IMG/VR virus record: IMGVR_UViG_3300040801_002332
Location: 1-36,225 of that record
Origin: a virus
Length of the DNA stretch: 36,225 bases
Strand: one strand, 5' to 3'
Shown here piece after piece: positions 1-36,225 of this stretch (within the stretch, counting starts at the first letter, position 1; each line of letters begins with the position of its first letter). The notes beneath the pieces are model-generated. The model had not been told where the DNA came from. It saw only the letters and a program-made list of their open reading frames with translations, and did not search any database. A program made the position numbers and the translations under genes.

Positions 1-117
1 AATTTCAAGAACGAAAGTTCCGCCTCTGTTGATCTCTAGGTCTAATAATTGTGTATTGCGTCTCAGTGTCGCCATTAGTCACCTCTGTGAAGGGGAGGCT
101 CCTCTACGGGGCCTCCT
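1..117. repeat. Terminal direct repeat, copy 1 (identical to 36109..36225)
   Basis: Compared base by base: aatttcaagaacgaaagttcc...ctacggggcctcct occurs at both contig ends. Positions 1..75 duplicate the 5' end of the minus-strand gene 35821..36183. Confidence 0.95.
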
Positions 118-123
118 TGTGAG

Positions 124-405
124 TTATATTTTTGATCTCAGTGCAGATAGATCACGCTGAGCTACCTGATATGGTTCTGGAACGTCTGGTACTTCCGCTT
201 TTGGCTCCCTCCTCAGCCTCAATACGCCACCACAAACCTCACAATCATCAGGTCTACGAGGCTCTGTTAACACGATATAATCCTCTCCCTCGTTCAGCAC
301 GAGGGCGTCAAATGGGTTAACGTGCTCCTCCACGTTCAACGTATAAAGAGGTTTGTCAGTATCTACATCAAACACCAGTATGTTGTTGATTATGCTGCCG
401 TCCAT
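124..405 (-). CDS. Hypothetical protein (93 aa) downstream of the tail-tip gene
   Basis: The ATG at 405 overlaps the J-like stop (TAATG), suggesting translational coupling. Contains a CEVC pair. No family recognised. Confidence 0.5.
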   Translation of the reverse strand: MDGSIINNILVFDVDTDKPLYTLNVEEHVNPFDALVLNEGEDYIVLTEPRRPDDCEVCGGVLRLRREPKAEVPDVPEPYQVAQRDLSALRSKI

Positions 406-3400
406 TATCTATTTGTCTCCAAAAACTCAATACGTATGTTCCTGAAATCCGCTCCAAATCCAGTACCGGCAGGTCCTAGCTGGCCGTATGACATATATAG
501 TAGAACCCTATACTGCCCTCCAGGTGCCACAACCCCTGGTTTGAATTTGTTTTGTATTCGCAGTTCGGATGTGTAGTCCTGAATAGTGCTGGCTGCCCCG
601 CCTGCTCCACTACCTACACCGATAACATACGGCCTGTGCCCGCCGGAACTCCAGAGTTCATCATATACGGCTGTCCACGTAGAACCTACCAACACCTGGA
701 ACCTCTGCCACCACCGTATTACTATATAGGACCCACTCGCGCCTGAGCGCACATTACCCACATCAACCATCACTTTAGGCAGTACCCTGACATTCACACC
801 CAAATCCTGACTGGCGACAGTCCTGTTTTTCACTAAATGCCACGTTTCGGCGGCCAGACCGCTAGTTTGATCAAAAATGTAATCAGTCTCCTCGAATGAT
901 AAATAACGTGTTATACCCCCAGGTGTTATTTTCTGAGGCCCTGTGCTAGCATTAGACAGGTACAAATCGCCGTCTATCAGAACGTTACCTTGGAACATTG
1001 TATCAAACGTCACCTGATCCATAGGTGGCATATACTCAATGCTGGCATTATCAAACCATGCTGCTCGTGTAGAACTGCCGCCGGGCATTGCACTCCAGGA
1101 AGCCATTAGATAAAAATCGTACCCGTATATCTGTTCTCCCTCATTTGGCGCAAATGTAAATACTATTTTGTGGTATTCGAGTGCCTCGCTCAGTGCTGGT
1201 ACACGTACAGTTTTAACCCGCGGTTGAGTGAGCGCTGCGTCAGCGTAGAGTACAACATATACACCTGGGTACCCCACACCAGATGATCCATACCTGGCAT
1301 CAACACTGAATTTCAGCACTGTGCCTGTAGGTAGCGGCGATGTATATCTAGCTGTGCTGAGTATTCCGTGGTTAGTGCTAGCAGCACGGGGAGCAAAATA
1401 CGCAGCATTTTTTCCTGGCCCGCTTGTTGTAGTGTTTTTGGCAGCGGTTCCCGCCCAGGGAGACCATCCGTCAGGTAAAGCGGAATCCCATTTCTCAAAC
1501 GATGGGTTGGGTAGGATATTCTGGCTGGGCGAGTAAATATCCTCCACAGGCACGTTACTTAGGTTATTATTCCAGTCAGCACCTACAGTCGCTCCGTCCT
1601 CTGGCACACCACTACCCGTCACCTCTTGCCAGTTCACCCCGCCGGCATTTAGTATGACGTTCCCTGTTGTGTTGTTGTAGACCCTCAAAGCGCCGTATAT
1701 ATCAACGTTGCCTAATTTATCTAGTTTCCATACTGGGTTCCCTCCAAAACCTGTTGTCGCTGATTGAATCACGTTACCAATCAGGGCGTTATTGATAGCG
1801 CCGTTGGCTATATACGTACCAGCAGTGCTGGGTGTTATCTGCCCTCCAATATTCACCCCGAAATAAGCGCCAACAGTAGCACCGTTTTCTGGTTTGTTAG
1901 TGCCAAAAACGTTATTGAAATCAATACCCGCAGTGCTGACGATAGAGTTACCATTAGTATCATATATCTGCAATCCGGTGCCTCGTATGATACCATTAGC
2001 GAAATCCAGCTGAATGCCCTGTTTCGTGACCGGGTTGTAATTATCACTCTCTAGTGTGTTAGCGATATTACCTCTATCTACCGTGATATTGTTAGCGAAT
2101 AGCGACTGAAACACACCAGTGTTTATATTAGCAGTGTTTGTGATAATCTGATTAGCGCCTACAGTCCTGGCGTTGATAACATTCGACGAAAGATGGTCGT
2201 TTATGATAGTCAAGGCCCGCAACTCGAGCACGTTACCAGTTCCTAGTTGGAAATTACCTGCCTCCAATTCTCTAGTATAGAGCCTGTCTAGCGATAACCT
2301 ACCGTTGCCATGCACCTCCTGTATGAGTTGGCCGCCATTTGTGTGCCTCACCAGTATAACTACAGGTTTAGCGCTGACTGGCTGCCACTGATACGAAAAC
2401 TGTATACCTAGTTGTGGGTTATCTGTATCGAAATACGCATTAACCCGTCCGGCCTGCGTGTGTACCCATGACCCTGCCGCGACAGGCCAGGAACTTGTAG
2501 CGCCCGTCCTATTATCCCTCCTCGTTATAAATCCTACAGTCCATGACAACGTAGTTCCAGCGGTGTTAGTGCTGAAAACTATATCGTAGGAACCGAGAGA
2601 GTAATCCTCTAATCTATCTTCCTCGATGGCGTCCAGAATTTCCTGCTCGCTAGGAATATCGTAGCTGAGGCTGGTCTCTGTATACACTGAGCCTAAAGTG
2701 CCTGACTTACTTTCAAGCCCAAATGTGTCAATGGCTTTCGCCCTGATGTACCAGGTGCCAGCGGTTGCTGGGACGCTGAACCGTTTATCCGTACCCTCAA
2801 AAACTAGGTTGCCTGCCGTTTGGGCTGGTGGATTAGTGGTGCTGGCCCATACCTGGTACAGCGCTATATCCCTATCAGTAGTGTCGTTTATGAATACATC
2901 AATACGATCAAAATGAGCAAACGTTGTCAGCGATGGCGCAGCAGGCATATCATTTCTAAACGCCCCGCTATGCACACTAGACAACCTACCAAACGTGTCG
3001 ATAGAACGTATAAAAATCGACACATCTCTTTCGGGAACGCCATTATGATCACTAACGTTCATTGCGTAACTATATATAAACTCCCTCCCTGTCACTCTAT
3101 ACGAGTTAGTAGGGTTAGAGTCACTATCTATACGCACCAGAAACCCAGCAGGTTCAGGAAACGCATCATAGCCATACTCCCACACGACAGCTAAATCAGG
3201 ACCGTAGAATTTGAACCTATCGGAATCACCTAGCCCCGCTCCTTTACGTCTCCTGTTTGTGGGCGAGCCTACGGACGTAGATAATACGCCGCCACTGCTG
3301 TTTAGTGAGTATGTTGCTACTGTTTTAGGGCTACTGACATTACGCCAGTTAACCGCCACGATATGGAACTCGTAGAGGCCATCTTTGGAGGCCGGAATGG

Positions 3401-5474
3401 TTACCTCATTGTTTACAAGGTCAGGTAGTGCGTATGTAGTGCCATTAACTTTGTAGTATGCTTTCCATGTTTTTATTTTCTCCTGAATTGGGTTAACCCA
3501 AGTAACAACAAGCTCCCTAATCGCGACACCCTCTATTACAGAACCAACCTCTCTGAACGTCACACCAATAGGCGCTGCTGTTTCTAGTGATGATAGGTCT
3601 GTATATAACTCAGGCTCACCTGCCACGCCGCCATCTATAACAGTGAATTTATCCTCATCATGCTGCACACATGTGATATTGAATATATGAGGCTCGGACT
3701 CCTGCACTCCAACCACTCGGAACTGACGTCCTTTAATGGCCCCTTCTATAACCCAAATGGATCCTTCAACAGGTTTTCCGTTGATACGGCTGAACTCTAC
3801 GCGCCTGGCGGATGGGATAGCTGTTATGGATCTAGATACGACTCCACCACTGGGGAACGTAAATATGATTGTGTCGCCTACTTCAGCGTCAGTGTCCCTG
3901 TCGAGAATGGCGTAGGTGTGCCCAAATTCCTCAGCCAACCTCCCCTGGGATGCTTTCCCCATGAATGAGTCATCGACGACTAGGATGATGTCACCGGCAG
4001 TCATCAACACTTTCTCAAACGACACAGCAAACGAGCACATATTAATTTCTCGTTGACTGGTCTCTAGCATATAGAGTGCATAACGTGTTGCTTCAGCCTC
4101 GTTATCTATGCCGAGGCCGTCCAGGTGGATGTGATTATAGCCGAACTTCTCTAATTGTGCTGGCGTGCCCTCTACGCCTACAATCCGGCGCTCGTAGCCC
4201 CTGCTCGCGTCTCGGTACTCAACTGTTACATGAGTGAGCCTGTTAGCTATTTCTGATTGCGAGTACTGAAACATGCCATCTATAACACTGGAATTACTCA
4301 CTACGGAAACGACGCTAGCTGGCCGATCCTGCACTAGAGTTATCAATCCTCCTACAGTCACGAGCGAGCATTTACTAGCGGCCAGTAGTTTGCTCAGCAG
4401 TTCAATAGGTTTACTATTCTCGGTTATAGCTATGTTACAGGTGTGGCGTTTGTTCCCATCTATCTTCAGGACACTGTTGTACTCACTCGCATTATAGAAT
4501 GAGACGTCATCAATCATCGATGGGCTGATACCCATTGAGTAATCAATGTTGTCATTCTCGCCAGTTGCAGCGTTAAAAACACTGGCCAGTTCTGGATGAT
4601 TTATCAGTAAATCCCTAACAATCCATGCCGGGTCGCTAGTGATGGCGCTCTTCCATGTACCGTCCCACTCGCCGCTGTACCAGCCACCCTCGGGTAAAAA
4701 ATTAGCAGGTACATCTACATACATACCCGCCAGCTCAAACTCAATAGAGTTGATGCTAGAGGACACGCTCTCGGCAGGGATACTAGTAGAGACAAGCGCC
4801 CGATGAGGATACGCTAACTGCACTTCCTGGATTTCGATAATCCGCTGAAAAAACAGGTCAAACTCATATTGGAGGTCAGAACCTGGCGAACTGTCAGGAC
4901 TGATACGAACTACGCGCACCTTCCAATCCTCTGCGCCTGTATGTCTAGCGTCTCGCTGTATGCGATAGCCTTTAGACCACCCCGCGCTGTTTTTCTCATT
5001 CAGAGTTACGGTTTTTGCGTCTACCCACGTTTTTGCACTATCTACCCACGTTTGTATCTTATAGCTCAGCTCAACCGATCTAACGTCGCCGCTGCGATCC
5101 TGCCTTACTAAACTAGACCCGCCTACGATCACCCTAGCCGCGTCCTTGTCGCTTGCTAGTATGCGCTCTACAGGCGTTGACTGAGTGACTTGCTGATTAA
5201 CACTGATGCTAGTCGTAGTATCTACAAAACCAGGGATAACAGTCTGATCGCTAGTACCGTTACGGGAATCGATGAGTATGTTTTCGAAATTGTCCTGTCC
5301 CTGGCTGTTCTCTAGGGGAGTACCGTTGATGAATACCGATTTGTTGCCGTCATATAAGCCGCCAATCTCGCCCATGCTAACTAAATGCAGTAGTTTAGCC
5401 GTTTGATTTACCGCAAGCGTGTCATCATCAGTCTCAGGACCAGAAGCACCGCCACCCTCAAATTTGATATTCAT
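405..5474 (-). CDS. Tail tip / host-specificity protein, lambda J-like, extended (1689 aa)
   Basis: The N-terminus (MNIKFEGGGASG...LLHLVSMGEIGGLYDG...FINGTPLEN) resembles the conserved start of J-family proteins. It follows M-L-K-I-like genes in lambda order and has an ATGA overlap with the I-like gene. The C-terminal ~370 aa look like two jelly-roll/CBM-like domains. Confidence 0.9.
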   Translation of the reverse strand: MNIKFEGGGASGPETDDDTLAVNQTAKLLHLVSMGEIGGLYDGNKSVFINGTPLENSQGQDNFENILIDSRNGTSDQTVIPGFVDTTTSISVNQQVTQSTPVERILASDKDAARVIVGGSSLVRQDRSGDVRSVELSYKIQTWVDSAKTWVDAKTVTLNEKNSAGWSKGYRIQRDARHTGAEDWKVRVVRISPDSSPGSDLQYEFDLFFQRIIEIQEVQLAYPHRALVSTSIPAESVSSSINSIEFELAGMYVDVPANFLPEGGWYSGEWDGTWKSAITSDPAWIVRDLLINHPELASVFNAATGENDNIDYSMGISPSMIDDVSFYNASEYNSVLKIDGNKRHTCNIAITENSKPIELLSKLLAASKCSLVTVGGLITLVQDRPASVVSVVSNSSVIDGMFQYSQSEIANRLTHVTVEYRDASRGYERRIVGVEGTPAQLEKFGYNHIHLDGLGIDNEAEATRYALYMLETSQREINMCSFAVSFEKVLMTAGDIILVVDDSFMGKASQGRLAEEFGHTYAILDRDTDAEVGDTIIFTFPSGGVVSRSITAIPSARRVEFSRINGKPVEGSIWVIEGAIKGRQFRVVGVQESEPHIFNITCVQHDEDKFTVIDGGVAGEPELYTDLSSLETAAPIGVTFREVGSVIEGVAIRELVVTWVNPIQEKIKTWKAYYKVNGTTYALPDLVNNEVTIPASKDGLYEFHIVAVNWRNVSSPKTVATYSLNSSGGVLSTSVGSPTNRRRKGAGLGDSDRFKFYGPDLAVVWEYGYDAFPEPAGFLVRIDSDSNPTNSYRVTGREFIYSYAMNVSDHNGVPERDVSIFIRSIDTFGRLSSVHSGAFRNDMPAAPSLTTFAHFDRIDVFINDTTDRDIALYQVWASTTNPPAQTAGNLVFEGTDKRFSVPATAGTWYIRAKAIDTFGLESKSGTLGSVYTETSLSYDIPSEQEILDAIEEDRLEDYSLGSYDIVFSTNTAGTTLSWTVGFITRRDNRTGATSSWPVAAGSWVHTQAGRVNAYFDTDNPQLGIQFSYQWQPVSAKPVVILVRHTNGGQLIQEVHGNGRLSLDRLYTRELEAGNFQLGTGNVLELRALTIINDHLSSNVINARTVGANQIITNTANINTGVFQSLFANNITVDRGNIANTLESDNYNPVTKQGIQLDFANGIIRGTGLQIYDTNGNSIVSTAGIDFNNVFGTNKPENGATVGAYFGVNIGGQITPSTAGTYIANGAINNALIGNVIQSATTGFGGNPVWKLDKLGNVDIYGALRVYNNTTGNVILNAGGVNWQEVTGSGVPEDGATVGADWNNNLSNVPVEDIYSPSQNILPNPSFEKWDSALPDGWSPWAGTAAKNTTTSGPGKNAAYFAPRAASTNHGILSTARYTSPLPTGTVLKFSVDARYGSSGVGYPGVYVVLYADAALTQPRVKTVRVPALSEALEYHKIVFTFAPNEGEQIYGYDFYLMASWSAMPGGSSTRAAWFDNASIEYMPPMDQVTFDTMFQGNVLIDGDLYLSNASTGPQKITPGGITRYLSFEETDYIFDQTSGLAAETWHLVKNRTVASQDLGVNVRVLPKVMVDVGNVRSGASGSYIVIRWWQRFQVLVGSTWTAVYDELWSSGGHRPYVIGVGSGAGGAASTIQDYTSELRIQNKFKPGVVAPGGQYRVLLYMSYGQLGPAGTGFGADFRNIRIEFLETNR

Positions 5475-6046
5475 AACGTTTCCTCGATTTCCACGTCGGC
5501 AGCTATAACAGATGAGCCTGTCCGCACTCTAAATCCATACACCAGTGGAACAGCAGCCCCGGCTTTAGTAGAGTTAATATTCCCGTTCAATATATTGGAT
5601 TTTGCCGCAGCGCCTACGTCGCCCGGCTCTACGCTAGGAGCTAGCATCTGACCTATACCACTGATTGCGAATGACACCCCCATCGTTACAGCAATACCGG
5701 GTAATCCGCCACCGCCTGCAAATGCTGCCGCAAATCCGAAACCTGCGCCACCTGTAGCAAAACCTACGGCTATCAGAGCCGCTCCTGCTATCGCTAGGCC
5801 AGCGCCACGCCCTTTCATTCTCACAACTGGAGTGATGTGAATATCCCTATCGGTACCGCTCAGTAGATCATTCTCGTTGATAGCGCTATCGCCGTAGCGT
5901 ACTGAGTAGTACCCGTCAGCCCGAATAGCTGCCATGAAACCATCGTGCTTGCTACGTAGGTATCGGATGGCTTTCGCCGCACTGCCAGCCTGGAAGTTAT
6001 GCTCGCTCCCGAACTGGGAGCCTAGCTTTCCGTGTAGATATATCAT
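5471..6046 (-). CDS. Tail assembly protein, lambda I-like (191 aa)
   Basis: Gly/Ala-rich hydrophobic core (GGAGFGFAAAFAGGGGLPGIAV) and a C-terminal ...AAVPLVYGFRVRTG motif typical of gpI-like proteins. The ATG at 6046 forms an ATGA overlap with the K-like stop. The track's 6160 start is a TTG buried in the upstream gene. Confidence 0.8.
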   Translation of the reverse strand: MIYLHGKLGSQFGSEHNFQAGSAAKAIRYLRSKHDGFMAAIRADGYYSVRYGDSAINENDLLSGTDRDIHITPVVRMKGRGAGLAIAGAALIAVGFATGGAGFGFAAAFAGGGGLPGIAVTMGVSFAISGIGQMLAPSVEPGDVGAAAKSNILNGNINSTKAGAAVPLVYGFRVRTGSSVIAADVEIEETL

Positions 6047-6720
6047 TGTAGCCTCAATATGTGAGTGATGCGATTCCGGTATTTTGCATATGAGTCTACG
6101 CCGCTCAGGCGTCCCGGTAGGTGATGTAACAGTTTGTTTTGCCCTAGGTACGCGCCGCAATGGTTAGGGTTTTTTGCCTCAATGCGCATAAGAATCATAT
6201 CGCCAGGTTCTGGCTTATCAACCTCGATAAACCCTAGCCTTTCGTAGTTATCCATGAATATAGACTCGCCGCGCATGAACCAATCAGGGTGTCTGGCGAC
6301 ATTATCGACGTATCGCCCGTTACTGATTAGATAATCCCTGTAAAGTTCCCAACAATCGTAAACGTTATGTACGAACCGCCTACCCTCCAGAGGTTCCATG
6401 CTGGTACTATTAACTAATACCGGATTACCTACGTTCTCCCCGTCACAATGATAAATCAACCCCTCAACATCCAACGCGAACAACGTTTCTAGATCGGCCT
6501 TGCTTGGCGCTCTAGGGTCGATACTGTGTTTAGGTGTGTGAGTGTGGCTATGCACTATAGCTACTATGCTATTGTAATCCCACAGCACTGATTCGTCGAA
6601 CTCATAACAGTTGCGTTTATCCGTAGCCGTGTTTTCAATAGGGATAAAACTATCGTCTGATAGCAGGAAACCGCCAGCCTCATTAGGGAACCGGCTCAGT
6701 AGGTAGGATTCGATATTCAT
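6043..6720 (-). CDS. Tail assembly protein, lambda K-like (MPN/JAMM + NlpC/P60-like)
   Basis: JAMM-like HSHTH...PSKAD motif in the N-terminal half and a Cys/His NlpC-P60-like C-terminal half (NPNHCGAYLG...HH). Sits between the L-like and I-like genes, with ATGA overlaps on both sides. Confidence 0.85.
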   Translation of the reverse strand: MNIESYLLSRFPNEAGGFLLSDDSFIPIENTATDKRNCYEFDESVLWDYNSIVAIVHSHTHTPKHSIDPRAPSKADLETLFALDVEGLIYHCDGENVGNPVLVNSTSMEPLEGRRFVHNVYDCWELYRDYLISNGRYVDNVARHPDWFMRGESIFMDNYERLGFIEVDKPEPGDMILMRIEAKNPNHCGAYLGQNKLLHHLPGRLSGVDSYAKYRNRITHILRLQ

Positions 6721-7208
6721 ATAGATGACAGACCTCGTAGACCTGGGAATTGGGATTGGTATAATCTATTACGTGGCAGCGTATTCTGGTTTATGTCTGT
6801 GGCACTAGCTAGCTGTAGAACGGCCTCCACTTTATTCAATGACCGTACAGCACTAACAATGAATACCTCGACTGGTAGTATTTCGCTAGGAGTGGCCAAA
6901 TCCTCCAAAAACGTCCTTGTTCTTTTCAGTGTCGAGCCAACTATATCGCCAGACGCAAGCGCAGAAAACAGGAATTTGTTTAGTTGACTGAACACTAATG
7001 TAGGGCGCGTAGGTTGTGTGGTGGATACCAGCACGTCTCTCAACTCACACGGCAATGGCGTATAATCATTACCGTCAAATGATATAAATCCACCACTAGC
7101 GTCCGTGCCATTAGTGAACCTGAATATGTTTGTACCGTCATTCAATTCAAACAACTGAATGAATGGGCCCATGTTGGATTCCTGTATGTGAGTTTCGATA
7201 TTAGCCAT
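6717..7208 (-). CDS. Minor tail protein, lambda L-like
   Basis: 163 aa in the position between the M-like and K-like genes. The N-terminal ...IQLFELN....FRFTNG pattern is typical of gpL-like proteins. TAATG/ATGA coupling to neighbours. Confidence 0.8.
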   Translation of the reverse strand: MANIETHIQESNMGPFIQLFELNDGTNIFRFTNGTDASGGFISFDGNDYTPLPCELRDVLVSTTQPTRPTLVFSQLNKFLFSALASGDIVGSTLKRTRTFLEDLATPSEILPVEVFIVSAVRSLNKVEAVLQLASATDINQNTLPRNRLYQSQFPGLRGLSSI

Positions 7209-7528
7209 TAGAATTTCTCTGATATGCTCGCCGTGATTGTTATCAGGACGCCCTGCCCCTCGCTAGTGCTGTAACTGTCGAGGAACCACGAGCGACCCTT
7301 CCATGTCAGGAACGACGATAGGGAATCCATCAAATCAGATTCCACCTCGTCCGCTATGCTAGGAATTAGATTGTTCCATGATATAGCGTAGGTCATCCTC
7401 ACAGCATTGAGGCCATTCAGCGCTCGCTGTTCGTAGCCATCCCCGTACTGAGCACGTAGCCAATTGATTTGCGGGGTCTTGGTGGCCCCTTGGCTTATCC
7501 TGTTCGCGTGTGGCATCTGTACAGCCAT
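7208..7528 (-). CDS. Minor tail protein, lambda M-like
   Basis: 106 aa immediately after the tape measure gene, as in lambda. Assignment rests mostly on synteny. Confidence 0.65.
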   Translation of the reverse strand: MAVQMPHANRISQGATKTPQINWLRAQYGDGYEQRALNGLNAVRMTYAISWNNLIPSIADEVESDLMDSLSSFLTWKGRSWFLDSYSTSEGQGVLITITASISEKF

Positions 7529-7529
7529 T

Positions 7530-9614
7530 CTAATATCCTCTATTTGTGTTGTAACGCTGCTCAGCCAGTTGTCGTTTTACTGCCATATCAACGGCCATCC
7601 GTATTTGCTGAATGCTGTTGCGATCAGTCTGCTCATTACCGCTAGCATGGAACGTAATGTTGTTATTGACGACCGCTGTGTTACCGCCGCCACCAGCGCC
7701 CGCAACGCCTAGTTTACCGTTCTTACCTCGTTTTAATGGTAGGATAGCCTCTGGGCCAGACTCCCCCGCAACGCCACGCCCACCGGCCATAGGGAACTGC
7801 ATAGGGTTAGTTAGAACGCCACCATTAGCGAACGCTGTAGTGCCTCCCAGCGCCGTTGATAAGAAACCGCCTGCAGGACCACCTATACCGGAAACGGCTT
7901 TGAGTAGGGCTGCTTTGGCTATCATACGCCCTATGTCAGCTATAAAGCTTGCCGCGAACTCTTTCATATTCTGCTTTTGGCCAGAAAAAAAACCCTCGAA
8001 AGCGCTGCCTAATCTACCTACCGCTGTTTGCCCGACGCGCTCTAGGAGGCTCATTGGCTCCTCGACACTGGTAACCATATCCTCAGCTAGTCGTTTCAGC
8101 GCCTCAGCGGCCTCAACGTGGATCGCTGTGACACGCTCTGCGAATGCCTGCGACATGGCCTCAGTAAGCCCAAAACGCTCTTTAATTGCCTGCTTTTCCT
8201 GCTCTAACGCATCTAGCCGTATCTGCAAATTAGCCTGTATCTGTAGCTGCTCATCCTCCAGACTGTTAGCGTTTAACTGCCTAGTGAACATAACAAAATC
8301 ACGTAGATACTCCTTCCTATCCTTCAGCATCGCCCTGTATTGCTCTTGGGCGCGCGTATCAGCCTGAGTCTGTAATGGTGGTTCTGGTGTGTCCCCGTCA
8401 CCACCGTCGTTAGTGCTTGGTTGTACTGGTACCCTATCGCCAGCGACCTGTATAGGTGGTAACTCGATTGGCTGTCTGTAGCGCTTGTTTGCGGGCTGGC
8501 CTGCACCTGCCTCAGACGTTGAACCGTCAACTATAACGCCACCACTGGTAGAACCATCGATGCCCGACTCTTTACCCCTACCAAATACCCTATCTATGTC
8601 GTTAAAAAACCCCTGCTTTAGGTGCTCAAACAACCCTAGTTCTTTGACTGAGTTGTATTGATTCATGAGGCCCGTCAGCCCTTCCTGAGCCGCTTTGACT
8701 AGGTCTATTACTGTTTTTACGTCGTTAATCAGAGGCGTTAGCCCGCTAACAGCCGTTTTCATACCCCTAGCAAAACTCACCGCCCCACCAGCTACGTCCT
8801 CCAGCGCATCGTACAGATTAGGTACTAGATCGTCGTTCTCTAACAACCTAGTCATAAAATCAGTAATATGAGGAATCAGTTCGACGCCTAGCTTCCTGGA
8901 TAGGTTTGTCCCTACTGTGGTCAGGTTTAACCATGCGTCTGCATATCCCTCTGTCCGCCTTATCTCCTCCTCTGTGAATATGAAACCTAGTCGCTGGCCT
9001 TCCCTTACTACATCCCTGACGCCTTCAGTACCTTTAGCGAGTAGAGGTAGAATCCTCTTGCCGTACGTATCACCCAATAGCTGTGTCGCTATCGCTGATC
9101 GCCTAGCCGGTTCCTCAATAGCCGCGATGGCTTCTATAACAGTAGTTAGCGCGTCATCCCCGTTCTCTGTTGCTGATAGCAGGTCTTTAGCAGACAAGCC
9201 TAGTGTCTCATATCCGGCGGCGGCAAGCCCGCTTCCATCAGCAGCTCTACCCAAGCGTTTGTTGAATGCTAGCACCGCTTTATCAGTCTGCTCTATAGAT
9301 ATACCAGCTCTCTCACCAGCATAGCGCATAGCCTGTAATGCCTCAATGGATATATTAGCACTGTCCGCTGTTTTAGCTAGTGTGTCTCCCCAGGTTGCTG
9401 TTTTGCTGATCACTGTTGTTAAGGCTGCGGACAATGAGCCGATGCCGGCAGCAGCAGCTATACTAGCAACGTTAAACCCGCCAAAATACTTCTTTATGCC
9501 CCTAGCGCTGTTTGCTACGCGCCCCATACTCCCACTAAGCCCGCGTAGCCCTCTGTCGGCAGTCGCTATGCCGCGCGAATCAACATCGAAATTCAATCTA
9601 ATTGTTCTAGCCAT
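7530..9614 (-). CDS. Tail tape measure protein (694 aa)
   Basis: Long, Ala/Gly/Leu-rich and largely helical. It lies directly downstream of the frameshifted chaperone pair. At about 0.15 nm per residue it predicts a tail of roughly 100 nm (inference). Confidence 0.85.
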   Translation of the reverse strand: MARTIRLNFDVDSRGIATADRGLRGLSGSMGRVANSARGIKKYFGGFNVASIAAAAGIGSLSAALTTVISKTATWGDTLAKTADSANISIEALQAMRYAGERAGISIEQTDKAVLAFNKRLGRAADGSGLAAAGYETLGLSAKDLLSATENGDDALTTVIEAIAAIEEPARRSAIATQLLGDTYGKRILPLLAKGTEGVRDVVREGQRLGFIFTEEEIRRTEGYADAWLNLTTVGTNLSRKLGVELIPHITDFMTRLLENDDLVPNLYDALEDVAGGAVSFARGMKTAVSGLTPLINDVKTVIDLVKAAQEGLTGLMNQYNSVKELGLFEHLKQGFFNDIDRVFGRGKESGIDGSTSGGVIVDGSTSEAGAGQPANKRYRQPIELPPIQVAGDRVPVQPSTNDGGDGDTPEPPLQTQADTRAQEQYRAMLKDRKEYLRDFVMFTRQLNANSLEDEQLQIQANLQIRLDALEQEKQAIKERFGLTEAMSQAFAERVTAIHVEAAEALKRLAEDMVTSVEEPMSLLERVGQTAVGRLGSAFEGFFSGQKQNMKEFAASFIADIGRMIAKAALLKAVSGIGGPAGGFLSTALGGTTAFANGGVLTNPMQFPMAGGRGVAGESGPEAILPLKRGKNGKLGVAGAGGGGNTAVVNNNITFHASGNEQTDRNSIQQIRMAVDMAVKRQLAEQRYNTNRGY

Positions 9615-10232
9615 CAGTTATAATCCTATTCAATTCAATGATGAAACTACGCGACCATGGATTCAGCTCTATTCCGTTAAACTCAACCGCTGCTAATAGA
9701 TCAGCATACCCACCTCCTGCACACTCAAAAACTAGTCGTGCTAGAGTGGCGTAGCCGCCCACATAAGTAGGCGGCTCCAGCTTCTTTTTCAGTTCAGGGA
9801 ATTTCCTAACCGCTTTCTCTAATTGGCTGTATCTTGATGGGCTACCCGAATGCATTTCGTAGTACCACGCGTAGTATTCAAGCGCTACTTTTTTTTAGCG
9901 CTGTACTCCTCGTTCAACTCACGGGCAAACACAACTAACTGATCTAGGATAAACAAATGATCAGGATTAATCATAAACTCCCTGATGGTTTCCGCCGTTA
10001 CATCCCCCTCGATGGCCTGGCCTCTCATATCGGATACCATTGCGGCGTGCAGTTCGCGCGCGTACGCAAAATCGTTTTTACATGATACTGATAATTCAAC
10101 CGCAGCCTCGGCTACCCGATTGATTGGGTTTACAACCAGGGTTAACCCGATTGGCTCGCCTGTGGCAGGATGTTTGACTTCCATTTCCGCGCTTTTAGGG
10201 ATCAGCGTGGGATCAACTAATCTAATAGCCAT
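9607..10232 (-). CDS. Tail assembly chaperone GT-like fusion made by a programmed -1 frameshift
   Basis: The -1 frame is open from 9894 through ORF 9607..9855. It reads KK VALEYYAWYYE MHSGS... with no stop. That ORF lies exactly in the -1 frame relative to the G-like gene. Confidence 0.75.
9885..10232 (-). CDS. Tail assembly chaperone, lambda G-like (115 aa)
   Basis: Lies between the major tail and tape measure genes. Ends ...EYSAKKK* on an A8 run that forms a slippery heptamer. Confidence 0.8.
   Translation of the reverse strand: MAIRLVDPTLIPKSAEMEVKHPATGEPIGLTLVVNPINRVAEAAVELSVSCKNDFAYARELHAAMVSDMRGQAIEGDVTAETIREFMINPDHLFILDQLVVFARELNEEYSAKKK
9888..9896 (-). promoter_or_regulatory. -1 ribosomal frameshift slippery site A_AAA_AAG
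   Basis: The minus strand reads GCT AAA AAA AAG TAG. This fits the X_XXY_YYZ heptamer, placed 1 codon before the G-like stop. Confidence 0.75.
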
Positions 10233-11128
10233 TAGGATTCCTCAATCATTAACGTAGTACCGGATACGCTGTCGTAATGAGCAGTGAACGGCATCTCTAA
10301 AACCATACTTTCAGGCTGCACGGGCAGACCTGCACCGCCGTATTTGAATGCTGGGATAGTGATGTCTAACGTATTGCCGTCTAGATCAGTGTAGTTGACG
10401 GTCAAACTGGATACTGATTCATTCAAGAACTTGTTATATAGCGTCTCATCAATGAAATAAGCGCTAAGTGTGCCAGAAAGCGTAAAGTTCCCTTGTGTGG
10501 TTTCGATAGGGTCTCTATCACCTAACGCATAGTTATTCACATAGTTGTTGTTCGCATCCATCGATAGATTAGTCACAATGTTTGTAGTTGAACCGCCCTC
10601 ACCGATAGTCCCATCGCTGTGTATCAGCGCCGGTTTGTCTTGCACCGGAACGACACTGTCAGCAATGGACGTGCTCTGTAATGTCTCAGACAACGCCAAA
10701 AGATCCATAGTGACGTTAATAGTGCTCGCATCATCGATAGCAATACTCATGCTTGTAGCCACTACGCCACGGTAAATCAGATATTGGCTTATGTCCGTGT
10801 GCGCTTGCTCGATGGTTAACGTCTTCTTGGTGCTTCCTACTGTAAGCTCCCCGCCGCTGAAAGTAGACGCGAAAAACGACTCAAAAAACGAGTTATAGGC
10901 ACCATGGCGCAGCTTAAAAACGATCTGGCCAGTGATGTTATTGTTACCAGTGCGGGCCTCTAAAGGCTGCCTGTTTGATTGGATAGAGTCATCCTCTATT
11001 GTATCTCGTTCGGTGCCTAAGCTGAATGAAACGATGCTGATTTCCTGCATTGCTGGCGTGGCTGGCGTAGTGCCTGGCGTCACCTCATCAATGAATGATA
11101 TTCTTGTTTGCGAACCTTGGGCTATCAT
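10232..11128 (-). CDS. Major tail (tube) protein (298 aa)
   Basis: Position immediately upstream of the G/GT chaperones, and an acidic Ser/Thr-rich beta-type composition. The ATG at 11128 forms an ATGA overlap with the upstream gene. The track start at 11140 is a GTG. Confidence 0.7.
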   Translation of the reverse strand: MIAQGSQTRISFIDEVTPGTTPATPAMQEISIVSFSLGTERDTIEDDSIQSNRQPLEARTGNNNITGQIVFKLRHGAYNSFFESFFASTFSGGELTVGSTKKTLTIEQAHTDISQYLIYRGVVATSMSIAIDDASTINVTMDLLALSETLQSTSIADSVVPVQDKPALIHSDGTIGEGGSTTNIVTNLSMDANNNYVNNYALGDRDPIETTQGNFTLSGTLSAYFIDETLYNKFLNESVSSLTVNYTDLDGNTLDITIPAFKYGGAGLPVQPESMVLEMPFTAHYDSVSGTTLMIEES

Positions 11129-11541
11129 TGTATGCTCCACTTCTCATAAATTTTACATTCGAAACTGATGCTAGTTTTAGCTACCGAATCAGTGTTTAAC
11201 CACTCATATGCAGTCCTGGTTGGCATTATCTTGGATGTCCCAAACAACTTAGATAAATCCATGTTGAGCCTCACCAGGTTACGCATCATCTCACACCTAG
11301 CCAGATACTCCCCGTCCTGAGCATCGCCGAAACAATGCAGTGTGAAAACCAGTGTTACGTCGTACCGATGAAAATGATCAGTGATTTCCGTGGTGCTAGG
11401 CACACTGTTGTACTCCTCTACCTCAAGCACAATAGCTACGTCTGTAAGGCCTGTCATCGCATCCTGCAACACCTGCTCCTCGTTCTCATACAGCGTGACC
11501 CCAGGAATCGATCTAACTCGTGTTATGATGGTATTAATCAT
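11125..11541 (-). CDS. Head-tail connector / tail terminator-like protein (138 aa)
   Basis: Positional assignment between the head-completion and major tail genes. The ATG at 11541 forms an ATGA overlap. The track start at 11559 is a GTG. Confidence 0.45.
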   Translation of the reverse strand: MINTIITRVRSIPGVTLYENEEQVLQDAMTGLTDVAIVLEVEEYNSVPSTTEITDHFHRYDVTLVFTLHCFGDAQDGEYLARCEMMRNLVRLNMDLSKLFGTSKIMPTRTAYEWLNTDSVAKTSISFECKIYEKWSIQ

Positions 11542-11819
11542 CGTAGCATCAACTCCCACAAATAGGTACCGCTACCGTTAACCTCCACGACTCGCCGCAC
11601 CTCACTGCCAATAGTCACAATATCCCCGCGTTTCGGCTCGGGTACCTCAGAGACGCGAATTTTTGCGTAGTCTACGCGAGCGATAGCGTTACCTGCCAAT
11701 AGCTCAACGTTTTTTCTATATACTACTCGTATATTTGTGTCGTTTCCGCTGCTCGTATAGGTAGCGGGGACCGCTAGGTCCCCACCAAAAACAGCATCAA
11801 CATGCTGTTGTAAACTCAT
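11538..11819 (-). CDS. Head-tail joining / head completion protein (93 aa)
   Basis: First gene after the capsid gene. The pattern ...A.Y.........RV.......G D.V.I....Y.V... resembles small head-tail joining proteins. Confidence 0.5.
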   Translation of the reverse strand: MSLQQHVDAVFGGDLAVPATYTSSGNDTNIRVVYRKNVELLAGNAIARVDYAKIRVSEVPEPKRGDIVTIGSEVRRVVEVNGSGTYLWELMLR

Positions 11820-11821
11820 GA

Positions 11822-13579
11822 TTAGACACCATGACCACGCGCTACAGCGTCACTATAGATAACGCCCATACCCATTTGAAGGTAGGCTTTGATCTTAACC
11901 GCGCCCTGCTGATGCAAAATAGTATCATCAATCTTCAAGCTCAAGCCAGCACCGAAATTAACAACAACGATTTTACTGGCGTCAAACGCATAGATGCTAT
12001 CATCAGCTACGATGTTAGAATCAACTACAGGGCGGCCTAAAAAGCGACCGTCACGAACAACGGTCATGCCAGTTCCGGCAAATCGTTCCGTGGCTTCCAA
12101 CTCATCGTAAAGTTCACCGCTCATAAGCGTAGTAACCATTCTGCGGTTTACGTTTTTAGATGTGAGCAGCTTGAGGACAGTGCGAGCCTGATCATAGGTA
12201 GGCGCGCCTAAAGTCCAGTCGGGGGTCTCATTGCCGGAAGCCGCAGCGGCTGTGTTCAACATAGAAATCAGCGCGTTATCCATCGCTTGGCCATATGCTT
12301 CATTCAGTTGGCGACGTACTGCTTGTTCACCGCCTGTATCTTGCATGAAATTGGCATACATGGTGATTTCAGCGCCATAACCTACGGGCACGATGCTAAC
12401 CTTATCAGTGCTGGCATTGGATGCAGTAACAGCGCCGTCAGCTCGATTGTGCTGCACAACGGTGGGCAGACTGGAGCCGTCAGTGTAAATATCATAGTTT
12501 GCAGCAATACCTGTAGTCTCGCGGCGGACATTCAAGTTGCTTAAGATGGAGGTGGGATTCAATCCCTCGACAAACCCGCCATTCTCATCACGTACCCACT
12601 CTAGTCCACGCCCAGAAACTGTCGAATCCATAGCAAAATTCTCAGAAAAAGGCAGTAAAATGCCATGATCTGTTCTCTGAATCCTAGCGAAATTCTCGGT
12701 ATCAGTACGCCCGTAATAAGCGTCACGCAAAGCGCCGGCGATGCTTAATTTGGGTTCGGCTTGAGTAGGCATGCCCATCGCAATATTTGATTGAAAATTC
12801 ATAGCGTTTAAAGGTTCCTCTTTTTTGGTTTGTTCGTGTTTGCTCTGCGCTTCTAACATGGCAGCTACCAGACTAGCGTTAAATTGCTCAACGGTAGCAC
12901 CGCTATCAATAGCCTGGGCAGCTAACTGCTCTTGGTTCGCCTGTTTACCTAGTTTGCCGATTTCGCTGATACGACCGCGCTCAGCAGCAAGGGCCTCGCT
13001 ACGGATTTTGTTGACATCAACTTGCTCAGCTTTCTTTTCAATAGTCATTTCTTTGTTACCTTCTATGTTTGCGTTTAGTGTTAGTTTGTTGCTAGGTACT
13101 ACTGCTGATAGCGTTATTTTCCCTTCCTTCACGTCATTAAACACCCCAACATTTTTGTTAGCCGGTACGCCCACCAGACTAACCTCTTCAACGCTGAACC
13201 TGTTAACCGTGAACAGCGGTTTACTCTCGCCACCGATTTCTATTTCGCTCTGCTCTATATTATCCCCATCGAATGTCACACCTACGCTCACGCTATCGTA
13301 ACCTGCTGATAGCATTTCGTATGCGTCACTACCTTTAGCAGTGTTGTATAGGGCGACCTCAAAGGCACTCAACCCTCGCCCGTCTACTGCTAGCTTAGTG
13401 ACTTTGCCTACTGCTGGGCTTAATGGGTCATGGCCTTCTAGAATATTCAACCCTTTACTTAGCAGCTCTTGCATGTTGCTGATGCTGTTATTGTGGTGCA
13501 TCAGTTTGATAGCGTAGCCGCCTCTATCTACTACATCGTCAGTGGATAGATAGAAATTCTCATAACTAATCGTTTTCAT
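11822..13579 (-). CDS. Prohead protease - scaffold-like coiled coil - major capsid protein fusion (585 aa)
   Basis: Residues 1-165 look like an HK97-type prohead protease (EGHD...VGKV..., ...SVSVGV). Residues 175-262 are a charged helical linker (EKKAEQVDVNKIRSEALAAERGRISEIGKLGK...). Residues 263-585 are of HK97-fold capsid size and composition. No separate protease or scaffold gene lies between portal and connectors. Confidence 0.8.
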   Translation of the reverse strand: MKTISYENFYLSTDDVVDRGGYAIKLMHHNNSISNMQELLSKGLNILEGHDPLSPAVGKVTKLAVDGRGLSAFEVALYNTAKGSDAYEMLSAGYDSVSVGVTFDGDNIEQSEIEIGGESKPLFTVNRFSVEEVSLVGVPANKNVGVFNDVKEGKITLSAVVPSNKLTLNANIEGNKEMTIEKKAEQVDVNKIRSEALAAERGRISEIGKLGKQANQEQLAAQAIDSGATVEQFNASLVAAMLEAQSKHEQTKKEEPLNAMNFQSNIAMGMPTQAEPKLSIAGALRDAYYGRTDTENFARIQRTDHGILLPFSENFAMDSTVSGRGLEWVRDENGGFVEGLNPTSILSNLNVRRETTGIAANYDIYTDGSSLPTVVQHNRADGAVTASNASTDKVSIVPVGYGAEITMYANFMQDTGGEQAVRRQLNEAYGQAMDNALISMLNTAAAASGNETPDWTLGAPTYDQARTVLKLLTSKNVNRRMVTTLMSGELYDELEATERFAGTGMTVVRDGRFLGRPVVDSNIVADDSIYAFDASKIVVVNFGAGLSLKIDDTILHQQGAVKIKAYLQMGMGVIYSDAVARGHGV

Positions 13580-14948
13580 CTGTACCCTCTAGTTCAGCCT
13601 CCAGTAGTTTATTGTTCAGTGCCTCAGTTTCGAATACTGTCGGTATACCGCGTTGCCGCATGTCCTCCATATGTTGCTGCAATTCATCGTAAAACTCGTC
13701 AGGATCGACACCTCTTGACCTCAGCACAGCGCGTTGGTGTGTCAACCCAAGCTTTAACTCCTCTTTGATTGCCATCACATCTTTCAGTGGCTCCAGTAAC
13801 GGCCAGCGCTTACCTATAAACTCCACGTCAGAGAATTTCTCAACTCTGGAGACTGGTAACCCAGCGCGTTGCACTATCATTGGTGCTTGTCTTTCATACA
13901 GTTGTTCTAAGAACGACTCAATCCAGTAGTTTTGCTCCTGTTTATAGAACTCCCTATCTGCCAGCGAGTTGAATTTACTGTTAGCAAATGTCGTGCTCTT
14001 GTAGTCTCCTGTAAGCGAACTGTATGATAGCCCTAGACTAAGCGCCACTTCCTCAGCGCGGTCTTTAGTGAAAGTACCGGCTGCTGGATTAGGGTAGTTG
14101 CTGTTGAAAAACTCAGGCTCAATCCCGTATGGGAGCGCTTTAAACGTACCCGATTTTATTTTTTGCTCTAGTGGTATGTTTGTATCATCGCCGGGTATAT
14201 GCCCGCCGTGGTCTACTGTCTTCAGAAAACCAGTCAGATTAGCGCCAAGTTTTGCCGCGTCTAGGCTGGCGTCCACAAACTCTTTGACTTTCTGTAACCC
14301 TTGCGTTGCTGTATGCAACCTGCTGATGCCCCTAGTCTGGTTCACAAACTCCTGCTTAAACACATGGATGCATCTGCTTGCTGGAACCCGTAACCGATAC
14401 TGCTTATCGGGGAACAGAATGACGCGGGGGTCATGGCTATCTTTCGATAACAGGTAGTAATATAGAGGTCTGTAATATCTATCCACCTCTACGCCTGCCA
14501 GAATCATGTTGTCGCCGTTAGTCCCATTCAGGTCAGTGTCTATCGCGTCTACGTCAACATGCTGCAACATATACCCGCCGCCACTTTGTGGTATCAGATA
14601 CACTAGCGCCTCGCCGTCTGTTATCTCAGAAAGCATCAGGCTTTGCTGCAGGCCCTTCAGGTTTTGTCGCCCCGTCACCGTGACTCTACTTTTAGCCCAC
14701 TTCTTGTATGCGGCCTCTATTCTATTATTCCCCACTTTGTCTAGAGTCCCGTCAGGTGACCTGCCTCGACACTGAAACCCGAAACCATCGGCCCCTAGAA
14801 CATTTGTGTGGTATAAACTGACAAATCGCTTCACTAATTCCGACTTGAAGTAGAGCGCTCTTGTCTGTTGGCGTATGGCGTTACATGCAGTGGATACATA
14901 TGTAGCGTTCAGACGCGAGTAGTCTCGTGTTGCATCTAATACATTCAT
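13566..14948 (-). CDS. Portal protein (lambda-family type)
   Basis: 460 aa, immediately after the GpA-type terminase and W-like genes, as in lambda (A-W-B order). ATGA overlap with the W-like gene. Confidence 0.85.
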   Translation of the reverse strand: MNVLDATRDYSRLNATYVSTACNAIRQQTRALYFKSELVKRFVSLYHTNVLGADGFGFQCRGRSPDGTLDKVGNNRIEAAYKKWAKSRVTVTGRQNLKGLQQSLMLSEITDGEALVYLIPQSGGGYMLQHVDVDAIDTDLNGTNGDNMILAGVEVDRYYRPLYYYLLSKDSHDPRVILFPDKQYRLRVPASRCIHVFKQEFVNQTRGISRLHTATQGLQKVKEFVDASLDAAKLGANLTGFLKTVDHGGHIPGDDTNIPLEQKIKSGTFKALPYGIEPEFFNSNYPNPAAGTFTKDRAEEVALSLGLSYSSLTGDYKSTTFANSKFNSLADREFYKQEQNYWIESFLEQLYERQAPMIVQRAGLPVSRVEKFSDVEFIGKRWPLLEPLKDVMAIKEELKLGLTHQRAVLRSRGVDPDEFYDELQQHMEDMRQRGIPTVFETEALNNKLLEAELEGTDEND

Positions 14949-15151
14949 GAGAATAACCTCATATCACGCGGCATTTCTGCCGCCCTCAACATCCCTTCAA
15001 ATCGCGTCAGTGCGTCCGTAATCTCAGTGAGCGACCTGTATGTTATCTGCATCCCCTCGACGTTGACGCTGACCTCACCGCTGCCCGCCGTCATGAGAAT
15101 TAGCGCGTCCTCAAGGTTGCTCACTATTGTTTCTATCTTTTCTATGTTCAT
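14945..15151 (-). CDS. Head-tail joining protein, lambda W-like (68 aa)
   Basis: Same length and position as lambda gpW, between the large terminase and portal genes. Confidence 0.6.
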   Translation of the reverse strand: MNIEKIETIVSNLEDALILMTAGSGEVSVNVEGMQITYRSLTEITDALTRFEGMLRAAEMPRDMRLFS

Positions 15152-16904
15152 TTTTTAGTCGCTCATCGTAGGCGTCCCAGTTGGTTTTGAGGAATTTCTC
15201 AGCAGCTAGCGCGTAGACTAGGCAATCTAAACCCTCGTTTCGTTTTCGCGTCTGTTCGTATCTACCGCGCTGCACGTTGTACGTCTCGCTAAATATTTGC
15301 TGCAAATCATCCTGCACAAACGTCGCTGGAAGATGAATGAATCGTTTGCCTTTCTCTTTGCATTCGTGTATTGACATAGTGTAAAAAACCCAATCTTTTA
15401 TCAGCTTTTGACCTACGTTATAGAAGAATTTGTTACCGTGAGCCAGCTTTTTCGTTCTATCAATCCACTGCTTAGAGTCGCCTGCTATGCCCTTAATAGC
15501 TATATGGCCTCTTGCTACATTTTTCATAGTGAACTCGTGGACCTGCTGGCTGGCGTAGCGGCTGTCAATTGCTTTGATTACGGCCTGGATTTTAGAGCCA
15601 TCCTCTTTTGTGTACACTTTGTTTGTCGTTGCTAAATACTCAGACCATGATTTAGGTTCATACGGCGAGTATGGGATGATGTGTTTCTCTATTACCCATT
15701 TCTCATCCCTGTAATGCCCTAGAACCGTAACCTCTATACGATCCCCCTGCACGTCAGCGCCTGTCGTTATCAGCGCTATATCGTTAGGTATCAGCTCAGC
15801 ACCGTAGCGTTCCCTACGTTGCATACACCGCTGCCAGTTATCAGCATGGATGACATCAGGATCAAACACGGTGGCCATTTTCGTATTGAAAAACGCCACC
15901 AACTGAGCTGGTCCCGCCTCTTTTGCCTCCAGAAACTCATATACCAGATCAGCTAGCGATGAGTGTATATTGTGAAGCTGCGTGGCAGTGACGCTCACCT
16001 TCTTTTTGTTCTTGTAGTCAGGGTTGACGACAACCCAGTTGTCTGATCTAAATGCCTTAGTTAGCGATTGCTTACGCTGCCAATCATCCCATAAAGACCC
16101 ACACCCAGAGCAGGCATAGGCGGCTGTAGACGGTTCGTCATCGCCGTCGCTACCCTTGCCCTTCCATGTCACATTGTCCCAGCCAAGAAGCTGTGCGTGC
16201 CCACAATCAGGGCACTCTACTTGTAGCTCATAGCGCAGGCTATTAAGCACTAGATTGTGTATTTTGGACGTCTCTTTCGTGCCTCGAGGCGTCGACGTGT
16301 ACAGTATGTTCTTGCGTCTGAAACTGTTCGTCCGGTTTTCTACGACCTTTGTCTTGTCGCCCTGTGTCTTATCGTCCTGTAACTCGTCAACCTCGTCAAT
16401 AGCCACGTTTGGCGCTGTTCTGCCAGCCAGGTTCTGCGCGTTCCCGGCTGCAATCATTATGAGTTCCATGCCATTCACGCGTTTCTCTTGCATGTTATCA
16501 AGCGCTTCACGCCTCGGCCTACCCCTCATCATGTCCGCAAGTCTAGGCGTGTCGTCAATCATGTCATCGATTTTCTTTGAGAAATCCCTAGAAAGAGCGC
16601 TGTTGGGATGCACAACGATAAAATTCTGAGGCTCCTCACTGATAAGGTAGCCTGCAAAATTCGTCAGAATCGCCGTTTTGCATACCTGTGCAGGATATTT
16701 GACGTATACATGAGTGATGTAAGGGTCCTGAATAAGCTGCATCGGTTTGATGGCTAGCGGCTGATTATCGTTGCTCCAGTTACCAAGGAACTCGCTGTTC
16801 CCTGTGACTCGCCTGTATTTCTCAGGCCACTCAACTAGGCTAACATACTGAGGCGGTTTAAATATCTCCTCCCGTATTTTTTTCAAACTTGTCTTGAATC
16901 TCAT
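15111..16904 (-). CDS. terL: Terminase large subunit, lambda GpA-type
   Basis: 597 aa. Contains the zinc-finger-like CPDCGH...CSGCGS pair and the overall GpA layout. Overlaps the terS gene upstream. Confidence 0.9.
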   Translation of the reverse strand: MRFKTSLKKIREEIFKPPQYVSLVEWPEKYRRVTGNSEFLGNWSNDNQPLAIKPMQLIQDPYITHVYVKYPAQVCKTAILTNFAGYLISEEPQNFIVVHPNSALSRDFSKKIDDMIDDTPRLADMMRGRPRREALDNMQEKRVNGMELIMIAAGNAQNLAGRTAPNVAIDEVDELQDDKTQGDKTKVVENRTNSFRRKNILYTSTPRGTKETSKIHNLVLNSLRYELQVECPDCGHAQLLGWDNVTWKGKGSDGDDEPSTAAYACSGCGSLWDDWQRKQSLTKAFRSDNWVVVNPDYKNKKKVSVTATQLHNIHSSLADLVYEFLEAKEAGPAQLVAFFNTKMATVFDPDVIHADNWQRCMQRRERYGAELIPNDIALITTGADVQGDRIEVTVLGHYRDEKWVIEKHIIPYSPYEPKSWSEYLATTNKVYTKEDGSKIQAVIKAIDSRYASQQVHEFTMKNVARGHIAIKGIAGDSKQWIDRTKKLAHGNKFFYNVGQKLIKDWVFYTMSIHECKEKGKRFIHLPATFVQDDLQQIFSETYNVQRGRYEQTRKRNEGLDCLVYALAAEKFLKTNWDAYDERLKNEHRKDRNNSEQP

Positions 16905-17418
16905 TCAACCCTTCCTCAAGTTCAGCTTCCTCATGCATGGCACCGTCTACCTTCTCTTGCAACACATCTGCGAGCCTTAGAGACTCGCATAACATAGCAG
17001 CGTTCTTTTGTAGGTATTCCGTGGCTTCTTTTTCGTCGCTTATGCTAACCACGTCTTTAACCATCGTAACGTAATTTTTGGTTATCTGATTATGCAGCAT
17101 AGCGTACTCGGCTTTGACTTCCGCTAACACTTCTTGCGCGTCTAAGTAGCGGCTGCGCTGCTTATAATATTCAAGCTTAGCAAGCAACCCGTTATACAGG
17201 TCTTTGAGGTCCCTCGGGTTCATCTCGCTATCGTCGCCACCCTCCCGGAAGTAGGACAGATGTTTGTGGTAGAAATCGCAGAAATCTTTGATGTGAATTC
17301 TCGCAGGCTGCTTCCCATCAGTAGCTAACCCGCCGTCCTTCACCCACCGGCTCACCGTCATCTTAGTAACACCGAATGCGTCCACCAGCTCAGAAACTTT
17401 AAATAGATACTTGTCCAT
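16858..17418 (-). CDS. terS: Terminase small subunit (N-terminal winged-HTH type)
   Basis: N-terminal HTH (VSELVDAFGVTKMTVSRWVKDGGL). First gene of the packaging module, and it overlaps terL. Confidence 0.65.
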   Translation of the reverse strand: MDKYLFKVSELVDAFGVTKMTVSRWVKDGGLATDGKQPARIHIKDFCDFYHKHLSYFREGGDDSEMNPRDLKDLYNGLLAKLEYYKQRSRYLDAQEVLAEVKAEYAMLHNQITKNYVTMVKDVVSISDEKEATEYLQKNAAMLCESLRLADVLQEKVDGAMHEEAELEEGLNEIQDKFEKNTGGDI

Positions 17419-17830
17419 CAGAACCCTTATGAGTCGCTAGGGACTTATCGTCCCCGCTTATAGATTGTAACTCTGTAGCATTATGTTTTGCGCCTGAACC
17501 AAGCACAAAAAATAGTGTTACAGTGCGCTGAAACCACTATATTTCATCGATATTCACGGCCAGAAAAACCAGCCCCTTGGGAAGGCCCATTCTACCTGGT
17601 TTTGTAACTAGTTTTTCAACTGCAAAATTTTTACGAGAAACGGACCCAAGAGTTATGTCAGGGTCCCCTCCTGCGTAAGAATCATTAAACCTATCAAATA
17701 GCCTAATCTGAGCACTCTATGAACATAACCCATATCAGCATATATCCTCACGTCTAATCCTCTAGAATCGTCTCTCTCGCTCATATATACCGTGACGCAA
17801 TCAAACACAAACTCAGTATAACGAACGAGT

Positions 17831-17860
17831 ATAAAAGAACCCGCCTGTTACAGCGGGTCC
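17831..17860 (-). terminator. Intrinsic terminator after the lyase-like gene
   Basis: The minus strand reads GGACCCGC-TGTAACAG-GCGGGTTC, an 8-bp stem with one G.U pair. It is followed by TTTTAT and begins 8 nt after the stop at 17868. Confidence 0.7.
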
Positions 17861-17867
17861 TAATCAT

Positions 17868-18779
17868 TTATTGTGGAGTCAACATAAGATTGTATTTGTT
17901 AACCTCAGGGCAACCCACCACTTTCACGTTAAACGCGGCATCACTATCCTCACGCCAATAGCTAACACCTACCTCACACTGGTCTGGCTCAGGAGTAGGA
18001 GTAGGATCAACAGGCATAGGAGGAGGCGTTACATCCTCCATGCTGTCACCTATCCTAACCTCATCTGCATACACCACAACATTACCGTTAGGTGGTTGAT
18101 ATAACCCAACCTTGAAATACGGTTGTGATACATCACACGCATTAGGCCCATCCTTCTCGGCAAACAGCTCGCCGTCCTTCCATATCTTCAGTCGTCCATC
18201 ACTACCAGATGACGCCTTATAGTATACAACCCAATCAGTCCATTTCCCTACATGATCAGCAATAGGACCCCTCTTCACAACAGCATTTTCGCCTTGCCAA
18301 TTGTTATAGAATCCCCAATCGTCCTTGCTAGCATTGAATACTAACAGCGGAGTTGCGCCAGATGTGCAGCTTTCACCCCCGTGTATTTGTGCCAAAAACA
18401 TCTTCTTATCTGTGAATGCAGGGTCCCAACCTTCTGGGATATAAACACTCCATCCTATATAACTACCAACTCCAGGCTCGATGATACCTCTGGTTGTCGC
18501 GATCTCAGACCGCCATTGCTCACCCACACTAGTACACGCTAGAGGTTTTCTGTCGCCTGGCCGTAATTCAAACCTGGCCATACTATCACCAGATCGTGGC
18601 TTAGGTGCCCCTGACTCACCTTCTGTTACTGTTCTGAGGGAGTGTGATTCACAATTCTGTAACCTCCACTCATCTGATACTCCAGACTCGAAACCGTCAT
18701 AGAATGACACGTCCGCATAGGCCGACGTGCCAGCTAGGGCACCTAGAATACCTGCCGCCAGAGTTGTACGCTTTCTCAT
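17868..18779 (-). CDS. Secreted polysaccharide-lyase-like protein (concanavalin-type jelly roll) with Sec signal peptide
   Basis: Signal peptide MRKRTTLAAGILGALAGTSAYA/DV. The core pattern (RSE...GWSVYIPEGW...AQIHGG...GKWTDWVVYYKAS..DGRLKIWKDGEL...PYFKVGLYQ) matches the heparinase-I/PL-type 'Polysacc_lyase' fold as I recall it. A Pro-rich linker (PPPMPVDPTPTPEP) and a small 2-Cys C-terminal domain follow. Confidence 0.65.
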   Translation of the reverse strand: MRKRTTLAAGILGALAGTSAYADVSFYDGFESGVSDEWRLQNCESHSLRTVTEGESGAPKPRSGDSMARFELRPGDRKPLACTSVGEQWRSEIATTRGIIEPGVGSYIGWSVYIPEGWDPAFTDKKMFLAQIHGGESCTSGATPLLVFNASKDDWGFYNNWQGENAVVKRGPIADHVGKWTDWVVYYKASSGSDGRLKIWKDGELFAEKDGPNACDVSQPYFKVGLYQPPNGNVVVYADEVRIGDSMEDVTPPPMPVDPTPTPEPDQCEVGVSYWREDSDAAFNVKVVGCPEVNKYNLMLTPQ

Positions 18780-18850
18780 TATGCTACCTCTTAGATGGTC
18801 TCGGAATCCCTGTTATTTGCATCCATTCTCTCATACATCCCTAGCATGAG

Positions 18851-19426
18851 TCATACACCAACTAGAATGTTCTCTAGGTAGCGATTAATCCAATACTCGT
18901 ATCTAGCGTTCATGTATGCTAACAACGCAGCATGTATTTCCCGTCTGTTATCCTCTACTATAGACGCTATGCCTATGGTGTTACTTGCTACACCATCCAC
19001 CAAAACCACGCTCTTACCTGGTCCTACTGGTATCTCGTATGCGCTTTCCATCCTTTCTGTATACCCTGGCCTCAGCTTCACTTTTAGCCCATGCTGGCCT
19101 CTATACCCTGGTTTCAGGCGTCTAGCGTTACGGGACTTCCAGCGACCCATGTTGAACTTAGGTAGGAATATAGCATAGTTTAGTTCCCTGCCGCTCATCC
19201 ATATAGTACCGCTTCCGTCTCTACCTACCCGCGTCTTCACTAGTCTACGGAAATACTTAGCGGGCGCTTTATATTCTTTATCTACATACGTCTTGATGAT
19301 AGCAGAAGAACGCCTTAGTGTGTCCCTCAGCGCCCTACGTCTTGCCTTCTTTACAGCACTATCTAGCATGGCGACCTGTTGCCTCGTAGAGCGTAGCGCC
19401 GTGTCATCGATAGTTATCTCAATCAT
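18851..19426 (-). CDS. Possible minor tail / tail-completion protein (lambda Z-like), displaced from the tail module
   Basis: 191 aa (lambda Z is about 192 aa) with a basic central region and a similar helical, basic N-terminus. The resemblance is weak. Confidence 0.35.
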   Translation of the reverse strand: MIEITIDDTALRSTRQQVAMLDSAVKKARRRALRDTLRRSSAIIKTYVDKEYKAPAKYFRRLVKTRVGRDGSGTIWMSGRELNYAIFLPKFNMGRWKSRNARRLKPGYRGQHGLKVKLRPGYTERMESAYEIPVGPGKSVVLVDGVASNTIGIASIVEDNRREIHAALLAYMNARYEYWINRYLENILVGV

Positions 19427-19749
19427 GAGTTATTCTCGTCACCTGTTGTCATATTGACCTGAATATCTTTAGAGGCAGCAGGTATTGTTGGTTCCATTCT
19501 TGACTGTAGCACCAGGCCAATTAGCGCGTCCATACGACTAGTGTTCTGTTTTACGTCGCTGCGTAGATCAGCCATCGTCTGATTGAAATGCGTTGCGGTC
19601 ACAGTGTTATTTAATCGTCGTTCAACTTCCTCTAGGTCGTGTAGCTTCTCAGTAGCACCATACACAACTAAACCAATAGCACCTGACGCTACTGTATAAA
19701 ACAGTTTAGATGTGATGCTCTTTATTACTCGTTCTGTTACGTTATCCAT
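19423..19749 (-). CDS. Type II membrane protein with coiled coil (i-spanin-like or holin accessory)
   Basis: N-terminal TM segment (LFYTVASGAIGLVVYGA) followed by a helical region. Directly downstream of the holin. I found no embedded lipoprotein ORF. Confidence 0.45.
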   Translation of the reverse strand: MDNVTERVIKSITSKLFYTVASGAIGLVVYGATEKLHDLEEVERRLNNTVTATHFNQTMADLRSDVKQNTSRMDALIGLVLQSRMEPTIPAASKDIQVNMTTGDENNS

Positions 19750-19762
19750 GTCCGTTTACTCA

Positions 19763-20161
19763 TCATCTCGCGGCTCCCTTCACTTTCTCGATAGTTCGTA
19801 ACCCGCTTATGCCTAAAATTGCTATCACTAACTCGAACGCAGCATCTATAGGAACCTCAACTGGCTCCAGCCCAAACCATACCGCCATAGGGTTAACTAT
19901 AAACGCGAACGCTAATGCGGCAGCGCCTACATAACCTACTGTGGGCCGGAAACCAGCTACATACGCTGATCTATGTTCCGCCTGTAGTTTATTGAGCTCA
20001 TGCTGTAATTCTTGAGGACGTTGCCTAAGCTTATCCACTGCTAATTGTAGCGCTGCTTTCTCTTCTTTGCTTGTGTGAACATCGTCAATGATTCTGCCGA
20101 TGCTATCAATTACTTTACTTGCTGATCCGCCTAGCACGGAACCTAATATATTATCTATCAT
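19763..20161 (-). CDS. Holin, GTA-type '3TM holin' family-like
   Basis: The N-terminal amphipathic region with ...IIDDVHTSKEEK..., then AEHRSAYVAGFRP and hydrophobic segments, resembles the family of holins described for gene-transfer-agent release. Confidence 0.6.
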   Translation of the reverse strand: MIDNILGSVLGGSASKVIDSIGRIIDDVHTSKEEKAALQLAVDKLRQRPQELQHELNKLQAEHRSAYVAGFRPTVGYVGAAALAFAFIVNPMAVWFGLEPVEVPIDAAFELVIAILGISGLRTIEKVKGAAR

Positions 20162-20350
20162 GTTAACCCCTTATATATTGGTGAGCGTGTGTAAACACGC
20201 GAAACTGAATTAGTAATACCACTAAATGCTCTGCCTAGTCTGTATAATCAATTATAGTGTTTTTGCAGTGTTATCTAGTTGTATTACTGATGCAGTCTCT
20301 TATAGTGCATGTGGTAATCTCCTACAGCTCACTCGCTGTTGCTCGTTCGC

Positions 20351-20371
20351 TATAAGCTATAAGCTATAAGC
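20351..20371. repeat. Perfect tandem heptad array TATAAGC x3
   Basis: Read directly: tataagc tataagc tataagc. Confidence 0.95.
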
Positions 20372-20373
20372 TA

Positions 20374-20420
20374 GTAACAAGTAACAAGTAACAAGTAACA
20401 AGTAACAAGTAACAAGTAAC
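20374..20420. repeat. Perfect tandem heptad array GTAACAA x6.7
   Basis: Read directly: six full gtaacaa units plus gtaac. It is separated by only 2 nt from the first heptad array. Confidence 0.95.
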
Positions 20421-20482
20421 TACTCACTTATCGGCTTGCGCGGCTGCGCCGCTCAGCCTTAACTGCATAGCGCTTAGCTCTC

Positions 20483-20502
20483 ATCCCCCCTAGATCCCCC
20501 CT
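20483..20502. repeat. Paired ATCCCCCCT motifs (G6 tracts on the minus strand), 11-bp spacing
   Basis: atcccccct ag atcccccct, read directly. Confidence 0.9.
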
Positions 20503-20530
20503 TCTCTCACTACTACTACGTAGCTTAACA

Positions 20531-20650
20531 CCTTTTTTTTCCTTGTCAATAGCATCTGTTTATTTTTTGTACGATTTTAGCTAAATTATTTTTTTATTTC
20601 GTTCTTTATCATACAGTTAGTGATGTATTTAATTTTCTTATGAATTACCG
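20531..20650. other. Strongly AT-rich block (candidate DNA unwinding element)
   Basis: Contains the runs tttttttt, tatttttt, attattttttt and aattttc. It holds one degenerate iteron-like copy (tgtatttaattttc at 20624..20637). Confidence 0.6.
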
Positions 20651-20764
20651 TGTTTCACCCTCTATTGATCAGTTTTGCTGATAAGTCTGTTGCTTTTTTG
20701 TACAATCGCTCATTCCGCCAACCTGTTTTTTATGCTGATTTCACAGTCGTCCCTGACCGTAGTA

Positions 20765-20845
20765 TGTATCATTTTAACGCAATCGTGTATTATTTTAACG
20801 CAAACATGTATCATTTTAACGCGAATGTATTAGATTGATAACGTA
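20765..20845. repeat. Direct 17-nt iterons TGTAT(C/T)ATTTTAACGC(A/G) x3 plus one degenerate copy, 21-bp phasing
   Basis: Copies start at 20765, 20786 and 20807 (21-bp spacing). A degenerate copy starts at 20826. The array lies just downstream of the polymerase stop. Confidence 0.9.
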
Positions 20846-20887
20846 ACACAAAAAGCCTGTCTACGATTCTCTGCTCATTTCATACCT

Positions 20888-22753
20888 TTAGAATTTAAGA
20901 AAATGTTTACTTATGGTTCCTTCACAATCCAGCGGTAAACCTTCAACATAAGAAGGCACTATACGCATTATTTCCATCAACTGTTCTAATGTCTCCTCTG
21001 CTAAATGCTCGGCTACGCTTATTGTCACCTCATCGTAGACGTGCATAACTACTCTACCAGCCATGTCACCGCGTTTAATCCTGCGTTCGACTTCTATCAT
21101 TTGATTCATTACGATGTCACGCGCTAGCGCCTGAATGATACGCTGAAACACCTTAGAACCGTGTACGTATTTTATGGGGTCACCCCAGTAGTATTCAGCT
21201 TTCCTTGCACCTCGCCTGGCCCCTAGACCCGGATAATAGAGGCTCCTACCCGACGGTAATATGATCTCCTCCTTCTTGAATTTCAGGTTGCGCCATCCTG
21301 GATTTCGCTCCCCTGTCACCAGCCACCGTAACGCTGTGTCCATAAATGCCCATGACTCAGTGTATTTTGGGTGAGCCGTATCGAACGTTTTAACCATCCC
21401 CCTCACGTTTTCGATGGGCAGAAATACGCGATCGCCGTTAGTCAAGGACCCGCTTTTCAGCGTTTTGTCGAACGTTTTTGATCTCATACCGTACTGAAGG
21501 CCAAGCTGAGACGCCTTCCCTAACATACGCTCGTAGCTGTCTGCTTTAGTTATCTCGCGCCCGAAAATCTTAGACGCTAGTGCACAATACGTATCCCCGC
21601 CATTCTTATACAGCTCTGTAAACTCTTTATCATCAACAAGATAGGCTGCAAGCCTAGCCTCGATGCCAGCGCTATCCGCTATGACTAATGTCTCGCCATC
21701 TGGTGCAACTATACTTTCCCTAACGCCTCCTTTGCGGGGCAGGTTAGACATGTTTACGCCATTTGAGCCACCAGTCCTGCCCGTGTGCGCAGCGTGGTAA
21801 ACATAGAATATAGGCACCTTGCCGTTGTGACAAGCTACTGACTTTTCTAGTTTGTTTAACCTCGAACCAATTATGCTGGATTGTGACGCAAAACGAGCGT
21901 CTAGTATCGCTCTTACCTGCTCATTGCCGTTTGCTTGATCCAGCAGCTCATTGTCAGTTTTGCTCAAAACGTATTTCAACTCACCGTTTTTGTTGGGTTT
22001 TTGTTTTAGTTTGGCCCCTGCTTTTGTGAGCAAATCAACTGTGAAATCATTTTTCCTCAGTTGCTCAGGCGTGACACCAATAGCAGCACAAAGCTCATCA
22101 CGGCGTTTAAACTCATCCTCTTTGGCTTTGTTTGCCTGCTCTTTATCGAACTCTAAATGAGGATTAAATGCCATTTTTAGCGTGTGATGCATTAGGTAAG
22201 CCTCTTTTTCAGGCATCAGAGGGCGCATCTTCTTATGTATGAACCGCAGTATCTCTGTGTCATTAACACCATACACTTTCAGTGATTCCCGCTCTTCCTC
22301 ATTCAGATCCTCCAGTCTTTTATTGTACGTTTTCGTCAACCCAACCGACAATTCCTCTTTCGCCGGTCCTTTGTAGCCTAGCATAGTCCCTAGGGCGTTT
22401 AGACTACCGGGCATAGCAGGTAGCACGTAGTTAGAAATGGCTTTAGTACACTCATAGCGCGGGAACTGTATCCCTTCCTGCCACGCCAGGATAGCGCCGT
22501 CAAAGTACATGTTATGCGCTACCCCAATGCAATCATGAGCCACGCTACGTATAAAGTCTAGCCCTTTCTCGATTTCATCACCGAAACACCACTGTACCGG
22601 CCCATCATCGAGCGCGTAACTAAGCCCCATATAAGCGAACTTATCGCTATTCACATATTGACTGTAATTCAAGCATGTTAAACTATAGCCTGTTGAAAAC
22701 GCCGTTTCACAGTCCAGGTATAGCGTGTGCTGTGGTTTGTTCATTACTGCCAT
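20888..22753 (-). CDS. Family A DNA polymerase with 3'-5' exonuclease domain
   Basis: Exo motifs: LYLDCETAF, HNMYFDGAIL and YGVNDTEIL. Pol motif A is IADSAGIEARL, motif B is RMLGKASQLGLQYG and motif C is HVYDEV. Confidence 0.9.
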   Translation of the reverse strand: MAVMNKPQHTLYLDCETAFSTGYSLTCLNYSQYVNSDKFAYMGLSYALDDGPVQWCFGDEIEKGLDFIRSVAHDCIGVAHNMYFDGAILAWQEGIQFPRYECTKAISNYVLPAMPGSLNALGTMLGYKGPAKEELSVGLTKTYNKRLEDLNEEERESLKVYGVNDTEILRFIHKKMRPLMPEKEAYLMHHTLKMAFNPHLEFDKEQANKAKEDEFKRRDELCAAIGVTPEQLRKNDFTVDLLTKAGAKLKQKPNKNGELKYVLSKTDNELLDQANGNEQVRAILDARFASQSSIIGSRLNKLEKSVACHNGKVPIFYVYHAAHTGRTGGSNGVNMSNLPRKGGVRESIVAPDGETLVIADSAGIEARLAAYLVDDKEFTELYKNGGDTYCALASKIFGREITKADSYERMLGKASQLGLQYGMRSKTFDKTLKSGSLTNGDRVFLPIENVRGMVKTFDTAHPKYTESWAFMDTALRWLVTGERNPGWRNLKFKKEEIILPSGRSLYYPGLGARRGARKAEYYWGDPIKYVHGSKVFQRIIQALARDIVMNQMIEVERRIKRGDMAGRVVMHVYDEVTISVAEHLAEETLEQLMEIMRIVPSYVEGLPLDCEGTISKHFLKF

Positions 22754-22923
22754 CTAGTCTTGTTCAGCGGCGTGTATTCGCCGCTTTCTATTAACTCTGA
22801 TACTGACCTACCGCCTTTTAACTGATGCCTGAAAATGACGCCTACTACGTGCTCCACACCATTCACCTCCTTGCAAACAAAGAAGCGATTATCTTGCCTC
22901 ACGTAGAGTTGCTGTTTTTTCAT
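22744..22923 (-). CDS. Hypothetical protein (59 aa), not in the ORF track
   Basis: ATG at 22923 preceded by GAGGTGA. Translates MKKQQLYVRQDNRFFVCKEVNG...KTRWQ*. Its end overlaps the polymerase ATG by 10 nt. Confidence 0.55.
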   Translation of the reverse strand: MKKQQLYVRQDNRFFVCKEVNGVEHVVGVIFRHQLKGGRSVSELIESGEYTPLNKTRWQ

Positions 22924-22932
22924 TTTATCACC

Positions 22933-23811
22933 TCAATCTATGTTGTAAGATTCTTTCGTCTCATAATCATCGCATGCCTCTAATGTCTCATATATCGATC
23001 TGGGTTGCGAGTGTTTATTACAGAAAGTTACGTGACTGTCTTTATAATCACTGCCAACTCTCTCATACATAGCAGAGCCGTGCTCACATGAGCGACAATT
23101 AACGCGAGGCGGCTCTTCCTCATGACAGATGAACCTGAATTTACAGAATGAGCACGGGTATTTGTCCATGTCATCGTGTAGCCTAGCCGGTGGTTCGTCA
23201 TCGTTTAGTATAGATGGTATTACAAACTCATCTAGAAACGTGGATTCCCGCTCGTTAAACTCTATTATCTCGCTATGTAAATCAGAGGTATCCTTGTTTT
23301 CCATGATGTACACTGCTTTCTTCAATCCAGAGTACAGCATAGCTAGTTGAACCTGAGCGTAGTGGGCAACTTTTTTCTTTTGCATACCGTTTTTAACAAC
23401 GGCGTTGAATGATGAACGATTAGCCGTTTTGATCTCTAGTATATGCCATTCATCTAACCCGTTCCCGCGTATTATGCCGTCTATTTTACATACGACCTGC
23501 CCCTCATGCGCCGTAAATTCAAACTGTTTACCTGTTTTGGGGTCTAACGGAATAGCCCGGTACCCGGCCCTTTTCAGGTCATTTACAATGTTTTTTTCAT
23601 GCTGATGTCCGGTTTCGAATAGTCGCGCCATACGCCCACCAACCTGCTCGTACTCAGACCACCGTAATTTATACCACTCTTGTCTTGCACACTCATTGCC
23701 CGCACCTGATACGCCTAACCTATTCGAGCCGTGGCTAATGCTCTGTGATTCCTCAAGCGCCTTTAGTACAGTCTGATGTATAGTATTTGTTGGTTTAATG
23801 TTTAGTTTCAT
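22933..23811 (-). CDS. Cas4/RecB-like PD-(D/E)XK nuclease with Fe-S cysteine cluster
   Basis: N-terminal Cys (GNECARQEW), D...EIK core (IDGIIRG...HILEIKT), QxxxY (QVQLAMLY) and C-x2-C-x5-C (CSFCKFRFIC). An extra C-terminal CRSC...CNKH element follows. The ATG at 23811 has a GAGG 6 nt upstream. The track start at 23832 is a TTG. Confidence 0.8.
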   Translation of the reverse strand: MKLNIKPTNTIHQTVLKALEESQSISHGSNRLGVSGAGNECARQEWYKLRWSEYEQVGGRMARLFETGHQHEKNIVNDLKRAGYRAIPLDPKTGKQFEFTAHEGQVVCKIDGIIRGNGLDEWHILEIKTANRSSFNAVVKNGMQKKKVAHYAQVQLAMLYSGLKKAVYIMENKDTSDLHSEIIEFNERESTFLDEFVIPSILNDDEPPARLHDDMDKYPCSFCKFRFICHEEEPPRVNCRSCEHGSAMYERVGSDYKDSHVTFCNKHSQPRSIYETLEACDDYETKESYNID

Positions 23812-23853
23812 ATGCGCCTCAGCAGGGGTCAAAGCCCCTGCTTTTCCGGTTGG

Positions 23854-24324
23854 TTAGAATGGTATGTTTTCTTCTAGGTCTACGACCTCGACAGGCCCTG
23901 GTTTTGGTGCAGGCCGTATAGTTGGCTTAGCTGCCGGTTTAGCTGCTGCTTGCTGACCTTGCTTTGCGCTGAAATATCGCTGAACGTTCTGAAACTCGCC
24001 TTTAGTACGCAGCTTCACCTTACATTCTTTACCCGCGAAATCATCACCGTCCTCGGGAATCTCTGCAAATCCTAGCACCACACACAACCGTTGTAACGAT
24101 TCAACGTGGATTTTTGCTACGTTTTTTTTCTCATGATACACGCGAAAGTAGTCCCAGAATTTACCGCTGTTTCCATTCCCGTCATCAAGGTTCATTGGTA
24201 ACACAAAAACACCGTCTCTATCTTCCATGGCCTCTAGAACCGCGTCATACTCGCCGTCGGGAAGAGGCGCAAAAGGATCAACAACGTCGTCTAAATTACG
24301 GTCAAAATTAATTTCTAATCTCAT
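23854..24324 (-). CDS. Single-stranded DNA-binding protein, DUF669-like, with acidic IPF tail
   Basis: The C-terminus (...VVDLEENIPF) mimics the bacterial SSB tip (DDDIPF) after an Ala/Pro/Lys linker. It sits between the Sak4-like ATPase and Cas4-like nuclease, as in known phage modules. Confidence 0.7.
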   Translation of the reverse strand: MRLEINFDRNLDDVVDPFAPLPDGEYDAVLEAMEDRDGVFVLPMNLDDGNGNSGKFWDYFRVYHEKKNVAKIHVESLQRLCVVLGFAEIPEDGDDFAGKECKVKLRTKGEFQNVQRYFSAKQGQQAAAKPAAKPTIRPAPKPGPVEVVDLEENIPF

Positions 24325-24337
24325 GTCTAATACCCCA

Positions 24338-24550
24338 TTAGTCTGTAGTGATGTGGTCTAAGTTGCGTGCATATATGTATCGTTTATACAACCTATTTCT
24401 TACTTCATGCTCTTGCTCCATCGGCCCATACAACTCGGAAAACTGAATCATGGGACCACTGCCACACGCAGTCAGCGTGATTCCGTCGACAACTCTTTGC
24501 GTCCCATAATCGTCAGTTATAAATCTTCTAAACCCGTCTAGTGAAATCAT
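24338..24550 (-). CDS. Hypothetical protein (70 aa)
   Basis: ATG-initiated ORF packed tightly in the operon, overlapping the upstream gene by 23 nt. Confidence 0.5.
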   Translation of the reverse strand: MISLDGFRRFITDDYGTQRVVDGITLTACGSGPMIQFSELYGPMEQEHEVRNRLYKRYIYARNLDHITTD

Positions 24551-25277
24551 GTTTGCCTCTCATTTTAGCTACCAGTGCAGCAAGCGACGGGAACGATTCC
24601 CCGGCCTCTGGCACCTCATATTGATCTAGTTTGTCGCTGCGATCTCTCGCAATCGCTTTATTTCCGTGTCTACACTGTAAGTAGGTGTATTCCGTCCCAT
24701 CCTCATAGCGGTCTCTGATAGCCCTCATAATCACGTTAAAACAACCTGGAAACTGACTAGCGTATGCCCGCCCCGGAACCATAGGCCCCAACTCCTTCAC
24801 CCCTGTAACCTGATCTGTGTTCTTTTCCATGCCTGCTAATACCAGGACGTTCATTCCGCTACTTTTTAGCGCCCGGATGACGCCATCCATTTTTTTGGAT
24901 GTTGCTTGATACGCCTGCCGCAAGTCAACGCCTTCCATCGGGTTGCCTACCGGCCCTTTCCTCTTAGAGCAGGCCGCGTCGATTATAATCTGCTCTTCTT
25001 CATGCAGAATCATATTGCCTAGTGCCGTAGCGCTATCTAGCACAATCCAGTCGTAGCCGCTTTGCTTAACCTCCAAAAAGCCCGCTCTAACCTCATCCAG
25101 CGTGTTACATTCAATGAAATCAACCTCTAGGTCCTGTAGGCTGAGCAAACCATGGTCAGTGTCTAAAATGCAAACACTCCCTGGTAACGTGCCTATAAGT
25201 GGCGTCTTTCCGCTGCCAGGCTCACCGTAAATTAGTATGCTTAGGTTTTTGCCTGGATTGTTTGTTTTCTTGATCAT
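24528..25277 (-). CDS. AAA_24 / Sak4-like RecA-core ATPase
   Basis: Walker A (YGEPGSGKT) and Walker B-like (WIVLDSA), with size and context typical of Sak4-family proteins. The ATG at 25277 is preceded by GAGGTGA. The track's GTG at 25283 lies inside that RBS. Confidence 0.8.
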   Translation of the reverse strand: MIKKTNNPGKNLSILIYGEPGSGKTPLIGTLPGSVCILDTDHGLLSLQDLEVDFIECNTLDEVRAGFLEVKQSGYDWIVLDSATALGNMILHEEEQIIIDAACSKRKGPVGNPMEGVDLRQAYQATSKKMDGVIRALKSSGMNVLVLAGMEKNTDQVTGVKELGPMVPGRAYASQFPGCFNVIMRAIRDRYEDGTEYTYLQCRHGNKAIARDRSDKLDQYEVPEAGESFPSLAALVAKMRGKHDFTRRV

Positions 25278-25305
25278 CTTCACCTCGTTTTGTTACTGTA
25301 AGACT

Positions 25306-25334
25306 ATAGTACACTAGTTAGTGTTGTGACGCAA
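25306..25334 (-). promoter_or_regulatory. Candidate internal sigma70 promoter with embedded palindrome
   Basis: The minus strand reads TTGCGT-N17-TACTAT in the gap between the primase-helicase stop and the ATPase gene. The spacer contains the palindrome ACACTA-gt-TAGTGT (25311..25324). Confidence 0.45.
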
Positions 25335-25337
25335 GTG

Positions 25338-27446
25338 CTAATTTGCTTTATATAGTGTTTTTTTACCCTCTTTGATTTCTTGAATAGAACTGCACTCTAT
25401 TAGTTCATTCAGATAATCAATACGGCTATTCCTAGTCAACCACTTGCTGTTGCGTATAAGCGATGCTTTGCTGATTCCGCTATCGCCGCTGCTACGTATG
25501 ATGGACAATAACCCGTTCTTATCTCGCTCTGTGTTGTTGTCAGCTACATTCTCAGAAACATCTACCAGCAGAGACTCATCGCAGTGGAGGGCTAGCATAC
25601 ACGACCACCGTGCGTGAGCCTCTGTGATTACCGGCTTGTCATGCTCATCTGCAATAGCTGCTATCGTAGCAATTCGCATGGCCTTCTCTACTGTTCTATT
25701 TAGAACATTTGCTAGTTTCTCGCCCGCCTTATCTTGCAGTCGTATAACATGATCCTCTAGTTTACTGAAAACGTTTTGAGCCTCAGTACTCACGCTAACA
25801 GGTACCATTGAGGGACGCTGTTTATAGTCGTCAAATGCAGGTTTGTGTCTAGGTTCCCCTCTTCTTATGTAGAGTAGCGTGTCAGCTAGATGTTGGCTCA
25901 TAGGACGCCATTTTCCTGGTATGCGTTTTTGCCTCCCCTCTTTACTGCGATACACTAGCAATCTGCTAACAAAACCATCTGTTAGTGAACCGCTGCTCAG
26001 AGCGTCATAAAACGCACTTGTAGTTGTCGCACCTAACATAGATACGCCAGGATTGTAGACTGTGAACATGTCGGGTGATAACCCTGCGGTATCCTCCCCT
26101 TTGGTTTCTTTTTTCCGAAATTCACTCACCAGGCTGTAACTCATAGGAGTGTAGCTAGAGACACCTTTACTAAACAATTCCATCAGCGTCGTGAGTGCCT
26201 CAGTCTTGTTTACGTTGCTTCCAGCCGTCGATAGATGCCTACCTAGTTCATCGATTAGCGCTATATGAGCGGGCTGGTATAACAGCTCACTGAGCACCGC
26301 GCCAGCAGATTGATAGCCACCACAATACACGCGGCCTAAACCAGCATCGTCAACAGCGTTTTTCACCGTAGTTATCGCGCTTTCTTTACCGCAACCACTC
26401 TCCCCCAGCACCACGAAAAACATATCTGTGGTGTTACGCTCACTGCTCACGTAGCGTCGAGCAGAGCACACGCTGAACACGGCGAGGGCGCTGATTAACG
26501 CGAAACCAGGCTGATGTTTAGCCTGAATAGATAAGAAATAGTCGTATAACTCTTTTACGCCGCCGGGAATAGCGTTTATAACTTGGCTGAAACTGATGGT
26601 TTCGCCTAGTTTGCTCACCTGTGCTTCTTCTTGCGGTTCCGGTATCTCTACTCGTCCACGCCAACCATTCTCGCGTGCCCAGAAATACAGAGTGTCTGCT
26701 GTCACACCTCCAGAGTTGAATGAGTTCCAGTGTTTTGCGCACACATCAGCACCGCCGTAATTTCTGGCCGTAGCTGACCACGTATCCCATTCATCGAAAA
26801 GACCTGCATCTTTGCAGATCATCCCCGCTTTCACCCACACATCATAATTGCTAGCATCAACATGTTGCAACGCGTCTACAATATCGAGTTTTTCGTTCGC
26901 AGTGTAGCACACGCCGCCATCGACGGCTGCGCTCTCAGATTTTTCTACTCGTTGGATGAGCCAAATAGGCGCTTCTTCTGCCGCATCACCGCATATTACA
27001 TCGTACTCGCCTTTTTCGGTGACTGAGCCTGGCCCAACTACGAAACCACCATCGCCGCGTATATCAACGCCAGCAGCCAGCGATCCTGCGCTGTTAGGGA
27101 TATGACCTGCTATGTCAACAGGATAACTATAATAATAGTGAAATCCGCCGCTTGCTGTTTTGATTGTTAGTGTGTCAGGCGAGTAATCGTTTTCTCTACA
27201 TAGGTCATCCCACGAGTCTACGCCACCGGCCCCATCTTTGACATCAACATCGACAACAAAAATACCACTACGTCTCCCTGTTGCTATGCCGTAACCTGTT
27301 GATCCTACGCCACTAAACAGCGAACGCATCTCCTCTATATCACTAGTTGCCTCTGTTGTCCATCTGCATGCTGGCTCTTTCCCCCCTGGTATCAGTGGGA
27401 ACATATCAAAACCGGCATGAGAAAATGCCTGAATGTATTTTTTCAT
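25338..27446 (-). CDS. Bifunctional primase-polymerase (Prim-Pol) / P-loop helicase
   Basis: N-terminal Prim-Pol motifs (GFDMFPLIPGGKEP, FVVDVDVKDG, GGFHYYY, DIRGDGGFVVGPGS). A PriCT-like segment follows (VWVKAGM...WDTWS...KHWNSF). The C-terminal part carries Walker A (GESGCGKES) and Walker B (LIDELG). Confidence 0.85.
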   Translation of the reverse strand: MKKYIQAFSHAGFDMFPLIPGGKEPACRWTTEATSDIEEMRSLFSGVGSTGYGIATGRRSGIFVVDVDVKDGAGGVDSWDDLCRENDYSPDTLTIKTASGGFHYYYSYPVDIAGHIPNSAGSLAAGVDIRGDGGFVVGPGSVTEKGEYDVICGDAAEEAPIWLIQRVEKSESAAVDGGVCYTANEKLDIVDALQHVDASNYDVWVKAGMICKDAGLFDEWDTWSATARNYGGADVCAKHWNSFNSGGVTADTLYFWARENGWRGRVEIPEPQEEAQVSKLGETISFSQVINAIPGGVKELYDYFLSIQAKHQPGFALISALAVFSVCSARRYVSSERNTTDMFFVVLGESGCGKESAITTVKNAVDDAGLGRVYCGGYQSAGAVLSELLYQPAHIALIDELGRHLSTAGSNVNKTEALTTLMELFSKGVSSYTPMSYSLVSEFRKKETKGEDTAGLSPDMFTVYNPGVSMLGATTTSAFYDALSSGSLTDGFVSRLLVYRSKEGRQKRIPGKWRPMSQHLADTLLYIRRGEPRHKPAFDDYKQRPSMVPVSVSTEAQNVFSKLEDHVIRLQDKAGEKLANVLNRTVEKAMRIATIAAIADEHDKPVITEAHARWSCMLALHCDESLLVDVSENVADNNTERDKNGLLSIIRSSGDSGISKASLIRNSKWLTRNSRIDYLNELIECSSIQEIKEGKKTLYKAN

Positions 27447-27844
27447 ATGCCCGTGCCATCATCTAGTTGATGTGTTTTAGCATAGTGTCTAACGAATTCT
27501 AACCCTAGGCAGGCTCTACCCGTTAGGTGCCTACGCTCCCCATTATAGCCGTGTTCTTTTGCTAGGTCCCACCGCTTACACCCGTCAGGACCAGCAAACA
27601 TCCCCATCAGAGCAGCATATAGCTGCTCATCAAAACGTTTCAATGCGCTCATACATTTCTCAGCAGCCCACACCTCTTTAGTTGGTGGGGTATCTGGGTT
27701 AGTTGCCGGTATGATGTCTCCACTCTGCATTAGTTTACACTCAATCCCTATTGATTTAAACCACTGCGGGTAGCAGTTACTGTCATCGAGTGTCCAGTAG
27801 TACCACGTTTTTAGCTCGCTGAATAGTTTTAAATAACTCATCAT
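27443..27844 (-). CDS. Hypothetical protein (133 aa); weak resemblance to small Q-type antiterminators
   Basis: N-terminal W..W pattern (LKTWYYW) and a C-terminal helical segment (LYAALMGMFAG...LAKEHGY...GRACLGLEFV) recall short Q-like proteins. Not conclusive. Confidence 0.4.
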   Translation of the reverse strand: MMSYLKLFSELKTWYYWTLDDSNCYPQWFKSIGIECKLMQSGDIIPATNPDTPPTKEVWAAEKCMSALKRFDEQLYAALMGMFAGPDGCKRWDLAKEHGYNGERRHLTGRACLGLEFVRHYAKTHQLDDGTGI

Positions 27845-28371
27845 GATTCATCCACATCGAACGTTACAAGGACGGGAAGCCCTAGCGCGAAATCACCGCC
27901 TAACAATACATATTTTGTTTTGTCATATACGTACCGCTGTATTCTGACCTCCTCCCCGCCTTCCGTCATAGCGCTGACGGGTTTCATACCCGCCGGGACT
28001 ACGTAAGTGCCGTAAGAAAATGGAACCCTTTGGAAATACCACCCCCTGGTGTTTGTTTCGGTTTTCTCGCAATCTCTAACTAAAGCTACGCCCAACACCA
28101 TATAATTAAGGATGTCCATAAAGGCATCCTCTACACCCTCATTCTCTACCTTAAGCTCGCCTTTGTCGCAGAATGAGTTGATGCGCCCGATTTTATCCAT
28201 AACCCGCAGCAACAACCCCTTAACAGGGTGGATGCCAATAGCGCTAGCGCCGTCTTTGAAGTTGCTCAGCGCGTCATTCTCGCGCGAGTAGTCGTGATTT
28301 TTCGTCTTCATAATGTTTAGGCACGTAGTCGTGAGCCCCTCATGCAACTCAAGCAATTCCGCGGTATTCAT
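27841..28371 (-). CDS. MazG-like / DUF1599-like all-alpha NTP pyrophosphohydrolase domain fused to an unknown beta-rich C-terminal domain
   Basis: KNHDY...SNF...RVMDKIGRI...EDAFMDILNY motif string in residues 20-100. Residues ~105-176 are unrelated and strand-rich. Confidence 0.55.
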   Translation of the reverse strand: MNTAELLELHEGLTTTCLNIMKTKNHDYSRENDALSNFKDGASAIGIHPVKGLLLRVMDKIGRINSFCDKGELKVENEGVEDAFMDILNYMVLGVALVRDCEKTETNTRGWYFQRVPFSYGTYVVPAGMKPVSAMTEGGEEVRIQRYVYDKTKYVLLGGDFALGLPVLVTFDVDES

Positions 28372-29111
28372 GAATACATCCTCTTTATGCGTTCTAGGCT
28401 CACCAGTTCCAAATCATACTCACCGTCATGGACATCATGCAGCATTGCACACCCCTGGAAATGATTCTGATCCTGAGGCCCACGGTACTCCTCATCATGC
28501 TCATAACAGCTACCTAATACTAGTCCATGTAACGTTTTCCCGTTTTTGAGTGGTTCCTGAGCGTAGCCCACACCCTGCTGATGACCCATAACGAAACTCA
28601 TTTTCAATTTATTCAGTTTGTTCTGGGGAGTACCGCCTATCGCACCTTTAGCATTAGGGTTAGCGAAATAGTGGCTAAATGTTATACCCTCTATAACTAG
28701 CTGATGTAAAAACTCATGCCGCTGCCAACCATTTCGCTCAATATAAAACCAGCGTTTCGGGTCTAACGCACCATGTAGCTGTGGGTCCGCTTCCATTGCT
28801 GTCGCGCATCTACCGCCGTCATGATTGCCAAGTAGCATATGTAATTCAGGGTCGTACCCATCCGCCTCGAGTATGGGTTTGGATAAACGAGCAAGAGCGT
28901 CGTTACCTGCTTTCGTATCGAGAACGAAACGCCTTCCCTCAATTTTTTTACGCCATTTGTCGTAGATGCTGAGGCTAGGCATATCCCAAAAATCACCCAG
29001 GTTTACGACGATCTCGGGTTGGTGATCTACGATATAGTAGCCTATATATTCCAGGAAAAGCGTGTCATCTTCAGGCCGTATCTGATTGTCTCCAATAACA
29101 AATATATTCAT
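28368..29111 (-). CDS. Calcineurin-like metallophosphoesterase
   Basis: Motifs VIGDNQ, NLGDFWD, LLGNHD, later His residues and GH (VMGHQQG). Confidence 0.75.
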   Translation of the reverse strand: MNIFVIGDNQIRPEDDTLFLEYIGYYIVDHQPEIVVNLGDFWDMPSLSIYDKWRKKIEGRRFVLDTKAGNDALARLSKPILEADGYDPELHMLLGNHDGGRCATAMEADPQLHGALDPKRWFYIERNGWQRHEFLHQLVIEGITFSHYFANPNAKGAIGGTPQNKLNKLKMSFVMGHQQGVGYAQEPLKNGKTLHGLVLGSCYEHDEEYRGPQDQNHFQGCAMLHDVHDGEYDLELVSLERIKRMYS

Positions 29112-29276
29112 CTAGCGCATCTCCTTGTTTGCTCTACGCGTCATTTTGACGGCATTAAAAAACACTAACGCGCCCAGCATATACTCTGGCCGCATGTACG
29201 TACCTATCACTATTCCTACATTTATACCTATCACTATCACAAAAACAACAGTTAATATTTTTTCTGCTGCGTGCAT
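29112..29276 (-). CDS. Small two-TM membrane protein (54 aa)
   Basis: The ATG at 29276 overlaps the stop of the upstream micro-ORF (TGATG). Hydrophobic segments ILTVVFVIVIGINVGIVIG and LGALVFFNAV. The track's longer form starts at 29297. Confidence 0.5.
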   Translation of the reverse strand: MHAAEKILTVVFVIVIGINVGIVIGTYMRPEYMLGALVFFNAVKMTRRANKEMR

Positions 29277-29350
29277 CACGAACCTCCACCGTAACACGCA
29301 ACTAACAGCGCGGCTGTCAACATTACTGCAATCATTAGATCGTATTCCAT
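29276..29350 (-). CDS. Micro-ORF encoding a 24-aa hydrophobic peptide
   Basis: MEYDLMIAVMLTAALLVACYGGGS*. Preceded by AGAGGG 8 nt upstream and coupled to the next ORF. Confidence 0.3.
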   Translation of the reverse strand: MEYDLMIAVMLTAALLVACYGGGS

Positions 29351-29384
29351 TGTATTACCCTCTATTGTTGTTAAAACTCTCGAA

Positions 29385-29858
29385 TTAATGCCCTACATAC
29401 TCATAGCCGTACTCTGCCAGTAGCGCGGCCTCAGCTCTGTTGTGGTCTTTTACTCTTTTAAACCTTTTGTCGTCGTTATATAGTTTTCTCACTAGATTCA
29501 AACTAGTGGATTTGTCGCTACTTAGCCCATATCGTGTCTTCCATGTTTTCGGTGGCACTGTTACGTATCTATCGGCTACCAGATACATGAGGGCCTCTAA
29601 TACGCCGAATGAGCGCATCAGTTTCCCGAATGATACTACGTGTCTAGCGTCTCCTGGCGTCGCCTGTATGCGCTCTATGACTGCCAAATCTATATGGTAC
29701 TGGGATAGCTTCCACGAAATCTCGCGTATGTCAAGGATCTTATGGTTGCCCTCGACTACTAATGGAAAATCAATAACGTCAATCAGTTGCCGCTTCTTCC
29801 CGAAATTTATAACTGCGACAGCCCCTGTCAACCCTGGGTCTACTCCTGCGATAATCAT
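29385..29858 (-). CDS. RuvC-like Holliday junction resolvase
   Basis: MIIAGVDPGLTGAVAV (catalytic Asp), DLAVIERI (Glu), and a C-terminal ...DHNRAEAALLAEYG. Confidence 0.8.
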   Translation of the reverse strand: MIIAGVDPGLTGAVAVINFGKKRQLIDVIDFPLVVEGNHKILDIREISWKLSQYHIDLAVIERIQATPGDARHVVSFGKLMRSFGVLEALMYLVADRYVTVPPKTWKTRYGLSSDKSTSLNLVRKLYNDDKRFKRVKDHNRAEAALLAEYGYEYVGH

Positions 29859-30052
29859 GGTATTATACCCCAGTCAAAAAACGCATCGTCATCAGATTCC
29901 TCTAGAGTTTCAACTCGCTCGCATCCTCGCATGACCCAAATACGGGGTGGCGCATTGACTGTTACAGCATTAGACCTGTTTACCCGTCGTAACTGTACGC
30001 CACAATACGCGAACTCCTGGTTATCCACTAACTCGGTGTATAGTTTTTTCAT
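29855..30052 (-). CDS. Hypothetical protein (65 aa)
   Basis: ATGA-coupled on both sides within the early operon. Confidence 0.5.
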   Translation of the reverse strand: MKKLYTELVDNQEFAYCGVQLRRVNRSNAVTVNAPPRIWVMRGCERVETLEESDDDAFFDWGIIP

Positions 30053-30258
30053 TCTAGTTTACCTCGCTCTAGTTCAATTTCCCAATCTGCCATGATTTGG
30101 TTCTCTAGATCGCTGTACAGATGTTCTATTTTCATCTGAATGTAATCAGCATCTGCCAGCAGTTGCTCGTCGATGTATTCTCGTGCATCAATCAGATACT
30201 CGCCCGCCTCTGTTATAGCTCGTAGAGCGGTAGTCATTTTCTCTATAGCTAAGCTCAT
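30049..30258 (-). CDS. Hypothetical, very acidic helical protein (69 aa)
   Basis: 17 Asp/Glu against 6 Lys/Arg by my count. ATGA-coupled. Confidence 0.5.
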   Translation of the reverse strand: MSLAIEKMTTALRAITEAGEYLIDAREYIDEQLLADADYIQMKIEHLYSDLENQIMADWEIELERGKLE

Positions 30259-30866
30259 TTCTGCATAACCTCTTTAATCTGTTCGTAATTCAATCCTGCT
30301 TTAACTAACCCTATCATCTGACCTGTCATGCTGTTCAGTTTATGCAATCTAGGGTCGTGGTTCTCTAGCATCGAGTCACGCACTGGCCCAAACTCTTTCT
30401 TGTATTGTGTGGCGGATACGCCTGTCACTGCCTTACATACCAAGTTGGCGAGGCTGGCGTAAGCGAACCTAGCATTGAGTTGCAACGAGTTGATGTTTGC
30501 ATCAACCGCTTCTTGAAACGTTACCCAATCCTCTCGCATGAACTGCCTAACATCTGCCAAGGCTTCGGCTTCGGCGGCTAGCTTGTCGCCTTCCTTGATG
30601 TCGCCATTCTTGTAAGCTAACCAAGAGTTGATTACCTTCTGTCTTAGCTCAGGCTTGTAACCGGTGATCAGCAAGTACAGATCATTTTCGCCCATTAGGT
30701 ATTCAGTTCTCAACTGGCCCTGCTTATCTGCGTATGACCCCGGCTCAAAAGTGAGCCCGCTGACTTCTTGATTATTAAGAAGTTTTTCTATATCACGTAT
30801 TACATTTTTGTGTATCTTGCCTGTAACCTCAGCTACTTTTCTGCTAGTGTACTTTAGTTCACTCAT
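30255..30866 (-). CDS. Rha-family phage regulatory protein (antirepressor-like)
   Basis: N-terminal TSRKVAEVTGKIHKNVIRDIEKLL...Y.DKQGQ...YL...LLITGY...LR..VI..W is the Rha-domain signature. Confidence 0.8.
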   Translation of the reverse strand: MSELKYTSRKVAEVTGKIHKNVIRDIEKLLNNQEVSGLTFEPGSYADKQGQLRTEYLMGENDLYLLITGYKPELRQKVINSWLAYKNGDIKEGDKLAAEAEALADVRQFMREDWVTFQEAVDANINSLQLNARFAYASLANLVCKAVTGVSATQYKKEFGPVRDSMLENHDPRLHKLNSMTGQMIGLVKAGLNYEQIKEVMQK

Positions 30867-31030
30867 TTCATTCTCCTATTCAGTAGTTCGTTACTATCTA
30901 GAATCCAGTATCCCATCTCCTTACCTACACTCTTATTCATTTCAGCAGCCTGTGATGGCTCCATGTCTAACGTATCGCCGGCTTTATTGGTATACGGAAG
31001 AATAAATCTGTTAGCCTGTTCCCGTTTCAT
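30863..31030 (-). CDS. Hypothetical protein (55 aa), not in the ORF track
   Basis: ATG at 31030. Translates MKREQANRFILPYTNKAGDTLDMEPSQAAEMNKSVGKEMGYWILDSNELLNRRMK*. Its stop forms an ATGA overlap with the Rha gene start. Confidence 0.5.
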   Translation of the reverse strand: MKREQANRFILPYTNKAGDTLDMEPSQAAEMNKSVGKEMGYWILDSNELLNRRMK

Positions 31031-31037
31031 GTCGCCC

Positions 31038-31214
31038 CTAATTAGTTAGTGTCATCTGGAAAACATCATCGTATCCGATACTCGCATTTACTCTACGAGC
31101 ATTCTCTGCTCGCAATCTAATAGCATCGATAGCGTCCATATAATCGTCTCGAACTCTAGTGATCCGCTTTTTGCCCTCGTTGTTAGCATCAACATAATAA
31201 AAATTATCAATCAT
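31038..31214 (-). CDS. Candidate ribbon-helix-helix DNA-binding protein (58 aa), not in the ORF track
   Basis: ATG at 31214 with GAGGA upstream. The protein is MIDNFYYVDANNEGKKRITRVRDDYMDAIDAIRLRAENARRVNASIGYDDVFQMTLTN*. The KKRITRVR strand followed by two helices mirrors CopG/omega-type RHH layout. Confidence 0.45.
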   Translation of the reverse strand: MIDNFYYVDANNEGKKRITRVRDDYMDAIDAIRLRAENARRVNASIGYDDVFQMTLTN

Positions 31215-31295
31215 TTTCGTATCCTCAGTTAATTTGTTTGTTCGTTCAGCATGGGAGTAGTGTCTCGTACTATAGGCTGCCTGTCAACCCTTTTT

Positions 31296-31514
31296 TCACT
31301 CTTGCACGTCATCCCTAACATCACCCTGGCTTAATACAAGCCTCCAACCGTCCCATATTTCGCTTTTAACCTCGCCCTCGTGTGTCAGTATACCATACGC
31401 CTGTAGGGCCGCTATAACCACTCCAACCGTACCTAGGGAGGGGTCCTCCTCTTTGCTTGGTAGCATTTCATGCCGCACGCTATTATCCTTGAAATTCACC
31501 GCAGTCACACGCAT
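31296..31514 (-). CDS. Hypothetical protein (72 aa)
   Basis: ATG start, overlapping the upstream gene by 10 nt. Confidence 0.5.
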   Translation of the reverse strand: MRVTAVNFKDNSVRHEMLPSKEEDPSLGTVGVVIAALQAYGILTHEGEVKSEIWDGWRLVLSQGDVRDDVQE

Positions 31515-31792
31515 GATGTTTGCCCGCGCATCAGCTCAATCAGTACACCTGCCCGTCGAAAATCGAACCGCATTAGTACATTCTTCTTAGCTCGATACAG
31601 CTCTAACCCATCGTAGCTGTTGTTGCATGTCGCTGTGTCTAGCGGGTCCACATTAAACAGCATAGAAGCAGCGTCAATGACGTAATCATGATCCATCGTT
31701 AGCCACTCTGCTAACTCTACGCTAGTGATGACATAGCCGCAGTCATACGCTGCGGCATTACGTAAAAAGTCTGGATACTCAACTGTGTACAT
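31505..31792 (-). CDS. Hypothetical protein (95 aa)
   Basis: ATG start in an operon-packed position. Confidence 0.5.
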   Translation of the reverse strand: MYTVEYPDFLRNAAAYDCGYVITSVELAEWLTMDHDYVIDAASMLFNVDPLDTATCNNSYDGLELYRAKKNVLMRFDFRRAGVLIELMRGQTSCV

Positions 31793-31961
31793 TGTTCGTA
31801 CTCGCTCTTGTTTGCTCTATCGGAACAAGGGTCACAAACCACCGGGTATATTTCGCGAAAGCCTGGGCATTCTTGCGGGAATAGAAGAATTTAGGTTGCC
31901 CGTCTATGTCTGTAACCCTCCAAATAGCGCCTTTAGGTGCGAAATCTTGTAATACTTTCAT
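31779..31961 (-). CDS. Hypothetical protein (60 aa)
   Basis: ATG start in an operon-packed position. Confidence 0.45.
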   Translation of the reverse strand: MKVLQDFAPKGAIWRVTDIDGQPKFFYSRKNAQAFAKYTRWFVTLVPIEQTRASTNNVHS

Positions 31962-31972
31962 GATGTTATCCT

Positions 31973-32521
31973 CTAGTGAAAACGTTTGGTCATCGGTACT
32001 GCACGTCGTTTCATAAACGGCAATTCTCCCACAATCCTGTTTGGCCGGGCCTTACTAGACTCAGCGTAAAACTTAGTCACCCAATCCAAACCTTTAGGCG
32101 TCCATCTAATACTACTATATCCTTCCTTGTTTGTCACTACCTTGCATAGACCTTGGTCAATTAAATGCTGCTTTGGTAGCGCGTTATGTCTGAATACATG
32201 GTCATGAGCGCGTAACCGGCCTAGTAAGCGCTTTACGCCTGCGCCTACACTCTTGGCTGCCACTGCATTACTAAACATTCCGTCTGAATCCATCAAAGCC
32301 TGAAAGCTTTTCACTTTAGGCGCGTCAGCTTCTAGTTTCTCTGCCTGCCGCGTATTGATGTCTGTAAGCTGTTTATTCTCGCGCTCCTTATCTAGTGCAA
32401 TCTGCAACGCCTGTTCAAGTGTGAACTCGATTTTAGGTTGCGCCACTTGCTGCTCTAACTCTTGCCACCTCTGTATGACTGCATTCCGTAATTTTATGCT
32501 GTAACCTGTCACTAGAGTCAT
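31973..32521 (-). CDS. KilAC-domain antirepressor-like protein lacking its N-terminal DNA-binding domain
   Basis: The C-terminal ...AAKSVGAGVKRLLGRLRAHDHVF....PKQHLIDQGL......G......TPKGLDW pattern fits KilAC. The first 25 aa are the tail end of a Rha-type domain. Confidence 0.7.
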   Translation of the reverse strand: MTLVTGYSIKLRNAVIQRWQELEQQVAQPKIEFTLEQALQIALDKERENKQLTDINTRQAEKLEADAPKVKSFQALMDSDGMFSNAVAAKSVGAGVKRLLGRLRAHDHVFRHNALPKQHLIDQGLCKVVTNKEGYSSIRWTPKGLDWVTKFYAESSKARPNRIVGELPFMKRRAVPMTKRFH

Positions 32522-32623
32522 GACTAACTCTTTGTCCAGATATATAGCATTAGTTTGACCGTTATCCTTCCTATACTCTATAGAAAATCCTTTATAATCA
32601 ACAGGGTCCAGTTTTGGGCCCTG
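32522..32623 (-). pseudogene. In-frame 5' remnant of a Rha-type domain upstream of the KilAC gene ATG
   Basis: The frame is open for 34 codons above the ATG and reads QGPKLDPVDYKGFSIEYRKDNGQTNAIYLDKELV. It is paralogous to FEPGSYADKQGQLRTEYLMGENDLY of the 203-aa Rha protein. It is closed by a TGA at 32626..32624, with no ATG or GTG inside. Confidence 0.55.
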
Positions 32624-32738
32624 TCACTTACGTCGTTATCGCGTTTACCCTGCTCGCCTTCAAAAATATACACTCTTGTCTTCTTGTTTGGGCTAAGTGA
32701 CTGATTATCCTCAACTTCCTCAAATTGAGGGAGTTGAA

Positions 32739-32873
32739 TCACCCACTCTGCTTGTTTCGGTTAGTCTCGTAGTAGTCAATGATGGATACAATCACTAGCG
32801 ATGCTGTAACCGCCACTACTACCGATAGGGCCCAAACCGCAATCATCAATAATGCCACTATAATGTCTGTCAT
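32739..32873 (-). CDS. Small membrane protein (44 aa), not in the ORF track
   Basis: The ATG at 32873 directly follows the upstream stop (TAAATG). Translates MTDIIVALLMIAVWALSVVVAVTASLVIVSIIDYYETNRNKQSG*. Confidence 0.45.
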   Translation of the reverse strand: MTDIIVALLMIAVWALSVVVAVTASLVIVSIIDYYETNRNKQSG

Positions 32874-33083
32874 TTATCTACCTTTTATCAATCGTTTAAT
32901 GTAGGACCCTTGGGCCAACCTGTCGTACTTCTTGTTAAACCTAGCGTTACCTATTGCGTAGTCGTATTCCTCCCTAAATTCACCTGTCATGAGCGCCCCA
33001 AGCGCGAATCTTGCTAATATGAAGACTAAGTACTGTGAGCCTAACAGAATGGATAACTCAGCTATTGTCATTAAAATGTTCAT
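32874..33083 (-). CDS. Small membrane protein (69 aa)
   Basis: Hydrophobic N-terminal half (ILLGSQYLVFILARFALGALM) and basic C-terminus. Confidence 0.5.
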   Translation of the reverse strand: MNILMTIAELSILLGSQYLVFILARFALGALMTGEFREEYDYAIGNARFNKKYDRLAQGSYIKRLIKGR

Positions 33084-33531
33084 CGTAGAATCCTTGAATC
33101 AGTGTAGTGTAGTCTGTGTACTCGTTTACTTCTTTGCTGTCATGGTTTAAATGATACATCGCTGCATTCTCATTGTCAATGATTTTCTGCTGTAATTCCA
33201 CCCATTTTTTAGGCTCTGCTCTGATAGCGTCCAACATAGCCTGGATACGTGCCGCGTTGCGCTTGCGTACTTTCGCTTGAATCTCAGTGATGCTAGGCGC
33301 TTTGTACATCGCTTTGATACGGTCAGCAGTGTATTTAGCGCTGACAGGGGCCATTTCAGCCGCTCCTAGGTCACTCTTACTGCCGGTACCCTTCTTGTAA
33401 TACTCGGCTTGTTTGGCCGCGTTGGCTCGTTTAATGGCATTTACTTTGGCTCTTTGCTCATACGTATAATCATAATCAACTAGCTGGGATTTGCGTGCCA
33501 TAATTGCTTGATTTTCTCTTGTCGCTCTCAT
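33058..33531 (-). CDS. First early gene product (157 aa), basic helical, unknown function
   Basis: ATG at 33531 preceded by AGGAG, about 40 nt downstream of the early promoter. Confidence 0.6.
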   Translation of the reverse strand: MRATRENQAIMARKSQLVDYDYTYEQRAKVNAIKRANAAKQAEYYKKGTGSKSDLGAAEMAPVSAKYTADRIKAMYKAPSITEIQAKVRKRNAARIQAMLDAIRAEPKKWVELQQKIIDNENAAMYHLNHDSKEVNEYTDYTTLIQGFYDEHFNDNS

Positions 33532-33576
33532 TTTTAGTGCTCCTGGTTGTTTGTGTGTACTGCTCTGACAATTCGA

Positions 33577-33605
33577 ATACTACTCCACCAGTCTATCGTT
33601 GTCAA
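33577..33605 (-). promoter_or_regulatory. Early leftward sigma70 promoter
   Basis: The minus strand reads TTGACA-N17-TAGTAT, about 45 nt upstream of the first early ATG. Confidence 0.75.
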
Positions 33606-33776
33606 CAGTTATTCTAAATTTATTTCATTAAATTCCTGCGCCACTGTTGTACGCTATCCACTCCTTATATATATACGCGCGAGTAGCGCAGCGAACGAGC
33701 CGAGGAAGACAATGGGAAGCAATAAAGCTATATCACATTAGTTATGTGCTTATTCCGTATTGATATAAATAAAAGC

Positions 33777-33805
33777 TTGACTTTTGCTGAAAAATATGCT
33801 ACCCT
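33777..33805 (+). promoter_or_regulatory. Rightward sigma70-like promoter P1 (no ORF downstream for ~320 nt)
   Basis: aaaagcTTGACT-N17-TACCCT, with an A-rich upstream element. Confidence 0.5.
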
Positions 33806-33867
33806 TAAAGACACAATCACAAGCAACAGCACAAACAACATCAACGGCAACAGCTACTAGCTGATCT

Positions 33868-33981
33868 TAACTATAAAGAATAAATTACTTCAGATAACTA
33901 TAAAACATAAGAAGTAAGCAATAAGTAAAGCTGTAAGCGCTCTCGCTTTCAGCGATCGCTTAAGATAACTATAAAGCATAA
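33868..33981 (+). repeat. Three dispersed TAACTATAAA(g/a)(a/c)ATAA boxes in the non-coding stretch
   Basis: Copies at 33868..33883, 33895..33910 and 33966..33981. Between them lie TAAG-rich sequence and the 10-bp palindrome AGCGATCGCT (33951..33960). Confidence 0.85.
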
Positions 33982-34061
33982 GAATAAGCTCTCTCTCCTA
34001 TATGCTCCTTGAGCAAAGCTATTGCCTGAGAAAAGTAGCGTAAAATTAGTCCAAAAAAAGC

Positions 34062-34090
34062 TTGCATTCTGAATAAGACAGGTGTATCTT
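34062..34090 (+). promoter_or_regulatory. Rightward sigma70-like promoter P2 for the plus-strand cassette
   Basis: aaaaagcTTGCAT-N17-TATCTT, 36 nt upstream of the lipoprotein ATG. It shares the AAAAGCTTG context with P1. Confidence 0.6.
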
Positions 34091-34125
34091 AGAACCATCA
34101 ACTCAACAAACAAAGGAACACGGAA

Positions 34126-34302
34126 ATGAAAACAACATTAGTAGCACTAGTAATCAGTGGAGTCGTATTAGGATGCTCTACAATCTCAATGCTGCCTAAC
34201 GGCGAGGTTTACGAGGCAAACACGATACAGGTACAGGTGACGGAAAAACAGGCGCTACAGAACGCCGCCAGTGAGTTCGTTAAAACAGTCTACGGACAAT
34301 GA
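34126..34302 (+). CDS. Small lipoprotein (58 aa precursor), not in the ORF track
   Basis: MKTTLVALVISGVVLG/CSTISMLPNGEVYEANTIQVQVTEKQALQNAASEFVKTVYGQ*. It has a Lys n-region, a hydrophobic core and a VLGC lipobox. Its stop forms an ATGA overlap with the next gene. Confidence 0.7.
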   Translation: MKTTLVALVISGVVLGCSTISMLPNGEVYEANTIQVQVTEKQALQNAASEFVKTVYGQ

Positions 34303-34505
34303 GAGAAAATAGGAGAAAGGAAATGAACGAGTTAGTACTAGACCCAAAATACTACGAAATGGAATGGGATCAATTGGAGGAAACCGAGGAGTGGAATCCG
34401 AATGATCTGGAAGTGGAAATGAATATGGCAGAAAGAGCACATCTAGAAGAGGAGGTAAGGAAGGCAAGATGCTTAGGTGTGACTGTTTTTGAAACTAATT
34501 TCTGA
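34299..34505 (+). CDS. Very acidic small protein (68 aa)
   Basis: 19 Asp/Glu against 9 Lys/Arg by my count. Translationally coupled to the lipoprotein gene. Confidence 0.6.
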   Translation: MRENRRKEMNELVLDPKYYEMEWDQLEETEEWNPNDLEVEMNMAERAHLEEEVRKARCLGVTVFETNF

Positions 34506-34520
34506 GGAGCATAACGGCAT

Positions 34521-34542
34521 AGCGCCCCGCAATGAGGGCGCT
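34521..34542. terminator. Hairpin between convergent transcription units (candidate bidirectional terminator)
   Basis: AGCGCCC-cgcaatga-GGGCGCT (7-bp GC-rich stem). It lies between the plus cassette stop (34505) and the endolysin stop (34557). The U-tracts are weak. Confidence 0.45.
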
Positions 34543-34556
34543 TCCGCTTATATAAA

Positions 34557-35027
34557 TTACGTATATTTCACTCTAGCAAAATGCATCCAGTCGTAATTTT
34601 TAGCTCTACCGAGACTAGCGAAATTATGCAATTCCATTATATCGAGGAACATTTCATACTCAGGCTGAGCAAACAATGCCCGCTCCCTACCCCAGCTCAG
34701 GCGATTACCTAACGGGTGAATATCGATAGCTGAACCAAAAGCATGGCTAGACCATTTCGTCCCTCCTCGTATCCTCCTCACGTTTGTCGTTCCACCAAAT
34801 AAATCCAATCCCAGCTCCATAATACGATCCCTACCGTACGCGAGCCAGATACCATCTAGGGCGTTCTGTAAATCCTCAGATGCTAGCTCATGGCATTTGA
34901 TGCGCGACACCTGAACCTCTGGTTTCCACGCTAGCCTCAGCGGGTATCTAGGGTATATAAATGTTTGTCGCGTGCCTGGCATGCCGTAATACGCGATCTG
35001 ATCTTTGTCGGTGTTATACGGTAACAT
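34557..35027 (-). CDS. Endolysin, M15/LAS-family zinc peptidase
   Basis: SSHAFGSAIDIHP (H-x6-D) and DWMHF motifs. 156 aa, and the last gene of the leftward programme. Confidence 0.75.
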   Translation of the reverse strand: MLPYNTDKDQIAYYGMPGTRQTFIYPRYPLRLAWKPEVQVSRIKCHELASEDLQNALDGIWLAYGRDRIMELGLDLFGGTTNVRRIRGGTKWSSHAFGSAIDIHPLGNRLSWGRERALFAQPEYEMFLDIMELHNFASLGRAKNYDWMHFARVKYT

Positions 35028-35035
35028 ATATCCCC

Positions 35036-35824
35036 CTAGATAGATTCAATCAGTAGCCTACAGGACTGAGCCCGTGTATCAATGGGGAGACCCCAATCGT
35101 AGATTTCGCACTCCACATCTACAACATCATTAGCTGCTAGATTCGCTATAATAGTCGCCGTCATTGTGTCAGCACCTCTATCTGCTGTCCTATGATAGCC
35201 ATACATTTTAGTCCCTGGGATTTCCGTGCTGTTTTTTCGTATATAACAGAGTGATGCCGTACGGCTAGTGCCCTCTACCATGTCAATTGTGACCTCTGCC
35301 GTGATTTTATAATAGCCTGCATTAGCTATTGTCACAGCGCCACCAACGTTAGTAAAACCGGGGTCTGAGTACACCACGGTATCGAAATCTAACACGATAG
35401 GCGCGTCTATCTCAATAACCTGAGTACCGCTGTTGTACGCGCAATGCCTGATAATAGGGGAGCTAGAACCTGCTGGTCCCACTGGTCCCTGAATGCCTTG
35501 AGGACCCACGTCTCCTGTATCCCCTTTCGGCCCAGTTGGCCCGATGTCGCCTTGAGGACCTGCCGGACCTATTGGTCCTTGATCACCTTGAATTCCCTGT
35601 ATACCTTGAGGCCCCGTGTCCCCTTGTGGTCCCTGCGGCCCCGTGTCCCCTTGTGGTCCCTGCGGCCCCTGTGGACCTGTATCGCCTTGGGGACCTTGCG
35701 GGCCTTGAATACCCTGCGGACCTGGCTGTCCCTCTGGCCCTGTTGGTCCCATAGGCCCTTGAGGACCTGCAGACCCACTAACCGATAACGCTAGTGGTTT
35801 TTTATTAGTAATAAACAGTTTCAT
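35036..35824 (-). CDS. Collagen-like fibre protein with C1q/TNF-like globular C-terminal domain
   Basis: 35 uninterrupted Gly-X-Y triplets (aa 17-121). The 140-aa C-terminal domain has a C1q-like pattern ([14 protein letters not shown]...[17 protein letters not shown]...LCYIRKN...[16 protein letters not shown]). Confidence 0.75.
35610..35663. repeat. Perfect 27-bp tandem duplication inside the collagen-like region
   Basis: ggccccgtgtccccttgtggtccctgc occurs twice back to back, duplicating three Gly-X-Y triplets. Confidence 0.9.
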
Positions 35825-36183
35825 CGTGTAACCCCCTGAAATACAGTGATTTTGCCTTCTAGAATCCTATCAACACTCTCGTCCTTGACAAGCAGAAGAT
35901 CATATACATGCCTGCCTGGTTCCAGCAAATCAGTCTGATCTGCCGTTATAGTTACAGCTATGGTCCCCTCAGCACCTCCTAGGGTTATCCCATTAGCATC
36001 ATCCAGTTCTAATTCAGCATCAGGAGCGTCTATGGTTTTTCTGATGTGCATTAATGTAGTATACGAGGCCAGGTCTAGCGGCGTCTCCTCGTCGGATTCA
36101 AACATCGCAATTTCAAGAACGAAAGTTCCGCCTCTGTTGATCTCTAGGTCTAATAATTGTGTATTGCGTCTCAGTGTCGCCAT
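35821..36183 (-). CDS. Beta-sandwich (Ig-like) protein, possible fibre adaptor (120 aa)
   Basis: The pattern RGGTF.L.I........PLDL......M.IR.......ELE........G.I.V.I.A..T..L.....VYDLLL......RILEGKI.V resembles Ig-like N-domains of phage fibre/baseplate proteins. ATGA-coupled to the collagen-like gene. Confidence 0.45.
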   Translation of the reverse strand: MATLRRNTQLLDLEINRGGTFVLEIAMFESDEETPLDLASYTTLMHIRKTIDAPDAELELDDANGITLGGAEGTIAVTITADQTDLLEPGRHVYDLLLVKDESVDRILEGKITVFQGVTR

Positions 36184-36225
36184 TAGTCACCTCTGTGAAG
36201 GGGAGGCTCCTCTACGGGGCCTCCT
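36109..36225. repeat. Terminal direct repeat, copy 2 (identical to 1..117)
   Basis: Same 117-nt string as 1..117. This implies a circular or concatemeric template with a 36,108-bp unit length. Confidence 0.95.

Follow-up and report, generated by a model that had tools for sequence, protein, structure and literature searches.

Two abutting perfect heptad arrays in the largest gap of a siphovirus genome: a probable compound microsatellite rather than an omega-type operator

Why should a phage genome with a coding fraction of 93% carry two perfect arrays of different 7-bp units placed directly against one another, and do these arrays serve as a binding site or are they a product of replication slippage? 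A previous sequence-only reading of the window (the whole stretch of 36,225 nucleotides analysed here) had proposed that they may be the control element of the early-to-late switch, bound cooperatively by a ribbon-helix-helix (RHH) regulator in the manner of omega of plasmid pSM19035, with a slipped-strand copy-number switch or a CA-rich plus-strand RNA as alternatives. The arrays are real, perfect, and unique in the genome, and their units recur elsewhere without a consistent context. It seems to us probable, if only just, that they represent a compound heptanucleotide microsatellite generated by slippage and acting at most as a variable spacer. Some role in cooperative protein binding, be it at an origin, an operator, or a packaging site, is unlikely overall.

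The window corresponds to a complete phage genome that was assembled as a circle. Its first 117 bases recur exactly at its end, and because these terminal bases are duplicated, the true length is 36,108 bp. Nearly all genes are carried on the minus strand, and family searches (PHROG/Pfam) identify a siphovirus with a lambda-like tail (tube protein, tape measure, and gpJ-type tip), recognisable portal and small terminase genes, and a large terminase of the gpA type (GpA_ATPase, E = 7e-56; GpA_nuclease, E = 5e-47). The replication module encodes a Prim-Pol/PriCT_2/DUF3987 primase-helicase, which is a fused protein of the self-loading type (gene at 25338-27446), together with an AAA_24 ATPase, a Cas4-like nuclease, and a family-A DNA polymerase. 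The arrays lie in the largest gap of the genome (Table 1), which comes directly after the last gene of this module and is bordered by the stop codon of the DNA polymerase gene (20888) and the start of a holin gene (20161). Downstream of the gap is a four-gene unit encoding the holin, a 108-aa protein, a 191-aa protein, and a secreted polysaccharide lyase. This unit is closed by a strong intrinsic terminator at 17861..17836, and the terminase and structural genes start beyond a separate 449-bp gap. Gene annotation therefore bears out the placement of the arrays at the border between the replication module and the lysis, packaging, and structural genes. Their description as lying upstream of the late genes holds for the four-gene holin and lyase cassette but not for the structural operon as a direct neighbour, since the terminator and the 449-bp gap stand between. 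Neither known RNA families nor tRNA or tmRNA genes were found in the genome. Along the minus strand, the gap contains, in order, a set of 21-bp repeats, an AT-rich block, a candidate promoter, a GC-rich island, the two arrays, and a long hairpin, followed by a small hairpin and then the ribosome-binding site of the holin gene.

Table 1. Features of the gap between the DNA polymerase and holin genes (positions in the window)
Feature	Position	Strand	Basis
Largest gap in the genome, 726 bp, non-coding	20162..20887		Gap list; PHROG/Pfam annotation of neighbours
Imperfect hairpin, 99 nt, 27-nt arms, apex TATAAT-CA-ATTATA	20201..20299	minus	Inverted repeat and fold
Array 1, GCTATAA (= TATAAGC) x3.6, head to tail, 100% matches	20349..20373		Tandem Repeats Finder, period 7
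Array 2, AGTAACA (= GTAACAA; TTGTTAC on the gene strand) x6.9, 100% matches	20373..20420		Tandem Repeats Finder, score 96
AT-rich block, least stable 200 bp of duplex genome-wide	20506..20705		Nearest-neighbour scan: -236.1 kcal/mol vs mean -274.6, sd 10
Candidate sigma-70 promoter facing the arrays	20522..20549	minus	By eye
Three imperfect 21-bp direct repeats, TGTATCATTTTAACGCAAnnn	20765..20827		Period 21, 2.8 copies; 86% identity to the reference copy

Tandem Repeats Finder and the sequence itself agree with the units and coordinates first reported for the arrays, which in that register read as TATAAGC x3 at 20351-20371, the dinucleotide TA, and GTAACAA x6.7 at 20374-20420. The two arrays abut and have base 20373 in common. 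Chance can be excluded as their source, as the longest perfect period-7 run in the genome is 48 bp, compared to a mean of 14.4 bp and a maximum of 18 bp in 200 genome shuffles, and no other perfect repeat with a unit of 2-12 bp and at least three copies is present anywhere in the genome. All copies are direct, identical, and in one orientation, the edges of the arrays are sharp, and no degenerate heptad copies were found in the flanks. Over the two strands, GTAACAA as a single unit has five extra matches in the genome. Two-unit sites with up to three mismatches are not above chance, either for GTAACAA outside its array (5 observed, 4.2 expected) or for TATAAGC elsewhere in the genome (3 observed, 5.3 expected). 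The arrays are non-coding, with a plus-strand TAA inside each GTAACAA unit and no minus-strand ORF of 20 aa or more across them. The two units differ from each other at three of seven positions, and therefore neither is a simple point-mutant derivative of the other. The heptads also contrast with the other repeats of this genome: the 21-bp repeats of the gap and a 16-mer, TAACTATAAAGAATAA, which is present three times in the early gap at 88-94% identity beside strong promoter-like sites, are imperfect and spaced, whereas the heptads are perfect and contiguous. Possible links of TATAAGC to the CTATAA core of this 16-mer, and of AGTAACA to AGCAACA-like runs in the early gap, were considered and rejected as not above chance.

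The proposal that a small repressor or activator of the phage, with an RHH or other fold, coats the heptads cooperatively and thereby controls the early-to-late switch draws on a well-defined system. The omega protein of pSM19035 recognises runs of 7-10 WATCACW heptads, contiguous but mixed in orientation, at six sites on the plasmid that overlap promoters, has a ParA partner, and needs four contiguous heptads for full activity and cooperative binding (PMC9499535). The phage arrays resemble these sites in being composed of contiguous 7-bp units without spacers. Array 2 exceeds four contiguous heptads (array 1 falls just below), the arrays are found at the boundary of early and late genes, and the nearby TATAAT, which has no -35 element, would suit an activator-dependent promoter. 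However, the phage units mismatch WATCACW in every rotation and on both strands, with neither ATCAC nor GTGAT present in the arrays. Their copies are direct and identical rather than mixed in orientation, and they form a single site in the genome, as opposed to six in pSM19035. This site is 95-165 bp from the TATAAT and does not overlap a promoter. Neither an RHH protein nor a ParA partner, nor any other recognisable small DNA-binding protein, was detected among the ORFs scanned (Pfam, PHROGs), although this negative carries little weight, because most small ORFs are orphans with no family matches and a divergent RHH protein could be among them. The 58-aa product of 31038-31214, which had been suggested as a candidate, is modelled as one long helix rather than as the beta-alpha-alpha arrangement, although a model from a single sequence with a pLDDT of 74 is weak evidence.

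The TATAAT itself is present on the minus strand (20256..20251) as half of the palindrome TATAAT-CA-ATTATA (20243-20256), and the observation that it has no usable -35 also stands, since the hexamer 17 bp upstream matches TTGACA at two of six positions by eye and the promoter scan lists no promoter there. Its interpretation as a promoter does not hold up, as the hexamer is the apex of the long hairpin, which folds at -36.1 kcal/mol compared to -17.8 +/- 3.1 kcal/mol for shuffled sequences (z = -5.95). On the gene strand, this hairpin follows the arrays at a distance of 50 bp, just ahead of the holin ribosome-binding site. A place at the hairpin apex accounts for both the mirror image and the absent -35 better than promoter function would. 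As judged from their units and arrangement, the arrays fail to qualify as members of the omega/RHH heptad family, and the sequence-only reading is not upheld on this point: the consensus is mismatched, no RHH or ParA family match was obtained among the ORFs scanned, and the genome offers no second site. An analogy in function is conceivable but finds no positive support. An operator of this type is, in our view, highly improbable. If the more ordinary interpretation of the locus is true, its value is mostly cautionary, in that an omega-type reading of perfect, contiguous heptads between phage genes calls for support from a matching protein, from secondary sites, or from conservation.

The occurrence of the same heptads in other genomes provides the evidence for that more ordinary interpretation. 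An exact scan of IMG/VR for GTAACAA x4 returned six stretches, representing five independent contigs. A composition-matched control heptad, GATACAA x4, returned four stretches, also upstream of genes or intergenic, and TATAAGC x3.3 returned three. As viral contigs contain the control heptad at about the same frequency, GTAACAA does not appear to be special. The idea that GTAACAA is a particular motif for a universal factor was likewise discarded, as neither the contexts nor the orientations of its arrays are consistent. In the viral contigs, GTAACAA arrays are found after a primase gene, between superoxide dismutase and dCMP deaminase genes, upstream of a terminase operon, and beside an integrase-like ORF, and no protein is common to this phage and the viral contigs with heptad arrays. 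Two of these contigs were considered as distant relatives and rejected, the first (L001) since its polymerase similarity is weak and local, and the second (L004) since its ORF is unrelated to the small terminase subunit of the phage; neither shares proteins with it. As a rough extrapolation, approximately 1,170 strand-collapsed heptad classes with 3-6 contigs each would correspond to one array per several hundred viral contigs. The description of such repeats as unusual in a compact phage genome is thus correct in part: they are rare per contig, but they are also recurrent, with three to six IMG/VR stretches for each of the three heptads tested, and they belong to a repeat class that has already been described.

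The same unit also recurs in bacteria. At least 120 loci with GTAACAA x4 were found in species-representative bacterial genomes from many phyla, and the matches listed include 42 cyanobacterial loci, of which one Symploca genome contributes 15 and one Pleurocapsa genome 8. Among the matches listed, 24 of 130 GTAACAA arrays (18%) are accompanied within 15 bp by a perfect array, three copies or longer, of another heptad, and some of these pair units as dissimilar as TATAAGC and GTAACAA. With this proportion of compound arrays, two abutting arrays are a normal form for the class, and compound heptad arrays can be regarded as a normal form of a widespread class of prokaryotic microsatellite. The copy-number distribution of the 130 arrays among the matches listed decays steeply (62 arrays with four copies, 26 with five, 19 with six, and 7 with seven). 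The genes that flank the listed bacterial arrays are arranged in tandem in 44 cases, convergently in 24, and divergently in 7, and the orientation of the array relative to the downstream gene is split 36:22 among these matches. These loci were also considered as a possible prophage or host link, which was rejected, as no homologue of any phage protein was found among the matches listed. The tetranucleotide correlation of the phage with the pooled bacterial loci is low and non-discriminating, with a maximum of 0.54 on 8 kb.

Taken as patterns of sequence, the recurrence of the units, their compound form, and their inconsistent context are the signature of a mutational class and not of a conserved site. 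The phage arrays consist of perfect head-to-tail copies of a non-triplet unit at a non-coding site, and GTAACAA arrays recur in unrelated genomes, where neither their neighbours nor their orientation are conserved. Among bacterial simple sequence repeats (SSRs), heptamers are over-represented; they occupy intergenic positions, differ in length between closely related strains, and have been ascribed to slippage of the polymerase (PMC4692102). Among known heptamers, the same paper points to cyanobacterial short tandem repeats and to GGGAATC / GGGGAYT of Xanthomonas and Nostoc (PMC4692102, citing Mrazek et al. 2007 and Mazel et al. 1990). The phage arrays are like these prokaryotic heptanucleotide SSRs in their 7-bp unit, perfect or nearly perfect head-to-tail copies, intergenic position, and often compound form, but those of PMC4692102 are G-rich quadruplex formers, whereas the phage units are A/T-rich, and arrays of this kind are rare in phage genomes. 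The locus is thus a further instance, in an orphan phage, of a kind of heptamer repeat that has already been described.

A plausible sequence of events can be proposed for a microsatellite at this position. As the sequence-only reading had recognised, the arrays are of the type that slipped-strand mispairing makes and changes. The repeat may have been born and kept homogeneous through such mispairing at replication, in which case the array would be young. The arrays would be tolerated inside the largest gap, with no role as a sequence-specific operator, because in a genome that is 93% coding the gap is one of the few places where a non-triplet unit is harmless. The length of the arrays would be expected to rise and fall by 7-bp units and is probably polymorphic. 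Any effect would be exerted through length, at 7 bp and approximately 240 degrees of helical rotation per unit, with the arrays acting as a spacer between the AT-rich and promoter-like block upstream and the hairpin and holin start downstream. If the region is transcribed, the leader would be longer by 7 nt for each unit. We infer, then, that the arrays arose by slippage, that their copy number is unstable, and that no protein binds them specifically. A microsatellite would also make the locus convenient as a copy-number marker for following the phage population.

Some observations run counter to a microsatellite. Two viral contigs from two samples (L005 and L006), which are the only pair with both flanks in common, have an equal array copy number. 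The 6.9 copies of array 2 put it in the longer tail of the distribution among the matches listed, and above the minimum of four heptads in a row on which omega and similar cooperative binders depend. The mismatch between the units of the two arrays at three of seven positions is a further point of this kind.

A gain or loss of 7 bp could, in principle, have been recruited as a length-dependent switch, in which altered spacing or helical phase varies the expression of the holin and lyase genes within the phage population. Perfect arrays of a non-triplet unit are a substrate for switching, each unit would shift the helical phase by about the same 240 degrees, and the arrays fall between the candidate promoter and the hairpin and holin start. 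This promoter, recognised by eye, consists of TTGACA (20549..20544), a 16-nt spacer, and TGt-TAAGCT (20530..20522), and it is missing from the consensus scan because its -10 matches at just three of six positions. The arrays share with the contingency loci and phase-variable SSRs of pathogens a perfect, slippage-prone, non-triplet repeat upstream of a gene. However, in contingency loci the repeat is within an ORF or between the -35 and -10 elements, and the phage arrays are in neither position. The equal copy number of the one viral pair with common flanks also speaks against switching, and, to our knowledge, phase-variable promoters of this kind have not been described for the late genes of lytic phages, which we likewise count against it. 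A switch of this type therefore seems improbable.

Packaging provides a different rationale for repeats at this position. The Nu1 protein of lambda recognises R sites next to cosN, and by analogy the small terminase subunit of the phage might bind the heptads as a cosB-like recognition site beside a cleavage site in the GC-rich island (20425-20510). This island abuts the arrays amid otherwise AT-rich DNA and contains a short hairpin and two G6 runs. The large terminase is of the gpA type, which implies cohesive ends, and the unrelated contig L004 has a GTAACAA array approximately 200 bp upstream of its terminase operon. Several features are difficult to reconcile with this arrangement. The gene for the small subunit is 2.7 kb and four genes away, behind the strong terminator, and it has the 449-bp gap upstream of it, which is the canonical cos position. 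The candidate small subunit of L004 has no similarity to that of the phage, the IHF consensus is absent from the gap, and the circular assembly is silent on the ends of the genome. We consider it very unlikely that the arrays have a role in packaging. In T7, arrays of 7-bp repeats reportedly flank the terminal repeat, which provides a parallel, in a lytic phage, for heptamers arrayed outside coding DNA. Those of T7 are spaced, imperfect copies next to the concatemer junction, in a phage that has direct terminal repeats, whereas those described here are perfect, in a phage with a gpA-type (cos) terminase.

The repeats might also act as RNA, with UUGUUAC and GCUUAUA in the holin mRNA leader, or a CA-rich RNA from the plus strand, serving as a protein-binding or sponge platform. 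There is no intrinsic terminator between the DNA polymerase and holin genes, and therefore the minus-strand repeats are probably transcribed; the heptads are unpaired in the centroid fold. On the other hand, no Rfam match was obtained at the gathering threshold, the best within 20100-20950 having E = 0.59 and falling off the arrays. The orientation of such arrays relative to the downstream gene is inconsistent elsewhere (the 36:22 split among the matches listed), and the units do not appear to contain known bacterial RNA-binding motifs. The plus-strand RNA raised by the sequence-only reading fares no better, with neither an Rfam match nor a convincing plus-strand promoter ahead of the arrays. 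We give a function in RNA the slimmest chance of the roles considered here.

Relatives of the locus were sought in several collections. The gap has no match by megablast or blastn in 50,697 phage records, scans of IMG/VR seeded with the DNA polymerase and holin proteins returned no related contig, and neither did a scan of the metagenome collection with the DNA polymerase. A pattern of flanks plus a variable gap, used in the metagenome collection for copy-number variants, had no match, and look-ups of exact proteins returned no record. The DNA polymerase and holin form singleton clusters, on two contigs, with next homologues that are 31% and 33% identical, and the nearest relatives of the DNA polymerase (P0002 and P0003) have another gene order and no comparable gap. 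To judge from these comparisons, the phage is without close relatives among the sequences searched and its siphovirus lineage is an orphan.

In such a lineage, the arrays could be a cooperative platform for a phage protein that is unrelated to omega and unrecognised, with the gap serving as a combined origin and late-control region. This is a minor possibility, unlikely on present analysis yet worth stating, as, if true, it would add a new initiator or regulator and the site it recognises to an orphan phage lineage, and show where the origin or the late switch lies. The C-terminus of the primase-helicase, the small terminase subunit, and the orphan small proteins are candidates for the platform protein. 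The arrays are placed where one would look for an origin or control region, with the least stable DNA of the genome no more than approximately 100 bp off and other repeats crowded into the gap; this, too, counts against a microsatellite.

The more specific form of this idea is that the heptads are origin iterons, bound by an initiator such as the C-terminal part of the primase-helicase beside an AT-rich region of unwinding. The origin of P4 (alpha with ori and crr) is a short-iteron origin of a self-loading primase-helicase, and a fused primase-helicase of self-loading type is encoded here as well. The arrays are in the largest gap, directly after the last gene of the replication module. Approximately 90 bp away is the AT-rich block (20506-20705), where the duplex is at its least stable genome-wide over 100-200 bp, with a pair of 21-mers at 20555-20575 and 20686-20706, and the gap further contains the three 21-bp repeats and the long inverted repeat. 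The origins of SaPIs have 6-12 penta- or hexanucleotide iterons, which are found to either side of an AT-rich region and in opposite orientations (PMC9371898). The phage is like the SaPI Rep/ori system (PMC9371898) in having short repeats near an AT-rich region in a genome with a fused primase-helicase. However, the phage heptads are single-sided, on the holin side and in one orientation, and the repeats on the other side of the AT-rich block are the unrelated 21-bp ones. An origin of the SaPI type is immediately downstream of the rep/helicase ORF, whereas the primase-helicase gene of the phage is 4.5 kb off and the gap follows the DNA polymerase gene instead. The motif scan found no DnaA box and no IHF, Ogr-type, CII-type, or T4-late motif in the gap. 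The cumulative GC skew declines steadily through the gap without a change of direction, in a genome coded almost on a single strand, and the units are perfect, generic, and arrayed in unrelated genomes too. A role for the heptads as iterons therefore seems improbable, and the imperfect 21-bp repeats, which start 60 bp past the DNA polymerase stop, are better candidates.

Within the gap, we find the hairpin, the 21-bp repeats, and the AT-rich block more convincing as functional elements than the heptads, and they provide a better entry to the question of the origin and the late switch. As a probe of IMG/VR, the core of the 21-bp repeat gave 0 matches.

The 726-bp gap between the DNA polymerase stop and the holin start (20162-20887), which holds the heptad arrays, also contains several other elements. 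Near the holin gene lies a 99-nt hairpin with 27-nt arms, for which folding gave -36.1 kcal/mol, as compared with -17.8 +/- 3.1 for shuffles (z = -5.95). Its apex is the palindrome TATAAT-CA-ATTATA, half of which is the perfect minus-strand TATAAT (20256..20251) that the sequence-only reading had flagged as having no usable -35. Judged from sequence and folding, this hairpin might serve as a site of RNase III-type processing or as an attenuator, or it might form a cruciform.

Features located in the polymerase-holin gap and elsewhere in the phage genome
Feature	Position	Strand	Detail	Basis
99-nt imperfect hairpin and small GC hairpin	20188-20299		directly upstream of holin ribosome-binding site	inverted-repeat search, folding
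GC-rich island	20425-20510		amid AT-rich DNA	sequence
Least stable 200-bp duplex of genome	20506-20705		~3.9 sd below mean	stability scan
Three imperfect 21-bp direct repeats, TGTATCATTTTAACGCAAnnn	20765-20827		86% identity to reference copy	
449-bp gap	17419-17867		upstream of small terminase gene	
Strong intrinsic terminator, 10 pairs	17861..17836	minus	ends holin-to-lyase cassette	
Early control gap	33532-34125			
Collagen-like (Gly-X-Y) tail-fibre gene	35036-35824			

Toward the polymerase gene, the GC-rich island holds a short hairpin, GCGGC-TGC-GCCGC, as well as the run CCCCCCTAGATCCCCCC, in which the gene strand has two G6 runs; the island was considered as a cos cleavage candidate, but without support. 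The least stable block of the genome contains a pair of 21-mers (20555-20575 and 20686-20706) spaced 131 bp apart, and it may be an element for unwinding or a cluster of promoters. The trio of 21-bp direct repeats lies 60 bp past the polymerase stop, and the repeats look like iterons; in the promoter scan every copy also scores weakly as a promoter-like site. The core of the repeat yielded 0 matches as a probe against IMG/VR.

The GTAACAA array recurs in bacterial genomes, where it is scattered over at least 15 loci in Symploca sp. SIO2E6 and found at 8 loci in Pleurocapsa sp. CCALA 161 among the matches listed. In these two strains, the arrays make up a dispersed family of heptamer repeats, of the kind already described from cyanobacteria. 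An array is also present in several marine Alteromonadales, again among the matches listed. An unrelated, temperate-looking IMG/VR contig (L005) has an array at 11272-11313, flanked on one side by a pair of repressor-like ORFs and on the other by an integrase-like ORF, and ~110 bp downstream of the array are three inverted, degenerate copies (GTGTTACTTGTTACCTGTTAC) that could be arm-type sites or the product of chance.

The nearest relatives of the DNA polymerase share 31% identity and are encoded on 30- and 57-kb contigs (L134 and L135), the gene order of which otherwise differs from that of the phage studied here. In both contigs, a CsrA-family protein is encoded directly after the polymerase gene (L134, 8493-8672; L135, 9797-9970).

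The 16-mer TAACTATAAAGAATAA occurs three times in the early control gap, twice as part of 26-mers that lie 71 bp apart, and the gap also has a CA-rich AGCAAC-like run. Strong promoter-like sites are located at 33605..33577 within this gap and at 33179..33151 just outside it. The 16-mer has a CTATAA core in common with the TATAAGC heptad, a match that is probably due to chance.

In phages that have a gpA-type terminase, the canonical position of cos corresponds to the gap preceding the small terminase gene, and here this gap is free of repeats. The adjoining holin cassette encodes a polysaccharide lyase whose N-terminus resembles a signal peptide (17868-18779), and the endolysin (Peptidase_M15_4; 34557-35027) is encoded ~15 kb from the lyase gene, at the opposite end of the late region. 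Positions 1-117 are identical to 36109-36225, and this exact 117-bp terminal overlap shows the contig to be complete and circularly assembled, with a length of 36,108 bp. Near one end of the contig, the tail-fibre gene contains a perfect 27-bp repeat in 2.2 copies (35610-35669).

What the first reader, a model, noticed from the sequence alone, without database searches (positions are those of the whole stretch)
34126..34505. The only plus-strand cassette: tiny lipoprotein plus hyper-acidic partner, beside the receptor-binding genes
The cassette has a host-type promoter and two ATGA-coupled genes. The first encodes a 58-aa lipoprotein precursor whose mature form is about 42 aa. The second encodes a 68-aa protein with net charge of about -10. 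They are transcribed against the rest of the genome and converge on the fibre and endolysin genes. T5 llp and the cor genes of phi80/N15-type phages are small lipoproteins encoded next to receptor-binding genes, and they block the phage's own receptor (superinfection exclusion). The coupled acidic protein has no counterpart in those systems. The pair may be a two-component exclusion or anti-defence module.
Basis: partly seen in the sequence, partly recalled or inferred. Interest (0 to 1): 0.65.

Follow-up and report, generated by a model that had tools for sequence, protein, structure and literature searches.

The report
Orphan phage lipoprotein and acidic-protein operon
A newly seen bacteriophage carries two tiny genes read against all its other genes: one makes a membrane-anchored lipoprotein that probably blocks the phage's own receptor, and the other makes a very acidic cell-interior protein. 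Neither resembles anything in public databases, so the function is inferred from position only.

Summary
The two plus-strand ORFs are real genes. They have phage-like codon usage, flipped strand skews and Shine-Dalgarno sites, and they are the only coding plus-strand ORFs in a complete ~36.1-kb siphophage genome that looks virulent.

ORF1 (34126-34302) is a textbook prolipoprotein: MK, hydrophobic core, VLG|C17, Ser+2. It gives a 42-aa mature form.

ORF2 most likely starts at 34323, with its own GGAG site. That makes it 60 aa with net charge -12. The ATGA-overlapped start at 34299 (68 aa, -10) is less likely. ORF2 has no signal peptide, so the two products end up in different compartments.

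The "host-type promoter" matches the consensus at only 7 of 12 positions.

Neither protein has a homologue in 5.8 G or 1.84 G protein sets, Pfam, PHROGs, NCBIfam, PADLOC, PDB, IMG/VR, metagenomes or GTDB genomes. ORF1 is not a member of the Llp/Cor, Rtp45, Bor or spanin families: there is no sequence similarity, no internal disulphide and no TM partner.

The layout does match T1 cor and lambda bor: opposite strand, converging on the end of the tail/lysis operon. A receptor-jamming exclusion lipoprotein is the best guess (~0.35), with an independent cytoplasmic acidic protein alongside. A "two-component" module is not supported. Interest is modest.

The parts
34056..34090 (+). Putative weak promoter of the cassette: A-rich stretch, then TTGCAT (34062-34067), a 17-nt spacer and TATCTT (34085-34090)
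   Evidence: Read from the sequence. It matches the consensus at only 7/12 and the scan did not report it. A look-alike AAAAGCTTGACT-17-TACCCT lies at 33771-33805 (D8).
34114..34117 (+). Shine-Dalgarno AGGA, 8 nt before the ORF1 start
   Evidence: It is part of a 22-nt near-repeat shared with the ORF2 initiation region (D3).
34126..34302 (+). ORF1: 58-aa prolipoprotein. Signal peptide 34126-34173, lipobox VLGC, lipid-modified Cys17 at 34174-34176. Mature form is 42 aa, 4.6 kDa, pI 4.5, with Ser at +2.
   Evidence: lipobox rule; coding potential; AF2: beta-hairpin plus helix, pLDDT 74. No homologues.
34312..34315 (+). Shine-Dalgarno GGAG, 7 nt before ATG 34323
   Evidence: (D3)
34323..34505 (+). 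ORF2, favoured form: 60 aa, net charge -12, pI 4.1, no signal peptide or TM segment. An in-frame alternative start at 34299 (ATGA overlap with the ORF1 stop) gives 68 aa and net charge -10.
   Evidence: public gene call is 60 aa; coding potential 0.45-0.51; charge; AF2: mostly coil, one helix at 35-50, pLDDT 70. No homologue besides itself in an exhaustive search.
34521..34542 (.). G+C-rich hairpin (AGCGCCC-N8-GGGCGCT) in the 51-nt gap between the convergent ORF2 and endolysin genes. Possible bidirectional terminator, but without a U tract.
   Evidence: Fold energies are not exceptional (z = -0.8 and -1.55).
34557..35027 (-). Context: M15-family endolysin, the last gene of the late operon, convergent with the cassette
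   Evidence: phrog_17001, E = 4e-49; Peptidase_M15_4
35036..35824 (-). Context: collagen-like tail fibre with a BclA-C-like head
33577..33605 (-). Context: strong early promoter TTGACA-17-TAGTAT, divergent from the cassette, driving the early operon that starts at 33531
33892..33984 (+). Context: two copies of the 22-nt element AGATAACTATAAARCATAAGAA (33892-33913 and 33963-33984) flanking a small palindrome, between the divergent promoters. Possible regulator binding sites.
   Evidence: The element is found only here; 0 matches expected by chance.

Best explanation
The cassette is a small accessory operon of a novel, apparently virulent siphophage. The host is unidentified but appears to be Gram-negative and to use Shine-Dalgarno sites.

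SHOWN
- Two real genes lie on the strand opposite to all others. They sit between the end of the late tail/lysis operon and the start of the early operon.
- Gene 1 encodes a prolipoprotein with a canonical signal-peptidase-II site.
- Gene 2 encodes a very acidic protein with no export signal.

INFERRED
- The operon is transcribed independently of the main early-to-late programme, from a weak promoter.
- ORF1 is lipidated at Cys17, cleaved, and sorted (Ser at +2) to the inner leaflet of the outer membrane.
- Its 41-residue periplasmic part (beta-hairpin plus amphipathic helix) binds the periplasmic face of the outer-membrane protein that the phage uses as terminal receptor. This locks the receptor in a form the tail tip cannot bind, as T5 Llp, T1 Cor and Rtp45 do.
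- That would stop superinfection and keep progeny from being wasted on the debris of lysed cells.
- ORF2 acts separately in the cytoplasm. Its most plausible role is as a nucleic-acid-mimicking or otherwise inhibitory early protein directed at a host defence or host enzyme. It is co-transcribed with ORF1 but is not a physical partner of the lipoprotein.
For: - Coding status: codon usage, skews and SD sites. The same cassette occurs on an independent contig from another assembly.
- Lipoprotein: the lipobox rule is met, with ~0.3% chance per ORF. ORF1 is the only credible lipoprotein in the genome.
- Gram-negative host: the endolysin has no cell-wall-binding domain. Its relatives occur only in diderm phyla and are often followed by u-spanin-like genes.
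- Virulent lifestyle: every ORF of >=250 aa is assigned to replication, packaging, tail or lysis functions, and there is no integrase-sized unassigned ORF.
- Layout: in T1 the J operon is followed by a terminator, then cor on the opposite strand, then a divergent next operon. Here the arrangement is the same. T5 llp also lies on the strand opposite the late genes, beside the receptor-binding gene.
- Literature: small (~6 kDa) periplasmic lipoproteins that jam FhuA or LptD are the established exclusion device of small virulent siphophages and are encoded at the J/RBP locus (PMC9586334, PMC12685063, PMC11990801, PMC13164509).
- ORF2: no hydrophobic segment, net charge -12, own RBS.
Against: - No homology to any exclusion lipoprotein.
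- The mature part is shorter (42 aa against 59-62) and lacks the internal disulphide of Llp/Cor/Rtp45.
- The predicted fold differs and has no structural neighbour. The models are single-sequence and only moderately confident.
- The promoter is weak and unverified.
- The endolysin gene, not a receptor-binding gene, is the immediate neighbour.
- No related phage exists in any collection searched, so conservation and co-variation with a receptor-binding protein cannot be checked.
- The host and receptor are unknown.
- The role proposed for ORF2 rests on charge alone.
Confidence: 0.35

Rival explanations
1. Bor-type 'moron'. The lipoprotein changes the host envelope for a purpose unrelated to the phage's own receptor, such as host fitness, resistance to external stress or other phages, or a carrier state. 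ORF2 is an unrelated passenger gene.
For: Lambda bor has the same geometry with respect to the lysis genes: it lies 31 nt after Rz on the opposite strand. The cassette is an independent transcription unit with its own weak promoter and a hairpin.
Against: There is no Pfam Lambda_Bor match. No lysogeny genes were found, so there is no obvious prophage state in which to express a conversion gene. Codon usage matches the phage's, so the cassette is not a recent import.
Confidence: 0.15
2. Lysis-related module. In a phage with no recognisable spanin, the only lipoprotein, encoded next to the endolysin gene, takes part in outer-membrane disruption. Alternatively, together with the cytoplasmic acidic protein, it controls lysis timing from both sides of the inner membrane, as T4 RI and RIII do for the holin.
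For: No lipobox ORF exists on the late-gene strand, and there is no i-spanin or u-spanin candidate. Relatives of the endolysin sit in holin-endolysin-u-spanin cassettes. The cassette abuts the endolysin gene. ORF1 gives a weak hit to an 'Rz-like spanin' PHROG (E = 0.095).
Against: That PHROG hit covers the signal peptide region, and the mature part alone gives nothing. ORF1 has no C-terminal TM segment, is not proline-rich and has no extra Cys. ORF2 has no TM segment, so neither spanin architecture is met. The cassette is on the opposite strand and is not in the late operon. The holin gene is 14 kb away.
Confidence: 0.12
3. True two-component module. The lipoprotein and the acidic protein work as a pair, for example as a toxin/immunity pair or a joint exclusion or anti-defence device, with translation coupled through the ATGA overlap.
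For: The genes are adjacent and co-oriented, and an in-frame ATG overlaps the ORF1 stop. They are the only two + strand genes.
Against: A better start with its own SD lies 24 nt downstream, and public gene calls use it. ORF2 has no export signal, so the products are separated by the inner membrane. There is no PADLOC or family hit. There are no relatives in which co-occurrence could be tested.
Confidence: 0.1
4. One or both ORFs are not expressed as proteins, and the region is a non-coding spacer or regulatory RNA region.
For: There are no homologues anywhere. One public gene call truncates ORF1 to 37 aa starting at Met22. The promoter is weak.
Against: Both ORFs score like real genes and above every other + strand ORF. 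Strand skews flip exactly here. Both have SD sites at the right spacing. The full n-h-c signal peptide plus lipobox is unlikely by chance.
Confidence: 0.05

Closest known systems
Cor of phage T1 (also phi80, N15, HK022): outer-membrane exclusion lipoprotein that inactivates FhuA
   Same: Both are small prolipoproteins with Cys at position 17. Both genes lie on the strand opposite the tail operon, converge on the genes downstream of J with a terminator or hairpin between, and are followed by a divergent next operon. T1 is also a virulent small siphophage with a lambda-J-like tip.
   Different: There is no sequence similarity beyond the signal peptide. Mature Cor is 59 aa with two internal Cys; mature ORF1 is 42 aa with none. 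T1-type cor cassettes carry two membrane-protein genes (PMC13164509), not a cytoplasmic acidic protein. Here an endolysin gene lies between the cassette and the fibre genes.
Llp of phage T5: lytic-conversion lipoprotein that binds the periplasmic face of FhuA (PDB 8A60)
   Same: Both are small lipoproteins of a virulent siphophage, encoded on the strand opposite the late genes near the receptor-binding gene and followed by further small genes on the same strand. The mature N-terminus is CST- in both.
   Different: BLASTP finds no alignment. Llp is 62 aa mature, beta-rich and disulphide-bonded (PMC9586334). llp diverges from the pb5 gene, whereas this cassette converges on the endolysin and fibre genes. 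Neither the sequence search nor the listed Foldseek hits against PDB returned Llp.
Rtp45 / SE-Oekolampad: ~6-kDa lipoproteins that block LptD
   Same: They belong to the same class: a tiny periplasmic lipoprotein of a small siphophage that excludes by deforming an outer-membrane protein receptor (PMC12685063).
   Different: Rtp45 has a Cys30-Cys38 disulphide, and ORF1 has no second Cys. The sequence search of PDB chains returned no phage lipoprotein.
Bor of phage lambda (Iss family lipoprotein)
   Same: Both are lipoprotein genes placed immediately after the lysis genes on the opposite strand, as independent transcription units.
   Different: Bor is 97 aa, belongs to Pfam Lambda_Bor and (from general knowledge, not checked here) is expressed from the prophage. 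ORF1 has no Pfam hit, and the phage shows no lysogeny genes.
Small acidic phage inhibitors that mimic nucleic acid (T7 Ocr, T7 gp5.9, several anti-CRISPRs). Comparison for ORF2 only, drawn from general knowledge.
   Same: ORF2 is very small and very acidic (pI ~4.1, net -12 over 60 aa), is cytoplasmic, and lies in a unit that host RNA polymerase could read early.
   Different: No sequence or structural similarity to any of them was found. The model is mostly coil.

Membership tests
Llp/Cor exclusion lipoproteins | N-terminal signal peptide with lipobox and lipid-modified Cys | tested here: met
   MKTTLVALVISGVVLG|C17 fits the PROSITE-type rule. Actual lipidation cannot be tested here.
Llp/Cor exclusion lipoproteins | Detectable sequence similarity of the mature part to Llp or Cor | tested here: not met
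   No BLASTP alignment to Llp. The 17.7-bit match to Cor is driven by the signal peptide. For the mature parts, 31-41% of shuffles score as well. No PHROG or Pfam hit.
Llp/Cor exclusion lipoproteins | Conserved intramolecular disulphide (two further Cys in the mature protein) | tested here: not met
   ORF1 has a single Cys, the lipidated one. Llp and Cor each have two more (PMC9586334).
Llp/Cor exclusion lipoproteins | Llp-like fold | tested here: inconclusive
   The AF2 single-sequence model (pLDDT 74) is a beta-hairpin plus helix. Foldseek against PDB gave nothing below E = 2.9, and 8A60 is not among the listed hits. The model is too uncertain to exclude a match.
Llp/Cor exclusion lipoproteins | Gene at the tail-tip/RBP locus, transcribed against the late genes | tested here: met
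   The layout is the same as T1 cor. One endolysin gene lies between the cassette and the fibre gene.
Llp/Cor exclusion lipoproteins | Blocks adsorption by binding the phage's outer-membrane receptor | not testable with these tools
   Host and receptor are unknown.
Lambda Bor / Iss | Match to Pfam Lambda_Bor | tested here: not met
   The Pfam scan at E <= 1 returned only a chance DUF188 hit.
Lambda Bor / Iss | Expressed from a prophage | tested here: not met
   No integrase, repressor or partition gene was recognised. Every ORF of >=250 aa is assigned to another function.
Spanins (o-spanin with i-spanin, or u-spanin) | Partner i-spanin with an N-terminal TM segment encoded with it, or a C-terminal TM segment in the same protein | tested here: not met
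   ORF1 has no TM segment after the signal peptide, ORF2 has none at all, and there is no i-spanin-like ORF in the genome.
Spanins (o-spanin with i-spanin, or u-spanin) | Encoded in the late lysis cassette on the same strand as the holin and endolysin | tested here: not met
   Opposite strand. Relatives of the endolysin do have same-strand u-spanin-like genes.
Moron (independent promoter-gene-terminator unit) | Own promoter and terminator | tested here: inconclusive
   The promoter matches only 7/12 and the hairpin has no U tract.
Moron (independent promoter-gene-terminator unit) | Composition foreign to the genome | tested here: not met
   Codon usage is like that of the phage's own genes.
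Acidic DNA-mimic inhibitors (ORF2) | Homology or structural match to a known mimic (Ocr, ArdA, gp5.9, Acr) | tested here: not met
   No hits in Pfam, PHROGs, NCBIfam, PADLOC, PDB or the 1.84 G representatives. Foldseek gave nothing. Only the high negative charge is shared.

The most novel reading that the evidence does not exclude
In a phage that has no spanin, the oppositely oriented cassette is a two-compartment device. A 42-residue outer-membrane lipoprotein and a hyper-acidic cytoplasmic protein would act on the same envelope process from both sides. One possibility is control of the GTA-type holin or of outer-membrane rupture, as T4 RI and RIII do for the T holin. Another is coupling of receptor shut-off to an intracellular switch. 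Either would be a new kind of lysis or exclusion control with no sequence relatives.
Probability: 0.08. Interest if true: 0.7.

Novelty: new variant of a known kind. Interest (0 to 1): 0.3.

Why it matters
If ORF1 proves to be an exclusion lipoprotein, it would add a fourth family to Llp/Cor and Rtp45. It would be sequence-unrelated, smaller and disulphide-free, from a phage lineage far from the coliphages. That would show that jamming the receptor from the periplasm with a tiny lipoprotein is a general, repeatedly invented solution.

Such proteins also point directly to the phage's receptor, because they bind it. That is useful for a phage whose host is unknown.

The acidic protein is a candidate new inhibitor of a host defence or enzyme.

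None of this is established. At present the cassette is a well-formed orphan operon of the sort common in phage genomes.

Tried and rejected
- Homologue searches. ORF1 and ORF2 were searched against the 5.8 G protein set. ORF2 was searched exhaustively against 1.84 G representatives. Both were scanned against Pfam, PHROGs, NCBIfam and PADLOC and PDB sequences. Both were also searched in IMG/VR and JGI metagenome contigs, and ORF1 additionally in GTDB genomes. Only self-matches came back.
- Related phages for synteny. Searches used DNA, TerL (all hits <30%), endolysin (<=49%), the first early protein (none) and the J N-terminus (25%). No usable relative was found, so conservation of the cassette cannot be assessed.
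- A recurring weak tblastn match of ORF2 about 600 nt downstream of endolysin genes in several IMG/VR loci. It falls in an acidic stretch of a 343-aa phosphoesterase-like protein and was rejected as chance.
- The BLASTP E = 0.007 to T1 Cor. Rejected as signal-peptide similarity after a shuffle test on the mature parts.
- The PHROG 'Rz-like spanin' hit at E = 0.095. Rejected because it covers the signal-peptide region and the mature part alone gives nothing.
- Structure searches on both AF2 models. Nothing below E = 0.6.
- Rfam and tRNA scans of the window. Nothing.
- Sample look-up for SRR7428105 in the paper library. Nothing.
- Host inference from endolysin relatives. It indicates diderm bacteria only, with no clade.

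Full report
WHAT THE WINDOW IS

The first and last 117 bases of the window are identical. The sequence is therefore a complete genome of about 36,108 bp written with an overlap. The late operon runs straight across the junction.

All large genes lie on the minus strand. Read in their own direction, they begin at 33531 with early genes: small proteins, then Ant/Rha-type regulators. Next come:
- a phosphoesterase
- a primase
- an AAA_24 protein
- a Cas4-type exonuclease
- a family A DNA polymerase

Then comes a 726-nt AT-rich gap, followed by a GTA-type holin and a polysaccharide lyase.

After those come the packaging, head and tail genes: terminase, portal, a protease-capsid fusion, tail genes, the tape measure and a 1689-aa lambda-J-like tip protein.

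Across the junction lie an LtfC-like protein, a collagen-like fibre and an M15 endolysin that ends at 34557.

No integrase-sized unassigned ORF remains, so the phage looks virulent.

Its terminase is less than 30% identical to that of any deposited phage, and there is no DNA match. A second public contig (Logan, SRR7428105, 4.8 kb) carries the same region with two substitutions, both outside the cassette.

Yes, with corrections.

ORF1 (34126-34302) and ORF2 (to 34505) are present. A codon-usage log-likelihood trained on the phage's long genes gives 0.28 per codon for ORF1 and 0.45-0.51 for ORF2. Sixty-codon windows of real genes give 0.32 +/- 0.095. No other plus-strand ORF of 40 aa or more exceeds 0.19.

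Over the cassette the plus strand is 64.5% purine, with GC skew +0.28 and AT skew +0.30. The rest of the genome has negative skews on this strand. The claim that this is the only plus-strand cassette therefore stands.

ORF1 reads MKTTLVALVISGVVLG|CSTISML.... It has Lys2, an uncharged hydrophobic core, the lipobox V-L-G-C with Cys at 17, and Ser at +2. The PROSITE-style rule is met. In shuffled genomes the rule is met about 2.2 times per ~800 start/ORF combinations, or about 0.3% per ORF. The mature protein is 42 aa, 4.6 kDa, pI 4.5, with no second cysteine.

No ORF on the minus strand has a lipobox, even under a relaxed rule. ORF1 is thus the only credible lipoprotein of the phage.

Three parts of the description need correcting.

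First, the ORF2 start. The ATGA overlap at 34299-34302 exists, but ATG 34323 is the better start.
- GGAG at 34312-34315 lies 7 nt upstream of it.
- Its initiation region is a 22-nt near-repeat of ORF1's (AACAAAGGAACACGGAAATGAA versus AAAATAGGAGAAAGGAAATGAA, D3).
- ATG 34299 has no Shine-Dalgarno motif.
- The public gene call is the 60-aa form.

ORF2 is then 60 aa with 17 acidic and 5 basic residues, net charge -12 and pI 4.1.

Second, the promoter. TTGCAT-17-TATCTT (34062-34090) matches the consensus at only 7 of 12 positions and the scan did not report it. The sites with 10-11 of 12 matches are all on the minus strand in the early region: 33605-33577, 33179-33151 and 29831-29804. A look-alike of the cassette element (AAAAGCTTGACT-17-TACCCT) sits 285 nt upstream. 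Any promoter here is weak, or it needs an activator.

Third, the terminator. The 51-nt gap to the endolysin gene holds a 7-bp G+C hairpin (34521-34542) without a U tract. Its folding energy is unremarkable.

WHAT ARE THE PROTEINS?

Neither has any detectable relative. For both proteins:
- the 5.8-billion-protein search returned only self-matches
- Pfam, PHROGs, NCBIfam, PADLOC and PDB sequences gave nothing meaningful
- scans of IMG/VR and JGI metagenome contigs with their peptides found no relative; ORF1 was also scanned against GTDB genomes

For ORF2, an exhaustive phmmer search of 1.84 billion representatives also returned only itself.

Single-sequence AlphaFold models are moderately confident.
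- Mature ORF1 is a beta-hairpin (residues 3-6 and 12-15) followed by a helix (17-40), with pLDDT 74. The C-terminal part of the helix is moderately amphipathic.
- ORF2 is mostly coil with one helix (35-50), with pLDDT 70.

Foldseek found no neighbour in PDB or BFVD.

ORF2 has no signal peptide or hydrophobic segment. It should stay in the cytoplasm while ORF1 is exported.

SURROUNDINGS AND HOST

The endolysin has no cell-wall-binding domain. Its relatives, at most 49% identical, are found in Bacteroidota, Pseudomonadota, Desulfobacterota and other diderm groups. In viral contigs they often sit in holin-endolysin-lipoprotein cassettes. In the one cassette read in full, the ~150-aa lipoprotein has a C-terminal TM segment, which is a u-spanin architecture.

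This phage has no such gene and no i-spanin candidate. About half of its genes have GAGG/AGGA-type sites, and its early promoters are of the TTGACA/TATAAT type. That argues against a Bacteroidota host. No finer assignment was possible.

COMPARISON WITH KNOWN SYSTEMS

I read the annotated records of three model phages.

T1: the J gene and two downstream genes are followed by a terminator. Next comes cor (75 aa, Cys17) on the opposite strand, and then a divergent recombination operon. This is the layout seen here.

T5: llp (77 aa) lies on the strand opposite the late genes, back to back with the pb5 gene. Four small single-TM genes follow it.

Lambda: the bor ORF lies 31 nt after Rz on the opposite strand.

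A small lipoprotein gene read against the end of the tail/lysis operon is therefore a known pattern.

The literature shows that Llp binds the periplasmic face of FhuA and refolds two external loops. It shares about 20% identity and a disulphide with Cor (PMC9586334). Rtp45, about 6 kDa with a Cys30-Cys38 disulphide, does the equivalent to LptD (PMC12685063). Virulent small siphophages typically encode such factors at the J locus to keep progeny off cell debris (PMC11990801). T1-type cor cassettes include two membrane-protein genes (PMC13164509).

Membership fails on every feature that could be tested.
- BLASTP finds no alignment between ORF1 and Llp.
- The 17.7-bit match to Cor is confined to the signal-peptide end. 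When only the mature parts are compared, 31-41% of shuffled sequences score as well.
- ORF1 lacks the two extra cysteines.
- ORF1 is a third shorter.
- ORF1 is predicted to be half helical.

It is equally not a Bor (no Pfam match). It is not a spanin either: there is no TM partner and no C-terminal TM segment, it is on the wrong strand, and it is neither proline-rich nor disulphide-capable.

MOST LIKELY MECHANISM

The anatomy is shown: two genes, an export-and-lipidation signal on the first, none on the second, and a position and orientation like cor.

The rest is inferred. The operon is read independently of the main programme. ORF1 is lipidated and sorted to the inner leaflet of the outer membrane. 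There it binds the periplasmic side of the phage's receptor and makes it unusable. ORF2 works on its own in the cytoplasm, plausibly as an acidic inhibitor of a host defence or enzyme.

I put about 0.35 on this. The rivals are:
- a receptor-unrelated envelope 'moron' (0.15)
- a lysis-related role in this spanin-less phage (0.12)
- a true two-protein module (0.10)
- non-expression (0.05)

The remaining probability is 'something else'.

VERDICT

This is a real and tidy orphan operon. The lipoprotein call is sound. The exclusion function is a reasonable analogy by position only, and the two-component idea is not supported. It is best described as a possible new variant of the known class of phage exclusion lipoproteins. 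Interest is modest until a host is found.

Noticed in passing
window 1-117 and 36109-36225: The window ends are an exact 117-bp direct repeat. The sequence is therefore a complete ~36,108-bp genome written with an overlap. The late operon (J-like gene, 93-aa gene, LtfC-like gene, fibre, endolysin) runs across the junction.
   Followed up: partly
window 20162-20887: A 726-nt non-coding, AT-rich (37% GC) gap lies between the DNA polymerase and holin genes. It holds about eight tandem AGTAACA units (20373-20427) and three 21-bp iterons, TGTATCATTTTAACGCAATCG (20765-20827). It could be a replication origin or a middle/late control region.
   Followed up: partly
window 33532-34125: The 594-nt region between the divergent early operon and the cassette holds two copies of a 22-nt element (33892 and 33963) found nowhere else in the genome. 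It also holds a small palindrome (33936-33962), CA-rich leader-like stretches, and two similar AAAAGCTTG(AC/CA)T promoter-like elements 285 nt apart. It looks like a regulatory switch region. A 38-aa + strand ORF (33744-33860) has a gene-like codon score (0.30) but no SD.
   Followed up: partly
window, whole genome; L078 5783-6880: The phage has no recognisable spanin of either type. Its holin (19763-20161, GTA_holin_3TM) is 14 kb from its endolysin (34557-35027). Viral contigs with related endolysins often have a lipoprotein gene directly downstream on the same strand. In L078 the arrangement reads as a compact holin-endolysin-u-spanin cassette.
   Followed up: partly
window 17868-18779 (-): A 303-aa protein with a polysaccharide lyase domain (Pfam PF14099, E = 2e-29) is encoded between the holin region and the terminase genes. 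It may be a capsule or exopolysaccharide depolymerase placed outside the tail module.
   Followed up: no
window 11822-13579 (-): A 585-aa protein matches both prohead-protease and major-capsid PHROGs, which suggests a fused protease-capsid gene.
   Followed up: no
window 34251-34266 (-): A terminator-like hairpin with a T run lies on the minus strand, inside and antisense to ORF1. Late transcripts that read past the endolysin gene might end here after crossing ORF2 antisense. One such site is expected by chance in this stretch.
   Followed up: no
window 33151-33179, 33577-33605, 29804-29831 (-): The three best sigma70-type promoter matches of the searched stretch 17000-36225 (10-11 of 12) all lie on the minus strand in the early region. 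One of them is inside the first early gene. Early transcription by unmodified host polymerase therefore seems likely.
   Followed up: no
L166 22827-23491 (phage T5 record): In T5, llp is followed on the same strand by four small genes, each annotated with a single TM segment. Exclusion lipoprotein genes thus do come with small co-oriented companions in known phages.
   Followed up: no
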